Notes under the pieces: generated by a model
Database searches by the model: none
Seen by the model: the letters and a program-made list of their open reading frames with translations, nothing else
What the model was told of the DNA's origin: nothing
Shown here: positions 1 to 64,000 of the stretch, piece by piece
How positions within the stretch are numbered: position 1 is the first letter of the stretch
How the letters are laid out: every line of letters begins with the position of its first letter
Program-made: the position numbers and the translations under genes
NCBI RefSeq assembly: GCF_028368995.1
Contig: NZ_JAQNDL010000003.1
Span: 1,760,001-1,824,000, forward strand
Direction: 5' to 3'
Source: Nannocystis bainbridge
GTDB taxonomy: Bacteria; Myxococcota_A; Polyangia; Nannocystales; Nannocystaceae
Length of the DNA: 64,000 bases

Positions 1-3000
1 ACACCCGGCAGCCAATGCCATGTCTAGTTCACTCTGCAGGTCAAGTGCGTCTAGGAGCTGTCCCTTTCTGTCCTTCCAGACAGACACTCCGTTCCCTGTA
101 AGCTGCAGCGCAAGCGATTCCGCCGTACGCCGTTGTGTCGCCGTAAACACCAGTACCAGCGCCCGCCCCTCACCTGGCGCCTCCTCGCAGAGTTGCCCCG
201 CAAGCACCCGGACGGTCTCATCCGTTGTCGTTGCGAGTTCTTGCTTCGCCGCGTCGCTTACGCGCGGGTCGCCCGAGAACTTCCGCAACAGGCGCAGAAG
301 CGTTACCCTTTCACTCGCAGGGATTTTCTCGTGAAGCCGTGTGATGAGCGGCTCTGGGTCGGCTTCGGCAGCTTCTTCGAGCAGGTCCCCGACTAGGCCG
401 CCATGCACTTCTCGCGCTGGTGAGCGTAAGACTCGTTGAAGTAGCGGCGCATACACTGAGCGACCTGGCAAAGCCACCAGCAGCCGAGTTACCTCGATCC
501 ACCACGTGTCGTCTCCTCTGTCGAGATGCCGAACGAGCATGTCGAGCGGCAGTTCGGTCGTCTCGTCGTCGCGCTTCTCTCCGACCGCGGCGATGTGCGC
601 TGCTGCAAGAAACTCTTGCACCCCGAGGTGAAAGAACCCGAAGTGCTCTGCCGCGAACTCCTTCAGCACTCCCGCGCCGCGGTACAGCCATTCCACTACC
701 GCGAGCCCGTTGTTGCCCGGCTTGCCGAGCGCTCGCAATCGCTGATTTATATGCAGCGCCAGCTTTGCCCGCACCCACGCGTCTCGCTCACCCGACCGGT
801 GCAGCTCGAACGCCAGGGAACGCAGCACCGCCATCGCAGAGTCGAAATCAAGCGGCGCTATCTGCTGTTTCGATTGCCCCCAGCGCAAGAGAAGGACTCG
901 TAGGCACTCCTCGTAATAGGCGGCGCGGTTGCGCGGCATCTCGCGCCCCTGGTTGACGATCACGCATAGCAGGGTCAACAGCAGTGGTGTGCTGACCATT
1001 ACTTTAAGCCGCTGACTCGAGAACCCTGGGCTCTCGATCGCGGCGATCAATCCCCCCGCTCGTGCCGCGGCCTCGACCGCCGAAACCGATGTCATCACGC
1101 GCCCAGCTTCCTCGAACCACAGCTGCACCAATGTTCGAACCTGCTCGGGGCTGAGCGGCCGCAGGTCGAGCCGTGCGAAACGCTTGTCGAGTCGTACATC
1201 TTTGCGATAACCGGCGTGGCGGCACGACACCACGGCGCGCACATCCACGGCCTCGGAACCGCTGAGTTGAACCATGAGCTGCTTGCATAGTTCTGCTCGC
1301 AGCGCCTCGTCGGCGATCTCATCGAGCCCGTCCGCTAGCAGGAGCAGGCGCCCGTGTCGCCACAGCTCGGCGCCAAGCGCCGCCGGCAGTTCGCCGCCCG
1401 AACGCTCGACGAGTTCGTCGGAGAGCCATCCCGCGAGCGACTGCCCGACCCGGTCCGTGTGGAAGCGGCGCAGCCGGAGCGCCACCGGCACCACACCATC
1501 CCGCAGCCCCAGCGCCTTGCCGCCTTCGCGCACGCACCGGTGCAGCAACTTGTGCAACGCCGTCGTCTTGCCCGACCCCGGTGACCCCAGAATTAGTGCG
1601 TGCGGCGTCTCGAGCTTTTGGAAGAGCGCGTCGACCTCGAACTCACAGCAGGCTAGCGCCTCGTGTGCGAGTTCGGCGCGCTCTTGTGGCGCCCTTCGGG
1701 TCCACGTACCGTCAACGCTGCGATCGCCCCGTCGACCAGACGACTTGCGCTCATGCTCGCTATGTGCCTTCGGTCGTCGCCGGCCCTCCTGCAGGTCTAT
1801 ATCTCCCGACCCGAATGCATCGTGCTCAGCATTCGCCAGCGTTTGCACGCGCAGCGGCACGTACACCGAGTCGAGGTCGAGCTGCATGTCGCCGCCGCCG
1901 ACACCGATCAGCTCGACCCCTTGCCTTTGTCGCAAGAGCCATGTCCGATACGCCAGAATTGCCGCTGGCTCGCCGACGCTAGCAGCGGCCGGGCTCACCG
2001 CGATCGGCCCCGACGATCGCGGTGGTACATAGGCTCTGCCGTCGCCTTTGCGCAGCAAAACCCCACCTGCATCGTTCCAGTGGAAGAAGGGGTCGCGCTC
2101 GAACGCCCCGACTCCGTCCCCCTTGCGCAGCCACCTCAACGGCCATGCCCGTAGGTCCCCAGTACTTTCGAGCTGCCCCCACGTATAGCCGAAGAGCCGC
2201 GACTCGTGCTTAGTGCCGTACTGTTCGAGGCCGAACAGCGACGGTGCCTGATAGAAGCAGCGTGGCGCACCGCCAAAGTGCGCCAGGTTTACTGCGCCGG
2301 CCTCGTGCATGTGCCCGTGGAGGCAGGCGACGAAGCGATCGCCAGGGTAGATGCTCCCATCGAAGTCCTGCCGGCTTGACTTCGACAGCCAGTTCCGCGG
2401 ATGGTGCATGAGCAGCAGCGCCCGGTGTACCGAGGTGAGTGCCGTCAGCGGCGAGTGCCCTGCAGTCCGCGGCAGCGACGCCTGAAACTGCTCAACTGGC
2501 ACCGCCAGTTTCTCCGCGTAATCGCCGCTATGGACCTGCAACCACGCCGAGTTGAGTCCGATGACTCCCAGCGGAAACCGACCCGGCAGCGCCACTTGCA
2601 GCCAGAAATCACCGGGAAAAAATGACGCGTGTAGCTTCACCCCTGGTCGAATGGCCTGCGGTTTGACATAATGGTCGAACCATTCGACATAGTTCGCAAA
2701 CAGAGGTTTAATGAACGACGCATCCGATGCCTCCCAAAGATCGTCCATCACTGCCGCAACATCCGGATCTCCACGACCCAGCTCGTAGTCGCGGAGCACG
2801 CGATACGTCAATGCCTCGCGCTTGACTGGTCGCGCCAGATCGTGATTGCCTGGCACCGGCACGATGAGCGGCGGCAGGCCATCCTCGGCTCTCGGCAACT
2901 TCGCTAGGAGCGACTCGAGAAACTGTGTTAGCTGTTCGAACTCCTCACGCGCACCGCGGTTCGTCAGGTCACCTGTCAAGAGGACCATATCTGGTGCCCC

Positions 3001-3153
3001 GAGCCTGCCGAGCTCGATGTCGAGGCTGCGCCAGAAATCTTCGAGCACTTGCCACCACTGGGCCTCTCCGCGCCCCCCGACATGCAAGTCCGATAGGTGC
3101 AGCCACCGTATCGGTCGCGCGCCGACCGCCGGCACCGAGTTCGTGGGGTTCAC
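1..3153 (-). CDS. Calcineurin-like metallophosphoesterase fused to NACHT/STAND NTPase (partial, 3' end outside window)
   Basis: Manual translation from GTG at 3153 (GGAAGGAG RBS upstream): WLHLSDLH, LLTGDLT, VPGNHD, LMHHP, LHGHMH (MPE motifs), then Walker A GSPGSGKTT (about 1561-1587), Walker B LLLLADGLDE, TPLLL and FFHLGVQEFLAA. Missing from the ORF track, consistent with no stop inside the window. Confidence 0.9.
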   Translation of the reverse strand, partial: MNPTNSVPAVGARPIRWLHLSDLHVGGRGEAQWWQVLEDFWRSLDIELGRLGAPDMVLLTGDLTNRGAREEFEQLTQFLESLLAKLPRAEDGLPPLIVPVPGNHDLARPVKREALTYRVLRDYELGRGDPDVAAVMDDLWEASDASFIKPLFANYVEWFDHYVKPQAIRPGVKLHASFFPGDFWLQVALPGRFPLGVIGLNSAWLQVHSGDYAEKLAVPVEQFQASLPRTAGHSPLTALTSVHRALLLMHHPRNWLSKSSRQDFDGSIYPGDRFVACLHGHMHEAGAVNLAHFGGAPRCFYQAPSLFGLEQYGTKHESRLFGYTWGQLESTGDLRAWPLRWLRKGDGVGAFERDPFFHWNDAGGVLLRKGDGRAYVPPRSSGPIAVSPAAASVGEPAAILAYRTWLLRQRQGVELIGVGGGDMQLDLDSVYVPLRVQTLANAEHDAFGSGDIDLQEGRRRPKAHSEHERKSSGRRGDRSVDGTWTRRAPQERAELAHEALACCEFEVDALFQKLETPHALILGSPGSGKTTALHKLLHRCVREGGKALGLRDGVVPVALRLRRFHTDRVGQSLAGWLSDELVERSGGELPAALGAELWRHGRLLLLADGLDEIADEALRAELCKQLMVQLSGSEAVDVRAVVSCRHAGYRKDVRLDKRFARLDLRPLSPEQVRTLVQLWFEEAGRVMTSVSAVEAAARAGGLIAAIESPGFSSQRLKVMVSTPLLLTLLCVIVNQGREMPRNRAAYYEECLRVLLLRWGQSKQQIAPLDFDSAMAVLRSLAFELHRSGERDAWVRAKLALHINQRLRALGKPGNNGLAVVEWLYRGAGVLKEFAAEHFGFFHLGVQEFLAAAHIAAVGEKRDDETTELPLDMLVRHLDRGDDTWWIEVTRLLVALPGRSVYAPLLQRVLRSPAREVHGGLVGDLLEEAAEADPEPLITRLHEKIPASERVTLLRLLRKFSGDPRVSDAAKQELATTTDETVRVLAGQLCEEAPGEGRALVLVFTATQRRTAESLALQLTGNGVSVWKDRKGQLLDALDLQSELDMALAAGC

Positions 3154-3606
3154 TTGCGCTCCTTCCAATGAGAAAGGCCCCGCTGTTCCGGGTTGTTGAA
3201 GGGCCCAGACAAAAATGCGTGGAGGGGATCCCCGTTCATGTTCGCCCCATGATCGCCGATGGCCTCTGCGCCAACAAGCCCTGCGAGGTGCGGGTTCTGG
3301 GGCAGCGCACAGTTCTCACAGGGCCTGCACCTCCGCGGAGCCGGCGCCGAAGAACCTCCGAAACCCGAAGCCGGACGACCAGCGTCAACTGCGCGAGACT
3401 TGGGCGTGGTAGGGGTCAGTTCGGATCTCTTCGTCGACTTTTGCACGCCATCAGGGCCGAGCGCCGCGGTCTTGGCCGCCGCCCGAGCGCGCCCGCTCGC
3501 GTTCGTCAGCGCCGCCACCGGTCCACCACACGAGCACCCCCGCCGCTTCTCGCGCAGACGCTCGAGAGCCGAGCCTCCGCCCGAGAGCCAAGCCTCCGCG
3601 CGTTCG

Positions 3607-5871
3607 TCAGCGACGTCGCCGGCGCCCGAGCGCCAGCAGCACCAGCGACCCGAACGCCAGCCCCTGCGCTGGATCTCCGGTGCGGCAGCCGCAGCCGCCC
3701 TCGCTGTTCGTGCCGCCGGTCCCGCTGTCCGAGCCCTCGCCGGTGTCGCCCGTCGAAGCCGAGCCTTGCGTCGCCCCGGTGCCGCCCGGCCCCCCGCCGG
3801 TCCCGCCGGTGGTCGGCGCCTCGCCCGTGGTCGCGTCGGTGCCCCCGCTCGTATCGCCGCCCGTGCCCTCGGTCCCCTCGGTCCCGGCGGTGGTCGGATC
3901 GTCGGTGTCGCTGCTGCCGCTGTCACTGTCGGTCTCGCCGCTCATCGACTCCCACTTCTTGGCCCGGATCACCCGCGTGATCGCCACGTCCGGGCTGCGC
4001 GGGTCGTCGTCGGCGATGACGACGCGGATCCAGTGGGCCTCCTCGTCCGGCATCACGAACGCGAGGTCGAGTCCGGCGCCCGCCGGCGCGCCGTCGACTG
4101 TCCACGCGATCGTCACAGGATCGTCGTCGGCGTCGATCGCCTCGACGTGGAGCCCGACGACGTCGCCGACGTCGGCGAACGGCGCCGGCTCGGACGGCGT
4201 CAATGCGGTGACCTCGGGCGGAGCGTTGGCGACGGTCACGTCGACGAGGACATACGCATAATCGACGAGCTTGCCGTCGCTGACGCGCACGCGCACCAGC
4301 TGCACACCGGGCGCGGTCGGCACGTAGTCGGCGAGCGCGGCGGCGGCGTCGTCGAACTCGCCGTCGAGGTCGAGGTCCCAGGCGTAGGTGAGCGCGGCCT
4401 GCGGGTCGAAATGCGCGGTCTGGGCGGTGAGCTGGACCGGCTCGCCGACCTTGCCCGGCGCCGGCGCGGCGACGGTCAGCTTCGGCCCGGGCCGCAGCAC
4501 CCCGGCCTCGTTCTCGGCGATCGCCGCGTCGGCCTGGGCCACGAGGTCGAGCAAAGCTGGCTTGAAGGCCAGGTAGCTGCCGCGCGCCCGCTCGACCAGC
4601 GCGCCGTAGGTCAGGTCGTCGTCGACCGGCGCCCAGCCCTGCATCACCGCCACCGCCTCGGCGATCTCCGTGTCCGACAGCCCGAACGAGCGCAGGAAGG
4701 CGGTGTCGCCGGCCGACGGCCCGCCGTCCTTGAAGCCCTGCAGCGCGGCGTTGAAGCTGTCCTTGGCGTAGCCGGCGTCGGCGATCCCGGCGCCGACGAG
4801 GTGAGCCTCGAAGGCGTCGGCCGCGGCCACCAGCCGCTCGCCCGCGGCGATCGCCAGCTCGGCGTAGGCCTTGACCTTCTCCGACTGGATCAGCATCCCG
4901 AGGCCGTTGCCGGCCGCGAACGCGCCCTGGGCCTTCTCCATGCTCGGCACCAGCGAGGTGTACGCGGCGCTCTGCAGCGCGATCAGGTTGGCGAGCTCGA
5001 CCTGCCCGCGCGCGAACGGGTGCTCGGCGCCCGGCGTGGCCGGGAACCCGAGCCCCACGATCTCGCCGACGTCGAGCGCCACCGGGGCCGCAAAATCCGG
5101 GTCCGGCGGGTCGGCGATGATGGCGTAGAACTTCTTCTCGAGCGAGTCGGCGATCCCGTTCAAGATCTTGTTGCCGATCGTGATCACCGCCGAGTTGTAC
5201 GAGGTCGGACAGTCGGTCCCGGTCGCGTTGCAGTAGATGCCGAGCAGCCCGCCCGCGATCCCGCCGCCCTGACCGAAGCCGATCGACCAGTCGACCACCG
5301 TCGAGATCGAATCGATCGCCGCCAGCGTCGAGGTGAGGATACGGATCCCCAGCGCCATCTCGACGCCCTTGACCGCCTCGGCCTTGATCATCGTCGGATC
5401 GACGCTGTAGACCAGCGGCGCGGTGCTGACGGTGAAGGCGAGGCCGGTCCGCAGGTCCTTGCCCGGATCGAACGGCGCGCCGTCGTCGAGCCAAAACGGG
5501 TGATTGTCGATCACGAACTCGTACTGCCCGCTCTTGAGCGGCGGCAACCACACGTACTCGTCGATGAAGCCGCCGGCGCCGAGCGTGGCGATGATGTAGT
5601 TGGGCGCGCCGGAGGCGTCGGCGAACGGGCTCGCGCTGCCGAGCGGGATGACGTAGATGTACGCCTCGGCGAAGATCTTGCTCGGCGGGACATAGTCGAG
5701 GTCACCCGTGACGCACACCGCGTCGCCCTTGTTGTAGACGTTGGTAAAGTCGAGGTTGCAGTCGGAAGCGACGACCTGCTGCGCCGCGGCCCCGCGCGGG
5801 ACGACGAGGCCCGCCGCAGCGACGAGGATCGTCATGCAGGTCGAAAGACAGGAGATCCGGCGAGAGGACAT
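3607..5871 (-). CDS. Secreted surface protein with PKD-like domain and MYXO-CTERM sorting signal
   Basis: Signal peptide, YAWDLDLDGEFDD PKD-like motif, Thr/Gly/Ser linker, C-terminal GCGC + hydrophobic stretch + RRRRR. Start may be 5835. Confidence 0.85.
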   Translation of the reverse strand: MSSRRISCLSTCMTILVAAAGLVVPRGAAAQQVVASDCNLDFTNVYNKGDAVCVTGDLDYVPPSKIFAEAYIYVIPLGSASPFADASGAPNYIIATLGAGGFIDEYVWLPPLKSGQYEFVIDNHPFWLDDGAPFDPGKDLRTGLAFTVSTAPLVYSVDPTMIKAEAVKGVEMALGIRILTSTLAAIDSISTVVDWSIGFGQGGGIAGGLLGIYCNATGTDCPTSYNSAVITIGNKILNGIADSLEKKFYAIIADPPDPDFAAPVALDVGEIVGLGFPATPGAEHPFARGQVELANLIALQSAAYTSLVPSMEKAQGAFAAGNGLGMLIQSEKVKAYAELAIAAGERLVAAADAFEAHLVGAGIADAGYAKDSFNAALQGFKDGGPSAGDTAFLRSFGLSDTEIAEAVAVMQGWAPVDDDLTYGALVERARGSYLAFKPALLDLVAQADAAIAENEAGVLRPGPKLTVAAPAPGKVGEPVQLTAQTAHFDPQAALTYAWDLDLDGEFDDAAAALADYVPTAPGVQLVRVRVSDGKLVDYAYVLVDVTVANAPPEVTALTPSEPAPFADVGDVVGLHVEAIDADDDPVTIAWTVDGAPAGAGLDLAFVMPDEEAHWIRVVIADDDPRSPDVAITRVIRAKKWESMSGETDSDSGSSDTDDPTTAGTEGTEGTGGDTSGGTDATTGEAPTTGGTGGGPGGTGATQGSASTGDTGEGSDSGTGGTNSEGGCGCRTGDPAQGLAFGSLVLLALGRRRRR

Positions 5872-6378
5872 GGAAGCACCTTAGCCATTCACCCGAGGCG
5901 AAGGCGCGCACGCACCGGACGATCGACGGCCTGTTCCGCGCAGCGACGCGAAAATTCATGAAGTCCCAGTCGGACGACAGAGCACGACGGCCATCCGCGC
6001 GCACGTTCCTGTCGACCGCGAAAGCCACCCAGGCTGCCTGTGCGGATAGCTGCTCGTTTCGCCGCGAGCGTTGACGAACGACACGCCGGTCCGGTCGACG
6101 CCCTGAAGATTCACTCCTCGGCGAGGTGCTCGCAGGCGGATGGCCGCGGGCTCACGAGGCATTCGATCCGAAAGACTGCAGATTGCCACCACGACGACAA
6201 GCTGCAGTGGATGCAGGTACCGGGCTCTGCTGCTCCGCTGTGGTGATCCCTCGCACCTTTCCAAACCACTTGCGGCGATCGATGAGATGCTGTACTGCGG
6301 TCACCGCGCGCCCCATGTCGAGGCGGGTTCGATACGCGAGCCCGACTCGGGTCAAATCAAACGAGTAGAGGTCTTGTC

Positions 6379-6921
6379 ATGACGATGGATCTGCAGGTCA
6401 AGAAGTTCAATTACGTGTTCACATGGTTCGACCAGAACCGCGACGGATGGCTCACCCGAGACGACTTCGAGAAGATCGCTGAGGTCTTCACCGCGGTGGC
6501 TGACGAGGACGACCACAAGAACAAGGCAGCCATGACGAGGGCCTTCATGCACTGGTGGGACCTCCTGCTGGCGGCCAGCGATGGCACGCCGGGCGAGAAG
6601 ATCGGGAATGCAGAATTCCTCCGCATCATGCACTCCAGCATCATCGCCCCGCAAAACTTCGAGAACGCCGTGGGCGGCATCGCCGACGGGCTCATCGCGG
6701 CCCTCGACCGCGACGGCAATGGCAGCCTCTCGCGAGAAGAATACGTGCGCATGTACGACGCGCTGGGCGTGCCCCCGACGACCTCGACCGAAGCGTTCAA
6801 ACGGCTCGATCGCGACGGCAGCGGAGAGATCAGCTATGCCGAGTTCCGGCAGGCGATCGTCGAATTCTACCTGAGCGTGGATCCGAACGCGCCGGGCAAC
6901 TGGCTGCTCGGCGCCACGTGA
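6379..6921 (+). CDS. EF-hand calcium-binding protein (calerythrin-like)
   Basis: EF loops DQNRDGWLTRDD, DRDGNGSLSREE, DRDGSGEISYAE; C-terminal PGNWLLG. Confidence 0.9.
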   Translation: MTMDLQVKKFNYVFTWFDQNRDGWLTRDDFEKIAEVFTAVADEDDHKNKAAMTRAFMHWWDLLLAASDGTPGEKIGNAEFLRIMHSSIIAPQNFENAVGGIADGLIAALDRDGNGSLSREEYVRMYDALGVPPTTSTEAFKRLDRDGSGEISYAEFRQAIVEFYLSVDPNAPGNWLLGAT

Positions 6922-7314
6922 TACGGCGCTGCTGGCACCGAGCACGGTCAGCCCCCGCTCGGTGATGCGCTCGAGCGCGTTCGCTTCCCGACGAGCACCG
7001 TCGCCGGGCGCGCGCGTGTCCGCCTCACGCTCGATGAAGCGCTCACGTATTCGGCGTTCGCCCCCGTCATACATCCTGGATCACTGCGACGAATCCTCGA
7101 CCGTGTGACCGCGAGCCAATCGCATGACCGCGATCTCCCTCGACCTGGAGTTCATCGCGTGTCCGGCTCGCAGCATCACGCAAGCGGACAGGCGTTCGGG
7201 CCGGCGGGAGCGGGTCCGCGGCCACACCTGCGCCCTCGCAGCGCAACGCGCGCCCCCACGCATCCTACGACCTCGGCAACGCCGCGGGGATATGCCAGGG
7301 TTTCGGCCTCGCGC

Positions 7315-8466
7315 ATGGACCTCGACCCGACGCCCTGCACTCCTGCCGACCTGCTCGTCCTCGACCGGCTGCGCACGCCGACGTGGATCGTCGAGCTCCC
7401 TCAGGCCGCGCGGTGGTGGTGCAACCGCGCCGGCCTGGCGACCTGGAACTCGCCCTCGCTCGCCGAGTGGATCGGTCGCAACGCCCTGCATCCCCCGTCG
7501 GCGGCCACCCTGACGCGCATGGAGAGCCTGCGCCGCCGCTTCGAGCGCGGCGAGGTCGCCACCGAGCGCTGGACCTTTTATCCCGACGGCGCCGGGCCCG
7601 TCGTCGCCGAGTGCCGCGCCTCGGGCATCTTCATCGCCGACGGCCGCGACCAGCCCGCGCGCCTGGCGATGTTGGTCGAGGCGCGCCCGCTCGCCGCCGA
7701 GGAGATCCACCCCGCCGAGCGCCGCGGCTACGAGGCGCTGCGCAACATCGGCGAGCTCGTCTCGTACTACGCCACGAGCGGCGAGGCGCTGCTGCGCAAC
7801 CCGGCGGCGATCCGCGCCCTCGGCGATTCCATCGGCCCCGGCGAGGCCCACGATCAGCTGCTCGCCGGCTTCGCCGACCCGGCCCAGGTCGCGGAGATCC
7901 GCGCCAGCGTGGCCGCCGGCGCCGTCTGGCGCAACGACGCCAGGATCCGCACCACCGGCGGCGAGCGCTGGTACGACACCGAAGCCCGCGCCGTGCTCGA
8001 CCCCGTCACCGGCAACCCCGGCGTGCTCGTCACCCAGCGCGACATCGCCGAGCGCCGCGCCCACGTCGAGGAGCTCGAGCGCAGCCGCGAGCTCCTGGCC
8101 GCCCAGGCCGAGGAGCTGCGCAACCTCGCCGCGCCGGTGATCCGCGTCGGCGACGGCGTGCTCGCGCTGCCGCTGATCGGCAAGCTCGACCGCGAGCGCG
8201 TCGAGGTCGCCCTCGCGGCGCTGATGGAGCGCACCGCCGCCGAGCGGACCGCCCGCGTGGTCCTCGACCTCACCGGCGCCGCCGACGTCGACGACGCCGC
8301 CGCCGAGGGCCTGCTCCGCCTGGTCCGCGTGCTCCGCCTCCAGGGCATCGCCCCGGCCCTCAGCGGGATCCACCCCCGCCTCGTCCACGCGATCCTCGCC
8401 GCCAGCCTCGACCTCGGCGCCGTGCCCTGCTTCCAGACCCTCGAGCACGCGCTGCGCGCGAGGTGA
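7315..8466 (+). CDS. PAS + STAS domain protein (RsbR-like)
   Basis: PAS-like segments, then LAAPVIRV..LPLIGKLD..VVLDLTG..LSGIHP STAS signature. Start taken at MDLDP. Confidence 0.85.
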   Translation: MDLDPTPCTPADLLVLDRLRTPTWIVELPQAARWWCNRAGLATWNSPSLAEWIGRNALHPPSAATLTRMESLRRRFERGEVATERWTFYPDGAGPVVAECRASGIFIADGRDQPARLAMLVEARPLAAEEIHPAERRGYEALRNIGELVSYYATSGEALLRNPAAIRALGDSIGPGEAHDQLLAGFADPAQVAEIRASVAAGAVWRNDARIRTTGGERWYDTEARAVLDPVTGNPGVLVTQRDIAERRAHVEELERSRELLAAQAEELRNLAAPVIRVGDGVLALPLIGKLDRERVEVALAALMERTAAERTARVVLDLTGAADVDDAAAEGLLRLVRVLRLQGIAPALSGIHPRLVHAILAASLDLGAVPCFQTLEHALRAR

Positions 8467-9119
8467 CGTTCCGACAGCTGTCCGCGCGGCGCAGCCGACG
8501 CTCGGGCCCGATTCGTCGATACCGGGGCCTCGCAAATCACGCGACCGTGAAGCGCAGCCAACCTCCGGCGGCGCATATCGCGATTCACAATGTTCATAGG
8601 TCCGGCAGCACCGGTGTCAACATTCACAACGTCGCGGGATATCGGACTCTACACAATCGCCCGCCTCGCCGAGACGCATCACCAGCGATGAAGTCTCGCG
8701 CGATCCCGACGATCACGCGAGCCTGACTCCTCCCAGCGATGCATGGACCCCATCTCGCCGCTCCCTTCATTCTCGCGAACGTCAGCGCGCGGCCGAGCAG
8801 CCCGCATCGTCGATCCCCACGAGCCCGGGCGCCTCGAAGTCAGCCCTGACCCTCGCTCCGGGCCCGGCCCGGCAGATCGCCGAGCTTCGACGTCCTCGAC
8901 TCCAGCGGCCACCGTGCATGACGCTCGCCCCTGTGAACATCGTACGGCGGCCCGTTCACAGCCTGCCGCGCCTGTATGTCCCTGTCCCCCCACCGGCTCC
9001 GCGGCGACCTACGCTGCAGGATTCACTGGTCGACTCGCAACCTCCCCTCCCTCGATCGTGCGACACTCCGCCGCTGGCGGACGCGGCTCGACCTCGCCGC
9101 GCTGCCCTGGAGACACGCC

Positions 9120-12100
9120 ATGGATCCGCACGAAAGTTCCGACTCGATCGATCCGCGCCTTGAAGCATTCGTCGCCAGCGTCGGCGCCCTCGCCGACCTC
9201 CTCCGCGCCGACGACCTCGATCCCTCCCCGCTGCGCAACGACTGGGGCGCCCACGAAAGGCAGCTCGGCGAGGTCCGTCGCCTCGTCCAGACCGAGATCT
9301 TGCCTGCCGCCGAGGCTGCGCTCGCTGCCGCCGCCGAGGCTGACGGCCCGCGTATTCGTCAGTTCTGCGCCGACGTGCTGGGCGACGCCGCCGGTCTCCT
9401 CTACGCCGCCCGCGAGCAGGACGCCGCCCGCACCACCGTCGCCGCCGCTGCCCGGCTCGGCGCCGGCACCGAGGCTGGCACGCTCGCCGCCGAGGGCGTC
9501 CGCGACCTCGAGAACTTCGCCCAGCTCATTCGCGCCTGGTGGCTCTTGCGTCACAAGCGGCGCGACGAGGCCCGCCAGCTCGCGCGCAGGCTCATCGGCC
9601 TCGCCCTGCTGCCGACGCTCGTCGCCTCGGCCCGGCTCATCGCCGACGCCCCTGAGCCGCTCAAGAGCGCCCCCGTGCTCTTCTCGCTCAACGGCTGCGG
9701 CGTGCGGGTCCTCGGCGATCGCGACCATCGCAGCGACGGCACCTATGTGACCACCCGCTACGCCACCCTCATCTTTATCCCGCTGTGCCCAGTCGACGCC
9801 TATCGCGTCGCGGCCGCCGAAGACGGCCATTACTTCCTCCACCGCGAGCCGCTCTCGCGCACCACCAAGATCTGGCGCTGGGCCTTCCTCGCCGCGATCC
9901 TGGTCGGCGCGCTCTCGATCGCCGCCACCCAGTACTTCGGCTCCCCCGATTATCGCCTGGGCGCCGCGATCGGTGACATCCAGCGCGAAGAGCCGGGCGC
10001 CGACAGCGAGGCGCTGCTGGCCCGCTACGAGGCCGCGCTCGCCGAGCACCCCGAGGCCAGCGTCGACGCTGCATTGCCCGCGATCGAGGCGATCGTGCGC
10101 CTCGCCACCGCCGACCTCACCGAGCCGCTCACTGTCGACGAGGTCCCGCGGCTCAAGCGGGTCATCCGTCGCTTCGAGGCCCTGCCGCGGCCCTTCCGCG
10201 GCGACGGCGGCACCCGGCCGATGATCGCCCGCATCGAGGCGCTCGCCGCCGGGCTCGGCGAGGGCTCGGACGAGGCCGTCGACGCCCAGATCCGCCTCCT
10301 CACCGACGCCCGTCGCCTGGTCGACGGCGCCGAGAGCGAGCGGCTCGCCGAACGTCAGCAGGCCCTGCGGCTCGCGCTCGCCGGCCGGATCGCCGACGCC
10401 TGGCCGCTGCGGGCCGTCCGGATCTACGCCGCCAGCACCGACGACCCGCAGGCCGTCACCGCCGCCGCACCGCTGATCGTCGGCCTCGACGACGGGCCCG
10501 CGCAGTGGCTCGAGCTCGCCGACGCCATCGAGCGCTGGCTCGGCCCCGCGCGCAAGCAAGGCGGCCTCGGCGACGCGGTGGAGCGGGCCACCGAGCGCCT
10601 GCGAGCCGCTCGCGGCAGCACCACCGATTCGGCGCGCGTCGAGCTGCTCGGCGGCAACGACCTCGAGGCGCTGCGCACCGCCCTCGCCGCCGCGCCCGGC
10701 GATCAGGAGATCGCGATCGCCCTGGCCCAGGCCCAGCGCGGCGCCGGCGAGCTCGAGGCCGCGAACGCGACCCTGGGCGCGCTCGGCAAGCCCGGGCGCC
10801 TCGTGCTCGCCGGTCAGGTCGCGCTCGCCAGCGTGTGGTCCGATCTGGGCCGCGTCGACGAGGCCGAGTCCTTGCTGCGCCAGGTCTTGATCGATCGCCT
10901 CCCGGCCTTCGAGGACGCGCGCGTGGTCTACCTCGAGGCCCGCGCCGAGGAGGCCCAGCGCTTCGTCGACCGCGCCCGCGCCGGCGACCTCCCGTCCGAC
11001 CTCGAGCGCAGCCTCGAACGCGCCTCCGAGCAGGAGCAGGGCGCCATCTTCAGCGAGTGGCTCGAGCAGCAGCTCGGCGACAGCCCCAAGCTCACCCCGC
11101 TGCTCGCCAGTTACACCGCCGCGGCCGACGTCGTGCCGGTCGCGCTGCTGCTCGGCACCATCCAGCTGCAGCGCGCGAGCGGGCTCGAGGGTGACGCTCG
11201 CGCCGCCGCCCTCAACGCCGCCGAGGGCACCTTCCTGTCGATCCAGGCCGAGGCCGAGGGCGTGCCGAGCTATCACCTCGGGCTCGGCGAGATCTACCAC
11301 CGCCTCGGCAAGCGCGACGAGGGCGACCGCGAGTTCGCGGCGCTGCTGGAGGCCAACGACCCGATGGTCGCCCTGAAGGTCGCCCATGCCTACCGCGGCC
11401 TCGGCATGAAGGAGCGCTCGCGCGAGCTCAGCGAGAAGCTCCACGCCGAGTCGCCGTCGCCGGTCAAGGAGCACGCGGCGATGCTGCGCTCGCTGCTCGC
11501 CCCCGGCCTCGAAGAGCAGCGCACGTGGGTCGAGCGCGCCGACCTCAAGGACCCGTCAGTGCGCCGCAAGCTGGCCTCGATCGAGGCCCAGGAGCTGATG
11601 GCCAAGGGCGCCTGGGAGCAGGCCGATCGCAAGCTCGCCGAGGTCCTCGCCGGCTACCTCGCCGAGGCCGAGACCGACAGCAGCTCGGCCAACAACGCCG
11701 CGGTGACCATGCTCGAGCGCTATCACTGCACCGGCGAGCGCCGCATGCTCGACGACGCCGTCGCCGTGCTCGAGAAGAGCCGCCGCCTCGACCCCGACGG
11801 CGCGGTCATCCTCCACAACCTCTCGAGCGCGGTCGAATCACTGGCGGCCGCGACGCTGGTGTCGAAGTGGGTCGACATCCACCGCCTGCCGCTCGACCTG
11901 GGCGACGCGACCGACGTGCTCGAAGCGCTGGGGCGCGGCCGGACCCGCGACGCCTTCCGCAAGCGCGTGCGCGAGGAGCCGCTGGTCCAGCGCGCGCTCG
12001 ACCTCCACCGCCAGACGGCGACCCTCGCCCCGCGCAGCTCCGACCCCCACGAGGGCGACGCCAAATGGCTCGACCTCGCCGGGGACGTCGCGGGCCTGCG

Positions 12101-12815
12101 CGAGCTGCTCGCCCGCCTCGAGCGGCTCGAGAACCTCGACACCAGCGACGCCGACGTCCACCGCGAGCGTCACCTCCGCGGCGAGGACGACGAGCACGTC
12201 CAGACCACGCTTACCACGCTGCTCGGTCGCCTCGACCGGCGGATCGCCAAGCTCGACCGGCGCCGCCACGGGCCGACCCTCGCCGCGGCGACCCTGGTGC
12301 GCGGGACCTACCTCGAGTCGCAGAGCCGATTCGACGGCCCCGAGCGGGCCCTCGAGGCCGCCGCCGCCTACCACCTCGCCCACGAGATCTGGCCGGAGCT
12401 CGGCAGCCGCTCCGACGAGACCCGGGCCCTGATCCTCGCCGCCGCCCTCCGGGCCGCCAAGGACTCGCCGGAGTTCGGCACGATGTGGACCGCCGACTAC
12501 CGCCGGACCGGCCTCACCAACATCGTCCTCACCCTGGTCCGCGCCCCCGACTCGGCCAACGCAGCCGCGCTGCGGGCCACGCCGGAATTCGCCCGCGCGC
12601 TCGCCAGCCTCGGCGAACGCGGCGAAGACGAGCTGGAGCTCCTCGACTGGGCCCTCGCCACCCTCGGCCGCGACAACGCCCAGATCGAGCGAGCCCGCGA
12701 CGCGCTCACCCGCGAGGACCTGCAGCTCATGCGCAAGATCGAGACCCGCCTCGATCCGAACGACCCGAGCTCCAGCGAGCTCCTCACCCACCTCGCCGCA
12801 ATCACCGGCGGCTGA
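9120..12815 (+). CDS. Large membrane-anchored TPR-like helical repeat protein
   Basis: Long GC3-biased ORF, NGCG..GTYVTTRY..IFIPLCP motif, TM segment WAFLAAILVGALSIAA, TPR-like helices (YHLGLGEIYHRLG). Start taken at MDPHE. Confidence 0.7.
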   Translation: MDPHESSDSIDPRLEAFVASVGALADLLRADDLDPSPLRNDWGAHERQLGEVRRLVQTEILPAAEAALAAAAEADGPRIRQFCADVLGDAAGLLYAAREQDAARTTVAAAARLGAGTEAGTLAAEGVRDLENFAQLIRAWWLLRHKRRDEARQLARRLIGLALLPTLVASARLIADAPEPLKSAPVLFSLNGCGVRVLGDRDHRSDGTYVTTRYATLIFIPLCPVDAYRVAAAEDGHYFLHREPLSRTTKIWRWAFLAAILVGALSIAATQYFGSPDYRLGAAIGDIQREEPGADSEALLARYEAALAEHPEASVDAALPAIEAIVRLATADLTEPLTVDEVPRLKRVIRRFEALPRPFRGDGGTRPMIARIEALAAGLGEGSDEAVDAQIRLLTDARRLVDGAESERLAERQQALRLALAGRIADAWPLRAVRIYAASTDDPQAVTAAAPLIVGLDDGPAQWLELADAIERWLGPARKQGGLGDAVERATERLRAARGSTTDSARVELLGGNDLEALRTALAAAPGDQEIAIALAQAQRGAGELEAANATLGALGKPGRLVLAGQVALASVWSDLGRVDEAESLLRQVLIDRLPAFEDARVVYLEARAEEAQRFVDRARAGDLPSDLERSLERASEQEQGAIFSEWLEQQLGDSPKLTPLLASYTAAADVVPVALLLGTIQLQRASGLEGDARAAALNAAEGTFLSIQAEAEGVPSYHLGLGEIYHRLGKRDEGDREFAALLEANDPMVALKVAHAYRGLGMKERSRELSEKLHAESPSPVKEHAAMLRSLLAPGLEEQRTWVERADLKDPSVRRKLASIEAQELMAKGAWEQADRKLAEVLAGYLAEAETDSSSANNAAVTMLERYHCTGERRMLDDAVAVLEKSRRLDPDGAVILHNLSSAVESLAAATLVSKWVDIHRLPLDLGDATDVLEALGRGRTRDAFRKRVREEPLVQRALDLHRQTATLAPRSSDPHEGDAKWLDLAGDVAGLRELLARLERLENLDTSDADVHRERHLRGEDDEHVQTTLTTLLGRLDRRIAKLDRRRHGPTLAAATLVRGTYLESQSRFDGPERALEAAAAYHLAHEIWPELGSRSDETRALILAAALRAAKDSPEFGTMWTADYRRTGLTNIVLTLVRAPDSANAAALRATPEFARALASLGERGEDELELLDWALATLGRDNAQIERARDALTREDLQLMRKIETRLDPNDPSSSELLTHLAAITGG

Positions 12816-12941
12816 GCATGCATTCGTGAGGCGAGCAGCGGTGCGCCCCCCACGAGGGCGGGGTCGCACCGCAATCGCCACGATACTACCGGCGATTCGT
12901 AATGTCCCCGCATGCCGATTCATGCCACCCTATCTCGCATC

Positions 12942-13440
12942 ATGCTCGGCCCACGCCTGATAGTGCTCCTTTTCATGGCGTCCTGTACGCGGTCGCCCGA
13001 CGGCTCCTCCGGCTCCGACGCGACCACCTCGTCGTCGGAGCTCCCCCCGGGGCGATGCGACTCGGAGTTTCACGGCGAATTTTGGTGTGAGTGTGAGAGC
13101 GGAGAGAAGACGGCGTGCGACGGCGACGGCGACGGCGTGAGCGTGTGCTTCGTATGGGACGACGAGGTCATCACCGAATATCGATGGGGCCCATGCGGCG
13201 AATGTGAGCCCGGCCTGTCGCGCCCGTGCGAAATCGACGGCGCTCCGGGTCATGAGTTCTGCGCCGTCGCCGGTACCATGGTCGACTCTCTCTCCGACCT
13301 GCCGACCCCGCGGTGGGGCATCTGCGCTGGAGGCGTCGATCGTCTGCCTGCCAGGACAATCGAAGATGTGCGACGACGGCGTGTCCTCCGTCCTCTGCGA
13401 GGTCGACGAGACGGGCGTCCCGTACTGGCTGCCGTGCTGA
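12942..13440 (+). pseudogene. Cys-rich repeat lipoprotein with apparent frameshift near 13324
   Basis: Signal + Cys, then repeats CxxG..C..C..WGxC. The third repeat (CLPGQSKMC..YWLPC-stop) continues in the frame of ORF 13204..13440. Confidence 0.65.
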
Positions 13441-13676
13441 CGCGTACTGTCTGACAGCCGGGTCGTCGAAGCGCTGGGCTGAGGCATGTTTCGCCGGGCT
13501 CATCGGCACACTGTCCCGGGCCCGGCCTTGTCGCTTCATGGCCTCGCGGTCGCTCACGAATCCGCGAGGCCTGAGCGCTCGCTCTCCCCTTGCAATGCTC
13601 AGAACCCCGCTGCCGCGCCGACGTGACCGCAGATCGTCATTCGATAGTGGCCCGCCTGTGATAGCCTCCGCGCGGC

Positions 13677-14306
13677 TTGTCCACGCGCGACCAGGAACTC
13701 GTGCGCAGGGTCGTCGCCGGTGATGGTGCGGCGACCCGCGAGCTGGTGACGCGCCTGCTCGAAGTCGTCGCGCGCGAGGTCGGCTTCGTGCTCCTGCGGC
13801 GGGCCGCGCCCTCGCGCCGCGACCCGCGACAGGAGCGCGACGACCTCGCCCAGGACGTCCTCGTCGGCTTGCTCTCCGACGGCGCCCAGGAGCTCGCGCG
13901 CTGGGATCCCGCACGCGGCCGCTCGCTCGACAGCTTCGTCCAGCTCATCGCCCGGCGCCGCGCGATCCGCCTGCTCAGCGGCGGCCGCGGCAACCCGTGG
14001 GGCCACGACCCGGTCGCGCCCGACGACCTCGAGGAGCTCCACGAAGGCGCCGCCCGCGACGTCGAGGAGCTCGAGGCGCGCAACGAGCTGGCCAGCGTCC
14101 TCGACGGCCTGCACGCGCACATGAGCGACCGCGACGCCGAGCTGTTCGAGCTGGTATTCGTCGAGGAGCGCGCGCCCGAGGAGGTCTGCGAGCAGATGAG
14201 CATGACCCGCGCGGCCCTCAACACCTGGCGACACCGCCTGCGCAAGCTCGCCAAGCAGCTCGCCGAGCAGGCCCTGCGGCCTGCGCGGCCCGGAGGCGGC
14301 CCGTGA
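13677..14306 (+). CDS. ECF-type sigma-70 family RNA polymerase sigma factor
   Basis: DDLAQDV region 2, WDPARGRSLDSFV..IARRRAI, region 4 HTH (PEEVCEQMSMTRAALNTWRHRLRK). Start uncertain (TTG). Confidence 0.85.
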   Translation: MSTRDQELVRRVVAGDGAATRELVTRLLEVVAREVGFVLLRRAAPSRRDPRQERDDLAQDVLVGLLSDGAQELARWDPARGRSLDSFVQLIARRRAIRLLSGGRGNPWGHDPVAPDDLEELHEGAARDVEELEARNELASVLDGLHAHMSDRDAELFELVFVEERAPEEVCEQMSMTRAALNTWRHRLRKLAKQLAEQALRPARPGGGP

Positions 14307-14315
14307 TCGGCGCCA

Positions 14316-14342
14316 TGTCAGAGCGCGCGAGCCCGTCGCCAA
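14316..14342 (+). promoter_or_regulatory. Putative ECF promoter TGTCAG-N15-CGCCAA
   Basis: Same bipartite motif and 15-bp spacing as at 18070 and 19792; directly before the RBS of the anti-sigma candidate. Confidence 0.65.
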
Positions 14343-14364
14343 TGAGGAGAGGAGGCGAGTGGAC

Positions 14365-15339
14365 ATGGCCGACGAACTCCTGAACGCCCTCGGGCGGCTC
14401 GCGCGCGAGCAGAGGGCCGCCGCTGACGCCGACCCGCGGACCGGCCCGCTCACCGCCGACGAGCGCGACGACCTGCTGGCCGGCGTGCTCGCGCGGCTGC
14501 AAGCCTCCGGGCCTGCTGCGACCTCGCCGCAAGACCCAATCGCGCCGCCGAAGCTGCACAGCGAGACATCGCTGCAAGACCCCGTAATCGCGCCGCCGCA
14601 CAGCGAGACCTCGCTGCGGGGCCCTGCAATCGCGCCCCTGCACTCCACCGCCACCTCGCTGCAAGACCCTGCAATCGGCCCGGCGCCGCCGCCCAGCGAG
14701 ACATCGCTGCAAGACCCCGCAATCGCGCTGCACGCCACCGCCACATCGCTGCGAGACCCCGCAATCGCGCCCCTCTCCGCCGACGCGCCCGCTCCGCTCG
14801 CCAGCGAGCCCTCGCCTCCCGCCCCGACCAACCTCGTCGAGCTCGCCCCTCGCCGCCGCGCCCGCTGGTTCGCCGGCCTCGGCTCCCTCGCGGCGGCCGC
14901 CGCCCTCGCCCTCGTCCTCCTCCGCGGCGGCGGCGAGCCCTCGCTCGACCTCCCGGCCTACGCCCTCGTCCGCGGCGGCGACGCCACTTCTCGCGCGCAC
15001 GACGCTCCCCCGAGCGCCTCGCTGCGCCTGCGCGTCGACAGCCCGGTCGACCTCGTGCTCGCCCCCGCCACCCCCGTCGCCGGCCCCGTCGAAGTGCGCC
15101 TCGTCGCCAGCCAGGCCGGCGCCGCGCGCTGGCTCGTGCCCGACGCCACCGTCTCCGCCGACGGCGCCATCCGCCTGCGCGGCGCCGCGGCCTGGGGCCT
15201 CCCGGCCGGCCGCTGGCAGCTCGCCGTCCTCGTCGGCCGCCCGGACCGCCTGCCCGCCGACCTCGCCGCCTGGCAGGCCGCCACGACGCCCGAGTGGCAG
15301 GTCCTCGCGCTCGAGCTCGAGGTCGTGGGTGCCGACTGA
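14365..15339 (+). CDS. Putative single-pass membrane anti-sigma factor with internal repeats
   Basis: Directly after the ECF sigma; short N-terminal helical domain, repeat linker, TM helix WFAGLGSLAAAAALALVLL, beta-rich C-terminal domain; GGAGG RBS. Confidence 0.65.
   Translation: MADELLNALGRLAREQRAAADADPRTGPLTADERDDLLAGVLARLQASGPAATSPQDPIAPPKLHSETSLQDPVIAPPHSETSLRGPAIAPLHSTATSLQDPAIGPAPPPSETSLQDPAIALHATATSLRDPAIAPLSADAPAPLASEPSPPAPTNLVELAPRRRARWFAGLGSLAAAAALALVLLRGGGEPSLDLPAYALVRGGDATSRAHDAPPSASLRLRVDSPVDLVLAPATPVAGPVEVRLVASQAGAARWLVPDATVSADGAIRLRGAAAWGLPAGRWQLAVLVGRPDRLPADLAAWQAATTPEWQVLALELEVVGAD
14521..14770 (+). repeat. Six in-frame 42-48 bp repeats encoding TSLQDPAIAP-like units
   Basis: Units begin at 14521, 14566, 14608, 14653, 14701, 14743; core ac(a/c)tcgctgcaagacccngcaatcgcg. 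Confidence 0.85.
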
Positions 15340-18058
15340 CCCGCTCCGCCGCGCCTGCCTTTTTGCGCCCACGCTCGCCGCGGCCCTCGCCTGCGAACCG
15401 CCGGCGCCCCCGCAGCCCGCCGCCCCCCTCGACGTCGAATTCGTCGGCTGCGAGGCCGTCCTGCGCGGCCCGATCTGCACCGTCGCCGCCGAGCCCGCGC
15501 CGCTGGTCCTGTGGATCGACGCCGCCCCCGGCCGCAGCTTCGCCGCCAGCATCGACGGCGCCGACCTGCCCACCACCGCCCGTACCGTCGCCGGTGGCCT
15601 GCAGCTCCGCCTCACCCCGCCGGCGCGCGGCGGCACCCTCGAGCTCCGCGAGCCCGGGCACGACGCTCGCTGGTCGCTGCCGCTGCGCCCCTCGTTGCGC
15701 GCCCCGGCCCTCGCGCCTGCCTGGGCCTCGCTGCGCGCCGGTGACCTCGACGCCGCCGAGGCCGCGCTGGTCCCCGGCGACGATCCTCGGACCCGCGCCG
15801 AGGCGCTGACCCTGCGGCGCAAGCTCGCGTTTCGCCGCGCCCAGGCGGCCCGCGGCGAGGCCCGCGAGGCCGCGATCGCCGGGGCGCTGCAGCTCGCCGA
15901 AGCCGCCGTGCGGGCCGCCGACGCCGCCGATCTCGCCAGCGAGATCGGCGAGACCGCGCTGGCTGCCGCCTGGCTGGCGATCCACGGCCAGCGCGACATC
16001 CTGTCCGCAAAGACATGGCTCAGGCGCCAGCAGGCGGCCCACGCCCACGACCCCCGGGCCCGGGCCACCGCTCCTTATTACGCCGGCCTGGCCGCCTACG
16101 CCGCCGGCGATCTGCGCGGCGCCCTGCGCTCGTTCGCCGCTGGCGCGGCGCGGAGCCGCCGGCTCGACCTCGTGGCCGACGAGCAGGCGGCCGCGGCGAT
16201 GCACGCCGTGGTCCTGGCGGAGCTCGGCCGCGGCGACGAGGTCCTGGCCCAGGCGCGCCGCGCCGGCCTCACCGCCGCCGCCCTGCAGCCGTGCGACCGC
16301 GCCGCCCTGCTCACCAACATCGGCTGGTCGCTGCTGCTGCTCGCCGAGGCCGGCCAGCCCGCCGACGACCCGACCGCCGCGCTCGAGCAGGCGCTGGCGC
16401 TCAGCGAGCCCGGCGGCGCCTGCCCGGACCCGGCCAAGGCCGACAACCTGCGCATCAACCTCGCCCTGGCCGCGCTCGGGCGGGGCGAGCCCGATGAGGC
16501 CCGGCCGCTGCTGGGCCTCGTCCGCGAGCACGCGCCGACCGGCCGCGCCGCTCTGTGGCTGCGCGAGCTCGAGGGCCGCGCCGACCAACTCGAGGGCCGA
16601 CCGCTCGCCGACGCCGAGCTGCTCGCGCGCGACCCTACCGAGCTCGAGCCCGGCCTGCGGTGGAGCGCCGCCGTGCGCCGCGGCCAGGCCCTCGCCCGCG
16701 CCGGCCTGCCCACCGCCGCCCTGGCCGTCTACGCCGGGGCCGAGGCGCTGCTCGACGACATGCTGCGCGCCATCGACCTCGACGAGGGCCGCGAGCTGTT
16801 CCTCGCCGGCAAGCTCCGCAGCTCGCGGCTGCTCGTCGACCTGCTCGTCGACCTCGGCCGCCCCGACGAGGCCCTGTGCGCCGCCCGCCTGGCCCGCCTC
16901 CGCTCCCTCCGCGCGCTCGACCGCGCCGCCCGGCTCGAGTCTCTCGGCCTCGCCGCCCGCGAGCGCTGGGACGCGGCGATCGCCGAGCACCAGCGCCGCC
17001 GCGAGCGTCACGGCCAGCTCGAGCGCGACGCCTGGCGCTTCGTCGGCCCCGCCGGCGAGCGTCACGACCAGCGCCGCGAGCTCGAGCGCGACGCCGCGGC
17101 CCGGGCCCTCGACGCCGCCTACGCCGCCCTCGGCGACACCGCCCCACCCCCGCGCTGCGCCGACCTGCGGCCGCCCGGGCCCGACGAGCTGCTGCTGCTC
17201 GTCGTGCCCGGCGACGACGGCTGGCTCGCCTTCGCCAGCGATCGCGACGGCGTCGCCGTGGTCCGCCTGCCCGAATTCGACCCCCGCCACCCCGCCGCCG
17301 GCGACCTCCTCCTGCGACCGTTCGCCGACCGCCTGGCCCGCGCCGCCCGGCTCCGCGTCATACCTGTCTCTTCGGACATCCAGCTGCACGCCCTGACCGT
17401 CGCCGGCGAGGTCGTCGCGGCCCGCTGGCCCGTCGCCTACTCGCTCGACCTCCCCCCGCGCCCGCCCCCCGCCGCCGGCAGCCGCGAGGCCCTCGTCGTC
17501 GCCGACGCCACCGGCAACCTCGCCCACGCCCGCGACGAGGCCCGCGCCGTCGCGGCAGCGCTCGCGCGCGGCGGCTTCCACGTCACCCACCTCGAGCACG
17601 GCCAGGCCACCACCGCCGCCGTCACCCGCGGCCTCGGCACCGCCGCCCTGCTCCACTACGCCGGCCACGGCAAGCGCGAGGGCGTGAGCGGCTGGGACAG
17701 CGCCCTCGCCCTCGCCGAGGACGCCAGCTTCGGCGTCGGCGACGTCCTCGCCCTCCCGCGCGTGCCCGCGACCGTCGTCCTGTCCGGCTGTGAGACCGGC
17801 GCCAGCGACCCGTTCGCCCTCGCCGGCGGCATGAACCTCGCGCGCGCCTTTTTGCTGGTCGGCGCCGACGCGGTGATCGCCGCCAGCGACGTCATCGACG
17901 ACGCGCTCGCGGCCGAGGTCAGCGCCGACCTCTATCGCAGCCTCGACCCCGACGCCCCGTTCGACGCCCCCGCCCGCCTGCGCGAAGTCCTGCTCGAGCT
18001 GCGCCGCGCCCACCCGGCCACCGACGAGTGGAAGAAATTCCGCGCCTTCGTCCCCTGA
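15329..18058 (+). CDS. CHAT-domain (caspase-like) protease with TPR-like region, probable lipoprotein
   Basis: Catalytic motifs LLHYAGHG and VVLSGCETG, LARAFLLVGA, terminal W..F; N-terminal lipobox AAALAC. Confidence 0.9.
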   Translation: MPTDPLRRACLFAPTLAAALACEPPAPPQPAAPLDVEFVGCEAVLRGPICTVAAEPAPLVLWIDAAPGRSFAASIDGADLPTTARTVAGGLQLRLTPPARGGTLELREPGHDARWSLPLRPSLRAPALAPAWASLRAGDLDAAEAALVPGDDPRTRAEALTLRRKLAFRRAQAARGEAREAAIAGALQLAEAAVRAADAADLASEIGETALAAAWLAIHGQRDILSAKTWLRRQQAAHAHDPRARATAPYYAGLAAYAAGDLRGALRSFAAGAARSRRLDLVADEQAAAAMHAVVLAELGRGDEVLAQARRAGLTAAALQPCDRAALLTNIGWSLLLLAEAGQPADDPTAALEQALALSEPGGACPDPAKADNLRINLALAALGRGEPDEARPLLGLVREHAPTGRAALWLRELEGRADQLEGRPLADAELLARDPTELEPGLRWSAAVRRGQALARAGLPTAALAVYAGAEALLDDMLRAIDLDEGRELFLAGKLRSSRLLVDLLVDLGRPDEALCAARLARLRSLRALDRAARLESLGLAARERWDAAIAEHQRRRERHGQLERDAWRFVGPAGERHDQRRELERDAAARALDAAYAALGDTAPPPRCADLRPPGPDELLLLVVPGDDGWLAFASDRDGVAVVRLPEFDPRHPAAGDLLLRPFADRLARAARLRVIPVSSDIQLHALTVAGEVVAARWPVAYSLDLPPRPPPAAGSREALVVADATGNLAHARDEARAVAAALARGGFHVTHLEHGQATTAAVTRGLGTAALLHYAGHGKREGVSGWDSALALAEDASFGVGDVLALPRVPATVVLSGCETGASDPFALAGGMNLARAFLLVGADAVIAASDVIDDALAAEVSADLYRSLDPDAPFDAPARLREVLLELRRAHPATDEWKKFRAFVP

Positions 18059-18069
18059 CGAAAAAAGTT

Positions 18070-18096
18070 TGTAAGCGCCGGCCGCCTCGTCGCCAA
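18070..18096 (+). promoter_or_regulatory. Putative ECF promoter TGTAAG-N15-CGCCAA with upstream A-tract
   Basis: aaaaaagtt TGTAAG cgccggccgcctcgt CGCCAA cgag. Confidence 0.7.
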
Positions 18097-18231
18097 CGAG
18101 TCGATGTCAGCCGTCGACGGCCACCGCCCCGCGAGCCGCCGACCACCCTCCGCCCTTCGCACCTGCGCGCGACGATCCGTCGCCGGTGCAATCGCGGCGA
18201 CGCCTCCCGCTCGCCGAGAAAGCCACCCATC

Positions 18232-18870
18232 ATGCCCCTGCGCTCGCTCTCCTTCCTGATCTTCACCACGAGCCTCGTCGCCGGCCTCGTCGCCCCCGAA
18301 GCCGCCGCCACCGAGGTCGCCAGCAACGTCCCGTTCGCCGCCATCGAGCCGGTCATGCTGCGCTACCCGGTCGGCAGCCTCGGCGCCGACCTCCCGATCG
18401 AGCTCCGCGTGCGCCACCAGAACCTCACCCACCGGCTCGAGGGCGCGTGCAAGCTCAAGCTCGTCTCACAGAGCCCGCCGAAGCGCCGGCTCGTGTGCCC
18501 CGGCGTCGGCTCGGTCGACGTCGAGCTCGTCGAGCAGCTCCCGGCCCAGCTGTCCTTCCTCGCCGACCTGCGCGACTTCCAGCTCGCGCCCGGCATCCCG
18601 GGCGAGCTCCGCGGCGTGGTCCTCGGCGACGACGAGCCCCTGATCTCCTCCATCCGCGTCGAGCGCCACTGGTTCTGGGGCGTCAGCTGCATCCTCGAGC
18701 CGACCGACGCCAACAAATGCGACCTGGCCTGCGGCCTCGTCGGCGCCGCCGACAGCGAGGTCCGCGGCTACGCCGACCACGTCAACGACCAGTGCATCGC
18801 CATCTGCAGCTGCCTCGACGCCGCCGGCCACATCCTGACCAACACCGTCGTCGCCACCGCCCCCTTCTAA
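18232..18870 (+). CDS. Secreted hypothetical protein with Cys-rich C-terminal domain
   Basis: Signal peptide MPLRSLSFLIFTTSLVAGLVAPEAAA, strong GC3 bias, six C-terminal Cys. Confidence 0.75.
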   Translation: MPLRSLSFLIFTTSLVAGLVAPEAAATEVASNVPFAAIEPVMLRYPVGSLGADLPIELRVRHQNLTHRLEGACKLKLVSQSPPKRRLVCPGVGSVDVELVEQLPAQLSFLADLRDFQLAPGIPGELRGVVLGDDEPLISSIRVERHWFWGVSCILEPTDANKCDLACGLVGAADSEVRGYADHVNDQCIAICSCLDAAGHILTNTVVATAPF

Positions 18871-18883
18871 AAGACAATCAATC

Positions 18884-19007
18884 TGTCCCTCGAGACAGCT
18901 CGCTGTGCTCCGCGAAGACCTGTCCCTTCGCACGCCCCACCGAGGCCCTCGCCGACCTGTCCGTTCGGACACCTCCCCGCGTCCTCTCCGACCTGTCCCT
19001 TCGGACA
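18884..19007. repeat. Four TGTC-N6-GACA palindromes at 36-37 bp period
   Basis: Copies at 18884, 18921 (degenerate), 18958, 18994. Confidence 0.85.
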
Positions 19008-19082
19008 TCATCGGTCTCTGGCCGCTCCAGACGAATACCCGATCACCGCGGTGTTTCACCGCCCACCACGAAAGCTTCAGCC

Positions 19083-19712
19083 ATGACCACCATCTTCCGC
19101 ACCCTCCTCGTCGCCTCCACCCTCTCTGCCGTCGCCCTCGCCGTCCCCGCGCGCGCCGAGGCTGCTTGCGGCAGCTCCGCCGCCACCGTCGCCGGCGACG
19201 TGTGGGAGCAGTTTCACGACGAGGCCCTCATGCTCGGCTGCGCCGCCGGCTCGGTCCTCGCCAGCGTCGACTTCGACGACTGCTACGGCACCCTCTCCTT
19301 CTACAACGACATCTTCGACGCCATGGTCGGCTGGTGGAACGACATGGCCAACAACAGCTGGGCCACGATCGGCCCGCGCCAGCTCCAGTGGAGCGGCATC
19401 ATGAACGGCACCCTGCAGCTCGGCGGCGGCCGGGTGTTCTGCAGCGCCGCGCCCTCGAACAAGGACACCGTCGAGATCTCCATCGAAAAGCTCGACGGCC
19501 GCGCCGAGACCGAGGTCGAGATCTGCAAGATGCGCAAGGACGGCTCGTCGCTCACCACCCACACCTTCACCTTCGCCAACGGCCTCGACAACGTCGGCAC
19601 CGTCAAGACCCGCACCGTCACCGGCGCCAAGGACGACGTCATCTGCGTCCACCTCAACAACAAGTCGGTGACCAACTCCTTCCAGTACTCGATCGACGCC
19701 GACAAGTTCTGA
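19083..19712 (+). CDS. Secreted hypothetical protein
   Basis: Signal peptide ending ARAEA, strong GC3 bias, WWNDMANNSWATIGPR motif, beta-rich C-terminus. Confidence 0.8.
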   Translation: MTTIFRTLLVASTLSAVALAVPARAEAACGSSAATVAGDVWEQFHDEALMLGCAAGSVLASVDFDDCYGTLSFYNDIFDAMVGWWNDMANNSWATIGPRQLQWSGIMNGTLQLGGGRVFCSAAPSNKDTVEISIEKLDGRAETEVEICKMRKDGSSLTTHTFTFANGLDNVGTVKTRTVTGAKDDVICVHLNNKSVTNSFQYSIDADKF

Positions 19713-19791
19713 GCGGCCCCGCCCGACCGACCGCAGCCCGGCGAGCGCCTTCGCGCCGCCGCGGCGCTTCGCCGTCGCAAAAACTTTGGTC

Positions 19792-19818
19792 TGTAAGAGT
19801 CCGCCGCCTCGCCGCCAA
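19792..19818 (+). promoter_or_regulatory. Putative ECF promoter TGTAAG-N15-CGCCAA with upstream A-tract
   Basis: aaaaactttggtc TGTAAG agtccgccgcctcgc CGCCAA tgag. Confidence 0.7.
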
Positions 19819-19843
19819 TGAGGCCGGCGAGGTGATGATCGAC

Positions 19844-21928
19844 ATGCGCAAAAGCCCCAAGAACTCGGACCCTGGACACTCGACGCGCGGCTGCAGGGTC
19901 GCGGGTGCCACGGCCTTCGCCTGCGCCCTGCTCGGCGCGTGCGACAGCGACCTCCCGCCGGACCTCGAAGCGACCGCCGAAGTCGCCGATGACCTCGAGG
20001 TCCCCGCTGCCGTCGCAACAGAACACGACCCCGCGCTCCACCCCGACCTCACCCCCGAGTCCGACCCCGCCCCCGCCGACCTGTCCCTCGCGGACGACTC
20101 CTCCGACATGTCCCCGAGGACAGGCTTCGATCCCTGCCCTGAAGGGCGCCAGATCGCCCTCGACCCGCCCGGCGGCTGCACCCACCGCAGCGGTCCCCTG
20201 GGCTACTGGAAGGCCACCTCGCTGTTCGCCGAGGTGACCCCGCCCCTCACCGACGCCGGCGCTCCCCCGCCCGCGCTCGCCGGCTACTGCCAGTTCACCT
20301 GGACCCCCAATTCGCCCGCCATCCCCCCGCAGCTCACCTACCTCCCCGCCTCCGCCGAGAGCGGCCTCGCCCCCGATTGCGAGGTCGTGTGGGGTCAGGG
20401 CGACGTGCTCACCGACGCGCTCGCCGACGACCTGCGCGACGCTCACCAGCGTCACCTCGGCGCCGCCCCGCAGTTCGTCAACCCGGGCGCGCCCGTCCCC
20501 GTCACCATCGCCGTGCTCGACTCGGCCCCCAACGCCTTTGTCGACGCCCGCTCCGACCACGGCGAGAGCGTCGGCGAGACCATCCGCCGCGTCGCCTGCG
20601 CTGGCCCGGGCCAGTGCACGAACCTGGTCCGCTACGAGCTCGCCCTGCCGCGCTTCGGCGAGCACAACGTCGACTGGACCCTTGGCGGCCACTACGGCAG
20701 CCAGCGCGAGCTGGCCCAGGCGATCTTCGGCAGCGTGCGGCGGTGGAAGAGCGCCGGCGCCTCGCAGCGGCTCGTCCTCAACGTCAGCCTCGCCTGGGAG
20801 CCCAACCTGTTCGGCGGCACCGGCTCGCCCGCGACCATGCCCGCGCCCGCGCGCGCCGTGTTCCACGCCCTGCAGTACGCCGCCTGCGAGGGCGCCCTGA
20901 TCGTCACCGCCGCCGGCAACGCCACCGGCGACACCTGCCAGACCGGTCCGATGGCCCCGGCGATCTGGGAGAGCCGCGCCGCCCCGACCCCCGCGCTGTG
21001 CCAGGCGTTCGGCGTCGCCAACTCGACCTCCTCGGCCGCGTTCCCGCTGGTCCGCGCCGTCTCGGGGATCGGTCACGACAATCGCCCGCTGCAGGCGACG
21101 CGCCCCGGCGGCCGCCCGCGCCTCGCCGCGCCCGCATTCATGGCAGTCGGTGGCCCCAACGCCCAGCCGACCACGCCCCTGACCGGCACCTCGCTCGCCG
21201 CCGCCAGCGTCAGCGGCGTCGCGGCGCTCGCCTGGTCGTACGAGCCCGGCCTCACCGCCGGCCAGCTCGGCCAGCGCCTCTACGCCGCCGCCGCCCCGAT
21301 CCTCCCGCACGTCCCCGCCCAGTTCGGCACCACCGACCCGATCCGCCGGATCACCGCCTGCTCGACCCTCGCCGCCTGCACCGGCGCCCGCTGCCCCACC
21401 GTCGTCTGCAGCGCCCCGCTCCCCGACCTCGCGGCGCTCGCCGACGCCTCGTACCTCGCGGTCGACGCCCTGCGCGACGCCGACAGCCTCGACATGGTCG
21501 ACGCCCTGGCCGTGACCACCGCCAGCGCCTGCACCGACGTCTGCGGCGATTCGCTCCACACCTTCACCCCTGCAAGCGGCGCCCAGACCGCCTGCGATCA
21601 CGACGAGGTCGCCGGCCGCCAGCGCTACACCAGCCCCCAGCCCGAGTGGCCGGCCTGCCCCGCCTGCTTCCTCAGCAACAGCAACGCGACCGCCTACCTC
21701 GCCCTCGGCGAGCGCTTCGCCGATCGCACCGTCAGCGACGTCGAGCTCGAGCTCGAGGACGCCAACGCGACCCAGCGCTTCGTCCTCGGCGCGCTGCCCC
21801 TCACCGTCGACCGCGTCACCGAGGTCACCCTCCCACCCGACGAGCTGTTGGCGACCCCCCGCCGCGCGACCCTCCACATCACCTTCGCCTCCGGCGCGAC
21901 CCAGAGCAACGAGATCCCGATCCACTGA
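19844..21928 (+). CDS. S8 (subtilisin-like) serine peptidase, probable lipoprotein
   Basis: IAVLDS, SDHGESV, AAGN, LTGTSLAAASVSG motifs; lipobox LLGAC; C-terminal PQP..PACPAC domain. Start 19835 or 19844. Confidence 0.9.
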   Translation: MRKSPKNSDPGHSTRGCRVAGATAFACALLGACDSDLPPDLEATAEVADDLEVPAAVATEHDPALHPDLTPESDPAPADLSLADDSSDMSPRTGFDPCPEGRQIALDPPGGCTHRSGPLGYWKATSLFAEVTPPLTDAGAPPPALAGYCQFTWTPNSPAIPPQLTYLPASAESGLAPDCEVVWGQGDVLTDALADDLRDAHQRHLGAAPQFVNPGAPVPVTIAVLDSAPNAFVDARSDHGESVGETIRRVACAGPGQCTNLVRYELALPRFGEHNVDWTLGGHYGSQRELAQAIFGSVRRWKSAGASQRLVLNVSLAWEPNLFGGTGSPATMPAPARAVFHALQYAACEGALIVTAAGNATGDTCQTGPMAPAIWESRAAPTPALCQAFGVANSTSSAAFPLVRAVSGIGHDNRPLQATRPGGRPRLAAPAFMAVGGPNAQPTTPLTGTSLAAASVSGVAALAWSYEPGLTAGQLGQRLYAAAAPILPHVPAQFGTTDPIRRITACSTLAACTGARCPTVVCSAPLPDLAALADASYLAVDALRDADSLDMVDALAVTTASACTDVCGDSLHTFTPASGAQTACDHDEVAGRQRYTSPQPEWPACPACFLSNSNATAYLALGERFADRTVSDVELELEDANATQRFVLGALPLTVDRVTEVTLPPDELLATPRRATLHITFASGATQSNEIPIH

Positions 21929-22177
21929 GCCTGGAGCGAGCCGGCGCGACGGAGTCGCCGCACGGCCGAGCCCCGCGCTCGGCCATCGTCTCGGCATCGA
22001 ATCGAGCGAGCGTCCCCAACGCCCGCCCGACTCTCATCATTCTCTGCCCCGAACTGCCCCACGATTCGAACTCTTATCATTCCCCTCCGCAGCTGGGCTC
22101 GCCGGCTCGCTCCTCTCCCGCACTCCCGGGGGTCTCTCGCCTCGCCCCGCGATTTCGTGATAGATGCGATCACCCCC

Positions 22178-23314
22178 ATGTCTGCCGACCCCGCCGAGTT
22201 CACGCAGTTCTTCCTCGACCTGCTCGACCTGTGCGCCGTCATCCCTGGCGCGCGCGTCCCTCCCGGCGCCAGCGACCCCGAGCTCGCCGCTCTCGAGGCC
22301 GAGCTCGAATACCCCCTGCCTGCCGATTTACGGACCGCCCTGAGCCTCTGTGACGGCCTCGAGGCCCCCGAGCTCGCCGGCCCTGGCAGCGACGCCGGCC
22401 TCCTCTCCGTCGCCGGCATCCGCGAGCGCTGGCGGTCCCTGCGTGAGCTCGACGGCGCCGCCGATCGCCGGCTCTTGCCGATCGCCGACGACAACGGCGT
22501 CCTCCGCTACCTCGTCCTGATCCCCGGCTCCAAGCATTTCGGCGCCGTCGCCACCTGGGACAGCGACGGTGACGCCTGGGGCGTCGTGCGCGGCAAGCCC
22601 GTCGCCAGCCTGCGGGCCCTGCTCGAGAAGGCCCTGCCCAAGCTGCAGAAGAAGCTGCCCAAGGGCCTGCCGATCATCCCCGGATTCGCCCGCGGCGCCG
22701 CCCCCGACCCCGACACCCTCGCCGGCATCATCGCCGGCCTGCAGGCCAGCCTGAAGAGACACCAGCCGATCGACGACCGCCTGCAGTTGTTCGCCCGCGA
22801 CCCTGCCCTGCTGACCGCCATCCTCGACGCCCTCCTGCGCGCCGGGGCCCCGCTGCTGGCCCTCGCCGAGCATCACCCCCACGTCGCCCAGGTCGCAGCG
22901 CGGCTCGACGCCGGCCTCCTGCTGGCCGCGCTCACCCGCTACGAGCCGGTCGCCACCCCCCACGAGCCGCGGCTGCTGCTCGACTGGAGCGCCCACCTCG
23001 ACGACATCACCGCCGCCCTCGTCGCCCGGTCGGCCCCGAGGTCGAGGAGAGCTGAGACTCCGCCCCGTCGCTCAGCCCCGAGCGCGTCGCCACGCGCCCG
23101 CCGTCACGCTTCGCCTGAGCCGGGTGAAGGTGGCAGATGCACCGGCAGACGTCGTCGCGCAGTTGCCGGCCACAAGCGGTTCAGATCCAACTCGCGCACC
23201 CAGCGCTTTCCACCGCTCGACGACATGGCGCCAGGCGCGCTCAAGTGGCCGTCAAGTTGCCCGAGGGGTCCCAAGGGCTGCTCTCCGGAAAGTTTGAGGA
23301 GCCGAATCAAGTAG
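22178..23314 (+). CDS. SMI1/KNR4 family protein, probably truncated near 23030
   Basis: PGASDPELAALEAELEYPLPADLR..DG SMI1 signature; GC3 bias and protein-like composition collapse after about 23030. Confidence 0.65.
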   Translation: MSADPAEFTQFFLDLLDLCAVIPGARVPPGASDPELAALEAELEYPLPADLRTALSLCDGLEAPELAGPGSDAGLLSVAGIRERWRSLRELDGAADRRLLPIADDNGVLRYLVLIPGSKHFGAVATWDSDGDAWGVVRGKPVASLRALLEKALPKLQKKLPKGLPIIPGFARGAAPDPDTLAGIIAGLQASLKRHQPIDDRLQLFARDPALLTAILDALLRAGAPLLALAEHHPHVAQVAARLDAGLLLAALTRYEPVATPHEPRLLLDWSAHLDDITAALVARSAPRSRRAETPPRRSAPSASPRARRHASPEPGEGGRCTGRRRRAVAGHKRFRSNSRTQRFPPLDDMAPGALKWPSSCPRGPKGCSPESLRSRIK

Positions 23315-23474
23315 CCGTCACGTACAACCCCGCCCGAGAATTAGATTTGGCAGGCTCAAATCTTCGCCGCAGAGCGCGCCAATCAAGTACCCGTCAAGTT
23401 CGCTTCTGCCCAAATACCCCGCCGCCCCGAAGTTTGAAGCCCAGCGAGGTCTGGGAAGCAAGTAGCCATCAAGT
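23241..23474. repeat. Four interspaced 17-bp repeats, consensus TCAAGTAGCCGTCAAGT
   Basis: tcaagtggccgtcaagt 23241, tcaagtagccgtcacgt 23307, tcaagtacccgtcaagt 23383, gcaagtagccatcaagt 23458; spacers 49, 59 and 58 bp. Confidence 0.85.
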
Positions 23475-24959
23475 GGACCCCCTGGCCGACGAGGTCGCCC
23501 ACCAGGGCAGGTACTGCATGAGCTTGGGAGCCGCGGCAGCGTCGCGGGGCACGATGACGCCCGCCTCGACCGCATCCCGCAACAACCGCGAGGCCATCGC
23601 TCGGTTCGGCTCCGAGATGCCGAAGCGCTCCCGTATCGTCGAGTTCGTCACCGGTTCACGCTGCACGTACTTGAGACAGGCATGCCAGTAGCAGGCCCGG
23701 ACGCGCTCTTCTTTGTCCATCTGATTGAAGTCGCGGGGCGCGAACAGCACGACTCGCGTGAACCCGGGGGGCGTCTCGAACAGCGGCGGCGGGAGTTGAT
23801 GCAGCTCGACCTGTGCGACGACCTTGTCGATGCCACTGCCACGCTCCTCACAGATACGAAATCTCCGCATGAGCGACGCCAGCGTCTCGTTGCGAGAAAA
23901 AGGCGGGCTGTCGAGTAACCTCTCGACGGCCACCAACGGCTCGCCCGGATCGGTGATTTCCACGCGGCCGTCGAAGACCTCGACCATCGGCCCCGCCCCG
24001 GTGACCGAAAAATCCTGGTGAATGAGCGCGTTGGCCACCAATTCCCGGACGGCCAGCTCCGGGAACCTCGGGACCTGGTGTCGCAGCGCCTGCCCCACGA
24101 CCTCGGTCGTGGGCAGGATCCCGTTCAAGTAGACCAGCAACCCCTCGAAGCCACTCGCGTAGCCCCTGCCGTCGAGCTGCTCTCGAACTGTCTCGGTGCG
24201 ATCGCGGCCGCGGTACTGGATCACTCGTACCGCCTTGCGGCTCAAGCTGGCGAAGTCCGAGATCCGCTTGGCGAACAGGATCGCTCCCAGATTGGTGATG
24301 TCCCAGGTCTCTGCGTTCGCTACGACGAGTTGGTCGCGCCTGAGCGCGTCGAGGATCGCGCTGCGCCCGTCCGGCAGCGGGAGCTCCAGAAGATCGAAGT
24401 AGGACGGATAGTCGAGCATCTGCAGGACTTCGTCCTCACTGAGGTGTGGGGCGGCGATGCCCTTTTCGAAAGGCACCCTGTCGAACAGGCGCCAGAGCTC
24501 CCGCTCCTTCTCGGGAAAGTCCCCGAGCGGCTTCTTGTAACTCCCGACGCGGATGTACTCCCGACCCGAGAAGCTCACAGGGCGACCCGAAGCGGCGACG
24601 ATCTCCAGCAATACGACCCGTTTCCCGTCGAGCTCGACGGTCGAGAAACTGAATTCGATGCGAGGTTCGAGGAGGCGCAGCAGCCAGCTCTCCAGCGCTT
24701 CGTTGCCCTTACGGGCCTTGTTCGGGTCGAATTGGGTCCCGACGATCGCATGATCATCGTCCTTGATTCCCCATACCAGATACCCCCTGGTCTTGCTTGC
24801 AAGGGCAGCCCCGTTCGCGAGGGCCGAAATATACTCGCCGATCTCTTGCGGCTCGGCGTTGTCTACCTTGAACTCCACCCAAGGGGTCTCCCCCGGCAGC
24901 TTGCACAGTTCCCGCACGAGGCCTTGCAGATACGAGGAACTTCGGCCCGGCGTCGGCAT
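23469..24959 (-). CDS. Schlafen/AlbA_2 domain + HATPase_c_4-like + winged-HTH protein
   Basis: ETPWVEFK, ISALANG, YLVWGIKD, YIRVGS (AlbA_2); RELVANALIHQDF, EITDPG, SRN, EERGSGIDK; C-terminal wHTH ending YLPWWA. Confidence 0.9.
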   Translation of the reverse strand: MPTPGRSSSYLQGLVRELCKLPGETPWVEFKVDNAEPQEIGEYISALANGAALASKTRGYLVWGIKDDDHAIVGTQFDPNKARKGNEALESWLLRLLEPRIEFSFSTVELDGKRVVLLEIVAASGRPVSFSGREYIRVGSYKKPLGDFPEKERELWRLFDRVPFEKGIAAPHLSEDEVLQMLDYPSYFDLLELPLPDGRSAILDALRRDQLVVANAETWDITNLGAILFAKRISDFASLSRKAVRVIQYRGRDRTETVREQLDGRGYASGFEGLLVYLNGILPTTEVVGQALRHQVPRFPELAVRELVANALIHQDFSVTGAGPMVEVFDGRVEITDPGEPLVAVERLLDSPPFSRNETLASLMRRFRICEERGSGIDKVVAQVELHQLPPPLFETPPGFTRVVLFAPRDFNQMDKEERVRACYWHACLKYVQREPVTNSTIRERFGISEPNRAMASRLLRDAVEAGVIVPRDAAAAPKLMQYLPWWATSSARGST

Positions 24960-25052
24960 TCCCCGCTATGATAGCAAAAATCACCGCGCGAGCAGCGGCT
25001 GAGCGTTCCTGGTACCAAGGGATTGGCCACGAGGTCGACAGGGCCTCTCGCG

Positions 25053-25793
25053 TCACTCCGCGTCGGCCGCGACCTCCGCGTCGAGCGCCTGGGCCCACCA
25101 CGCCACGCGCTGCGCCACGTGCTCCTTCGCCACGTTGCCCGCGATCATCTCGAGCTCGAACGTATAGTTGTCGACCTTCCCGCGGATCATGTCACCGAGG
25201 CGATGCCGCGTATTCGTCACCCAGTAGCCCTCCGAGAAGATCCGCAGCTGCTTCGCCGAGAAGCTGCGCGCCCGCCCCAGCGCCCGGCCGAACGGATAAC
25301 GGCGGATCGTCCGCGCCTCGAGGTCGACCACGAACATCGGCCGCCAGTACACCATGAAGAAGCCTGGCAGCCCGATCACCGTCACCGCCAATGCCACCTC
25401 CGCAGCGGAGATCCTCTGGGTGCTCGACTCCCCGCCCCAGACCTCGGTCGATCCGCTCAGGATCACCGCGAACAGCCCGAGCCACAGCAAGAACGCCCCG
25501 AAGCCGGCGATCATCAGCTCCGTCACCGCGCCGAGCTCTCGCGTCCGCGTGATCACGAGCCCCGGCGCGTCCGGCCGCAGCGCCTCGAGACGGAAGATCC
25601 GCACCGCGCTGACCATCAACACGGGCGTGATGATCGCGAACGCCAGCCACCCGGGCCCGTCCATGCGGTAAATTTCGCCGAACAGCAGGACCCTGACGAA
25701 GCCGGCGGCCATCAGCACCGGCATCGCCGCGCGCACCGCATCGCCAAAATGCAGCCCCTTTAAAAATCCACTCGCTCGCGGCACGTTCGGCAT
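25053..25793 (-). CDS. Hypothetical membrane protein (about 4 TM)
   Basis: Four hydrophobic stretches in the ORF portion starting MPNVPRA. Confidence 0.65.
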   Translation of the reverse strand: MPNVPRASGFLKGLHFGDAVRAAMPVLMAAGFVRVLLFGEIYRMDGPGWLAFAIITPVLMVSAVRIFRLEALRPDAPGLVITRTRELGAVTELMIAGFGAFLLWLGLFAVILSGSTEVWGGESSTQRISAAEVALAVTVIGLPGFFMVYWRPMFVVDLEARTIRRYPFGRALGRARSFSAKQLRIFSEGYWVTNTRHRLGDMIRGKVDNYTFELEMIAGNVAKEHVAQRVAWWAQALDAEVAADAE

Positions 25794-25920
25794 GGTCCCT
25801 CGCGCTCGCCGACAGCGACGAGCGCGACCAGGATACACCGCGCCGCGGCCCGAGGACCGCCCGTGCCGCGACCCCGAACGAGCGCAAATCAGCGCATGCC
25901 CCTCGACGCTGTGGCGCCAC

Positions 25921-27873
25921 TCACTGCGGCACGACGCGCGTGACCAGGCACGATTGCCCGCTGCACTGCAGGACGGCCGCGCGACCGACAGCCGTCGAGA
26001 GGTACCGGAGCGGGCCCGCGACCGGCGATGCCGGCAGCGGCTGGTCGGTGGGCCAGGCGAAGACGCCGTCCTTCCAGGACCACAGCGCGGTGCCATGATC
26101 GCCGGAGCTGTCCACCAGCCCGGGCTCCACGCGGGGCAGCTCCTTGCCAGTCCCGCGCTCGTGGCGGGCGTCGTTGACGACGAGCACGCGGCCGTGCTCG
26201 AGCGCGGCACCCACGTATGTCTGATAGCGGCCGGGGCTCGTGAAGCGGCGGCCGAGGGCGCCCGTCGCCGCGTCGATCTCGACCACGCTGGTGGCCCCCG
26301 TGGGCGAATCACCGTGCTCGAGCCCGCCCGGGGCGACGGCGTACAGGGTCTTGCCGTCGGGCACGACGATCAGAGTACCGAGCGGGCCGAGCTTCGGGAT
26401 CGACGCGCGCCAGTCCTCCTTCATGCTGGCCGCGTCGATCCTCACGACATGGGTCTGGCGGTCGTCGCCGAACGAGCCGGCGTAGACATGCCGGCCGTCG
26501 ACCGAGAGGGTCCAAAAAGCCGCGATGCGGGTGTCGCTGCAGGCGCGCGCGCCGGTGCGGAGGTCGACGCGGCAGAGGCGGTGGTCCTCGATCCCCATGG
26601 CGTTCGCGGCGTCGGGCAGGACCGCGAGCTCGACGAGCGCGGGTCGGTTGGGGAGCGCGGCGACGCGGGTACAATCGCGGGTGTCCCAGATCGTCAAGTG
26701 GCCGGCCGAACTGACCACGGCGCGGTCTCCTCCCGGGGACAGCGCGCTGGCTTCGATCCGGTACAGCCGCCCGGGCGCGACGAGGTCCTCGCCGGTCGAG
26801 GCATCGATGACCCGCACGCCGCTGTCCGCGGAGTGGGCGACGCGCGCGCCGTCGGGCGAGAAGGCGAGCCGGCCGACATAGGGGAGACCCCATTGCGTGA
26901 ACAACGGCCGCCCGCTGGCGACGTCGAGGATCGCTAGACCGTATTCCTGGGTCGGTTGCGATCGCTCGAGCACGAGGCCCAGCCGCTGCGCCGACGGCGA
27001 GAACACGAGGCTGCTGACTCTCGCGCCCGCGGGCGGCTTGAAGCTGGATACCGCTGCGCCGGACGGGGCGGCGACGAGGCGCGTCTGGTCGCCGTCGACG
27101 AATGCGACGAGTCCACCGTCGCGCGAGAGCGCGACCTCACCGAGGTATTCGCCGGTGCGCGCGACGAAGGCGACCTCCTGGCGCGACGCGACATCGAACA
27201 CGTGGATCCCGTCGCCCCGGTATTCGCTGTCGCGCGTGCGGCTCGGCGCGAGCGCGGCCCGCCGACCGTCGCCGCTCACGGCCGCGGTCGCAAGCTCGGT
27301 GCCGGCGCACAGCTCACCCTCCGCGCGGAGGCCGTCGCCGAAGAGGCTCACGCAGGCGCTGCCGCTGCCCTGGAGCTGGATCGCGGAGTGACAGTCGTCG
27401 GCGGGAATGACCTCCCTCGTCGACGGGAGCGGACGCTTGCTCACGGGCTCGCGCCCCGGCATGCGCAGCAGCGCGACCTCGCCGCTGGCCTCGGTCGACA
27501 TGCAGGTGCCCGACGGCGAGACGCCGGAGGTGAGCGCGAGCTCGAATTCCTCGAGCGTGGCGCCCGACAGGGCGTCGGCGACGCGCCAGCGGCCGAGGCC
27601 CTCGAGGTACAGGCGATCGGGCGCCGGAAACAGCACGAGGCCGTAGTTTCGCACCGTGGCGAGCCGGTCGGAGCCGATCCGGCAGGTGAAGCCGGGCGGC
27701 AGGTCCTCCGCGGCGGCGCGAGCGTCCGGAGCGGGCAAGGACTCGAGGACGCGCGACCTGGACTCCTGCGAGACGCCGGCCTCGCCGGCAGGGGCCTCGG
27801 GCGCGCGCTCGGCCGGGGCACAACCGGCCAGGAGGAGGAGGCTCAGGGCCGCAGCGAGACCGGCGTGGAGCAT
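25921..27873 (-). CDS. WD40/beta-propeller lipoprotein
   Basis: Lipobox LLLLAGC; repeated (A/V)FSPDG/LSRDG blades and TIWD motif. Confidence 0.8.
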   Translation of the reverse strand: MLHAGLAAALSLLLLAGCAPAERAPEAPAGEAGVSQESRSRVLESLPAPDARAAAEDLPPGFTCRIGSDRLATVRNYGLVLFPAPDRLYLEGLGRWRVADALSGATLEEFELALTSGVSPSGTCMSTEASGEVALLRMPGREPVSKRPLPSTREVIPADDCHSAIQLQGSGSACVSLFGDGLRAEGELCAGTELATAAVSGDGRRAALAPSRTRDSEYRGDGIHVFDVASRQEVAFVARTGEYLGEVALSRDGGLVAFVDGDQTRLVAAPSGAAVSSFKPPAGARVSSLVFSPSAQRLGLVLERSQPTQEYGLAILDVASGRPLFTQWGLPYVGRLAFSPDGARVAHSADSGVRVIDASTGEDLVAPGRLYRIEASALSPGGDRAVVSSAGHLTIWDTRDCTRVAALPNRPALVELAVLPDAANAMGIEDHRLCRVDLRTGARACSDTRIAAFWTLSVDGRHVYAGSFGDDRQTHVVRIDAASMKEDWRASIPKLGPLGTLIVVPDGKTLYAVAPGGLEHGDSPTGATSVVEIDAATGALGRRFTSPGRYQTYVGAALEHGRVLVVNDARHERGTGKELPRVEPGLVDSSGDHGTALWSWKDGVFAWPTDQPLPASPVAGPLRYLSTAVGRAAVLQCSGQSCLVTRVVPQ

Positions 27874-28164
27874 GCGCGCATCCAAGCGCACCGGCCGGCG
27901 AGAGGCAAGCGCCGGCGAGCGAACGCGCGGCGAAATCCGACGAGGAGGCCCCTCGATGCCTCGCACAGTTCCGGGACAGCTCGATGCCTGCATTCCAGGC
28001 AGTCATCGTCGCGGTCCCATCATAGCGCCTTCACTTGCGTGACGTGCAGGCCAGCCCGACACACCGTGGGGATCTCTCTGTCACAGCGAACCCCCACGAC
28101 GCGGCGTCGATGTACGCCGCGGGTCCGCTGGTGAATCGCGGCAGTTCGGGTTATCACCACCCCG

Positions 28165-28881
28165 ATGCAACGACTCTCTCGACTCGCCCTTTGTGCATTC
28201 GCGCTCGAGCTCGCCTGCGGCGAAACGACCGGCTCCACCAGCGGCTCCACCGGCGAATCGACCGACGGCGGCACCACCACCAGCACCGGCACCACCGACG
28301 ACACACCGACCGGCACCAGCACCACGACGACGACCCCAGAGTCCTCGACCGGCACCAGCACCGGCGAGCCGCTCACCACCGGCGGCGAGCCGACCACCCT
28401 CGGCACGACCACCGAAGCGGCCACGACCTCGACCGAGACCACCGGCGACACCGACACCACCGGCCCCCCCGCCGAGCCCCTCACGCGCGCCTGGTGGGTC
28501 GACGGCAACACCCTGCAGCTGCGCATCCTGCAGCAGGACAATCGCGTCGGCCTGTGCCGCGGCCTCATCCTCGAGGCGCTCGCCAGCGGCGGCGTCGACA
28601 CTCCCGCCTACGAGCCCATCGACCAGCCCGCGGAATGGGCCGTGCGCTACGTGTTCGTGCACGACGCCCCCGACGATTGCTTCGACCCCTACACCTGGTA
28701 CGAGAACGAGCCCGCCTCGGCCGCCGCCGCCACCGGCACGATCACCCTTCATGACGCCGACGCCGACGGCCAGCCCGAGACCCTCGATCTCGAAGTCACC
28801 GGCACCTACGCGCCCTCGGCCCCGTGGACCCCCGCCGAGGACCTGCTCGCCGCCGCCGGCGTCGTCGTCGAGATCGGCTGA
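28165..28881 (+). CDS. Hypothetical lipoprotein with Thr/Gly-rich linker
   Basis: Lipobox ELAC, TTG-rich linker, small globular C-terminal domain. Confidence 0.8.
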   Translation: MQRLSRLALCAFALELACGETTGSTSGSTGESTDGGTTTSTGTTDDTPTGTSTTTTTPESSTGTSTGEPLTTGGEPTTLGTTTEAATTSTETTGDTDTTGPPAEPLTRAWWVDGNTLQLRILQQDNRVGLCRGLILEALASGGVDTPAYEPIDQPAEWAVRYVFVHDAPDDCFDPYTWYENEPASAAAATGTITLHDADADGQPETLDLEVTGTYAPSAPWTPAEDLLAAAGVVVEIG

Positions 28882-29295
28882 CCTCGCGCCGCGCTCGCCG
28901 AACCTGCGCCCCCGGAGGCATCGACTCCATGCGACAGACCGCGCTCCGATCGCCGCTCAGGTGGCGTCCGGACCGGGCCACGGGTCGCCGTTTTCGGCCC
29001 GGCGACGACGAACGCGAGGAGTCGGCAGGTCTGCCTCGTCGATTCGCTCCGGGCCGCCATGGATGAATGGCGGTACCGCCTCCAGCTTGAGCGGACCTGC
29101 TGCCGGATCGCTCGAGGACGGTTCTACGCGCCCACCATGCCCCCGAGGATCGCTTGGTGCATTCATGCCCCGAAGATAGCATGCAGCTCGCCGACCGCAC
29201 GACCCCGCGCGCACCGGTCGGCACGAATCCGTAGCGAGACCGGTCACCACGCGAACCCGCCACCGAGACCGCCGCACGACCCGCGCGCCGAGACC

Positions 29296-29649
29296 GCCTG
29301 CAGGCCACATTCGCTTCGCGCAAGCCTGTAAACCACTTTCGCCTCACGCAAGCCTGTAGGCCACTTTCGCCTCACGCAAGCTCATAGGCCACTTTCGCCT
29401 CACGCAAGCCTGTAAACCACTTTCGCCTCAAGCAAGCCTGTAGGCCACATTCGCTTCGCGCAAGCCTGTAAACCACTGCCGCCTCACGCAAGCTCATAGG
29501 CCACTTTCGCCTCACGCAAGCCTGTAGGCCACTTTCGCCTCGCGCAAGCATGTAGGCCATTTCCGCCAGCACGCAAGCCTGTAGCCGCTGCAGCCCCGAA
29601 CCCGACCGCGTCGTTGCGCAAGCCAGTAGACCGATTCGTCACTGCGCAA
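29296..29649. repeat. 28-bp tandem repeat, about 10 copies plus one detached degenerate copy
   Basis: Consensus gcctgtaggccactttcgcctcacgcaa; units start every 28 bp from 29296 to 29548, partial unit at 29577, degenerate unit 29622-29649. Confidence 0.95.
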
Positions 29650-30151
29650 ACCCGTCGTCGACATCTCCACGAGCCGGCGCCCGCGTCGTGCAGCGATCGC
29701 TCGCACCGTCTGAGTGCGGGCAGAGCCGAACCATTCGGCCGCGACGCCCGCGACCGGCGCGAGAGCGGCCTGCGCCGGTCCAGGTCGAACCGGACTCCGG
29801 CACTCTCGTGGATCTCGCCGCGGCGCCGCATCCTCTGAAAAGTTGTTCCCGCGCGATCGGCCTCCTTTCATCGATCATCGCGCTGGTATGCCAGCATACA
29901 ATCGCGACGCTCGCGCGGCGGAGAAGCCGAGAGACCGGAGGCCGCAGGAGCTCGCGCACGACGAGCCAGACGCCCACGCGCGGGTCACCGGGCGAAGCCG
30001 GCGCTCGCTTACGAAGCGGCGCTCGCCGGCTGCGATCGGCGGAGAGCGACGCGAGGCGCGATCGTTCCGCGGCGGCGACCCGCGCGCCGGCATCGACCGG
30101 TCCGCCTCGTACCCGTTCGCGTGCGCCGGAGCTTGTGGCAACTTCGACCCG

Positions 30152-30856
30152 ATGACTCCCGACTCGACCGCGGATGGAGCTCGTACACCCGCCCATCCCT
30201 GCACCGCGACCTTTGCCGCCTGGATGGCGGGCACGGCCGATGGCGGCGCGATCGCGCTGCACGCCGCGAAGCTCTCGACCCCCGACCTTTCGCCGCAGCT
30301 CACGGCCGTCTATCAGGTCTTCCTTCACACCCAGCGCTTCACGGTCAAGAAGAACCTCGATTCGATGCTGCGCAGTGACCCGACCGGCGTCGACGTGGAA
30401 GATCACCCGTCGATCCGCCGCGACAAGCGGCGCCTGTACGTCCTCCAGCGCGAATTGCAGCGCGCCTGTCTCACAGCCACCCTGCTCAACCTGCCGGTCG
30501 CCCGGCGCGCCGGCTTCATCCTGATCGAGGTGCTCCGGTTCAGCGAGGACGAGGTCGCCCGGATCCTGGGCACCTCCTCCTCCGCCGTGCACACCGCGGT
30601 CGGGCGAGCTCGCCGAGATCTGACCACATACCTCGAATCGAGGTGCGAGCACATGGACCCACGAAACCCGTGCCATTGCGAGACCCGCCTGGGCATCGCC
30701 CTGGAGCGAGGGTTTATCCAATGGCCCGACCGCGACGACCTCCCCGGGGACGAGCCGCTCGTCAGCCGCGCCGTGTGCCTCGACGCCGAACGGCTGTATG
30801 CCAAACTGCCGTCCCCGCTGCCCGCGCCGCGCGGATCGGGGCCGGTATGTCGATGA
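30152..30856 (+). CDS. Sigma-70 region 4 protein with Cys-rich C-terminal extension (degenerate ECF sigma)
   Basis: LPVARRAGFIL..FSEDEVARILGTSSSAVHTAVGRARRDL region 4, then RCEHMDPRNPCHC; no recognisable region 2. Start uncertain. Confidence 0.7.
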   Translation: MTPDSTADGARTPAHPCTATFAAWMAGTADGGAIALHAAKLSTPDLSPQLTAVYQVFLHTQRFTVKKNLDSMLRSDPTGVDVEDHPSIRRDKRRLYVLQRELQRACLTATLLNLPVARRAGFILIEVLRFSEDEVARILGTSSSAVHTAVGRARRDLTTYLESRCEHMDPRNPCHCETRLGIALERGFIQWPDRDDLPGDEPLVSRAVCLDAERLYAKLPSPLPAPRGSGPVCR

Positions 30857-32238
30857 AGCGCCCCCCGGCCGAGGATCTCGCGTTCGGCCGCTTCAAGCTG
30901 GTGCGCCAGCTCGGCATCGGGGCGATGGCGGTGGTCCACCTGGCGCACGACGTGCGCGGGCATCGCGACGTCGCGCTGAAGCGAATGCTCCGCGTCAATG
31001 CCGTCACGGTCGAGCGCTTCAAGCGAGAGTACCGCGCGCTGGCAGGCATCCGGCACCGCGGTGTGCCCGCCATCTTCGACATCGCCGAGTCGGCGCAAGG
31101 CGAGCCCTACTTCACGATGGAGGTCGTCGCGGGGGAGACGCTCGAGTACCACCTCCGCCGCGGACCTGTCGAGCCGGTCCGCGCGCTCACCCTGGCGATC
31201 GAGCTCGGCCGCGTCTTGATGGCGGTGCACGCCGCCGGCGTGGTCCACCGCGACGTGAAGCCCAGCAACGTGATCATCGAGCCGGGTGATCGCGTTCGCC
31301 TGCTCGACTTCGGGATCTGCTGCCTCACCGAGGACTACTATCGGCAGCCGCACCTGCGCGACGTCACGGCGGAGGTCGAGCGCTGGCAGACGCTGGACGT
31401 GCGCGGCCTCGGCAACGAGCAATACGTCGACCCGCAGCTCGCCACGGTCGGGACTTCGCCGCAAAACGACGTGTTCTCGGTCTGCGTCGTCCTCTACGAG
31501 CTCGTCACGGGGCGGCCTCTCTTCGACGCCGACGCCAGGCGCTTCGGCGAGATCGACGCGGCCGAATTTCTCCCCGGGCTGGCGCCGCTGGTCCACGAGC
31601 TGCAACGCGGTGTCTCCGAGCCGTTGTCTCGCCACCGGAGCATGGCGGAGCTGGTGAAGGCGCTCGAAGCGGTGCGCGGGCGGATCGCCGGCTGGCTCAT
31701 TGAGCAGACGCGGCCCGCGCCTCCGACGCGCGCGCGCGCATGGCGAGCACCGGCGCTGTGCCTGGCGCTGGGGTGCCTGGTCGGCGTCACGCTCGAGCGT
31801 CTGGCGTCGCCGCCGCGGCGCGACGATCCTTCGCTCCCCACGGCGGTGCTTCCGCGGCCCGACTCGTCCGTCTTCGACCTCGCAGCACCGCCGGCGAATT
31901 CAGCGTCGTCACAGCCGACGTCTCCTGCGAAGAGCCCACCGAACCCCGGATCCACCACGCAGCGGACCGCGACAGTCGAACCGTCTGCGAAGCCGAAGCG
32001 CCCGGAGTCGTGGGAGGCTCGCATGCGACATGCCGAAGCGCGCGCGCGCCGGTGCCTGACGAAGGCGAACGCGAAGCCGCGACCCCTCGACGTGACCATC
32101 GCCGCCGACAAGCCGCCGAGCGTGTGGGGCGCGACGTCCGAATCACCCGAGGCGCAGTGCATCCGCGAGGCGCTCTCCCATTTCAAGCTGACGGTCGCCC
32201 AGGGTCAGCGACAGCACACCTTCTTCGAGGAAACGTGA
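30853..32238 (+). CDS. Hanks-type Ser/Thr protein kinase with TM helix
   Basis: LGIGAMA, VALK, RFKRE, HRDVKPSN, LLDFG, DVFS; ATGA overlap with the upstream gene. Confidence 0.9.
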   Translation: MKRPPAEDLAFGRFKLVRQLGIGAMAVVHLAHDVRGHRDVALKRMLRVNAVTVERFKREYRALAGIRHRGVPAIFDIAESAQGEPYFTMEVVAGETLEYHLRRGPVEPVRALTLAIELGRVLMAVHAAGVVHRDVKPSNVIIEPGDRVRLLDFGICCLTEDYYRQPHLRDVTAEVERWQTLDVRGLGNEQYVDPQLATVGTSPQNDVFSVCVVLYELVTGRPLFDADARRFGEIDAAEFLPGLAPLVHELQRGVSEPLSRHRSMAELVKALEAVRGRIAGWLIEQTRPAPPTRARAWRAPALCLALGCLVGVTLERLASPPRRDDPSLPTAVLPRPDSSVFDLAAPPANSASSQPTSPAKSPPNPGSTTQRTATVEPSAKPKRPESWEARMRHAEARARRCLTKANAKPRPLDVTIAADKPPSVWGATSESPEAQCIREALSHFKLTVAQGQRQHTFFEET

Positions 32239-32240
32239 CC

Positions 32241-33068
32241 ATGCTCGTTCATCTCGTCCTCGCCCTCGCCATGCTCGCGCCGCCACCGTCCAAGGCGGCT
32301 GCCCAAAAGGCCTTCAACGACGGCCAGTGGCAGACCGCGCTCGAGCTGTACCTCGAGATCGCCGAGACTCCCGGCGTGCACCCTCCGCACGCTCTGGTCG
32401 GCGCGCACGACAGCCTCCGCGCGCTCCACGACGCCGCGCCGACCGAGCCACATCTCTGCCGCGCGCTCGAGCTGGCGCGCGAGGTCCTCCGCCGCGACGA
32501 CCTCAGCGACAGCGAACGGGCCTACTGGCGCGAGCTCGAGGCCGACGACGCGGCGCGGGCCGGTGCGACGTGCACTCCCGCCACAGCACCGAGCGAACCC
32601 GTCGAGACCGAGCCGCCGACGCCATCCTCGGACGATGCACCCGACGCTGCGACGCCACCGCCCGCACCGATCCCGGAGGGACCGATCGCAGCGCCGGCCG
32701 TGCAGGGCAGCGAGCCGCGTCGCCCCGCCACGGCGAGGATCGTCACGGGCTCGCTCCTCTCGATCGCCGGCGCGGGCCTCGTCGGCGGCATGCTCGGCGT
32801 CCTCGTCCGGCGAGAGCACGCGGACGAGAAGATCGCCGGGCTCACCACAATCTTGCTCGCCGAGGATCGCCGACCGACCCCGGCCGAGTCCGACGCGATC
32901 GCAGCTGCGCGTGCATCTTATAAGGAGGATCGGACCACCGCCTGCGTGCTCGGGATCCTCGGCGGTGTAAGCCTGCTTACAGGTCTGGCGCTCGCGCTGG
33001 CGCCGGCGCGTCCATCGCCACTCGCGCGACTCCGCGCCGACGCGGCCGGAATCGTGTACTCCTTCTAA
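32241..33068 (+). CDS. Exported TPR-like protein with C-terminal hydrophobic segments
   Basis: Signal peptide, AFNDGQWQTALELY TPR-like helix, Pro-rich linker, two hydrophobic helices. Confidence 0.7.
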   Translation: MLVHLVLALAMLAPPPSKAAAQKAFNDGQWQTALELYLEIAETPGVHPPHALVGAHDSLRALHDAAPTEPHLCRALELAREVLRRDDLSDSERAYWRELEADDAARAGATCTPATAPSEPVETEPPTPSSDDAPDAATPPPAPIPEGPIAAPAVQGSEPRRPATARIVTGSLLSIAGAGLVGGMLGVLVRREHADEKIAGLTTILLAEDRRPTPAESDAIAAARASYKEDRTTACVLGILGGVSLLTGLALALAPARPSPLARLRADAAGIVYSF

Positions 33069-33077
33069 AAGAAGAGG

Positions 33078-34754
33078 TTGCCCGTGCACCGCCGACTCTG
33101 GACCATCCCATGCATCTCGCTCGCGGTCGCGGCGTGCTCCCTCGAGCCGCCATCGTACGCGGCTTACACCGCGGCCCTCGATCACCTGTCCGCAGGGACA
33201 GATACGGAAGGGTCGTCGGGATCGACGAGCACGACCACGACCACGACGGCACTCACGAGCTCCGGCGCGACCGCGACAGGGAGCTCGTGGGCGACGACGT
33301 CGGACGGCGAGACGGCGAGCGGCGGGATGACGGGCGACGACGGCAACGCTCTGCCGCTCGAGGTCGCGGTACTCCTGGGCCCCTCGTCGGTGAGCAAGGT
33401 CGGCGAGGTGTTGGTGAACGTGTGGACGTCGCGGCCGGTGAAGACGATCGACATCTTCGACGGCGAAGAGCCGCTCGTGCTCGGGGCGGCGCCCAAGACC
33501 CCGGTCGCCGTGCTCGAAGTGACCTCCGATCAGAGCCCAGGCGACGGCATGCATATGATCCGCGCCGTCGCGCACGCCGAGGACGGCGTGATCGGCCAGG
33601 CGGAGAGGGACCTGCTCATCGACGTCGCGCCGGGCGGCACCGACGTGTGGCCGCCCTACGTCCACGCGGGGCCCGTCAGCGCCTTCACGGGCGTGACGCT
33701 GCTCGGCGATCAGTCGATCGCGGCCTCGGGCGTCATCGAGGCGAAGGAAGGTCTGGTAGCGGTCGTGATGCAGTTCGACGGCGCGACGGGCAACGTCGAG
33801 GCGGGACCGATCTCCCTCGGCAAGATCTCCGTCGCGGCCGCGGGCCACGGTCCGGCCATCGCCGCAGGCGACGACGGCGCCGTCTACGTGGCCTCGACGC
33901 GCGCCGGAACCACGTGGGCGGTGTCCAAGGTACGGCCCGGCAACCCGTTGCCGCTGGTGTGGACGGTGACGGGCGAGCTCGGGACCCAGGCCTTCGGGAT
34001 CACGTTCGCGGGCAATCGCGTGGTCGTCGTCGGGGCCAGCGAGGTCGCTCCCGGCACCCATGACCTCAAGGTCTGGTGGCTCGCAACCGAAGACGGCGAA
34101 CTGCTCGACGAGAGCACCTTCGCCGCGGGTTCGGAGGACGACCCGGGCAACCTATTGGATGAACTCGGACGGGCTGCGACTCTCGTTGGCGATCGCCTCG
34201 TCGTCGTGGGAGAGCGCCAGATCGAGGGAGAATTCAACAACCCCTACCGTCGCGCGGTCGTGCTGCACTACTCCCTCGCGGGGATCTTGCTCGACGAGTG
34301 GACCTCACCAGGAGAGCTGCTGGAAGAAGACGCCGGGATGGCCGTGGCGCCGCTGCGCGACGGTGGGTTCGTCGTCACCGGCTGGGGCCGCAACGTCTTC
34401 ACCATCCGCCAGGTGCTGACGCGGTGGTTCTCCGCCACCGGTGAGGCTGGCCCCGTGCGGATCGAGTCCACGCCGGGGAATGACGCGATCGCCTACGCGA
34501 TCGGCGAGGACCGCGAGGGCAAGCTCGTCCTCGCGGGCTCGCGCAAGACGCCGGCGACCGACGCGGACGCGTGGATCTTCGCCATCTCCGGCCCGCTCGG
34601 TGCCCATACCTGGGACGTCATCCGCAGCGGTCCCGGCAAGGGGCCCGACCAGACCGCCGACCTCGCCATCGGTCCGTGGGGCCACGTGTCCGTCGTCGGC
34701 GGCGAGTTCGCCGACTTGCAGCCACGGGCCTTCGCCATGCGCCTCTACCCCTGA
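33078..34754 (+). CDS. Lipoprotein with Ig-like and beta-propeller-like repeats
   Basis: Lipobox AVAAC, Ser/Thr linker, repeated D.(A/G)..(I/V)A...G..VV.G blades. Confidence 0.75.
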   Translation: MPVHRRLWTIPCISLAVAACSLEPPSYAAYTAALDHLSAGTDTEGSSGSTSTTTTTTALTSSGATATGSSWATTSDGETASGGMTGDDGNALPLEVAVLLGPSSVSKVGEVLVNVWTSRPVKTIDIFDGEEPLVLGAAPKTPVAVLEVTSDQSPGDGMHMIRAVAHAEDGVIGQAERDLLIDVAPGGTDVWPPYVHAGPVSAFTGVTLLGDQSIAASGVIEAKEGLVAVVMQFDGATGNVEAGPISLGKISVAAAGHGPAIAAGDDGAVYVASTRAGTTWAVSKVRPGNPLPLVWTVTGELGTQAFGITFAGNRVVVVGASEVAPGTHDLKVWWLATEDGELLDESTFAAGSEDDPGNLLDELGRAATLVGDRLVVVGERQIEGEFNNPYRRAVVLHYSLAGILLDEWTSPGELLEEDAGMAVAPLRDGGFVVTGWGRNVFTIRQVLTRWFSATGEAGPVRIESTPGNDAIAYAIGEDREGKLVLAGSRKTPATDADAWIFAISGPLGAHTWDVIRSGPGKGPDQTADLAIGPWGHVSVVGGEFADLQPRAFAMRLYP

Positions 34755-34810
34755 TCGCTGCACGATCTCGACTGGCGGGTCCTCCCGGATCGAGGACCCG
34801 CCCGCCCATC

Positions 34811-35902
34811 TCACTGCGGGACGAACACGTCGCACTGCGTCTTGATCTTCGCCGCGGCCTCCGCGAAGTAGCTCGCGTAGCCCGCCTCGTTGCAGATCGA
34901 GCCGAACACCGAGTGAGGCATCAGCTCCGTCCAGGTCCGGAGTTCGTGGTAACCGGGAGGAACCCCGATGTAGCCGCACAACCCGTCCGGGTCGTCGATA
35001 TCGTTGGTGATGACGAGCAGCACCACGGCATCCGCGTCGCCCCCCTTGGCCTCCACTAGCGCGTCCGCCCAGTCTTGAGGCGTGCCGGCGCTGAACTCGT
35101 CCCACGTGTCCTGGATGGCGACGACCACGAGCAGCGCGTCCTCCCGGAGAAAGCCCGCGTCGCACCCGCCCGGCTCGTTGATCTCCTCGGTCAGGGCATT
35201 CATCGTGACCTCGGCGACGTTGTCGGCGCCGTTGACTCCGACCGACGCGATACAGGTGAACGCGTCCTCGAGCTCGGGCTGCCCTGCGGTGATGTAGCGA
35301 CGACCGCTGGCGAGGTCGCACCGCTTGTTGCTCGCGTGCTCGCCGATCGGGTACGTGACGCCCGCTCCGCGGACCGTGTCGCACGGCTCGGGTTTGACGC
35401 CGCAGGGGTACTCGGGCACCTCGGGACAGAAGTCCTCACAGTTGGCGCACAGCACAGGGTGCCCCCACAGCGGCGACGTGTTCGCCGACAGGATGTGATA
35501 GTCGAACTCCGCGAACTCGCTCTCGAGCGTGCCGATGAAGCCCGGGAAGCTCGACTTCAGCCAGCCCTGCGCGACCTCCATCGTCCAGGCCGAGCTGATC
35601 GTGAACACAAAATCGATCTTGCCCTTGCAGCCCGCCGGCGGCTTGTCGCCCCCGTCCGGCGGGACCCCGCCGTCCGGGATGCCGCCCACCGAACTGCTCG
35701 AGCTCTCCGCCGAGCTCCCCGCAGCCGAGTCCTCGCCCGTGCCCGTCGCGCCGCTCGTCGTGGTACTCGCCGTCGTCTCACCCCCGCCGGTGGTCGAAGT
35801 CCCGACCGGCGCCGTCGTGATGCTCGTGCTGAACCCCGAACCCTGCCCGCTGCCATTGTTGCAGGCGAGGACGGCGGCAGCAGCGAGCACGAAGCGGCGC
35901 AT
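34811..35902 (-). CDS. vWA-like myxobacterial lipoprotein, copy 1
   Basis: MRRFVLAAAAVLAC lipobox, Thr/Gly linker, CKGKIDFVFTISS, GFLREDALLVVVAIQD. Confidence 0.8.
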   Translation of the reverse strand: MRRFVLAAAAVLACNNGSGQGSGFSTSITTAPVGTSTTGGGETTASTTTSGATGTGEDSAAGSSAESSSSSVGGIPDGGVPPDGGDKPPAGCKGKIDFVFTISSAWTMEVAQGWLKSSFPGFIGTLESEFAEFDYHILSANTSPLWGHPVLCANCEDFCPEVPEYPCGVKPEPCDTVRGAGVTYPIGEHASNKRCDLASGRRYITAGQPELEDAFTCIASVGVNGADNVAEVTMNALTEEINEPGGCDAGFLREDALLVVVAIQDTWDEFSAGTPQDWADALVEAKGGDADAVVLLVITNDIDDPDGLCGYIGVPPGYHELRTWTELMPHSVFGSICNEAGYASYFAEAAAKIKTQCDVFVPQ

Positions 35903-36003
35903 GGAACCCGCAGTATAGCGGACCGACACACGAAGTCGATGCGTCGAGGCCGCGCTCTGTACACCCTTCGCCAGGTACTGACGCAGTCGTTCAGTGAGGC
36001 TGG

Positions 36004-36104
36004 CCGCCGACCTCGCCATCGGTCCGTGGGGCCACGTGTCCGTCGTCGGCGGCGAGTTCGCCGACTTGCAGCCACGGGCCTTCGCCATGCGCCTCTACCC
36101 CTGA
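36004..36104 (+). pseudogene. Duplicated 3' fragment of the 33078..34754 gene
   Basis: Matches 34654-34754 (ADLAIGPWGHV..RLYP-stop) with no start. Confidence 0.85.
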
Positions 36105-36160
36105 TCGCTGCACGATCTCGACTGGCGGGTCCTCCCGGATCGAGGACCCGCCCGCACATC

Positions 36161-37240
36161 TCACTGCGGGACGAACACGTCGCACTGCGTCTTGATCTTC
36201 GCCGCGGCCTCCGCGAAGTAGCTCGCGTACCCCGCCTCGTTGCAGATCGAGCCGAACACCGAGTGAGGCATCAACTCCGTCCAGGTCCGGAGTTCGTGGT
36301 AGCCGGGAGGAACCCCGCTGTAGCCGCACAACCCGTCCGGATCGTCGGTGTCGCTCGTGACGACGACGAGCACCACGGCCTCGGGATCCCCGCCCTTGGC
36401 CTCGACCAACGCGTCCGCCCAGTCCTGAGGCGTGCCGGCGCTGAAATCGTCCCACGTGTCCTGGATGGCGACGACCACGAGCAGCGCGTCCTCGCGGAGG
36501 AAGCCCGCGTCGCACCCGCCCGGGGCGTTGATCTCCTCGGTCAGGGCATTCATCGTGACCTCGGCGACCATCGAGGTGCCGTTGATCCCGACCGACGCGA
36601 TGCAGGTGAACGCCTCTTCGAGCTCGGGCTGCCCTGCAGTGATGTAGCGACGACCGCTGGCGAGGTCGCACCGCTTGTTGCTCGCGTGCTCGCCGATCGG
36701 GTACGTGACGCCCGCCCCGCGGACCTTGTCGCACGGCTCTGGTTCGACCCCGCAGGGATACTCGGGCACCTCGGGACAGAAGTCCTCACAGTTGGCGCAG
36801 AGCACAGGATGCCCCCACAGCGGCGACGTGTTCGCGGACAGGATGTGATAGTCGAACTCCGCGAACTCGCTCTCGAGCGTGCCGATGAAGCCCGGGAAGC
36901 TCGACTTCAGCCAGCCTTGCGCGTCCTCCATCGTCCAGGCCGAGCTGATCGTGAACACAAAATCGATCTTGCCCTTGCAGCCCGCCGGCGGCTTGTCGCC
37001 CCCGTCCGGCGGGACCCCGCCGTCCGGGATGCCGCCCACCGAGCTGCCCGAGCTCCCCGCAGCCGAGTCTTCGCCCGTGCCCGTCGCTCCGCTCGTCGTG
37101 GTACTCGCCGTCGTCTCGACCCCGCCGGTGGTCGACGTCCCGACCGGCGCCGTCGTGATGCTCGTGCTGAACCCCGAGCCCTGCCCGCTGCCGTTGTTGC
37201 AGGCGAGGACGGCGGCAGCAGCGAGCACGAAGCGGCGCAT
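36161..37240 (-). CDS. vWA-like myxobacterial lipoprotein, copy 2
   Basis: Near-identical paralog of 34811..35902, four codons shorter in the linker. Confidence 0.8.
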   Translation of the reverse strand: MRRFVLAAAAVLACNNGSGQGSGFSTSITTAPVGTSTTGGVETTASTTTSGATGTGEDSAAGSSGSSVGGIPDGGVPPDGGDKPPAGCKGKIDFVFTISSAWTMEDAQGWLKSSFPGFIGTLESEFAEFDYHILSANTSPLWGHPVLCANCEDFCPEVPEYPCGVEPEPCDKVRGAGVTYPIGEHASNKRCDLASGRRYITAGQPELEEAFTCIASVGINGTSMVAEVTMNALTEEINAPGGCDAGFLREDALLVVVAIQDTWDDFSAGTPQDWADALVEAKGGDPEAVVLVVVTSDTDDPDGLCGYSGVPPGYHELRTWTELMPHSVFGSICNEAGYASYFAEAAAKIKTQCDVFVPQ

Positions 37241-38067
37241 GGAACCCGCAGTATAACGCGGCCGACGCGCAGAGTCACGCCAGGGGGCGCTGAACGGCCG
37301 CCATGCCGAACGTTCGGTCGTCGGCTGGCACCTCCATTCGCGGCGTACGCGTCCGCGAGGGCTGCTCGGCGCGCTCCACCAGCGCGTCGAGACCGTGGCG
37401 CCGCGCCGCGCCGCGCGCTGCTCCTCGAGCTGACCCAGCACCAGCGGCTGACGGCAACCGGGTCGCCCTGGCGCGAACGACGGCCATCCCTCTCTTCCGG
37501 CGCCCATCACTCGGCGAGCTCGGGTCGCCGGTGTCGACACATACGACAATCCATGGCTCGATCTCGATGTTCGCCCACGAATGATGGATGGACCGGAGCT
37601 GGATTCGTCATGGACGGGACTATCCATTTCGTCCGTACTCTCCCGCCTCATCGTCGACGCTCCACTCGAGCCGCGGGAATCGTCGCCTGGGCCGCGCTGG
37701 CCCCATGCGACGACGAACGCTCCATGGTCCTGCGCGCGGACCTCGACCGAGGCCTCGCCGTGCGACCACGCGGAACGGCGGCGCGTCCGCCATTGCGACG
37801 AACGATATCGACACAGCGTGACGCTGCCGTCGCCGCGGTGACAGATGTCGGCGTCAGGCCCACCGCGCTCGCCACCACCCTGCCTCCAGGCGGGGCGCAT
37901 TCGCGGGCGCCAGCGCTCGCCACTACAGCCTCTGCAGACCTCACCGGCGGCCGCGACGCCGGGGTGCGATGATTCGCGGATGCCTCCGAATCCACGCGAG
38001 CAGCGGGGCAGCGGGCGGTCTGCGTGAGCGCTTGTCCTCCCCGGTCACATCGTCTAGCGTCGCCCCG

Positions 38068-38985
38068 ATGTCCGATGTCGAGTCGCGGATCCACCAGCTC
38101 GTCCGGCGCGTCCGCAGCATCGTCGACGCCGGCGTCCCGGAGCCGATCGCCGCGCCCGGCGACGACGCGCTCGGCGAGCTCGAGCGCGAGGTCAACCAGC
38201 TGATCCGCGCCTCCGACGCCCGCCTGCAGGAGCGGCTCCTGTTCGCCGTCGGCCCGGTCGTCGTGTTCCGCTGGCAGAACCGCGACGGCTGGCCGATCGA
38301 GTACGTCTCGCCCAACGTCGCCTCGCTGACCGGCTACCCGCTCGAGGACTTCGCCAGCGGCCGCCGGCCCTACGCCTCGCTGATCCACGCCGACGACCTC
38401 GCCCAGGTGTTCGAGGAGGTGACCAGCAACAGCAACGGCGGCGCCTCGTGGTTCGTCCACCAGCCCTACCGCCTGCGCCACGCCGACGGCCGCTCGCTGT
38501 GGATCGCCGATTACACCGTCATCCTGCGCGACGACGCCGGCACCATCACCCACTACTTCGGCTACATCATGGACATCACCGACCAGGTCGATCAGATGTC
38601 GCGCCTGCGCGCCCAGGAGCAGGTGATCGAGCGCCTCGGCAGCCCCGTCCTGCAGGTCGGCCGCGGCGTGCTGGCGGTCCCCGTGCTCGGCGGCCTGCAC
38701 GGCGACCGGGCCGCCCGCATGACCGACGACCTGCTGTCGGCGATCTCGCGCCTGGGCGCCCACACCGCCATCCTCGACCTCACCGGCCTGCTCGAGATCG
38801 ACACCGCCACCATCGAATCGCTGCTGCGGACCAGCCGCGCCGTCGGCCTGCTCGGCTGTCGCTGCGTCCTGTCCGGCATCTCGCCGCTGGTGGCGACGCT
38901 GATCGTCCGGCTCGGCCTCGAGGCCCAGTCGCTGACCACCGCCGCCACCCTGCAAGACGCCCTCGAGCTCGCCCTCCGCGCCTGA
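38068..38985 (+). CDS. PAS + STAS domain protein (RsbR-like)
   Basis: WPIEYVSPNV..LTGY..LIHADD..YRLRHADG..WI PAS, then SPVLQV..ILDLTGL..LSGISP STAS. Confidence 0.9.
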   Translation: MSDVESRIHQLVRRVRSIVDAGVPEPIAAPGDDALGELEREVNQLIRASDARLQERLLFAVGPVVVFRWQNRDGWPIEYVSPNVASLTGYPLEDFASGRRPYASLIHADDLAQVFEEVTSNSNGGASWFVHQPYRLRHADGRSLWIADYTVILRDDAGTITHYFGYIMDITDQVDQMSRLRAQEQVIERLGSPVLQVGRGVLAVPVLGGLHGDRAARMTDDLLSAISRLGAHTAILDLTGLLEIDTATIESLLRTSRAVGLLGCRCVLSGISPLVATLIVRLGLEAQSLTTAATLQDALELALRA

Positions 38986-39136
38986 GATCGTCCGGGGCGC
39001 GCGCGACCGTCGTGACTCGAGCGCCCCGCTGCGCGCGCCTGCTCCCGCGCGGGCACGTCGCCGGCGCTGCCTGCCGGGACATGTCCGAAGGGGCATGTAT
39101 TGACATCCGCGCTTCAGGACACGCGCGCGCGAGCTC

Positions 39137-39550
39137 TCAGCACGAGTTCATGCATTTGTAGTTCTCGTACTCCCAGGGCCCGCAGCCGCCGCAGGACGGA
39201 GGGCTCGGGGCGGCGTAGCACCAGCGGTGATAGTGGGTGTACGTCTTGCCGTCATCGCCCCGCTCGATCTCGCACGAGCCGCAGCTCCCCTCGTCCGTCT
39301 TGAATTCCCAGAAGCCCTGACAGACCCCCTCGGAGACCTGCGGCGCGTCCGCGAGGGCCGGCGGTTCCTCGGGGAGGTGTTCGCTCGCCGCGGGCTCGGC
39401 CGGCAGCGACTCGCAGAGGGGGAGCAGGGCGGCGAGCTCGTCGGAAGTCACGGGGGCGAGCGCGGAGTCCCGCCAGGACGGCGCCTCCGCCGGATCGCAC
39501 GCGGCCACGAGGAGCGAGGCGACACACAATGTACAGCTTCGAAGGTTCAT
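39137..39550 (-). CDS. Small lipoprotein-like prepropeptide with 8-Cys C-terminal domain (paralog B)
   Basis: LLVAAC lipobox, acidic spacer, C-x12-CxxC-x17-C-x8-CxxC-x9-CxxxC. Confidence 0.75.
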   Translation of the reverse strand: MNLRSCTLCVASLLVAACDPAEAPSWRDSALAPVTSDELAALLPLCESLPAEPAASEHLPEEPPALADAPQVSEGVCQGFWEFKTDEGSCGSCEIERGDDGKTYTHYHRWCYAAPSPPSCGGCGPWEYENYKCMNSC

Positions 39551-39557
39551 GACACCA

Positions 39558-39989
39558 TCACCCCCGGCATTCATTCACGCACCACCAATTCATCACGGTG
39601 GCGGGCTCGCAGCCGCAGCTGACCGGACTCGGGGCCTTGTAGCACCAGCGCTTGTAGTTCACCCGTTTGAAGCCCCACTTCTGGATCACGTCGTGCCAGC
39701 AGGTCCCGCACGCCTCGTCGACGCTGGGGTAGTCCCAGTAGCCGTCGATGCATTCGCCCTTGGCCGGGTGTGGCGAGTCCGCGAGGTCGTCCGGGCCGAT
39801 CGGCGGCGCTGCGGCCTCCTCCTCGGCGAGCTCGCACAGGTCGCGGAGCTCGTCCTCGGAGACGACGTCGAGGACGGCCGCGGCGTCCTCGGCGAGCGCC
39901 GCGTCAGGGTCGTCGCAGGCCGCGAGGGCGAGCGCGCAGAGCCACCCCGCGGCGGTGAGCATTCGTGGTTTCGTGGTCGTCGCTGTCAT
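39558..39989 (-). CDS. Small lipoprotein-like prepropeptide with 8-Cys C-terminal domain (paralog A)
   Basis: ALAAC lipobox, acidic spacer, same Cys frame and RWCYxAPSPxSC motif as the adjacent gene. Confidence 0.75.
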   Translation of the reverse strand: MTATTTKPRMLTAAGWLCALALAACDDPDAALAEDAAAVLDVVSEDELRDLCELAEEEAAAPPIGPDDLADSPHPAKGECIDGYWDYPSVDEACGTCWHDVIQKWGFKRVNYKRWCYKAPSPVSCGCEPATVMNWWCVNECRG

Positions 39990-40411
39990 CGTCGGTGCTC
40001 CCTTGAATGGAGTCGTCACGCCGGCCACCCGCGTGGTGCCCGGCCTTCTCGAGAGATGACAGTCGACCCACGGCGATGTCGCACCGCGTCGACGACAATT
40101 TCTCCACGCGACCGACGGGGGCGCCCGCCCGCGGCGCCAAGCCCCCTGCGAACGGTCGCTCGACGGCCGCGTCCGCTGGCGAATTCCGCAGCACCCCTTC
40201 GCCTGTCTTCCCGGCCAGGTGGTGCGGCCGCTCGAACAGCGGCGCGCCGCGGGCCGCGAGGGTCGAGCGCGACTGGGCGTCGGCTCGCGTCCTCGGCTCA
40301 AAACCCGGCCGACATCAGGTAAACCACCGCTCTCCGCCGGCAGCGCCGCGCTCCACGCCGGCCGCCGCTCGAGCGAGGCCGGCGCGCGCGGTCGGGTACA
40401 GTTCGCGCCGC

Positions 40412-40846
40412 ATGGACTCCATCCTCGTCGGACACGAGCTCGACTTCCTGGCCCGCATCGGCGTCTGCTTGGTCTGCGGCACGACCATCGGCGTCGAGCG
40501 CGAGCTACGCAACAAACCCGCCGGCATCAGCACCAACTGCTTCGTGATCGCCGGCGCGTGTCTTTTCACGTTCATCTCGCAGCAGGCCGATCCGGAGAGC
40601 CCGGCTCGCATCGCCGCGCAGGTCGTGTCGGGAGTCGGCTTCCTCGGCGCCGGCATGATCCTGAAGGCCGCCGGCGACAAGATCACCAACCTGACCACCG
40701 CCGCGTCCGTGTGGTTCGGCGCCGCGGTCGGCATGTCCATCGGCATGGGCTGGTACGTCATCGCCGCGATCGGTACCGTCTACGCGGTCCTGGTACCGCG
40801 TATCCCGCACGTCAAGAAGTGGCGGAAGCAGACGCCGGACGGTTGA
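40412..40846 (+). CDS. mgtC: MgtC/SapB family membrane protein
   Basis: IGVERE..KPAG..T, RIAAQVVSGVGFLGAG, LTTAASVW..AAVG. Confidence 0.9.
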   Translation: MDSILVGHELDFLARIGVCLVCGTTIGVERELRNKPAGISTNCFVIAGACLFTFISQQADPESPARIAAQVVSGVGFLGAGMILKAAGDKITNLTTAASVWFGAAVGMSIGMGWYVIAAIGTVYAVLVPRIPHVKKWRKQTPDG

Positions 40847-40979
40847 TCGAGGGCGCCGTCGGCGATCGTGACAGCGCGGAGGTCGGCGACGACGAGGCGC
40901 CGCTGCACGCCCAAGTCGCCATGCGCGACGCCTCTTGCTCGACGAGGGCCGTCGAACCGGTCTGCGCGGCCTTCGGCGA

Positions 40980-42308
40980 TCACTCGAGATCGCCGACCTC
41001 GACCACCCGGCGCACCTCGAGCTCGGCCAACCTCGCCGCCACGGCCAGCTGAAGATCGCGGAGCCGCATGTCGCGCACGCTGAGGCTCGCGTCGACCAGC
41101 TCGAACGCGCTCAGGCGGCCATTTTGATAGCCCGCCTGCGCCTGCAGCCGCAGCGCGTCCGCGGCCCCGCGGCCCATCTCCACGTGGCGCAGCGACGCCT
41201 CGAGGCGCCCCAGCGCCACCGTGTGCGTCGCCTGCAGCCGCTGCTCCGCCGCCAGCACCAGCGTGCGCGCCACGCTGTCGGCCGCCCGCACCTCCGCCCG
41301 CGCCCGGTCGACGAAGCCTTGCCCGCGCGACAGCACCGGCAGCGGGATCGTCACGCCTGCGCCCACGTCCACCTGCCCCGGCCCCTGCCCGAAGCCTGCT
41401 GCCACGCGGAGGCCGATGCCCGGGAAGATCTCGCGCTTCGCCACCCGCACCTGCGCCCGCGCCCCGTCGATCCGGGCCTGCGCCGCTGCCAGGTCGGGCC
41501 GCTCCTCGAGCATGCGCTGGCGCAGCGCCTCGATCCCGCCCATCTCCGGCCGCGCGAACAGGTCGACCCGCGGCGCCCCGCGCAGCCGCGGCGCCAGCGG
41601 GCCGACCGCGACCTCGAGCTCCCCGCGCGCCGCCGACACCTCCGCCTCCGCGCTGCGCACCGCCGCCTCGCCCGCCATCACCTCGAGCGCGATGCGGGTC
41701 GCGTCGTACCGCGGCGTCACCCCGCCCGCGACCCGCGTGGTGACGATGCGCTCGCTCTCTCGCAGGTCGTCGAGCGCGTCGCTGTGGATCTCCACCGCCT
41801 GGCGCGCGCTCGCCAGCCCGATCATCGCCCGCTCGACCTCCAGCTCGAGCCCGCGGACCAGCCGTTGCCCCTCGGCCGCCACCGCCCGCGCCTCGTGCTG
41901 CGCCGCCTCCCCGCGGGCCTTCGGCGCCCCGGTCACCGGCAACCACTGCCCCACCCCGACCACCATCGCGCCCGCGCGGTCGTACGAAGTCGAGCGGATG
42001 CCGAGGAAGTAATCGGCGTTGATGACCGGGTTCTCCCACAGCCGCGCCGCCACCTGGGTGGCCGCCGCCGCCTCGACCCGCGCCGCCGCGTAGTCGCGCA
42101 GCGGATGGCCCTCGCGCATCGCCGCCACCGCCTGCGCCAGGGTGAACCCGGGCTCGACCTCGACCGCGTCCGCGCGCCCTCCGGGCCGCCGCGTCGCCGC
42201 TCCTGGCCGCGCCGAAGGATCGGCGACCACCGCGTCCTCGCGCGCCGCGGGCTGCACCGCCACCGCCAGCGGCGTCGCCAACCATCCTGCCAGCAGCCAC
42301 GCGATCAC
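40980..42308 (-). CDS. TolC/CzcC-family outer membrane efflux protein
   Basis: ARLWENP, ERPDL, GVTIPLPV, YQNG..S..ELVDA motifs; last gene of the RND operon. Confidence 0.9.
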   Translation of the reverse strand: MIAWLLAGWLATPLAVAVQPAAREDAVVADPSARPGAATRRPGGRADAVEVEPGFTLAQAVAAMREGHPLRDYAAARVEAAAATQVAARLWENPVINADYFLGIRSTSYDRAGAMVVGVGQWLPVTGAPKARGEAAQHEARAVAAEGQRLVRGLELEVERAMIGLASARQAVEIHSDALDDLRESERIVTTRVAGGVTPRYDATRIALEVMAGEAAVRSAEAEVSAARGELEVAVGPLAPRLRGAPRVDLFARPEMGGIEALRQRMLEERPDLAAAQARIDGARAQVRVAKREIFPGIGLRVAAGFGQGPGQVDVGAGVTIPLPVLSRGQGFVDRARAEVRAADSVARTLVLAAEQRLQATHTVALGRLEASLRHVEMGRGAADALRLQAQAGYQNGRLSAFELVDASLSVRDMRLRDLQLAVAARLAELEVRRVVEVGDLE

Positions 42309-45300
42309 GGCTCACCTCCGCTGCGGCGCGGCGGCCCCGAGTACAGCAACGGCAACAGCGCCAGCATCACCGGCGTGACCACCAGCAGGCCCGACACGAT
42401 CGCGATTGCGAACGGCCGCTGCGTCTCGCTGCCCATCGCGTGGCTGAGCGCCGCCGGCACCAATCCCAGCAGCGCCAGCGCCGTCGTCAGCAGCACCGGT
42501 CGCAGCGCCGTCGTGGGCCCGACGATCGCCGCCGAGCGCGGCTCCTCGCTCGCCGCGCGATCGATCGCCCCGCTCAGCACCACCCCTGAAAGCACCACCT
42601 GCCCGAGCAGCGCGATGCAGCCGACCGCGCTGCTCACCGAGAACAGCTCGCCCGCCAGCCGCAGCCCCGCCACCGCGCCGAAGCACGCCAGCGGCAGGAA
42701 CGCCGCGATCACCAGCGTCGGCCGCAGGCGCCCGAAGTTGAAGAACAGGATCGCCAGGATCGCCGCCAGCGCCACCGGCAGCGACAGCGCCAGCCGCCGC
42801 ATCGCCCGGTCCTGGTTCTTGAACTCGCCGCTCCACACCAGCTGCATGCCCTCGCCGAGCGCCACCGCGTCCGTGGCCGTCTGCGCCTCCTGGACCGTGC
42901 CGCCGAGGTCGCGCCCGCGGACGTTGAACTTGACCGCCACGAAGCGCGTGAAGTCCTCGCGCCAGATCGCCGCGCGCCCCGGCGCCAGCGAGATCGTCGC
43001 CACCTCGCCGAGCGTCACCCCCAGCTCCGGCGCCGACACCACCAGCCGCCGCAGCGCCGCCGGATCGGCGCGCACCGACTCGGGCAGCCGCAGCGCCGCC
43101 CCGTAGCGGCGCTCGCCGTCCCACACCTCCGTCGCCACCGCGCTGCCGAGCGCCACCCGGATCGTCGTCTGCACGTCCTCGACCGCCAGCCCGCGGCGGG
43201 CCAGCGCCTCGCGGTCGAGCTCGATGCGCAGCTGCGGCACGCTGCCCGCCTGGTACAGCGCCAGGTCGGCCACCCCGGGCACCGCCGCCAGCCGCTCGCG
43301 CAGCGCCTCGGCCACCGCCGTCATCTCCGCCAGGTCTTGCCCGCGGACCTTGACCACCACCTGGCCGATGATCCCCGAGATCGTCTCGAACACCCGGTCG
43401 GTGATCGGCTGCGAGAAGTTGAGCTCGACCCCTGGCAGGTCGGCCAGGCGGTCCCGCAGCTCGCCCTCGAGGCTGCGCCGCGACGAGCCCTCGCGCCACT
43501 CGCCCTCGGGCGCCAGGTTGACGAAGAACTCGGCGTTGTTGGGCCCCTCGGCCTGGGTCGCGTCCTCGGGCCTGCCGATGTGCGTCAGCACGTCGGTGAC
43601 CTCCGGCAGCTCGAGCATCGAAGCTCGCATCTGCGTCACGTGGCGGCGCGTCTCGTCGAGCGCGATCGTCGACGGGAACACCGCCGTCACGTAGAACCCG
43701 CCCTCGTTGAGCTCCGGCAGGAACTCGCTGCCGATCCCGCGCGCATAGACCCCGAGCCCGACGGTCAGCGCCAGCAGCCCCCCCGCCGCCAGCCGGCGCA
43801 GCCGCAGCAGCCGGCGCAGCCCCGCCGCGTAGACCTTGCCGAGCGCCACGATCCAGCGCGGCGGCGCCCCGTCGACGCGCCCGCGCAGCAGCGCACGCTC
43901 GAGCGCCGGCACCACCAGCGCCGCCGACAGCAGCGCCCCCAGCAGCGCGAACCCGTAGGTGTAGGCCATCGGCGCGAAGATCCGGCCCTCGACGCGCTCG
44001 AGCGTGAAGATCGGGATCAGCGCCGCGATGATGATCAGCAGCGCCAGCGCCACCGCGCGGGCCACCCCGCCGGCCGCGTCCTCGATCACCGCCGCGCGGT
44101 CGCGGTGCGGCTGGTGGTGGATCGCGTGCAGCGTCGCCTCGAGCACCACGATCGCCCCGTCGACCAGGATCCCGAAGTCGATCGCCCCGAGCGAGATCAG
44201 GTTGGCCGGCAGCCCCATCCAGCGCAGGCCGATGAACGCGGTCAGCATCGACAGCGGCACCACCACGCCGATGATGATCACCCCGCGCCATGTCCGAAGG
44301 AACAGGTACACCACCGCCAGGACCAGCAGCGCCCCCTCGGCCAGGTTCTTGCCGACGGTCCCGAGCGTCGCCTCGACCAGCACCGTGCGGTCGTAGAACG
44401 TATCGATCTGGACCCCCGCCGGCAGCACCTCCTGGTTCAGCTCCTCGACCCGCGCGTGCAGGGCCTCGAGCACCACGCTCGGGTTCTCGCCGCGGCGCAG
44501 CAGCACGATGCCCTCGACCACCTCGTCGGTGTGCCCGCGGCCGACGCTGCCGCGCCGCGGCGTCGAGCCCTCGACCAGCGTCGCCACGTCGCGCACGCGC
44601 ACCGGCACCCCGCCCTGCTCGCGCACCACCGCCAGCCCGAGCTGCGCCGGCGAGTCGACCGCCCCGAGCCCGCGGACCACGAACTCCTGCGCGCCGATGC
44701 CGACGTAGCCGCCGCCCGCGTTGGCGTTGCTGCGCGCCAGCGCGTCGTGGACCTCCGCCACCGACACCCCCGCGGTGGCCAGGCGGGCCGGGTCGATGCG
44801 CACCTGATACTGGCGCTCGAACCCGCCGAACGTGACCACGTCGGCCACGCCTTGCACCGCCCGCAGCCGCCGCTCGACCACGAAATCTTGCAGCGCCCGC
44901 AGCTCTCGCAGGCTGCGATCGCCGCGCAGCGTGTAGCGGTAGATCTGGCCGACCGGCGTCGCCTGCGGCCCCATCTCCGCCTCGGCCCCGTCCGGCAACT
45001 CGGCCCCGCGCAGGCGATCCGCCACCAGCGTGCGCAGCTCGAAGTCCGAAGTGCCCTCGGCGAACGTCAGCGTCACCAGCGACAGCCCGAACACCGACAC
45101 CGAGCGCAGGTCGATCAGCTTCGGCGTGCCCGCGAAGGCCCGCTCGAGCTCGATCGTCACCCGGCGCTCGACCTCTTCGGCCGCCTGCCCGGGGTAGATC
45201 CCCACCACCTCGACCATCGGATCGGTGACGTCCGGGAACGCCTCGATCGGCAGCTCGCGCAGCGCCGTCCACCCGTACGTCGCCAGCATCAAGGCCGCCG

Positions 45301-45352
45301 CCAGCACCAGCGGCCAGCGATGGACCGCGAATCGACTCAGCGCAGCGAACAT
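42305..45352 (-). CDS. CusA/CzcA-family heavy-metal RND efflux permease
   Basis: LPIEAFPDV, EVERRVT, ANLISLGAIDFGILVDGA, EFLPELNEG, LRPVLLT, SETQRPFA. Confidence 0.95.
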   Translation of the reverse strand: MFAALSRFAVHRWPLVLAAALMLATYGWTALRELPIEAFPDVTDPMVEVVGIYPGQAAEEVERRVTIELERAFAGTPKLIDLRSVSVFGLSLVTLTFAEGTSDFELRTLVADRLRGAELPDGAEAEMGPQATPVGQIYRYTLRGDRSLRELRALQDFVVERRLRAVQGVADVVTFGGFERQYQVRIDPARLATAGVSVAEVHDALARSNANAGGGYVGIGAQEFVVRGLGAVDSPAQLGLAVVREQGGVPVRVRDVATLVEGSTPRRGSVGRGHTDEVVEGIVLLRRGENPSVVLEALHARVEELNQEVLPAGVQIDTFYDRTVLVEATLGTVGKNLAEGALLVLAVVYLFLRTWRGVIIIGVVVPLSMLTAFIGLRWMGLPANLISLGAIDFGILVDGAIVVLEATLHAIHHQPHRDRAAVIEDAAGGVARAVALALLIIIAALIPIFTLERVEGRIFAPMAYTYGFALLGALLSAALVVPALERALLRGRVDGAPPRWIVALGKVYAAGLRRLLRLRRLAAGGLLALTVGLGVYARGIGSEFLPELNEGGFYVTAVFPSTIALDETRRHVTQMRASMLELPEVTDVLTHIGRPEDATQAEGPNNAEFFVNLAPEGEWREGSSRRSLEGELRDRLADLPGVELNFSQPITDRVFETISGIIGQVVVKVRGQDLAEMTAVAEALRERLAAVPGVADLALYQAGSVPQLRIELDREALARRGLAVEDVQTTIRVALGSAVATEVWDGERRYGAALRLPESVRADPAALRRLVVSAPELGVTLGEVATISLAPGRAAIWREDFTRFVAVKFNVRGRDLGGTVQEAQTATDAVALGEGMQLVWSGEFKNQDRAMRRLALSLPVALAAILAILFFNFGRLRPTLVIAAFLPLACFGAVAGLRLAGELFSVSSAVGCIALLGQVVLSGVVLSGAIDRAASEEPRSAAIVGPTTALRPVLLTTALALLGLVPAALSHAMGSETQRPFAIAIVSGLLVVTPVMLALLPLLYSGPPRRSGGEP

Positions 45353-45359
45353 GACGACC

Positions 45360-46496
45360 TCACAGCAGCCGATCCAGCTCGCCGTCGAGCAGCACCGCGT
45401 TCTCGCTGACCACCGTCTCGCCCGCCGTCAGCCCCTCGACGATCTGCACCTTGTCGCCGAAGCTGGACCCGAGCGCCACCGTGCGCCGCTCGAGCACCCC
45501 CTCGTCGACCGCCACGAACACCACCAGCGCGTCGCGCCGCAGCAGCACCGCGCTGCGCGGCACCACCAGCGCCCCGTCGCCGCGCACCGCCGCCCGCACC
45601 CGCACCGCCATCTGCCCGCGCAGCCGCGGGTCGGTGGCGTTCGGCATGCACACCGCGATCGCCGTGCGCGTCGCCCGGTCCAGCGTCTGCACCACCTGCA
45701 CCAGCTTGCCGGGGAACCGCTCGGCCCCCAGCGCCGGCACCGAGAACGTGCAATCGGCCCCCTCGCGCACCCCCGCCGCCTCGTGCTCGGGGAACGCCGC
45801 GGTGGCGAACAGCCGCACCGCGTCGCCGATGAGGAACGCCGGCTCGTCGTCTTCGGGCGTCACGCGCTCGCCCGGGTCGAGCGTGCGCAGCAGCACCTGC
45901 CCGTCGGCGCTGGCGCGCAGGATGAAGCGGTCCGCGCCCTCGTTGCCGGCCTGGATCGCCCGCAGGCTCTCGCGCACCCCGCGGAGCTCGGCCTCGCCGC
46001 CCGCCAGCCCTGCCTCCGCCTCCACCAATTCTCGCGGCGAAGCGGCCCCGTCGCGGACCAGCTTCTTGAAGCGCGTCACCGCGTCGCGCTGCGCCGCCAG
46101 CGTCGCCGTCAAGCGCCGCGCCTCGCTGCGCAGCCGCGCCACCTCGCCGCTGCGCAGCGTCGCCAGCGGCTCGTTGGCCCGCACCTGCGCCCCCGCGGCC
46201 ACGTGCACCGCCTCGACGTAGGCCGCGAACGGCACCCGCACCGCATAGGCCGCGTCGGGCGCGAACTCCAGCCGCCCCACCCCTTCGATCTCCGCCGCGA
46301 TCTCCCCGCGCTCCGCCGACGCCAGCGACAGCTTCGGCCACAGGTCGGCGCGCACCTGCATGCGCCCGTCGTCCTTCAGCGCGTACGCCGGCGCCTGCGG
46401 CGTCGCGGCGTGCGGCGTCGCGGTCGTGCAACCGATCGCGAGCGCCGCAAGCAACCAGGAGACGTAAACGAACCGCATGTCGGGAGACCATGACAC
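45360..46496 (-). CDS. RND periplasmic adaptor (membrane fusion protein)
   Basis: Lipoprotein-like start, biotinyl-hairpin pattern, LDRATRT, VVPRSAV, EGLTAGETVV. Start may be 46478. Confidence 0.9.
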   Translation of the reverse strand: MSWSPDMRFVYVSWLLAALAIGCTTATPHAATPQAPAYALKDDGRMQVRADLWPKLSLASAERGEIAAEIEGVGRLEFAPDAAYAVRVPFAAYVEAVHVAAGAQVRANEPLATLRSGEVARLRSEARRLTATLAAQRDAVTRFKKLVRDGAASPRELVEAEAGLAGGEAELRGVRESLRAIQAGNEGADRFILRASADGQVLLRTLDPGERVTPEDDEPAFLIGDAVRLFATAAFPEHEAAGVREGADCTFSVPALGAERFPGKLVQVVQTLDRATRTAIAVCMPNATDPRLRGQMAVRVRAAVRGDGALVVPRSAVLLRRDALVVFVAVDEGVLERRTVALGSSFGDKVQIVEGLTAGETVVSENAVLLDGELDRLL

Positions 46497-46996
46497 CCCT
46501 CGATTACGAACGCCGTTACGACGGGGTTAAATCGCCGAAAGACACCCGCACGCCGATCCACTATTGCGTCGCGTCGACCTCGAGATGACCTCCGAGACAG
46601 GTGACCCGCGCGTCGCCGACGTGCGAGTCACCGCCTCTCCGCCGCGATCGCGCCCGCCATGCCCTCGACCTTTGCAGCGCCGCAAGATGACTGACGAGAC
46701 AGACGACGCCCGCGAGCACCTTTCACCTCACGAGCGCAGGACCTCCCCACCTCCGTGGCCCCACCCCACGAAGCACCCCGCCGTGGCTCCGCGAGCCGCT
46801 ATCTGTCTCTCGAGACAGACGACGACCTCACGAATCTCGATACAGAAAGACATCTCCTCGCGGCCCGACCTTGCAAGCCCGAATACATGTCCCGAAAGAC
46901 AGCCCCCCAGCATCACGCCGCCGTGATCGAGCGCGACGGCGCCGAACCAATGCTCGCCTCGTGCCAGCGCCGCGCGACCGCGCTGGCGGCAAACGT

Positions 46997-47647
46997 CTAT
47001 GCGGTCGTCCGCGACCGCGAGCCGCCCGACCCGGACGCCTCCACGAGCGCCGGCCCGGGCTGCGCATCGGCCTCGAGCTCTCGCCGCAGCAGCCGGCGCT
47101 GCCATGCTCCGAGGCCGAGGGAGATGCCGACCAGCAGCGAGAACGCCCCGAAGAACACGGACACGGAGGGGTAGAAGAACACCATGAAGAACATGAACTC
47201 GAACAGCGCGGAGGCGACGCCTTTCGCGCGGCCGAACAGCCTTGCGAACGCGTAGTCCCAGAATTCATGCGTCGGGAAGACTGGCAGCTTTTGCGGCCCG
47301 GCCGGCGACGGCACCCGCGCCTCCTGAGCATCCGGGGTACCGCCCTCGGTCAGCGCCCGCATCCGTCGTCGCGCGAGATATCGCCGGCTCACGCGCTCGA
47401 CCAGGCCAGCCCAGAGCGCGGCGAACGCCATGGCCGCGAGCCCGTTCTGCCACCACGACAAACCTCCGAAGTAGACCAGGCAATCATAAAATATGAAGCC
47501 CGGGATCCAGAACGTCAGCGTGATCGGCGTGAACCTCGCGAGGTTCCAGAATTGCTCGGTCGGCAAGAACCCCCATCTTTGCGGGGGCAGGGGTCCGCGC
47601 GAAGGAGCAAGCTGCTGTCGCAGCGCCATTGTCCCGCGGTCCGTCAC
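46997..47647 (-). CDS. Hypothetical membrane protein with two internally similar halves
   Basis: PTEQFWN and PTHEFWD each precede two hydrophobic helices and an Arg-rich tail. Confidence 0.65.
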   Translation of the reverse strand: MTDRGTMALRQQLAPSRGPLPPQRWGFLPTEQFWNLARFTPITLTFWIPGFIFYDCLVYFGGLSWWQNGLAAMAFAALWAGLVERVSRRYLARRRMRALTEGGTPDAQEARVPSPAGPQKLPVFPTHEFWDYAFARLFGRAKGVASALFEFMFFMVFFYPSVSVFFGAFSLLVGISLGLGAWQRRLLRRELEADAQPGPALVEASGSGGSRSRTTA

Positions 47648-48380
47648 TTGTTCTGCGCTCCGTCACAATTGCCAGCGATATGACCCGAGACGGTGTTGTG
47701 AAGACTCGGCGGCTCCTGGCGCCGCAGCAGGACGAGGGAGGCCTGAAGCATGGCCCTCCATGTGCCTCTGCACCTGCCGCCGGGCGCGCGGCGACCAGGA
47801 GCAGGCGCAGCAGCGTGCGAGCACTCGAGCAGAGGCCCCGTCGAGTTCCGCCGGGGCCCGCGCCGGTGCCATCCGGCTCATCGTCCGCTGCGTCTCGGCG
47901 CCAGGACCTTCCTACCGATCATCTGTCCTTCAGGACATACCGGAACTCCGCCCCGCGACCACCTCTCTCACCCACACCCCCTCGACGGCCCGGCCTGCCG
48001 CCCGTCGAGGAACTCCGCCACCGCCCATTGATTCAGCCCCGTCGCAGCGAAATCGATGGAGCCGTTACCAATCGCCAGGCCAGCTTCAAACGAGCTCGGG
48101 AGCCTCGCCCACCGTCCGCCCAGGGGCGACCCGAACGCCGGGCGACTCGCACCTCGAGCAGCCCCTCGCGAGAGCATGTCCCGAGAGACATGTTCCGCCA
48201 TGCCCCCGCCGATTTCCTCGCCTCGCATCCCCGCGGCGCCCAGCGGCCTCTACCTCGCCGATCGCCCTCCTGCCTGCCCCAGCGCGCCGGCCGCGAGCCG
48301 CGACAGCCGAGCTCGCCCGCCTCGTCCCGCCCCTCGCGCGCTGGACTCGCCGTGCACTCCGCGTCATCGTGCCCCCAGTC

Positions 48381-49259
48381 ATGAAGACCACGCGCACTCC
48401 CAGCATTCCCCGCCACGGCCGGGCCATCCTCGGTCTCGGCCTCTCGCTCGCGCTGCTGTCCGCTTGCGGCAGCGACCCCGGCGACACCACCACATCTGCC
48501 ACCGAGACCGGCGCCACCGAGACCGGCACCACCGAGACCGGCACCACTGCGCCCGGCACCACCGATTCGTCCACCTCGCCGACCACCGGCACCGCCACCA
48601 CCGACGACACGGCCACCACCTCGCCGACCACCGGCACCGCCACCACCGACGACACCACCGACACCACCGGCAACGAGGGTCAGCCGTCGCTGAGCTTCTT
48701 CGTCTCGAGCACCGGCAGCCTCACCGGCAACCTCGGCGGCCTCGACGGCGCCGACAAGCGTTGCAAGGAATTGGCCGACGCCGTCGGCGAGGGCGACAAG
48801 AACTGGCGCGCCTACCTCAGCACCGAGAAAGGCCCGGACGACCAGCCGGTGCACGCCCGCGACCGCATCGGCAAGGGCCCCTGGTACAACGCCGACCTCG
48901 TGATGATCGCCGCCGACCTCGACGATCTGCACACCAAGGAGGGCGATCACACCCTGTTCCTCAACGAGAACGGCGAGCCGATCAACGGCCAGTGGGAAGG
49001 TTCGCCCACCCCCAACGAGCACGACATCCTCACCGGCTCCAACAAGGACGGTACCGTCGCCGTCGGCTTCACCTGCGCCGACTGGACCTCCGAAGACGCC
49101 TCCGTGTTCGCCCAGGTCGGCCACTCCGACGGCCTCGGGCCCATGGGCAGCGACGCCGAACAGTACCGCTCGTGGAACTCCGTCCACGAGAACGGCGGCT
49201 GCCACGACACGGCCCCCAAGGGCGGCGCCGGCCTCGTCTACTGCTTCGCCGCCGACTGA
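48381..49259 (+). CDS. Lipoprotein with lectin/endostatin-like (DUF1554-related) domain
   Basis: LLSAC lipobox, Thr-rich linker, GNLGGLDGADKRC..WRAYLS..ARDRIGKGPW..HDILTGS..YCFA. Confidence 0.85.
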   Translation: MKTTRTPSIPRHGRAILGLGLSLALLSACGSDPGDTTTSATETGATETGTTETGTTAPGTTDSSTSPTTGTATTDDTATTSPTTGTATTDDTTDTTGNEGQPSLSFFVSSTGSLTGNLGGLDGADKRCKELADAVGEGDKNWRAYLSTEKGPDDQPVHARDRIGKGPWYNADLVMIAADLDDLHTKEGDHTLFLNENGEPINGQWEGSPTPNEHDILTGSNKDGTVAVGFTCADWTSEDASVFAQVGHSDGLGPMGSDAEQYRSWNSVHENGGCHDTAPKGGAGLVYCFAAD

Positions 49260-49342
49260 CGCGCGCCGAGCTCGACGCACGCGAGTCACTCACGAGCCCC
49301 CCCGCTCGACGGGCCCCCGCGAATGGTTCACGCTCGCAAGGC

Positions 49343-50173
49343 ATGCGAGTCGCCGTCATCGGGCACGTCGAGTGGATCGAGTTCGTGAGGGTCGCCAGGG
49401 TCCCCGCCGCCGGGGACATCGTCCACGCGCGCGACACCTGGGAGGGCCCCGGTGGCGGCGGCGCCGTCGCGGCCGCGCAGCTCGCTCGACTCGCTGACGA
49501 TTGCATCTTCTTCACCGCGCTCGGCGACGACGACCTCGGCGCCCGCGCCCGCCGCGAGCTCTCCGCCCTCGGCCTGCGCCTCGAGGCTGCCACGCGCCCC
49601 GGTCGTCAGCGTCGCGGCCTCACCTTCGTCGACGACACCGGCGAGCGCACCATCACCGTGATCGGCGAGCGGCTCGCCCCGCACGCCGCCGATCCGCTGG
49701 CCTGGGACCTGCTCACCGACTGCGACGCCGTCTACGTCACCGCCGGCGACCCCGACGCCCTGCGCCTGGCCCGACGCGCGCGCAAGCTCGTCACGACCGC
49801 GCGGATCTCCGCCCTCCTGCGCGCCGCCGGCATCGAGGTCGACGCCCTCGTCGGCAGCGCCCACGACCCCGCCGAGCGCTACGCCCCCGGCGACCTCCAT
49901 CCACCCCCGCGCCTCGTCGTCCGCACCGCCGGCGCCGCCGGAGGCACCTACGAAGCCCTCGGCCACGCGCCCAGGCCCTATCCCGCCGCCCCGCTGCCCG
50001 GCCCCGTCGCCGACGCCTACGGCTGCGGCGACTCCTTCGCCGCCGGCCTCACCTACGCCCTCGGCGCCGGCCTCGACCCGGACGACGCCGTCCGCCTCGC
50101 CGCCCGCTGCGGCGCCGCAGCCCTTACCGGCCGCGGCCCCCACGGCGGCCAGCTCGATCGCAGCACGCTGTGA
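49343..50173 (+). CDS. PfkB/ribokinase-family carbohydrate kinase
   Basis: GPGGGGAVAA..LARL, GERTI, DAYGCGDSFAAG. Confidence 0.9.
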   Translation: MRVAVIGHVEWIEFVRVARVPAAGDIVHARDTWEGPGGGGAVAAAQLARLADDCIFFTALGDDDLGARARRELSALGLRLEAATRPGRQRRGLTFVDDTGERTITVIGERLAPHAADPLAWDLLTDCDAVYVTAGDPDALRLARRARKLVTTARISALLRAAGIEVDALVGSAHDPAERYAPGDLHPPPRLVVRTAGAAGGTYEALGHAPRPYPAAPLPGPVADAYGCGDSFAAGLTYALGAGLDPDDAVRLAARCGAAALTGRGPHGGQLDRSTL

Positions 50174-50302
50174 CGCGAAGCGGGCGAGCCCCCGCTACCG
50201 CGAAGCTGCCCCGCGGCCCTGCTCGATCGCCACATGCTGCGACGCGGAGCGAGCGAGCCTTCGCTGCCGCGCCGCTGCCCGCCACGGCCCTGCTCGCTCG
50301 CC
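50152..50302. repeat. Degenerate tandem repeat of about 70 bp spanning the kinase stop codon
   Basis: Units start gctcgatcgc at 50152 and 50221, gctcgctcgc at 50292. Confidence 0.7.
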
Positions 50303-50384
50303 CCGTCACCTTGCCTCCGGGACATGTCGCATCGGACATCTACGTGCTCGGCGGCTGCCTGCTCCGCGGGCGCTCCCTCCGCGC

Positions 50385-50822
50385 ATGAGCCTCGATCCTG
50401 CCGCCGAGCTGCGCCAACTCTTCGACCTGTGGTTCCACGCCATCGACGAGCGCGACGTCTCCTTCGTCGATCGCCACTTCCACGCCGAATTCCACGACAT
50501 CGATTTCGACGCCGTCGTCCGCGCGTCACAAGGAAGGCTGTTCCAAGATTCACGGATCGAGGTTCCAGACCGTTCCGTCTACCGCGCCATGTTCGCGGCC
50601 CTGCCGCCCGGCACCACCGGCGACCACGACGTGCGAGCGTTCGACGTGCGCCCGCTCGGTGAAGGCAGCAGCGCCCTGGTCACCGGCGTCTACTATGCCC
50701 GCCTGGAGATCCCCGGCGTGCCGAAGATCGAGAAGACCCTGCGCTTCCTGAGCGTATGGGAGCAGAGCCTCGCCGGCTGGAAGCTGCTCGCCCACCAGAC
50801 CGTCGCCCTGCCGGGCGCGTGA
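50385..50822 (+). CDS. NTF2-like / DUF4440 protein
   Basis: Short alpha+beta protein, ALVTG, RFLSVW..GWKLLAHQ. Confidence 0.8.
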   Translation: MSLDPAAELRQLFDLWFHAIDERDVSFVDRHFHAEFHDIDFDAVVRASQGRLFQDSRIEVPDRSVYRAMFAALPPGTTGDHDVRAFDVRPLGEGSSALVTGVYYARLEIPGVPKIEKTLRFLSVWEQSLAGWKLLAHQTVALPGA

Positions 50823-51036
50823 GCGGGGAGCGTCCTCGCACCATGACCGAGCTCATCAAGATCTCGCGGCGCGGGGAGCCGGACAGGCACCTGCTCTGCA
50901 TGCCCGAGATGATGCTGCGAGCTTCGCCTCCTTCTTCTGAACGCTGAGCGCGTTCCCCGGCTCGGGGAAAGCGCTGTCGGGCTGGCCGCGTCCATCTCCC
51001 CTTGCGCCAACGCCTGCGCTCGGGTGTCATGGATTC

Positions 51037-51648
51037 ATGAAAGATCCGGCGACTCACTTTCAACCCTGGATCGGGAAGAACTACCGGTCTCCCGGCCGCA
51101 AGAACAAGCGCGTGATGGTGCTCGGCGAGTCGCACTACGAGTGGCTCGACAACCAGTCCCTCGCCAGTGACTGGACACGGCAGTCCATCGAGCATGACAT
51201 CATCGGAAAAAAGCATCGTTTCCGTACCCGTGTGGCCGCAGTTTTTCTCGGCCATCGCCCGACGACACCCGAGGAGCGCGGCGACTTCTGGCACTCCGTC
51301 GCGTTCACGAATTACATCCCCGTGAGTGTGGGCAGGGGAGCGAAGAAGGAGCCGACCGAGGAGATGTGGTCGGCCGCGATTCCGCGATTCTCCGCCTTGA
51401 TCGCGGAGCATGAGCCTCAATTCCTCCTCGTCCTCGGCCACGAGTTATGGAGGCGAGTGCACTATAGCTACGCCATGGACGGCCGCCCCGAGCCGCACCT
51501 GAGCCCGCTGGGTGAATGGCGAATGTGGCGCTACCGCATCACGCCGGACCAGACAATACTCGCCTGTGCCACGACCCATCCGTCATCCAGAGGCTTCGAC
51601 TTCAACCAGTGGCACCCTTTCGTGGAGACGATGTTGAAGCTCGCTTGA
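51037..51648 (+). CDS. Uracil-DNA glycosylase-superfamily-like protein
   Basis: PWIGKNY, VMVLGESHY, AFTNY, PQFLLVLG, THPS motifs in UDG-fold order. Confidence 0.65.
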   Translation: MKDPATHFQPWIGKNYRSPGRKNKRVMVLGESHYEWLDNQSLASDWTRQSIEHDIIGKKHRFRTRVAAVFLGHRPTTPEERGDFWHSVAFTNYIPVSVGRGAKKEPTEEMWSAAIPRFSALIAEHEPQFLLVLGHELWRRVHYSYAMDGRPEPHLSPLGEWRMWRYRITPDQTILACATTHPSSRGFDFNQWHPFVETMLKLA

Positions 51649-51699
51649 ATCGGAGTCCACCCGGGGCATGTCCGATCGAACATGCTCCGAGGGACAGAC

Positions 51700-52870
51700 T
51701 CACGGCATGATGCAACTGTGCCCCGTGCACGCCAGCAGGCCGTCGGCCGCGACGTAGGCCCCGGACGCCGCGCAGAAAGCGGGTAGCACCTCGCCCCGCG
51801 CCACGGCCGACAGCGGGTTGTCCGTCAGTATCACGTCGAGGCAGTCCTGATCCGGTCCAGGCACCGACCAGTCGGCGGTCAGCAGCGCGTCGGCCTCGAC
51901 GATCCCGTTGTCCATGAGCTCGAGCGCGAGCGGCGTGGGGAACGTCGCCACCGGCGACAGGTCCTCGACCAGCGCGCCGTTGGCATACAGACGGCGGATC
52001 GGCAGGCCCGTGAGCGGCCCGAGGTCGGCGACGTCGATGCCGTTCATCGTCAGCGACTCGAGCGACGCGAGATCGGCGAGCGGGCCGAGGTCGGTGACCG
52101 CCGTGTTGGAGATGTCCAGCGTGACCAGCGACCCGAGGGCCGCGAGCGCCTCGATGTCGAGGTACGCGCCGCCCGGAGCCGACAGCTCGCGCAGCGCCGA
52201 CAGACCGGCCAGCGGCGCCAGCGAATCGATCGGGGCCCAGGCGATGTCGAGCAGCTCGAGCTGCTTGGCCGCGGCCAGCGGGCTGACATCGGCGGCCACC
52301 GCGCCATCGAGGACCAACTCGCGCAACGCCGTGAGCCCGGCCAGCGGGGCGAAGTCGGCGACCGGGTTACTGCGAAGGTTGAGGACCTCGAGCTGGGTGA
52401 GGCCGGCGAGCGGGCCGATGTCGGCGATCTCGTTGAAGGAGAGTGTCAAGGACACGAGGCCGGTGGCGCACTCGATCCCGGAGAGGCTCACGATCCCCAC
52501 GTCCGCCGCGTAGATCTGGGTGAGCGCGGCGATGTCGACGCCGAGCAGCGGGCCCTCCGGCTGCTGCAGCACCGCCCGTACGGCGGCCTCGAGCACGGGC
52601 GAACTCGACCTCGTCGCAATCGACCCCCGCTTCGGTGGTCCCGCTCGACGTCGACGCCGCCACGGTCGTCGCCTCCGTCGGCGTTGTCGTGGCGCCGCTG
52701 GTGGTGTCGTCCGGTCCCGTCGTCGCTGCCGTCGAGCTCGACGGATCGCTCGACCCATCGGTCGTCTCGGGCGGCTCGGCGGTCGTGACGGTCTCGCCGG
52801 GCTCCGGACAGCCCGACACGACGAACGAGACGCAGACGAGCGTCCAGACGCGACAGCTCTGTTTATTCAT
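51700..52870 (-). pseudogene. Internalin-like LRR lipoprotein with apparent frameshift near 52600
   Basis: MNKQ..VVSGC + Thr linker + CDEVEFA in one frame; PVLEAAVR + 22-aa LRRs (LAGLTQLEVLNLRSNPVADFAP) in another. Confidence 0.8.
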
Positions 52871-53131
52871 GAGAGCGCTCCTGCTCGAGGCTAGAGAGTG
52901 CCGGCGCACGCGCAGGCCGCGCCCACCGCGCAGGCCCCTTCCACCCTCGCCCAAGATTTTGACTTGGCGTATCTACGCCCTGTACGCTTGGTGGTAAAGC
53001 CGCTTGCATCACCCCATGTACCCACGAGGCCTCGACTACCTGCAAGCCCCCCTCGAAGGAGGGTCCCGGAAAATCGTCCGGAACCCTGCCCCGAACCTCG
53101 GTAAAGAACCTAGACTTAAATTCGGATCTCT

Positions 53132-55465
53132 ATGACTACCCAGGTCCGCTTCGGGGCACGCTTCTCCGTCGATACTCACCTCTTCCGCGAACTGGGAGAG
53201 CTACTTGTCGGCCGTGAATCGACCGCTCTCATCGAATTGGTGAAAAATGCCTACGATGCTGATGCGACCGAAGTAACCGTCTATGGCGAAAACATCGGTG
53301 ATATCAACCGGGGGACCATCCGCATCACCGACAACGGTGTCGGCATGACCCCAGAGACGTTTCAACGCGGGTTCCTTCGCGTCGCCGCCCGGATCAAAAA
53401 CGAGGGCGACAGAAAATCCCCGCGTTGGGGCCGCAGATTCACCGGTGCGAAAGGCGTTGGTCGCCTCGCGGCCCACAAGCTCGCGCGCAAGATCGAGATT
53501 CAATCGACGCCTTGGACAGAGGCCGAATCGACCGTTGGCGTCGATGGATTAATCGATTGGGACAAGGTCGAACAAGCCGAGACACTCGACCAGATCCCTG
53601 AGGGCGCGGTCTCTCTGACCGAGAAGCGCGTCAAGAAAGGCAGCGCCCACGGCACGATCCTCACCCTGACGCGGCTGCGCCGGAAGTGGACGCCTGCCCA
53701 GCGCGCCCGCTTCCTCCTCGAGGTTGAAGCGCTGCGCGCTCCTCCCTTGATAACCGGCTCGATACCTCGCAACATTGTACCGAAAGGCGGCCTCTTCGAT
53801 CGACCGTTCTTCGTCGACGCCAAGAAGACAGACCCCGGATTCACGCTGACCCTTGAGGGCGACTTCGAGACAGGCGAGGGCTACTGGCCTGCAGTGCTTG
53901 CCGCGGCGGGGTGGCTGCTCGAAATCGACGCCTCCCCCGAGCGGGTCCGCTACGCCGTTGCGCCCACGAAGAAGACCTTGACGGAGTTTCCGGCCGCTCG
54001 TCCTATCGAAGTCTCCGAGCCTCATCCGGCGTCCGAGCGAGGTCCCTTCTTCCAAGCCCGCATTTTCATCCGCGAGGGCGCTAACACGCGAGACCGCAAT
54101 GAGCGCTCCTGGGCATCGCGCGTCGCTGGCGTGCGAGTCTACATGGAAGGCTTTCGGGTCCTGCCCTACGGAGAAGAAGCCGATGACTGGCTCGCCCTAA
54201 CGCGAGATACGACCAGCCGCGACAGGAAGCTCCGTTTCCTCTCCGATTCCATCGCCTCCGACAAGCTCTCAGAGATCGACAACGAGGGCCTGCTTATTCT
54301 TCCTAGTAAACATTATATCGGCGGGGTCTTTCTCACCGAAAACCGCGCCGGATCATTGGAAATGCTGATCAACCGCGAGGGCTTTGTCCCCGACGCAGCG
54401 TTCGAGACACTGGTCAAGTTGGTCCGGCAAGGCATTGATCTCTCGACGCGCGTACGCGCAGCCGCCCGCGTCGCTCAGCGCGCGGTCCCTCACGAGGACG
54501 GTCCTGCCCCCGAGAGGCGAGAAGGAGCCTCCCCCGACCCGTCACCGCAGCTACGAAACACCTTACCGCGCGAAGAACCCCTGCGGCGCAAGGCGGAGGG
54601 CTCGCTGCGCCGCCTATCGGAGCTGAGTTCGGAGCTAGAGAAGCTCGCCAAGAGCGCCCCCGAACCGCTCCGGGTCAAGCTCCTCAGCGCCGCGACCGAT
54701 CTCAGCCAGGCGACTGCCCTCTCGCGCGAAGTGATACCTGCGGGCTCCCTGGTATTGGTGCTCGCGTCGGTTGGGACGCAACTCGCAGCGTTCACCCACG
54801 AGGTCAACCACCTCCTCGCGCTCGCATCGGATCTCGAGGCGGTGATAGCTCGGTTACAGGCGCTCGAGCTTCCACCGCGGGTTAGAAGTCAAACCTCGAA
54901 GATCGGCGGTGCCGCGACCGAGCTCCGCCGTGCCATTGAGCGGCAGGCGGCCTACCTCGTCGACATCGTCACGCCCGACGCGAGGAGACGGCGCTCCCGT
55001 CTCAAGATCTCCGAGGTTCTGAACGCGACATGGAAACTCGTCGCTACCGCGGCCGAGCAACGAGGAATCTCGCTTCGCAATGCGATCAAGGACGACGTCC
55101 GGACGCCTCCGATGTTCCGCGCAGAATTGATGGCGGTTTTTACCAACCTCTTGACGAACGCTGTCAAGGCCGCGGGTAAGGATGGAGTCATCGCTGCAAG
55201 CTCAACGACGACGAGCGATGGAGTCCTGCGGATCCGGCTGGAGAATACCGGCGCGGCCGTCGATCCAAACGAGGGCGAACGATGGTTCCGTCCGTTCGAA
55301 TCGACGACCGTCGACATCGACCCGGTACTCGGGCAAGGAATGGGCCTCGGCCTCGGGATCACCCGCGATCTGCTCGCCGAGGTCGGCGGCCAGATCTCCT
55401 TCGTACAGCCCCATCGCGGTTTCTCGACTGCGCTCGAGATCGCGTTCCCAGGAGCAGACTCATGA
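53132..55465 (+). CDS. MORC/GHKL ATPase (HATPase_c_3-like) fused to histidine kinase
   Basis: N-terminal ELVKNAYDADA, DNGVGM, GAKGVGRLA, HGT; S5-like GVRVYMEGFRVLPYG..NREG; C-terminal FTHEVNH, NLLTNAVKA, FRPFESTT, GMGLGL. Confidence 0.9.
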   Translation: MTTQVRFGARFSVDTHLFRELGELLVGRESTALIELVKNAYDADATEVTVYGENIGDINRGTIRITDNGVGMTPETFQRGFLRVAARIKNEGDRKSPRWGRRFTGAKGVGRLAAHKLARKIEIQSTPWTEAESTVGVDGLIDWDKVEQAETLDQIPEGAVSLTEKRVKKGSAHGTILTLTRLRRKWTPAQRARFLLEVEALRAPPLITGSIPRNIVPKGGLFDRPFFVDAKKTDPGFTLTLEGDFETGEGYWPAVLAAAGWLLEIDASPERVRYAVAPTKKTLTEFPAARPIEVSEPHPASERGPFFQARIFIREGANTRDRNERSWASRVAGVRVYMEGFRVLPYGEEADDWLALTRDTTSRDRKLRFLSDSIASDKLSEIDNEGLLILPSKHYIGGVFLTENRAGSLEMLINREGFVPDAAFETLVKLVRQGIDLSTRVRAAARVAQRAVPHEDGPAPERREGASPDPSPQLRNTLPREEPLRRKAEGSLRRLSELSSELEKLAKSAPEPLRVKLLSAATDLSQATALSREVIPAGSLVLVLASVGTQLAAFTHEVNHLLALASDLEAVIARLQALELPPRVRSQTSKIGGAATELRRAIERQAAYLVDIVTPDARRRRSRLKISEVLNATWKLVATAAEQRGISLRNAIKDDVRTPPMFRAELMAVFTNLLTNAVKAAGKDGVIAASSTTTSDGVLRIRLENTGAAVDPNEGERWFRPFESTTVDIDPVLGQGMGLGLGITRDLLAEVGGQISFVQPHRGFSTALEIAFPGADS

Positions 55466-56577
55466 ACACCACGGCGATCCTTTACGTTGACGACGATCCA
55501 GACGCGTTCGGCGGCTGGCGTAACGAAGTCATGGCTGACGGACGGGCGTCCCTCACGATTGCTCACCCCGACGATGTCACCCGAGACCATTTGGAGCGGG
55601 CCTCAGTAGTGCTGGTGGACTTCAAGCTCGAACATTGGCCGAACCGCGATAATCTGGAGCAGCTCAGCTTGAAACCCGTTAACGGCCTCTCGCTACTCAC
55701 GATTCTGCAAGAGCACCTACACGAATCTAAGGTCACCTCACCATGCGCATTTGCACTCCATACAGGAGCCTTTCACATCGTCGCGCGGAGCCTACCACCC
55801 CAGCCGCATATCGTGGCACGTGCCCACAATCTTGAATGGATCTTTGACAAGAGCACGCCTGGACCGAGACGTGCCGCCCAGGTCGTTCAGTTGGCCGCTG
55901 CAGTGCAGGCCCTGCCAGTCATCTGGCCCCAGGACAGCGCTCCCGCCGCGAGCGACGCCCTACGACAGTGGCTAGGTTTGAATGAATCGGCCCCATGGTC
56001 TCACTCCGCTTGGGGCGACGTGGTGCGCTGCCGCCCCCCGATCCACGAGTTCGCGGAACATACGAACGGCGTCGGCGTGCTGCGCTGGATGCTTCACCGC
56101 ATCCTGCCCTATCCATGCTTCTTGATCGACGACATCCACCTCGCCGCCAGGCTGCGGATCACGGTCGAATCGCTACGGACCGAGCTCGACCCAGGTGGAA
56201 GTCTGTACGACTTCCTTCGCACCGCGGAGTACCAAGGACAACTGAAGACATTCCTGGGGCGCCGCTGGTGGCGTAGCGGGATCGAATTGCTGCTGTTCCA
56301 GCTGACAAAAGAGAGTCCCGGCGATCTGTCATTCTTGCGGATAAAGCTGGCGGCCCGCTACCCGAACCTCGTCCCCACCGAGGCGCTCCACGTGTATCCC
56401 GTACTCGACGACCAATTTCGTTCCCGGGAAATCCTCGCCGCTGCAGACGAGGTGGTCGAGATCGTCCCCGACGACTGGCCTCCCTTCGCCGACTCTGCAT
56501 GGGCTTTGGCCTCCGATCTCGAGGACTACCCTCAGTTGAAGGCCATCGGGGTCTCGGGTGGAGACGTGGAGGAATAA
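55462..56577 (+). CDS. Receiver (REC) domain protein with unknown C-terminal domain
   Basis: ILYVDDD, VLVDFKL, NGLSL, ALHTG, FDKS; ATGA overlap with the kinase gene. Confidence 0.8.
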   Translation: MNTTAILYVDDDPDAFGGWRNEVMADGRASLTIAHPDDVTRDHLERASVVLVDFKLEHWPNRDNLEQLSLKPVNGLSLLTILQEHLHESKVTSPCAFALHTGAFHIVARSLPPQPHIVARAHNLEWIFDKSTPGPRRAAQVVQLAAAVQALPVIWPQDSAPAASDALRQWLGLNESAPWSHSAWGDVVRCRPPIHEFAEHTNGVGVLRWMLHRILPYPCFLIDDIHLAARLRITVESLRTELDPGGSLYDFLRTAEYQGQLKTFLGRRWWRSGIELLLFQLTKESPGDLSFLRIKLAARYPNLVPTEALHVYPVLDDQFRSREILAAADEVVEIVPDDWPPFADSAWALASDLEDYPQLKAIGVSGGDVEE

Positions 56578-56580
56578 GTC

Positions 56581-57336
56581 GTGGAACCTCGGGGCCTCGT
56601 TTTTTCTTTCAAAGACCTCATCGATGAATGCATGGTGCTGAAGGCGTTTGCAAAACCATTCCTCGACAAGACGACGCTCGAAACGCTCGATCTCGCCCGA
56701 TACAACCTTGAGAGTATCCAGGCCAGCGGTGTTTGGAACCAATCCTCAAAATGGCAGATCCCGGCGAATCGTCCGCTTTGCACTGTGCCCAGTGAAGGCG
56801 AATCCCAACCCGACAAGAAGAGTAAATTTCTTCTACGCGGAAAATTCAGCTTCGTCTGGGAGATCCGCGCCGAAAAGCCGAAAAAAGGCCCGCGGTCGCA
56901 CACCTTCTCGCTAGAAGGGCTCGCGTCGACGGTGATCGACATCATGGAACAAACCTCGGACGGCGAGCGCTGCATCGCGCACTGGACCGTCGACGTCGGC
57001 GATCACAGTTCGCCGGGCACGCATTTTCATTTCCAGATGAACGGTTTCGAGAAGCCACCTTTTCCAAAAGCCCTCGATATTCCCAGACTCCCCGCGCCTC
57101 TGATGAGCCCGTTCCTGGCAATCGACCTCGCCCTGGGTGAACTCTTCCAGGACCGTTGGGCTCTCCATGCGACGAGTGAGAGTCCAGACATCAGGCGCTG
57201 GCGAAATCTGCATGGGGAGCGACTGCTCAGGTTCTTCAAGTGGCAATCCGGCTGCGTCGAGCGAGCGGCCGGGAGCCCCTGGATAGCGCTCAAGAAGGCC
57301 AAGCCTCCCCGCGACTTGCTCGTCTGTAAACTATAG
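56581..57336 (+). CDS. Hypothetical protein with D..H..HFHFQ..PRLP motif (possible effector)
   Basis: Starts 4 nt after the REC gene stop with GGAGG RBS; same AT-richer codon usage. Confidence 0.8.
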   Translation: MEPRGLVFSFKDLIDECMVLKAFAKPFLDKTTLETLDLARYNLESIQASGVWNQSSKWQIPANRPLCTVPSEGESQPDKKSKFLLRGKFSFVWEIRAEKPKKGPRSHTFSLEGLASTVIDIMEQTSDGERCIAHWTVDVGDHSSPGTHFHFQMNGFEKPPFPKALDIPRLPAPLMSPFLAIDLALGELFQDRWALHATSESPDIRRWRNLHGERLLRFFKWQSGCVERAAGSPWIALKKAKPPRDLLVCKL

Positions 57337-57367
57337 TTCTGACGGCCTCGTCGTAAGCGTCAAGCCT

Positions 57368-58660
57368 TCACCCCGCCGCGCACAGCGCCAGCCCTGACGC
57401 GATCGACATCAGCTCATCCCCGCTGCGCAGCTTCGCCGCCCCGAAGCGGGCCTCGAACAGCGCGCGCACCACTGGCACGAACGCCGTGCCGCCGGTCATG
57501 AACACGCAGTCGACATCCCCCGCCGTCACCCCCGCGCTCGCCAGCGTCTCGTCGAGGCAGCTGGCGATCGAAGTCGTCACCGGCTCGATCCAGCGCTCGA
57601 AGTCGCGGCGGGTCACCGCCGCGTGGATCTCGATCTCCCCGTCGCTGAAGTCGAACTTCGCCTGCGACTTGTGCGACAGCTCGACCTTGGTCCGCTCGAC
57701 CGCCTTGTGCAGGTGGAACGCCCCGTTCGTCTCGATGATGTGCATCAACTTCTCGATGCGGTCCGGGTGACGCGCCCCGCGGCGCAGCCGCTCGAGCTCG
57801 GCCCGCACTCGCGCCCCGGCCAGGAACGGCAAATGATGCCAGCGCGCCAGCTTGTAATAATAGGCCCCGGGGATCGGTCGCTCCACCCCCATCTCGACGT
57901 ACGTGCTGCCCTTGCCGAGCGCCGGGCACACCAGGTGCTCGATGAGCGCCGCGTCGAGGTCGTCGCCGGCCGCACCCACGCCGCCGGTGCCGACGATCTC
58001 GCGCGCGCGCGCGTCCCCCTGCCCGGTCGGACCCATGCGCATCAGGCAGAAGTCCGTCGTGCCCGCGCCGAAGTCGGCCACCAGCGCCAGCTCGGGCCGC
58101 TTCAGCGTGCGCTCGTAGTGATGCGCCGCCGCGACCGGCTCGAGCTCGAGCTGCGCGTCGTGGAAGCCTGCCACCCGCGCCGCTGCCAGCAGGCGCTCGG
58201 CCGCCAGCGCGTCGTCGGCCGGCGTCGTCCCGCCCGCGAAGCGCACCGGCCTGCCGATCGTCGCCGCCTCGATCGCCACGCCCAGGTGCTGCTCCGCGCG
58301 CTCGCGCAGCCGCTGCAGGTACAGCGCGATCATGTCGTCGAGCCCGATCGTGTGCTGGGCCACCTGCGTGCGCCCCAGCGACTCGGTCGTCAGGTGGGTC
58401 TTGAACGACTGCATCAGCCGGCCCTCGCCCATCCGCTCGAGGTACGCCGCGATCGCCTCGCCCCCCGCCGAGTACTGGATCGCCTGCCCGCGCGGCTGCT
58501 CCTCCGGGTCGAAGAACAGCAGCGTGCGCCAGCTCGGCCCCGGCGTGCCGAGCGTCGGCAGCTGGGCGAAGCGTACCTGCCCGGCCGCGTCGACCAGCGC
58601 GAGCGCCGAACTCGAGGTGCCGAAATCGATCCCGACTCTGGGGCGCTTGCCTGGCGTCAT
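57368..58660 (-). CDS. yegD: Hsp70-family chaperone, YegD-like
   Basis: GIDFGTS, GRLMQSFK, IGRPVRF, EPVAAA, DFGAGTTDF, FMTGGT; no substrate-binding domain. Confidence 0.85.
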   Translation of the reverse strand: MTPGKRPRVGIDFGTSSSALALVDAAGQVRFAQLPTLGTPGPSWRTLLFFDPEEQPRGQAIQYSAGGEAIAAYLERMGEGRLMQSFKTHLTTESLGRTQVAQHTIGLDDMIALYLQRLRERAEQHLGVAIEAATIGRPVRFAGGTTPADDALAAERLLAAARVAGFHDAQLELEPVAAAHHYERTLKRPELALVADFGAGTTDFCLMRMGPTGQGDARAREIVGTGGVGAAGDDLDAALIEHLVCPALGKGSTYVEMGVERPIPGAYYYKLARWHHLPFLAGARVRAELERLRRGARHPDRIEKLMHIIETNGAFHLHKAVERTKVELSHKSQAKFDFSDGEIEIHAAVTRRDFERWIEPVTTSIASCLDETLASAGVTAGDVDCVFMTGGTAFVPVVRALFEARFGAAKLRSGDELMSIASGLALCAAG

Positions 58661-58840
58661 GAGGCGCGCGTTGTACCCGAAAACATGCCCCTGCACCCCG
58701 GCGGTTTCGGCGCGAGCGCCAGGCCCGCGGCCTCTGCGACAACCCCGCAGCCCGGCCTGTCGCCGTCACCGATCTCGCACCGTGCCAGCGCCGAACGGGC
58801 CTCACGGCGCGTCGCATGCGGCTCGACGCCAGGCGCCGGC

Positions 58841-59008
58841 CGCGTCCCCGGCGTGGCGAGGTGGCGCTGGTCGAGCCGTCGCGCATCAGCCCTCAGGCCT
58901 GCGCCTGGCTCGCGCGCGCGTAGCGTCCCCCGCGTGGCGAGGTGAAGCGCATCGAGCCCCGCGCACGGGCCCTCAGGCCTGCGCCTGGCTCGCGCGCGCG
59001 TAGCGTCC
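58841..59008. repeat. 80-bp tandem duplication including the AraC gene 3' end
   Basis: cctcaggcctgcgcctggctcgcgcgcgcgtagcgtcc occurs at 58891 and 58971; flanks align with mismatches. Confidence 0.85.
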
Positions 59009-59881
59009 GGGGGGCTGGCCCACGTGGCGGCTGAAGGCCGTGCTGAACGTGCTCGCCGAGCCGTAGCCGACACGCTCCGCGACCTCGGCCAGGCCCAGCT
59101 TGTGCCGGCGCAGCAGGTCCTGCGCCACCGCCATGCGCCAGGCTTGCAGGTACTCCATCGGCGGCAGGCCCACGGCGCGGGTGAACCGCTCGAAGAACGC
59201 CGAGCGCGACAGCGCCGCTGTCTTCGCCAGCTGGGCCACCGTCCAGTTGCGCGCGAACTGCCCGTGCATCTGCCGGATGGCCGGCGCCAGGCGGGCGTCG
59301 GCCAGCCCGCGCAGGAGCCCCGGCGGCGTGTCGTCGCCCGGCGTCGCGCGCAGGGCCTCGATCAGCAGCAGCTCCACCAGCCGCGCCAGCACCAGCTCGC
59401 GGCCCGACTTGCGGGCGCCCGCCTCCTCGCCGACCAGCCGCACCAGCAGCGACAGCCGCTCCACCCCGCGCACGTGCATCACCGCCGGCAGCAGCGACAC
59501 CAGCAGCTTCGCGTCCGGCGCGTCGAACACGAAATAACCACCGAGCAGGCGCACATCGGGCCGTCCGCCGCGCGTGCCGTGGCGGACCTCGGCCGTGGGC
59601 GCGAGCGCCAGCTTGGGGTCGATGCGCTCCGGCTTCACCGGCTCGAAGCCCGACATCGTAAAGCCCGGCGTCGCCGGCAGCAGCAGGAAATCGCCCGCCT
59701 CCAGCGTCAGCGGCCGGTGGCCGTCGACCGCCAGGCGACAGCGACCCTCGAGCACCGTGCAGAAGCTCGGCTGGCCGAAGGCGGAGTAGCGCACGCCCCA
59801 GCGACCGGCGCCGCTGATGGGCTTCGAGAACACGGCGCGCGGCTGCAGCAGCGCGATGATTTCCGAGAGTGGGTCGTGCAT
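58973..59881 (-). CDS. AraC-family regulator with cupin domain
   Basis: DPLSE, WTVAQLA..LSRSAF..RF..VG.PPMEYL..WRM, VGYGSASTFSTAFSR. Confidence 0.95.
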   Translation of the reverse strand: MHDPLSEIIALLQPRAVFSKPISGAGRWGVRYSAFGQPSFCTVLEGRCRLAVDGHRPLTLEAGDFLLLPATPGFTMSGFEPVKPERIDPKLALAPTAEVRHGTRGGRPDVRLLGGYFVFDAPDAKLLVSLLPAVMHVRGVERLSLLVRLVGEEAGARKSGRELVLARLVELLLIEALRATPGDDTPPGLLRGLADARLAPAIRQMHGQFARNWTVAQLAKTAALSRSAFFERFTRAVGLPPMEYLQAWRMAVAQDLLRRHKLGLAEVAERVGYGSASTFSTAFSRHVGQPPGRYARASQAQA

Positions 59882-59954
59882 GTCTGGACGATCGCCAATG
59901 AAACGCGGACTTCTCATGATAGAGAGTCCGGCCGGCGGCCGCTATACCAAAAGC

Positions 59955-60707
59955 ATGAAGACCGTGCTCATCACTGGTTGCTCCTCCGGCTACGGCCTCG
60001 AGACCGCGCGTCACTTCCACGCTCAGGGCTGGAACGTCATCGCCACCATGCGGACCCCGCGCGAGGACCTGCTGCCCCGCTCGGAGCGGATCCGCGTGCT
60101 CGCGCTCGACGTCACCAAAGAAGGCAGCATCGCCGCCGCGCTCGCCGCGTGCGGGCCTCTCGACGTGCTCGTCAACAACGCCGGCATCGGGGCCCTCGGC
60201 GCCTTCGAGGGCACGCCGATGGCCCTGGCCCGCGAGGTGTTCGAGACCAACACCTTCGGCGTGATGGCGATGACCCAGGCCGTGCTGCCGCAGCTGCGCG
60301 AGCGACGGTCGGGCGTGATCGTCAACGTCACCTCGAGCGTGACCCTCACGCCGATGCCGCTCGTGGCCGTGTACACCGCCAGCAAGATGGCCATCGAGGG
60401 CTTCACGGCCTCGCTGGCGCACGAGCTCGCGCCGTTCGACGTGCGCGTCAAGCTGGTCGAGCCGGGCTACGCCCCGACCACGCGCTTCGCCAGCAACGGG
60501 ACGCCCCCGGACCGGCTGATCCCCGAGGCCTACGCGCCGTTCGCCCAGCGCGTGTTCGCGGCCTTCATGCAGCCGGCCGCTGTGACCACCGAGGCCGACG
60601 TGGCCGAGGGCGTCTACCGGGCCGCGACCGACACCTCCGGGCAGCTGCGCTTCCCCGCCGGCCCCGACGCCGTGGCCCTGGCGCGCGCCGCCGGGCACCC
60701 GGTCTGA
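59955..60707 (+). CDS. SDR family oxidoreductase
   Basis: ITGCSSGYG, VNNAG, YTASK; divergent from the AraC gene. Confidence 0.95.
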   Translation: MKTVLITGCSSGYGLETARHFHAQGWNVIATMRTPREDLLPRSERIRVLALDVTKEGSIAAALAACGPLDVLVNNAGIGALGAFEGTPMALAREVFETNTFGVMAMTQAVLPQLRERRSGVIVNVTSSVTLTPMPLVAVYTASKMAIEGFTASLAHELAPFDVRVKLVEPGYAPTTRFASNGTPPDRLIPEAYAPFAQRVFAAFMQPAAVTTEADVAEGVYRAATDTSGQLRFPAGPDAVALARAAGHPV

Positions 60708-60962
60708 GCCGGGCGCCCGCGCGCCTCAGCGGCAGCTCCGCGTGACCATGAAACCGAAGAGCGGCCGCGAACCGAGGTCGACGTCGTCCCCCGGCGACGA
60801 CGCGATCACGACCGCCTCGTCGCCCCACCTCGCATGAACTCCAGTGCTCCACGGGCCGCCTCGCGCAGCGCGGACGCGCTGCCTTGACGGTGCGACATTC
60901 GGGCGCCTACGGTGCGATCGTCGGCGCCCGTCGCGACACTGACAAGGGAGCGAGTTTTCATC

Positions 60963-61325
60963 ATGGACCACAGGACCTTCGTCGATCAGATGTTCGCCCG
61001 CGTCGATGTGCGCGACGCCGAGGGCTTCGCCGCCTGCTTCACCGAGCGCGGCAGCTTTCAGTTCGCCAACCATCCCGTCGTGACCGGGCGCGCCGCCATC
61101 CAGGACTTCATCGCCGGCTTCTTCGCCGGCATCGGCGGCATCCGCCATCAGTTCGAGAATTGCTGGAGCCTCGACGACCGCGCCTTCTGCAACGGCTTCG
61201 TCACCTACGTGCGCAAGGACGGCAGCGAGCTGACCGTCCCGTGGGCGACCGTATCGCGCTTCGAGGACGGCAAGCTGGCCGAGTACCTCGCCTACGTCGA
61301 CGCCTCGAAGCTGTTCGCCCCGTGA
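60963..61325 (+). CDS. SnoaL-like / NTF2-family protein
   Basis: FAACFTE, FAN.PVVTGRAAI, YVRKDG, YVD. Confidence 0.85.
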   Translation: MDHRTFVDQMFARVDVRDAEGFAACFTERGSFQFANHPVVTGRAAIQDFIAGFFAGIGGIRHQFENCWSLDDRAFCNGFVTYVRKDGSELTVPWATVSRFEDGKLAEYLAYVDASKLFAP

Positions 61326-61341
61326 GCGGCGGACTGTCCGC

Positions 61342-63084
61342 TCACGGTTCGAAGCAATACAGCCGCACCGCGCTCGAACAATCGACGTTCGACTGGTTCG
61401 TCCAGCCGCCGTTCGTGTAGTCCACGCGGCCGGCGCGGCCGTAGCCCGAGGTGCTGGTCCAGTTCTGACACGTCGAAGCGTGGACGTTGCCGGCCTCGGT
61501 GAGGCCGGTCCAGGCGTAGCCCGACCCGAGCAGTTGGCCATACTCGGTGACCTTGATCGCCGCCGTCAGGTTGCCGCCGTAGAGCGCGAACGTCGACGCC
61601 GCGATCTCGACCCCGTCGAGGCGGACGAAGCGCTCGAGCACCAGCGGGAAGCGCCCGGGCGGAGTGCTCGACGCCGTGCCGATCCACGCGTCCCAGGTCC
61701 CGCCGAGGCCGGCCGCGTCGGCGCGCGCCTGGCACTTCGCCTGCGCACCGGCGAGGCCGCCGAGGTTGCCGTTGTAGGTCGTGCTGGTCACGAACACCCG
61801 GTGCGGCCAGCTGCAGTCGGCCTCGCACAGGCCGTTCTGCTCGGTGTCGCCGTCGTCGCAGTCCTCGCCGGGCGCGACCTGCCCGTCGCCGCACACCGCC
61901 CCCGTGCAATCGACATCGCACGGCTGACCCGGCCCGTTGTCGGGCCCGAGGTCACACTGCTCGGCGCCGAATTGGACCAGGCCGTCGCCGCACACCGCCT
62001 CCTTGCAGGCCAGCGTGCAATAGCCGTTGTCGTCGTTGTTGCCCCAGCCGAAATCGCACTCCTCGCCGAGGCTCGGCTGGACGAAGCCGTCGCCGCAGGT
62101 CGGCAACATGCACGCCTGGTTGCAGCCGTCGTCGGCGTCGCCGGAGATCCCGTCGTCGCACTCCTCGCCGACGTCGACGACCTCGTTGCCGCACCACTCG
62201 ACCGTGCAGGTGGCGCTGCAGCCGTCGCCGCCGGTCGCGTCGTAATCGTCGCACTCCTCGTAATACGCCTGATAGCCGTCGCCGCACACGTTCGGCATGC
62301 AGTGCTCGAGGCACGCCTGGAAATCGCCGTTGAACGGCCCGTCGTCGCAGACCTCCCACCCGAAATCGCCCTGGTCGTGCACGAGCCCGTCGCCGCAGGT
62401 CGCTACCTCGCACGCCAGCGTGCAATCGCCGTTGTCGCTGTTGCCCGCCCCGTCGTCGCACGCCTCGCCGGCCTGCACGAACCCGTCGCCGCAGGCGGCC
62501 GCCGTACAGCTCGAAGTGCAAGCGTCGGTGTCGATTGCATTGCCGTCGTCGCACGCCTCGCCGACCTGCACCTGCCCGTCGCCGCACGAGGCCGGCACGC
62601 AGGTGTTGCTGCACGCGTCGGCGTCGACCTCGTTGCCGTCATCGCAGCCCTCCATCGCCCCCACGAAGCCGTCGCCGCACACCTGCAGCGTGCACTCCGG
62701 CGTGCACGCCGCGGCCTCGCCGTTGTCGTCGCCGTCGTCGCACGCCTCGTCCGCCGCGAGGTCGCCGTCGCCGCACACCTGCAGCGTACAGTCGACCTTG
62801 CACGCCGCGCCCGCTGCGTTGTCGGGCCCGTCGTCGCACGCCTCGTCGGGCCCGACGTCGCCGTCGCCGCAGGTGTTGACCGCACAGTTGCTACGACACG
62901 CCGCGTCGGGCCCGTTGGCCTCGCCGTCGTCGCATTGCTCGCCCGGCCCGAGCACCCCGTCGCCGCAGCCGTCCGCGACCCCGTTGACGTTGACCGTGAT
63001 GTCGATCGTCGAATCACAGCCAGCCAGAAGCGCGCCCGCGATCAGCCAAGAAACCCCACAAGCAAGCACATTCGTTTTCATCAT
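61342..63084 (-). CDS. Lipoprotein with myxococcal Cys-rich repeats (DUF4215-like) and C-terminal DUF1554-like domain
   Basis: LLAGC lipobox, many CGDG..EECDDG repeats, RVFVTS..GNLGGLAGAQAKC..LYCFE. Confidence 0.9.
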   Translation of the reverse strand: MMKTNVLACGVSWLIAGALLAGCDSTIDITVNVNGVADGCGDGVLGPGEQCDDGEANGPDAACRSNCAVNTCGDGDVGPDEACDDGPDNAAGAACKVDCTLQVCGDGDLAADEACDDGDDNGEAAACTPECTLQVCGDGFVGAMEGCDDGNEVDADACSNTCVPASCGDGQVQVGEACDDGNAIDTDACTSSCTAAACGDGFVQAGEACDDGAGNSDNGDCTLACEVATCGDGLVHDQGDFGWEVCDDGPFNGDFQACLEHCMPNVCGDGYQAYYEECDDYDATGGDGCSATCTVEWCGNEVVDVGEECDDGISGDADDGCNQACMLPTCGDGFVQPSLGEECDFGWGNNDDNGYCTLACKEAVCGDGLVQFGAEQCDLGPDNGPGQPCDVDCTGAVCGDGQVAPGEDCDDGDTEQNGLCEADCSWPHRVFVTSTTYNGNLGGLAGAQAKCQARADAAGLGGTWDAWIGTASSTPPGRFPLVLERFVRLDGVEIAASTFALYGGNLTAAIKVTEYGQLLGSGYAWTGLTEAGNVHASTCQNWTSTSGYGRAGRVDYTNGGWTNQSNVDCSSAVRLYCFEP

Positions 63085-63751
63085 GATGTCACCCTTCCGC
63101 TCGAGCGAGCCCGAGTCGACGGGGTATAGCCGCGAGGACCGCCGCACGCCTTGGGATTCAAAGCAAAAACCGGCACCCGAACCTCACGGAGCGCCGCCCG
63201 TGCACGTGCGCGGCGCCCCTGCTATCGCGCGAGCACCCGAGCGAGTCCGACCGCAGACCGTCCGCACCGGCGCCGGGAATAGTCGCAAAGCGCGTCCGGT
63301 TGTCGTCGGCTGGCCAGGCGCCGCAGCGCTGAAGAACCACCGCCACTGCCCGCTACGATCATTCACGACCTCGCCGCGCTCGACCCTTGTCGTCATTCAC
63401 CCGGGCCACACGACGGCCCTTCCTCACGACCACCGATGCTCGCAAACCGCCGCCACTCACGGGAATGCCCCGGCCACGGCGGCAGTCGTTCGAGCGTGTC
63501 GTCGAGCAGCGCCTCCCGCAGCCTCCCTGAGAGCAGACACGGACTGTGGTCATTCAACCCCGACCGCACCAACTTGGAGTCTGCAGATTCCTGGTCGCGG
63601 TATCGACACTGACAGCACGGTGGAGCGCGACCTCGAAGCGCCCGAGCGCCCTTCTTGACCAGGCGCTCGTTTACGGCTTCGAAACCTCCCACTGGCCCGG
63701 CCGGTCAGAAACGTGCTCGAGGCCTCCGGAGCGCCATGGAATGGCCCGACG

Positions 63752-64000
63752 TCACGGCGGCTTCGCGTCGCCGAGCAGGTGGGTCGTGAAGCGGTAGAGC
63801 ACCTCGAAATCGCGGTTGATGGCGTTGAGCTGGGTCTTGAGCGCGTCGTACATGCGCTCGCGGACCTCGACCAGAGCGCCGTCGTAGGTCCCGCCGGTGC
63901 TGTAGAGCACGGCCTCGGCGAGCGCCCGGTCGGGCGGCGCGAAGGTGTCGCGGATGATGTGCTGCCAGTCCGCCAGCAGCTGCTCGCGCGGCGTCGACTC
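63752..64000 (-). CDS. 3' end of a hypothetical protein (partial)
   Basis: Open GC3-biased frame from the window edge (ESTPREQLLADWQHII..LLGDAKPP) to a stop at 63752-63754. Confidence 0.7.
   Translation of the reverse strand, partial: ESTPREQLLADWQHIIRDTFAPPDRALAEAVLYSTGGTYDGALVEVRERMYDALKTQLNAINRDFEVLYRFTTHLLGDAKPP

Follow-up and report, generated by a model that had tools for sequence, protein, structure and literature searches.

A minus-strand gene encoding a 496-residue protein with Schlafen, GHKL ATPase-like and winged-helix domains is directly followed, on its 3' side, by four imperfect copies of ACTTGA-N5-ACTTGA. The four 17-mers are candidate cognate sites, in double-stranded DNA, for the product of the gene just upstream, a reading given a probability of about 0.6; judged from sequence, the repeats are most likely landing sites on DNA for the Schlafen protein's own DNA-binding tail. 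The gene and its sites form a module that is conserved in homologous loci, where the sites are strictly local and constantly on the strand of the gene. The variable bases of the sites covary with the predicted DNA-reading residues of the protein, also in phylogenetically independent pairs.

The repeat array and its genomic context

The window analysed is a 64,000-nucleotide stretch of the Nannocystis bainbridge genome. Within it, plus-strand matches to the consensus TCAAGTAGCCGTCAAGT lie at 23241-23257, 23307-23323, 23383-23399 and 23458-23474, with 1, 1, 1 and 2 mismatches respectively; the exact consensus is matched by none of the four copies. Start-to-start distances of 66, 76 and 75 leave spacers of 49, 59 and 58 bp. 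On the minus strand, that of the gene, Site 1 (23458..23474) reads ACTTGATGGCTACTTGC, Site 2 (23383..23399) ACTTGACGGGTACTTGA, Site 3 (23307..23323) ACGTGACGGCTACTTGA and Site 4 (23241..23257) ACTTGACGGCCACTTGA. The first hexamer of Site 1 includes the TGA stop codon (23469-23471) of the minus-strand open reading frame 23469-24959. An earlier reading of the letters alone (the sequence-only reading) had described four repeats with these spacers and a stop codon inside the first copy, and was correct on both counts. The chance expectation for the repeat in the window is 0.02, and four matches were reached in 0 of 100 shuffles. A degenerate-pattern scan of the whole 11,048,555-base genome returned these four forward copies, with none on the reverse strand and none in the controls.

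Two inverted repeats are found in the spacers, AGATTTG/CAAATCT at 23343-23363 and CCCAG/CTGGG at 23440-23455. The hairpins proposed by the sequence-only reading are thus present as inverted repeats, but the RNA of the array is no more stable than its shuffles (z = -0.18, the fold being equally or more stable in 78 of 200 shuffles). A scan of 22900-25200 gave no promoter-like sites and two terminator-like matches, which lie upstream of the gene at 24982-24999, the array itself having none. Scans of the window for tRNAs and Rfam families gave no matches.

The gene and the sites are the only contents of a lower-GC insert (23100..25044, defined by GC content and homology to genus relatives). The insert has a GC content of 0.58-0.68, against 0.72-0.81 on its left. 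On the right, homology with genus relatives restarts at 25044-25056; the left edge is placed only roughly, because genus relatives share just 22521-22818 on that side. The coding signature of the neighbouring gene stops near 23056. Elsewhere in the family the gene was found in 1 of 72 other genomes, and there only as a fragment of 93 residues. No hsdM, hsdS or hsdR gene was detected near the gene by tblastn with 13 Hsd queries over 18001-30000 of the window. We think that the copy in the window is a solitary, horizontally acquired module with four clusters and without restriction genes.

The genome holds one other HATPase_c_4 gene, trailed by GGACATGCCC-N4 tandem repeats, which was considered as a second case and rejected. 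This repeat occurs genome-wide (476 forward and 360 reverse matches) and therefore says nothing about that gene.

Domain organization of the Schlafen protein

The gene (P0002, 23469..24959, minus strand) was defined from its open reading frame, Pfam matches and an AlphaFold2 model with a mean pLDDT of 88.7. The Schlafen/AlbA_2 domain comprises residues 24-145 (24525..24890, minus strand; PF04326, SLFN_AlbA_2, E 1.1e-20) and carries an E24-x4-E29-x-K31 motif, in which E24, E29 and K31 are invariant in all 69 aligned proteins. This corresponds to the catalytic motif Ex4(E/D)xK given for Schlafen proteins in the available part of a recent survey (bioRxiv 10.1101/2025.07.24.666596). The GHKL ATPase-like domain (HATPase_c_4, residues 321-405; 23745..23999, minus strand; PF13749, E 7.3e-22) has a fold resembling the catalytic/ATP domains of histidine kinases, and E306, N310, P338, G339, G374 and G376 of the GHKL region are likewise invariant in the 69 proteins. 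The C-terminal winged helix-turn-helix (HTH), residues 416-487 (23499..23714, minus strand), has no Pfam match and is recognized from the secondary structure of the AlphaFold model only. It is modelled as three helices and a two-stranded wing over residues 416-485, with a recognition helix at 450-466 and the wing at about 472-482, and the block has a pLDDT of 86-95.

The call of a Schlafen/AlbA_2 gene with a winged HTH, already made in the sequence-only reading, is upheld by the PF04326 match and the modelled winged helix; neither the GHKL domain nor the association with type I restriction operons described below was part of that reading. With an AlbA_2 domain carrying Ex4(E/D)xK, PF13749 after the Schlafen domain and a C-terminal HTH, the protein has the domain features of the Schlafen-GHKL-HTH class. 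NCBIfam assigns no family to the protein, and PADLOC gives weak partial matches only, to Aga_SIR2-PNTD models over residues 187-344. A two-copy complex prediction scored 0.00 and 0.00.

The best fold match in the PDB is 3LMM, followed by SLFN11/12/13/14/5, SAMD9 and histidine-kinase ATP domains. 3LMM (DIP2311 of Corynebacterium diphtheriae, a structural-genomics entry) aligns over the whole length (Foldseek E 3.3e-20) and, alone of the solved structures, also matches in sequence (E 7.2e-09), although the identity is just 16-19%. It is uncharacterized and no DNA complex of it has been solved.

Conservation of the sites in homologous loci

Among contigs taken from one genome per species, 536 relatives of the gene were confirmed, and the loci of the best 80 of these (54-68% identity) were examined. 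The 80 loci come from many bacterial phyla and include one archaeal MAG; they are the top matches of one search and mutually related. Tandem 11-bp units of the form xyTTG(A/C)-yGGnT are found at the equivalent place in the homologous loci. Under a strict site rule, framed after the motif had been seen and with the reverse strand and the flanks as controls, 117 forward and 0 reverse sites fall within -30..+700 of the stop codon (56.8 kb), and 20 forward and 7 reverse sites in the remaining 471 kb. Of the 80 loci, 69 have one or more strict sites, and by eye about 76-78 carry the motif, so that its presence next to homologues, on which the sequence-only reading had staked its proposal, is confirmed. 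The TTGC version of the design is found in five loci without a strict TTGA site. In five complete genomes that were searched, sites with the matching dinucleotide occur solely at the gene in four, and the fifth has no exact match to the pattern.

The position of the sites is similarly constant. The first cluster starts at -5..+18 from the stop codon in 50 of the 69 loci with a strict site, and at exactly -5, as for Site 1 of the window, in 11 of the 69. The relatives usually have two clusters, separated by about 88, 99 or 110 bp, and the spacings between clusters gather near 66, 88, 99 and 110. A Rayleigh test gives R = 0.62 at a period of 11 (phase 0.4), with 0.55-0.60 for periods of 10.25-12; these periods are not separated by the statistic, and a step of 11 bp is no more than suggested. 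Two loci (L028 and L029) have their sites 1.5 kb away, upstream of the gene, and a solitary locus (L068) has 11 sites.

The spacers are unique both within and between loci. An IHF site between the clusters appeared plausible by eye in several loci and was rejected, as the spacers show no enrichment of an IHF-like consensus (mean best scores out of 9: forward 6.76, reverse 6.86, shuffled 6.27). When 32 spacers were aligned on their distal cluster, no conserved element emerged and the columns showed weak A/T richness only.

The constant orientation bears on whether the repeats act instead as RNA, in the 3' UTR of the gene or in the 5' UTR of the next one. The protein would then bind or cut them, and they would work as a translational operator or as an array of the type III antitoxin-like or guide kind. 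The Schlafen RNase motif appears intact in sequence, and in many relatives the distal cluster overlaps the ribosome-binding site of the next gene; recognition of the transcript would also fit a strand-constant orientation with a distal cluster abutting that site. Against this, the array folds no better than its shuffles and matches no Rfam family, and the 11-bp period, together with the covariation with helix and wing described below, is the usual sign of a protein reading duplex DNA. In a CRISPR array the repeats are nearly identical and about 23-50 bp long, the spacers derive from foreign DNA, and cas genes accompany them. Here the repeats are 17 bp and imperfect, the spacers of 49-59 nt found no match in phage and plasmid records, a comparison that the sequence-only reading had called for, and no cas domains occur among the neighbours, and a CRISPR array was rejected. 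ToxIN-like arrays consist of contiguous tandem repeats that encode a structured antitoxin RNA beside an endoribonuclease gene. This candidate was also rejected, because unique spacers part the repeats and neither a fold signal nor an Rfam match was obtained. The sites located upstream of the gene in some relatives further oppose the processed RNA antitoxin or guide array that had been put forward as an alternative from the sequence. Altogether, action as RNA is considered improbable.

A further explanation is that the gene travels on a mobile element and that the repeats are recombination or transposition sites of that element, for example its end, the arm sites of an integrase or the iterons of a replicon. 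Copies of high identity are scattered patchily across phyla, the one in the window lies in a lower-GC insert, and others occur on plasmids, in a temperate phage of Burkholderia and in satellite phages of Streptococcus. A spacing of one helical turn between direct repeats is also typical of excisionase-type winged-helix proteins (bioRxiv 10.1101/784983). However, no inverted or second set of sites was found in the genome of the window or in the complete genomes searched, and none of the genes directly flanking it in the window encodes an integrase, a transposase or a Rep protein. Among the immediate neighbours scanned in the relatives (77 downstream and 74 upstream open reading frames), genes of restriction, other defence or housekeeping predominate, and the site type covaries with the Schlafen protein itself. 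One-sided sites, without inverted copies or an adjacent recombinase, do not resemble a transposon end or integrase arm, which the sequence-only reading had named as the finding that would count against it, and a mobile-element origin of the repeats appears highly improbable.

Covariation of site bases with the winged helix

Alignment columns were ranked by mutual information with the site type, the site class being labelled by eye for 7 loci. Columns 453 and 478 come top (0.94 bits each), followed by 8, 480, 459, 470 and 468. In the model, the helix 450-466 carries both 453 and 459, and the loop joining the strands 469-471 and 483-485 contains 478. Column 478 shares 0.94 bits with the second variable base and 0.62 with the first. 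Lys453 is found in 19 of 22 loci with a purine as second base (AA, AG, GA, GG, CG) and in none of the 55 pyrimidine-class loci; Pro478 is found in 18/18 AC loci, Thr478 in 7/7 GC loci, Tyr or Phe459 in 9/9 AA loci, and Leu448 in four of the five TTGC loci. For a candidate direct-repeat winged-helix operator, in which recognition helix and wing would read head-to-tail sites one helical turn apart, the geometry fits an 11-bp unit, and residues 453, 459 and 478 vary with site type.

As a phylogenetic control, a tree was built from residues 10-410 (79 rows), the frameshifted rows L035 and L071 being kept in the mutual-information table and left out of the tree. At least 43 changes of site class are required on this tree. 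For Lys453 against the purine class, about 8 independent pairs follow the association, none opposes it and about 2 of 10 show no difference (median p 0.008); the counts for Pro478 against the AC class are identical. The association could partly reflect co-inheritance, because the end of the gene that encodes the winged helix adjoins the sites. The residues of L028 and L029 are typical of their own site class despite the distant sites, which argues against mere hitch-hiking of adjacent DNA.

The 11-bp tandem unit and the covariation with recognition helix and wing support the proposal of DNA sites made in the sequence-only reading. In the preferred reading, each 17-mer would consist of two head-to-tail 11-bp units (xyTTGA-yGGnT), each read by one winged helix, with the variable bases xy contacted by the recognition helix and the wing. 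Several protomers, presumably linked through the GHKL ATPase domain, could then sit side by side on the phased clusters and form a single nucleoprotein complex, which within the genome would be confined to the locus of the protein itself. Physical binding, bridging of clusters by the oligomer and the consequence of binding are what we infer from these patterns.

Relationship to type I restriction operons

The next gene is hsdR in about 40% of the relatives. The complex in cis may be pictured as a docking or operator platform over the start region of the next gene, which would also keep a Schlafen-type predicted tRNA nuclease parked on self DNA. The outcome of binding would be control of the next gene or latency of the nuclease.

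Were the sites no more than an operator for transcription of the next gene, the protein would resemble the controllers of restriction-modification systems in timing or limiting the expression of hsdR, the restriction subunit, and the copy in the window would be a relic left after loss of the restriction genes. About half of the relatives are placed between the hsdS and hsdR of a type I restriction operon. In 39 of the 80 relatives hsd genes lie within 3 kb, and hsdR is directly downstream on the same strand in 31 of the 80, the typical order being hsdM-hsdS-gene-sites-hsdR. By eye, the distal cluster ends 2-24 nt ahead of the hsdR start in at least 15 loci, its trailing TGGAG often being the ribosome-binding site of hsdR. 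The displaced sites of L028 and L029 lie ahead of a gene-hsdS-hsdR unit, and in L018 and L063 an apparently truncated hsdR start lies past the distal cluster. The rapid turnover of site class noted above is also expected where cross-talk between mobile systems is avoided. However, the sites are kept equally well without hsd genes (35 of 41 such loci have one or more strict sites, compared with 27 of 31 with hsdR downstream), and the arrays are expanded at solitary loci, as with the four clusters of the window and the 11 sites of L068. Neither a promoter-like signal between the clusters of the window nor a conserved element in the 32 distal-anchored spacers was found, and no remnant of hsdR follows the last site of the window, 33 of 100 shuffles attaining the best alignment score. 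A purely transcriptional role is unlikely on this evidence.

Within the preferred reading of cognate DNA sites, it can be suggested tentatively that the array is a self-DNA tether that holds the putative tRNA-cleaving Schlafen nuclease latent, in line with the idea in the sequence-only reading that docking would keep the RNase inactive until DNA is lost. An ATP-dependent oligomer would be inactive while its winged helices grip the phased sites at its own locus. Whatever takes this DNA away or competes for it might then release the nuclease to cleave tRNA, be it breakdown of host DNA brought on by a phage, an anti-restriction protein that mimics DNA, or the loss of the island. Were this true, the module could serve in abortive infection or in the killing of cells that lose the locus, and the specificity-matched sites would be a private 'safety catch' that diversifies against cross-talk of co-resident systems.

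Comparison with known systems

Restriction-modification C proteins are small HTH dimers that bind inverted repeats upstream of type II restriction genes. The present module similarly has a few strictly local sites beside a restriction gene and a specificity that diverges quickly between systems, but it involves a large multidomain protein, direct repeats and type I loci, and its sites persist without a restriction gene. PrrC is a latent tRNA anticodon nuclease of the EcoprrI hsd locus that is silenced by protein contact with the restriction enzyme. In both cases a nuclease gene lies between hsdS and hsdR; however, the Schlafen protein is unrelated to PrrC in sequence, and we know of no cognate DNA array for PrrC.

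The partition protein ParR of plasmid R1 has a ribbon-helix-helix fold and binds the ten contiguous repeats of parC. As here, two blocks of 11-bp direct repeats are in register, and parC is bound cooperatively as both platform and operator, whereas the present protein has a winged helix, its repeats are interspaced and there is no sign of a partition function. Winged helices of the Xis, Cox and OmpR/PhoB types bind head-to-tail on direct repeats and form short filaments on DNA. Head-to-tail binding to direct repeats one helical turn apart is likewise described for the excisionase-type winged helices of Apl in the accessible part of that work (bioRxiv 10.1101/784983). In contrast to the excisionases and OmpR, the DNA-binding domain here is the tail of a 496-residue predicted nuclease-ATPase, and the sites lie 3' of its own gene with no recombinase.

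The closest described proteins are the prokaryotic Schlafen proteins of the HisKinase-HTH class, also known as the 'Schlatpase' supradomain with a C-terminal HTH. They agree with the family of the window in the domain order of AlbA_2, GHKL (PF13749) and HTH, in the Ex4(E/D)xK motif, and in a link to restriction-modification and other defence genes (bioRxiv 10.1101/2025.07.24.666596; bioRxiv 10.64898/2026.05.29.728809; PMC12839542; PMC13462974). The fused domains are discussed there as possible sensors, and the portions available name no DNA target for the HTH (bioRxiv 10.1101/2025.07.24.666596; bioRxiv 10.64898/2026.05.29.728809; PMC12839542; PMC13462974). In the literature searched, no statement of what the HTH of Schlafen-GHKL-HTH proteins recognizes and no published description of an adjacent, specificity-matched site array were found.

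Schlafen-GHKL-HTH is among the commonest prokaryotic Schlafen architectures and occurs beside restriction and BREX systems. Among 5,930 proteins of one survey, 19.2% are HisKinase-HTH fusions (bioRxiv 10.1101/2025.07.24.666596), and an HTH is present in more than 90% of 'Schlatpase' proteins. The pairing of gene and sites across many phyla suggests what the target of the DNA-binding domain may be. The local, covarying array offers a concrete candidate ligand and a small, testable recognition code, in which residue 453 would follow the second base, being Lys where this is a purine, residue 478 would follow both variable bases, and residue 459 would be Tyr or Phe where the second base is A. Control of the nuclease and its link to type I restriction are now open to direct questions. 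For annotation, the array accounts for a recurring oddity of such genes, the short repeats that run over their stop codons.

The Schlafen-GHKL-winged-helix protein

The minus-strand ORF at 23469–24959 encodes a protein of 496 residues, in which Pfam matches SLFN_AlbA_2 at residues 24–145 and HATPase_c_4 at residues 321–405. The C-terminus of its AlphaFold2 model (built from 69 aligned sequences, mean pLDDT 88.7) consists of a three-helix bundle and a two-stranded wing. The recognition helix is placed at residues 450–466 and the wing loop between strands 469–471 and 483–485. The closest solved structure to the model is the uncharacterised 3LMM, followed by mammalian SLFN11, 12, 13, 14 and 5, the SAMD9 nuclease domain and the ATP-binding domains of histidine kinases. 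Residues E24, E29 and K31 are invariant in 69/69 sequences and make up the Ex4(E/D)xK motif, given as the Schlafen catalytic motif in a 2025 preprint (bioRxiv 10.1101/2025.07.24.666596); the GHKL-type residues E306, N310, P338, G339, G374 and G376 are likewise invariant. On the basis of these domains, fold matches and motif residues the predicted protein is a member of the Schlafen-GHKL-HTH class. This class is termed pSlfn HisKinase-HTH or 'Schlatpase'-HTH in recent work, where it is tied to restriction-modification and BREX loci; both the family and its restriction-system link are thus already in print.

The four-copy array

On the plus strand TCAAGTAGCCGTCAAGT occurs four times, at 23241, 23307, 23383 and 23458, with 1, 1, 1 and 2 mismatches and steps of 66, 76 and 75 bp. 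Read on the minus strand the array lies directly 3' of the ORF, and the copy nearest the gene holds the ORF's TGA stop in its first hexamer. The expectation by chance in the window is 0.02. A degenerate form of the motif, scanned over all 11.05 Mb of the genome, matches these four copies alone, the opposite strand and a reversed-pattern control giving no match. These values, together with the position at the stop codon, demonstrate that the array described in the sequence-only reading is real and far beyond chance, and both of the small hairpins noted in that reading are present. Spacers 1 and 3 have in common the 8-mer AAGTTTGA (TCAAACTT on the coding strand; 23290–23297 and 23430–23437), which sits within CCG(G)AAGTTTGA(G/A)G at differing distances from the adjacent sites. 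A 41-codon ORF (23104–23228, minus strand) begins 13 nt past the last site; it does not resemble the beginning of hsdR in relatives, and nothing else marks it as a gene.

A processed RNA antitoxin or guide array had also been proposed, but action at the RNA level lacks support. As RNA, the array folds no better than its shuffled versions (z = −0.18), searches of the window for Rfam families and tRNAs gave no match, the spacers match nothing in the phages and plasmids searched, and the 11-bp geometry is a poor fit to such an element. The defining features of a CRISPR array and of a ToxIN-like array fail as well.

Conservation of the sites beside homologues

A total of 536 relatives were confirmed, taking one genome per species, and the best 80 (54–68% identity) were examined. 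These come from Pseudomonadota, Myxococcota, Nitrospirota, Acidobacteriota, Planctomycetota, Chloroflexota, Spirochaetota and other phyla, and from one archaeal MAG. Nearly all carry tandem 11-bp units of the form xyTTGA-yGGnT (xy being variable bases) on the strand of the gene. Two or three units form the first cluster, which begins at the stop codon or just past it, and a second cluster usually follows, most often 85–90, 98–101 or 109–110 bp further on; offsets from the stop are approximate for loci L046, L057, L069 and L078, where the stop was at first placed a few codons too late. Under a strict rule the region from −30 to +700 of the stop (56.8 kb) contains 117 forward sites and no reverse sites, versus 20 forward and 7 reverse in the remaining 471 kb of the loci. 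The motif that the sequence-only reading expected next to homologues is thereby found, with at least one strict site in 69/80 loci. Five loci without a strict TTGA site (L027, L032, L037, L081 and L090) show the same design with TTGC, while L079 and L087 have no convincing sites. At 49.5% identity, in a Burkholderia phage and on plasmids, it can still be recognised.

Four complete genomes have dinucleotide-matched sites beside the gene and nowhere else, other matches numbering 0–2 per genome with mismatched halves; a fifth, which holds L069, has no exact match to the pattern used. Taken with the scan of the Nannocystis genome, this confinement of matched-half sites to the gene's locus rules out both a regulon spread over the genome and a repeat found throughout it. 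The array is also unlikely to be a transposon end or an integrase arm site, the outcome that would have undone the earlier proposal, as the genome holds no reverse copies, the sites are local in complete genomes and no recombinase gene is an immediate neighbour in the window. This cis element is real and conserved, and it is apparently undescribed: no literature description of cognate sites adjoining these genes was found, though papers' supplements may mention them.

Several loci show further arrangements. Locus L058, from a Latescibacterota MAG, has two different AlbA_2 genes in tandem (4900–7300). The two differ in site class, with AATTGA following the first and G(C/T)TTGA on both sides of the second, a pattern that avoidance of cross-talk between co-resident systems would produce. 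In a Dehalococcoidia MAG (L068, 4468–5085) an 11-site array with alternating 54/55-bp steps and a 109-bp period is flanked by a solitary homologue and an aconitase gene. The Streptococcus satellite phage Javan328 (L101, 1190–1282) encodes a 41.6%-identical homologue adjoining the integrase; clear xyTTGA sites are absent, and another repeat of ~23 bp, GAATTTACTT(A/G)GAAAATAAAAATT, occurs twice just upstream of its start codon.

Covariation of the sites with the winged helix

The dinucleotide xy, which defines the site class, differs between loci (AC, AT, AA, AG, GC, GT, GG and others) and is identical within a locus in both site halves and both clusters. Of the alignment columns, 453 and 478 share the most mutual information with it (0.94 bits each), followed by columns 8, 480, 459, 470 and 468. 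The AlphaFold2 model places 453 and 459 in the recognition helix and 478 in the wing. Lys453 accompanies a purine second base (AA, AG, GA, GG, CG) in 19/22 cases and a pyrimidine in 0/55. Residue 478 is Pro with AC (18/18), Thr with GC (7/7), and Lys or Arg with AT (15/19) and AA (8/9). Tyr or Phe459 is found with AA (9/9), and Leu448 in 4/5 of the TTGC loci.

On a tree drawn from residues 10–410 only (79 rows, the frameshifted L035 and L071 being excluded) the site class changes at least 43 times. Among 10 phylogenetically independent pairs, Lys453 goes with the purine class in ~8, the opposite holds in 0 and there is no difference in ~2 (median p 0.008); the counts for Pro478 with AC are the same. 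Two weaker pairings, a first base G with Thr, Ser or Asp478 and a second base A with Tyr or Phe459, run in the same direction 4.5 and 5.1 times, respectively, and never the opposite way (p ~0.06 for each). As the coding end of the winged helix adjoins the sites, co-inheritance could contribute to these associations. However, the signal falls mainly on two or three residues that face the DNA, and L028 and L029, with their sites upstream of the gene, have the residues usual for their class. Sequence covariation and model together thus argue for direct reading of the sites by the winged helix, the protein being a plausible predicted partner of the element and the residue–site pairings a testable recognition code.

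Association with restriction operons and predicted role

Type I restriction (hsd) genes lie within 3 kb in 39/80 relatives, and hsdR directly downstream in 31/80. The typical order is hsdM-hsdS-gene-sites-hsdR, with the distal cluster often ending, as judged by eye, 2–24 nt ahead of the hsdR start codon. That about half of the relatives are so placed, with a cluster close to hsdR, invites a controller-like role for the array. Against this as its only role, sites are kept equally at loci without an hsd gene (35/41, vs 27/31 with hsdR downstream), solitary loci can have expanded arrays (four clusters in the window, eleven sites in L068), and neither a promoter-like signal nor a conserved spacer element was found when looked for. 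An IHF-like element between clusters seemed plausible by eye, but its consensus is not enriched. The distal cluster in L018 (~3040–3160) and in L063 (~4590–4640) is followed by a short stretch similar to the beginning of the hsdR coding sequence (M..T.EKGLE-type) and then by unrelated sequence; both loci have the look of restriction operons that have decayed.

The points against a controller as the only role favour a broader reading, in which the array is predicted to serve in cis as a docking or operator platform for the protein encoded beside it, acting mainly either on the gene that follows or on the nuclease. In one published account, bound nucleic acid locks the nuclease in an inactive filament; if the analogy applies, an oligomer with four heads could be held by two clusters of two units.

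The insert and its neighbours

In the window the GC content is 0.58–0.68 across ~23100–25044, against 0.72–0.81 just to the left. The gene was found in only 1/72 other genomes of the family, as a 93-residue fragment, and homology to relatives in the genus resumes at 25044–25056, just beyond the stop of a conserved membrane-protein gene. No hsd gene was found between 18001 and 30000. From these features the module is a solitary insert of ~2 kb containing the gene and its sites only. A terminator-like hairpin with a T-run (24982–24999, minus strand) lies inside it, 23 bp upstream of the gene start.

The left neighbour, an SMI1/KNR4 (SUKH) gene (22157–23314, plus strand), has a coding GC3 signature (at least 0.93) only to ~23056. 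Then follow ~86 Arg/Pro-rich codons through the array, the frame staying open by chance to a stop inside the third site (23307–23323); arrival of the insert may have replaced the natural 3' end of this gene. Beside the other HATPase_c_4 gene, on contig 3 of the same genome (L104, 1798–1872), GGACATGCCC-N4 units are repeated in tandem with a 14-bp period. At up to 2 mismatches this unit is found across the genome, 476 times on the forward and 360 times on the reverse strand, with no match in the window. Upstream of the SUKH gene (15329–21928, plus strand) a row of genes encodes a CHAT-domain protein (909 residues), a 280-residue product without assignment and a 1007-residue subtilase S8-domain protein, which could be a protease-based conflict system.

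Follow-up and report, generated by a model that had tools for sequence, protein, structure and literature searches.

We propose that three coupled genes, g1, g2 and g3, which span positions 53132-57336 on the + strand of the window (the whole 64-kb stretch of DNA analysed), are the intact, horizontally acquired core of a widespread four-gene restriction-modification (RM)-like module from which the methylase has been lost in a derived event, a reading to which we give a probability of roughly 0.6. As judged from sequence comparison, the full module comprises g1, g2, g3 and a DNA methylase, which is either an Eco57I/TaqI-type N6-adenine enzyme or a C5-cytosine enzyme with Vsr. The trio may represent the attack half of a restriction-like system, present here without its methylase half. 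Under a simple RM model such an intact module should be self-toxic; since the trio persists in an 11-Mb genome without its methylase, either that model is incomplete or the DNA is protected in some other way.

Layout and origin of the locus

The coordinates of the genes and their features are given in the table. The likeliest start of g2 is the ATG at 55462, within a longer open reading frame (55282-56577), which creates an ATGA overlap with the g1 stop, and 3 nt separate the g2 stop from the g3 start. The tight, AT-richer operon with more A/T-ending codons described in the sequence-only reading is thus borne out. GC in 500-nt windows from 53000 to 57499 is 0.56-0.68 versus 0.69-0.77 in both flanks (genome GC 0.715, assembly in 5 contigs), and GC3 is 0.730, 0.718 and 0.687 in g1, g2 and g3 versus 0.968, 0.873, 0.944 and 0.917 in the host genes for an AcrB-type pump, an LRR protein, the Hsp70-like protein and a DUF4215 protein. 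The edges of the island are also visible in DNA comparisons. Likeness to relatives L001 and L116 starts only at 53162 and, for L116, extends only up to 57323, while likeness to five same-genus genomes runs from 57368-57374 on. The junction between the two convergent stops is the spot occupied by the methylase gene in relatives. The Hsp70-like protein beyond it has an 83-85% identical counterpart in 6/10 same-genus genomes and was not found at the 80 genome-collection loci (L001-L080) searched with it.

Table. Features of the locus (window positions)
Feature	Position	Strand	Remarks
Intergenic, presumed promoter region	52759..53131	+	373 nt upstream of g1; AT-richer nearer the start codon
g1	53132..55465	+	777 aa; GHKL ATPase, middle region, H-box helix, histidine-kinase catalytic domain
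g1 N-terminal GHKL core (HATPase_c_3), residues 31-156	53222..53599	+	Pfam E 7e-16
g1 H556 codon (FTHE), predicted phospho-accepting His	54797..54799	+	86/86 sequences
g1 C-terminal HATPase_c, residues 665-766	55124..55429	+	Pfam E 2e-21
g2	55462..56577	+	371 aa; REC domain and Trp/Arg-rich C-domain
g2 REC fold, residues 1-155	55462..55926	+	AF2 model, VIA, Foldseek
g2 D53 codon	55618..55620	+	D53 conserved
g2 Trp/Arg-rich C-domain, residues 158-371	55933..56574	+	no recognised fold
g3	56581..57336	+	GTG start, 251 aa; fold unlike any solved one
Junction of g3 stop and convergent Hsp70-like stop	57337..57367	.	31 nt; right edge of island
Host Hsp70-like ATPase gene	57368..58696	-	Pfam HSP70 E 3e-19; boundary marker, outside the system

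The low GC3, the absence of g1 from 40/40 relatives (10 of them of the same genus), the rarity of g3 in the phylum (profile matched in 5/401 genomes) and the presence of g1 and g2 as single copies in the genome support, at the level of sequence, horizontal acquisition of the trio. The order of the three genes is conserved across many phyla, with overlaps or short gaps. In distant loci the +1 gene is homologous to g2 (hhalign 99.7%, E 3e-26) and the +2 gene to g3 (95.2%, E 3e-8), a control pairing giving a probability of 0.2%. Two plasmid copies, in Rhizobium and Clavibacter, have the same layout, in which g1 is immediately preceded by a 583-585-aa gene that RefSeq calls a "SAM-dependent methyltransferase" on the former plasmid and a "hypothetical protein" on the latter. 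ORFs flanking the trio in relatives match known defence models (E <= 1e-10) in 17/25 loci, a count with no matched background control; the models include BREX, DISARM, type I or III RM, DRT, Cas1 and SoFic, among others. These neighbourhoods support a conflict or defence context for the trio. In the window itself no known defence genes flank the trio, which counts against our preferred explanation.

The three proteins and a putative phosphorelay

By its domain content, g1 is a soluble protein that joins a MutL/MORC-like GHKL ATPase to a histidine kinase, with 1965 homologues at E <= 0.001 (8000 candidates scored). Both GHKL modules noted earlier are recognised by Pfam (HATPase_c_3 and HATPase_c). 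The N-terminal core carries the motifs E35/N39, D67-G69-G71 and G105-K107-G108-G110, residues conserved in 100% of 86 sequences; among proteins of solved structure, it is closest in sequence to MutL (E 1e-5) and MORC2 (E 6e-3). H556 lies upstream of the HATPase_c domain, an arrangement typical of histidine kinases, and E557 is kept in 93% of the 86 sequences. The HATPase_c domain has an N box (N676), G1 (ENTG, 704-707), F box and G2 (GQGMGLGL), with N676, G707, G736, G738 and G740 conserved in 100% of those sequences; the ENTG singled out earlier is identical in 14/14 aligned homologues. The kinase part is also matched partially by many NCBIfam models for histidine kinases. As had been claimed, no membrane segment is seen in g1 in a simple hydropathy scan (19-residue windows), the maximum being 1.77, on the H556-bearing helix.

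According to its AF2 model (pLDDT 95.5), the N-domain of g2 is a true REC fold (VIA Z 12.5, rmsd 2.5-3.0 over 116-130 residues; Foldseek E about 3e-4), and the catalytic residues said to be kept are indeed present, with D10, D11 and D53 found in 60/60 sequences. The protein has no match in Pfam, NCBIfam or PADLOC and shows no recognisable DNA-binding output domain, in agreement with the sequence-only reading. Its C-domain resembles unnamed proteins of 356-382 aa only (TM 0.72-0.73).

For g3, also modelled well (AF2 pLDDT 90.3), no solved fold was matched (Foldseek best E 0.12; VIA best Z 4.6). At E <= 0.001, 576 cluster representatives are homologous to it; lengths among the 150 matches listed are 231-294 aa, and 149 of these align as one stretch. 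The description of g3 as His-rich does not stand, since only 7 of 251 residues (2.8%) are His, with one local cluster (HSSPGTHFHF). Conserved residues are T68, W93, W135, H150 (codon 57028-57030), R169, E187, Q190 and K238. We favour g3 as the candidate effector because His, Glu, Gln and Lys are among its conserved residues, while conservation in the g2 C-domain falls largely on Trp, Arg, Pro and Gly. In a sister C5-methylase branch, the receiver gene is followed by one for an HNH_2 nuclease (L064) or Vsr. Neither in g3 nor in g2, however, could a nuclease fold or motif be demonstrated.

In the family model that we envisage, the methylase would mark the cell's own DNA, and the MORC-like ATPase of g1 would be the sensor, loading on DNA. 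On unmarked DNA, this ATPase would drive autophosphorylation at H556, the phosphoryl group would pass to D53 of g2, and phospho-g2 would license the effector. That effector would most likely be g3, working as a nuclease, while the g2 C-domain would bind DNA or a partner. The orphan trio would have to stay harmless through low expression, a trigger beyond unmethylated DNA or an unlinked methylase. In line with this model, GHKL N-domains like that of g1 are also present in the BbrUII/HgiDII restriction-enzyme model.

The methylase, near-universal in relatives and missing here

The lack of a methylase partner remarked on earlier holds across the 64 kb of the window: profiles for N6 methylases, C5 methylases and Vsr found none among ORFs of at least 80 aa, and the best tblastn hit in a search for a methylase remnant (E 0.002, a 68-aa stretch at 60227-60388) lies outside the island. 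In 78 of the 89 related loci at which both g2 and g3 were detected, a methylase is present, directly after g3 in 72, directly before g1 in 5 and about 1 kb upstream in 1; the remaining 11 run off the contig and cannot be judged, and no methylase-free trio with both sides visible occurs in the set. The methylase ORF of relatives abuts or overlaps the g3 stop, and Pfam domains at the methylase/Vsr genes are Eco57I, N6_Mtase, TaqI_C, DNA_methylase and Vsr. A methylase of any kind is present at 69/80 genome loci and 67/80 metagenome loci, and 45/80 genome loci have an N6 methylase without a C5 methylase. The cognate methylases are highly diverse (median identity 30%, both N6 and C5 types), which counts against the model in that one conserved trio would have to work with many specificities. 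In the g1 tree the window's g1 is nested in an 8-member clade (support 1.0) whose 7/7 other members have a methylase after g3, so the absence here is derived. Homologues do have an RM module that this copy lacks, an outcome which the sequence-only reading had named as speaking against it, but its word "remnant" is too strong: g1, g2 and g3 have no frameshifts or stops and show 0 deviations at the 60, 28 and 30 columns, respectively, in which at least 93% of sequences agree.

Of the alternatives, the best placed, though unlikely, is that the trio is active and keeps its full-module function, while a solitary methylase encoded elsewhere in the genome protects host DNA in trans. When the whole genome was searched with the profile of the cognate methylases, a 567-aa Eco57I + TaqI_C + N6_Mtase gene was found (G000:C1:4034835-4036592, E 4e-68). 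Its product shares 39% identity over 498 residues with the methylase next to a distant trio (L037); Eco57I-domain matches in the genome number 11 in all. No trio stands beside this gene, given the single copies of g1 and g2. What its product resembles, however, is the partner of that distant branch rather than the methylases of the clade to which the window's g1 belongs, and the methylase of the closest relative (L001) as query gave no genome match at E <= 0.01. The gene lies on another contig, next to genes for an M28 peptidase, an HSDR_N-domain protein and an ISL3 transposase, and unlinked partners are not the habit of a family in which 77/78 judged relatives have the methylase directly adjacent.

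The sequence-only reading had favoured a stand-alone system, in which the trio by itself senses infection through a phosphorelay and fires an effector, methylation being dispensable for self-tolerance. Retention of all conserved residues despite the missing methylase would fit this, a kinase-to-receiver switch could keep the effector off until triggered, and Detocs offers a precedent for three-gene two-component defence without a methylase (PMC11728103, in the part drawn on here). We nevertheless consider it improbable, as methylase-free relatives with both flanks visible number 0/89 (11 not judgeable), the window's own clade has the methylase throughout, the flanks are not a defence island, and one case is indistinguishable from recent loss. 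What survives of the earlier defence reading is a foreign module of ATPase-kinase, REC protein and third protein in a defence context, not a design that stands alone.

It is more doubtful still that the trio is a silent passenger, recently stranded without its methylase, unexpressed or inert and bound to decay. Lack of the methylase is a derived state, seen in our sample only here, a composition still far from the host's suggests recent arrival, and no sigma-70-like consensus matches in 52600-57600, although that scan was of sigma-70 type and the organism may use other signals; the undamaged reading frames and conserved positions speak against decay. An ordinary cytoplasmic two-component system regulating host genes, unrelated to DNA conflict, is very improbable: kinase and receiver features are intact, and a regulatory role is also weighed in the part of PMC8011034 used here, but g2 has no recognisable DNA-binding output, the distribution is patchy (5/401 phylum genomes, 0/40 relatives), the composition is foreign, methylase linkage is near-obligate and known defence systems lie near relatives' loci.

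Relation to known systems

Three kinds of described systems resemble parts of the trio. GHKL ATPases of R-M operons, the prokaryotic MORC and paraMORC proteins (Iyer, Abhiman, Aravind 2008, PMC2292703), share with g1 a MutL/MORC-like ATPase and are encoded on mobile operons alongside DNA methylases, Vsr and nucleases; their proposed role is ATP-driven DNA handling between recognition and cleavage sites. Those families are defined by an S5 domain, and g1 is likened to them by its GHKL ATPase. Their partners are SF-II helicases and RE-fold, HNH or TIR domains; in the portions of that paper drawn on here, a receiver is not mentioned, and "histidine kinase" occurs only in spelling out GHKL. The models for BbrUII/HgiDII type II restriction enzymes (NF050001) and PADLOC REase_II (PDLC03419, PDLC03485) match the N-terminal ~175 residues of g1 through their own N-terminal GHKL part (E 4e-24 and 4e-16). 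The BbrUII/HgiDII match covers only the first quarter of that model (residues 11-189, 85 bits versus a 550-bit cut-off), and beyond it g1 continues as a histidine kinase, unlike the restriction-enzyme body. Detocs, a defensive two-component system of DtcA kinase, DtcB buffer and DtcC response regulator with effector (PMC11728103, as far as its consulted part goes), likewise has three genes and kinase-to-receiver phosphotransfer gating an effector. This likeness would be one of analogy, as Detocs has neither a methylase nor a MORC-like ATPase and g3, by its AF2 model and VIA, is not a receiver-type protein.

The closest match is the set of HEF_HK / Response_reg_2 "two-component-system-like" elements linked to R-M, a bioinformatic prediction (Bellieny-Rabelo, Pretorius, Moleleki 2021, PMC8011034) for which paraMORC descent has been proposed. 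According to the part of that paper drawn on here, HEF_HK is, like g1, soluble, with an N-terminal HATPase_c_3, an H-box His-Glu and a C-terminal HATPase_c; Response_reg_2 is, like g2, an adjacent divergent REC protein keeping Asp-Asp, Asp, Thr and Lys; and the elements are methylase-linked and patchy across phyla. Their Pfam models (PF19191, PF19192) nevertheless miss this branch, with no match to g1 or g2 at E <= 0.1, none in the genome, and 1/56 g2 relatives matched by PF19192 (E 0.26). The published set, in the same part, is a gene pair mostly with a C5 methylase, Vsr or HNH, whereas in the window's branch a third gene, g3, is conserved and the methylases are mostly of the Eco57I/TaqI N6 type. 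The trio belongs to a kind already in print as a prediction, and the window's methylase-less copy is set apart both from the HEF_HK elements and from every judgeable relative.

The three-gene island and its surroundings

The locus at window positions 53132-57336 is an intact, recently acquired copy, without a methylase, of a restriction-modification (RM)-like kinase-receiver module. It consists of a MutL/MORC-like ATPase/histidine kinase (g1), a protein with a receiver (REC) domain and a further C-terminal domain (g2), and a protein of novel fold (g3). Modules of this kind have been predicted computationally before, in PMC8011034; the present branch differs from those in its third gene, and the present copy in having no methylase. 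A sequence-only reading had described the island as a tightly coupled, AT-richer operon of three genes, and genes, composition and domains are all as it stated, except that g3 is not His-rich (histidine makes up 2.8% of its residues). Third-position G+C (GC3) is 0.73 in g1, 0.72 in g2 and 0.69 in g3, compared with 0.87-0.97 in four host genes; the window as a whole has a G+C of ~70%, within an assembly of 11.05 Mb in five contigs.

Coordinates of the trio and of other features discussed (window positions unless a locus is named)
Feature	Position	Strand	Details
g1	53132-55465	+	777 aa
g2	most likely 55462-56577	+	371 aa; ATGA overlap with g1 stop
g3	56581-57336	+	GTG start, 251 aa; begins 3 nt past g2 stop
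Hsp70-like gene	57368-58696	-	85-87% DNA identity in five same-genus genomes
UDG-like ORF	51037-51648	+	203 aa; G+C 0.61, GC3 0.79, lower G+C than host
tblastn match to methylase N-terminus of related locus L037	60227-60388	-	68 aa, 38% identity, E 0.002
Solitary-looking methylase (own genome)	L200 (G000:C1:4027000-4044000), 7836-9536	-	Eco57I + TaqI_C

Other genes of the window encode, among others, DUF4215, DUF1554 and LRR proteins and an AcrB-type pump. On the right the foreign stretch has a sharp boundary, as DNA likeness to five same-genus genomes starts at 57368-57374, the stop of the convergent Hsp70-like gene. Since the adjoining 10 kb, beyond the 3' end of this gene, is different in each of these five genomes (loci L106-L110), the spot is a variable one, which suggests an integration hotspot. 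No convincing flanking repeats or target-site duplications were found around the island, and there are no tRNA genes in the window. The Hsp70-like neighbour was rejected as a fourth gene of the system, being absent from related loci and conserved in the genus. The UDG-like ORF, which matches the uracil-DNA glycosylase superfamily only weakly (PF03167, E 2.7e-4, short of the cut-off), was rejected as well, having no counterpart among 164 trio loci; possibly it is a further foreign gene of the same variable region. The trio occurs in single copy in its own genome and in 0 of 40 relatives, 10 same-genus genomes included, and the g3 profile matches 5 of 401 genomes of the phylum.

Domains and conserved residues of the three proteins

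The two GHKL modules ascribed to g1 are recovered by Pfam as HATPase_c_3 (residues 31-156) and HATPase_c (665-766). The first of these, at the N-terminus, belongs to the MutL/MORC type. Among proteins of solved structure it is closest in sequence to MutL (E 1e-5) and MORC2 (E 6e-3), and it also matches the N-terminal part of a BbrUII/HgiDII restriction-enzyme model. GHKL motifs I-IV are present (E35/N39, D67xGxG71, G105xKGxG110 and T175; 94-100% of 86 sequences), and the ATP-binding motifs of both modules are kept, together with H556, in 94-100% of the 86 homologues. All kinase boxes were found (H556, N676, G707, FRPFEST as F and GQGMGLGL as G2), with the H-box residues H556 and E557 in 100% and 93% of the 86 sequences, respectively. 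The G1 box does read ENTG, not DxGxG, as had been noticed, and does so in 14/14 aligned sequences. The proposed lack of a transmembrane segment also agrees with a simple hydropathy scan, whose maximum (1.77) falls on the H-box helix.

The predicted model of g2 (pLDDT 95.5) places a receiver domain at residues 1-155 by two structure comparison searches (VIA Z 12.5, rmsd 2.5-3.0; Foldseek E about 3e-4). The catalytic residues attributed to this domain are borne out by D10, D11 and D53, present in 60/60 sequences; K130 is found in at least 90% of 56 sequences, and T101 ends strand 4, within FALHTG. Pfam Response_reg falls short of significance, with matches in 8 of 56 g2 sequences and a best E of 0.055, and g2 itself has no match in the Pfam and NCBIfam libraries. 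In a structure atlas search, residues 158-371 resemble only unnamed proteins; among the VIA matches listed for the whole protein, 50/50 start in REC and 49/50 end by residue 169. The conserved residues of this C-terminal domain are mostly Trp, Arg, Pro and Gly, which suggests that it may be a binding part rather than a catalytic one.

For g3 (model pLDDT 90.3), no solved relative was detected by Foldseek (best E 0.12), by VIA (overall best Z 4.6) or by comparison of its profile with PDB sequences (best E 0.81). Its family numbers 576 cluster representatives at E <= 0.001; among the 150 matches listed, all are 231-294 aa long and 149 match in one stretch. Conserved residues are T68, H150, R169, E187, Q190 and K238. 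Assignment to an RWD, Atg10 or E2-like fold was discarded, the VIA rows (Z 3.3-4.4) being too weak for use, and so was assignment to DUF2290 (15% of one ESM-atlas cluster, score 0.87), as 0/50 members match in Pfam at E <= 1. Family libraries, Foldseek, VIA and whole-protein models reveal no nuclease family or fold in g2 or g3, and none of 25 pattern matches in viral contigs is a g3 relative. In PHROGs, matches are confined to the two ATPase domains of g1. PADLOC, a check proposed along with the sequence-only reading, yields partial REase_II models on the g1 N-domain only, and nothing for g2 or g3 at E <= 0.1.

The methylase in relatives and at the window copy

About 2000 homologues of g1 were present among the candidates scored, and a scan of species-representative genomes gave 580 related stretches, 80 of which were kept. 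These come from Acidobacteriota, Myxococcota, Verrucomicrobiota, Actinomycetota, Chloroflexota, Planctomycetota, Bacteroidota, Campylobacter and archaea; there are also plasmid copies, one of them on a MOBF mobilizable plasmid of Clavibacter californiensis. The expected co-occurrence of the three genes is found: closer loci keep the order g1, g2, g3, the genes overlapping or being separated by short gaps, and at 35 distant loci the pair of genes that follows g1 matches g2 and g3 in size and is homologous to them by profile comparison (probability 99.7% and 95.2%; control pairing 0.2%). Two plasmid copies, L202 (NZ_CP040793.1) and L203 (NZ_CP062234.1), have the trio layout, and g1 is immediately preceded by a gene of 583-585 aa in both. 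RefSeq annotates this gene as a SAM-dependent methyltransferase on the Rhizobium plasmid and as "hypothetical protein" on that of Clavibacter; the g1 homologues of the two copies are named "ATP-binding protein", and those of g2 and g3 "hypothetical protein".

Third or fourth genes are swapped at some loci, for an HNH_2 nuclease in L064 (10579-11343), a Ser/Thr protein kinase in L050 and SNF2-type helicases with PLD nuclease domains in L035 and L067, and a GIY-YIG nuclease follows g3 on the Rhizobium plasmid. Beside the receiver gene, sister loci have HNH_2, Vsr or GIY-YIG. Defence surroundings, which the sequence-only reading had suggested examining, appear in the relatives but not at the window itself: with the models of PADLOC-DB v2.0.0, a library of 2023, 17 of 25 related loci have flank ORFs matching at E <= 1e-10 (BREX, DISARM, type I and III RM, DRT, Cas1, SoFic and PD-T4-6), whereas 0 of 13 ORFs flanking the window trio do so, the Hsp70-like gene matching at 2e-9.

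Pfam analysis of 104 neighbour proteins, from which four proteins of locus L054 were left out, revealed that the position after g3 or before g1 is nearly always taken by an Eco57I/TaqI-type N6 methylase, or by a C5 methylase together with Vsr. Local profiles of these cognate methylases and of Vsr were built and run over all loci. A methylase is held by 69 of the 80 genome loci, with one more holding Vsr only and 10 holding nothing (4 of these truncated), and by 67 of the 80 metagenome loci; four further genomes of the phylum have it adjacent in 3/3 judgeable cases. When 164 loci were classed by tblastn with the g2 and g3 of the window, 75 without both genes (distant branches or cut contigs) were set aside. 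Among the 89 classed loci, 78 carry a methylase, directly after g3 in 72, directly before g1 in 5 and about 1 kb upstream in 1; the other 11 comprise 2 that show none but have only one side of the trio on the contig, and 9 that are not judgeable. Not one of the 89 lacks a methylase when 1500 nt are visible on both sides. The trio had been read as standing alone, with no methylase partner. The missing partner is real, as neither profiles nor tblastn find a methylase or a remnant of one in the 64-kb window (which extends 53 kb to one side of the trio and 6.6 kb to the other), but as a property of the family the stand-alone state is not supported, 78 of the 89 classed relatives carrying a methylase and the other 11 not being judgeable. 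The weak tblastn match to the L037 methylase falls within a long ORF of high G+C that is not part of the island, and probably arose by chance. In two relatives (L010:11180-12679 and L015:11051-12647) the adjoining methylase is broken up into three overlapping frames; sequencing frameshifts are as likely as decay here, since both loci come from long-read metagenome bins.

In a tree of 86 g1 proteins (FastTree, LG + gamma, midpoint root), the window g1 falls in a clade of eight with a support of 1.0, together with L001, L116, L123, L124, L125, L130 and L132. All seven other members have an N6 methylase right after g3, and therefore, by parsimony on these sequences, the methylase-less state is derived. 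The window copy is not decayed, as judged from its sequence: it has no deviation at the 60 (g1), 28 (g2) and 30 (g3) columns conserved in at least 93% of sequences. The genome has 11 Eco57I-domain matches in all, the nearest of which lies about 57 kb from the trio, and the methylase of the closest relative has no match in the genome. The cognate-methylase profile does find (E 4e-68) a solitary-looking N6 methylase of 567 aa on another contig, which shares 39% identity with the methylase beside a distant trio, and protection of the host DNA in trans by this enzyme is thus possible. A 423-aa HSDR_N-domain protein of lower G+C and an ISL3 transposase are encoded nearby, and the methylase may be the remnant of another RM unit.

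Proposed working and comparison with known systems

The most likely working of the complete module, as we infer it, is that the methylase would mark the DNA of the cell itself, while the MORC-like ATPase of g1, in place of a sensor domain, would report on DNA. As the signal, g1 would autophosphorylate at H556 and pass the phosphoryl group to D53 of g2, and phosphorylated g2 would release or position an effector. As the effector we favour g3, a candidate because it holds conserved His, Glu, Gln and Lys residues, and because HNH_2 (L064) or Vsr fills the slot after the receiver gene in the C5-methylase sister branch. It is unlikely, at perhaps one chance in eight, that the trio is instead a self-sufficient, kinase-gated DNA-conflict module, in which a MORC-like clamp would act as kinase sensor and g3 as executioner, self-tolerance would come from the phosphorelay and not from methylation, and the methylase of the relatives would be an accessory. 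Were that so, this genome would show the core working alone, and a restriction-like immunity deciding by signalling and not by direct enzyme-site recognition.

The use of a MutL/MORC-type ATPase as the input of a histidine kinase, together with a receiver and a methylase, defines a large class of putative immunity. This class would join two textbook themes, restriction-modification and two-component signalling, and it also matters for the role that MORCs of eukaryotes had in their prokaryotic ancestors. Domains without a Pfam family or a solved fold are present in two of the three core proteins of the class. With its attack module intact and its methylase absent, the window copy amounts to a natural experiment. 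A trio that is expressed and tolerated would mean that the simple RM model is wrong for the class; a silent one, or one protected in trans, would show in what way modules of this kind outlast a lost partner. No experimental work on the trio architecture was found in the literature searched, that outside subscription journals.

Among known systems, Detocs offers a functional analogy only. The trio differs from restriction-modification systems in that no cognate methylase is encoded with it in the window. Its likeness to two-component systems lies in the kinase boxes of g1 and in the predicted receiver fold of g2 with its Asp pair, Asp, Thr and Lys. MORC and paraMORC ATPases, placed in RM operons by Iyer et al. 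2008 (PMC2292703), share GHKL motifs I-IV with g1. The closest comparison is with the elements of Bellieny-Rabelo et al. 2021 (PMC8011034), a computational study which pairs kinase-like proteins of HATPase_c_3 + HEF_HK + HATPase_c architecture with Response_reg_2 proteins in 644 regions enriched for type II RM genes, and proposes a two-component-like system tied to RM. PF19191 (HEF_HK) had no match in g1 at E <= 0.1, nor in 31 g1-like proteins at E <= 0.001, and no protein that matches the model was found as a positive control. PF19192 (Response_reg_2) had none in g2 at E <= 1, one in 56 relatives (E 0.26), and none in the own genome or in five distant-trio genomes; the library does contain this model, and the controls gave no match either. 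As described in the text of that study, these elements resemble g1 in having HATPase_c_3, an H-box His-Glu and HATPase_c, with no membrane segment seen; they differ from the window copy, which has no methylase where its relatives have RM genes nearby, and from the branch of the trio, which is mostly N6-linked and has a conserved third gene.
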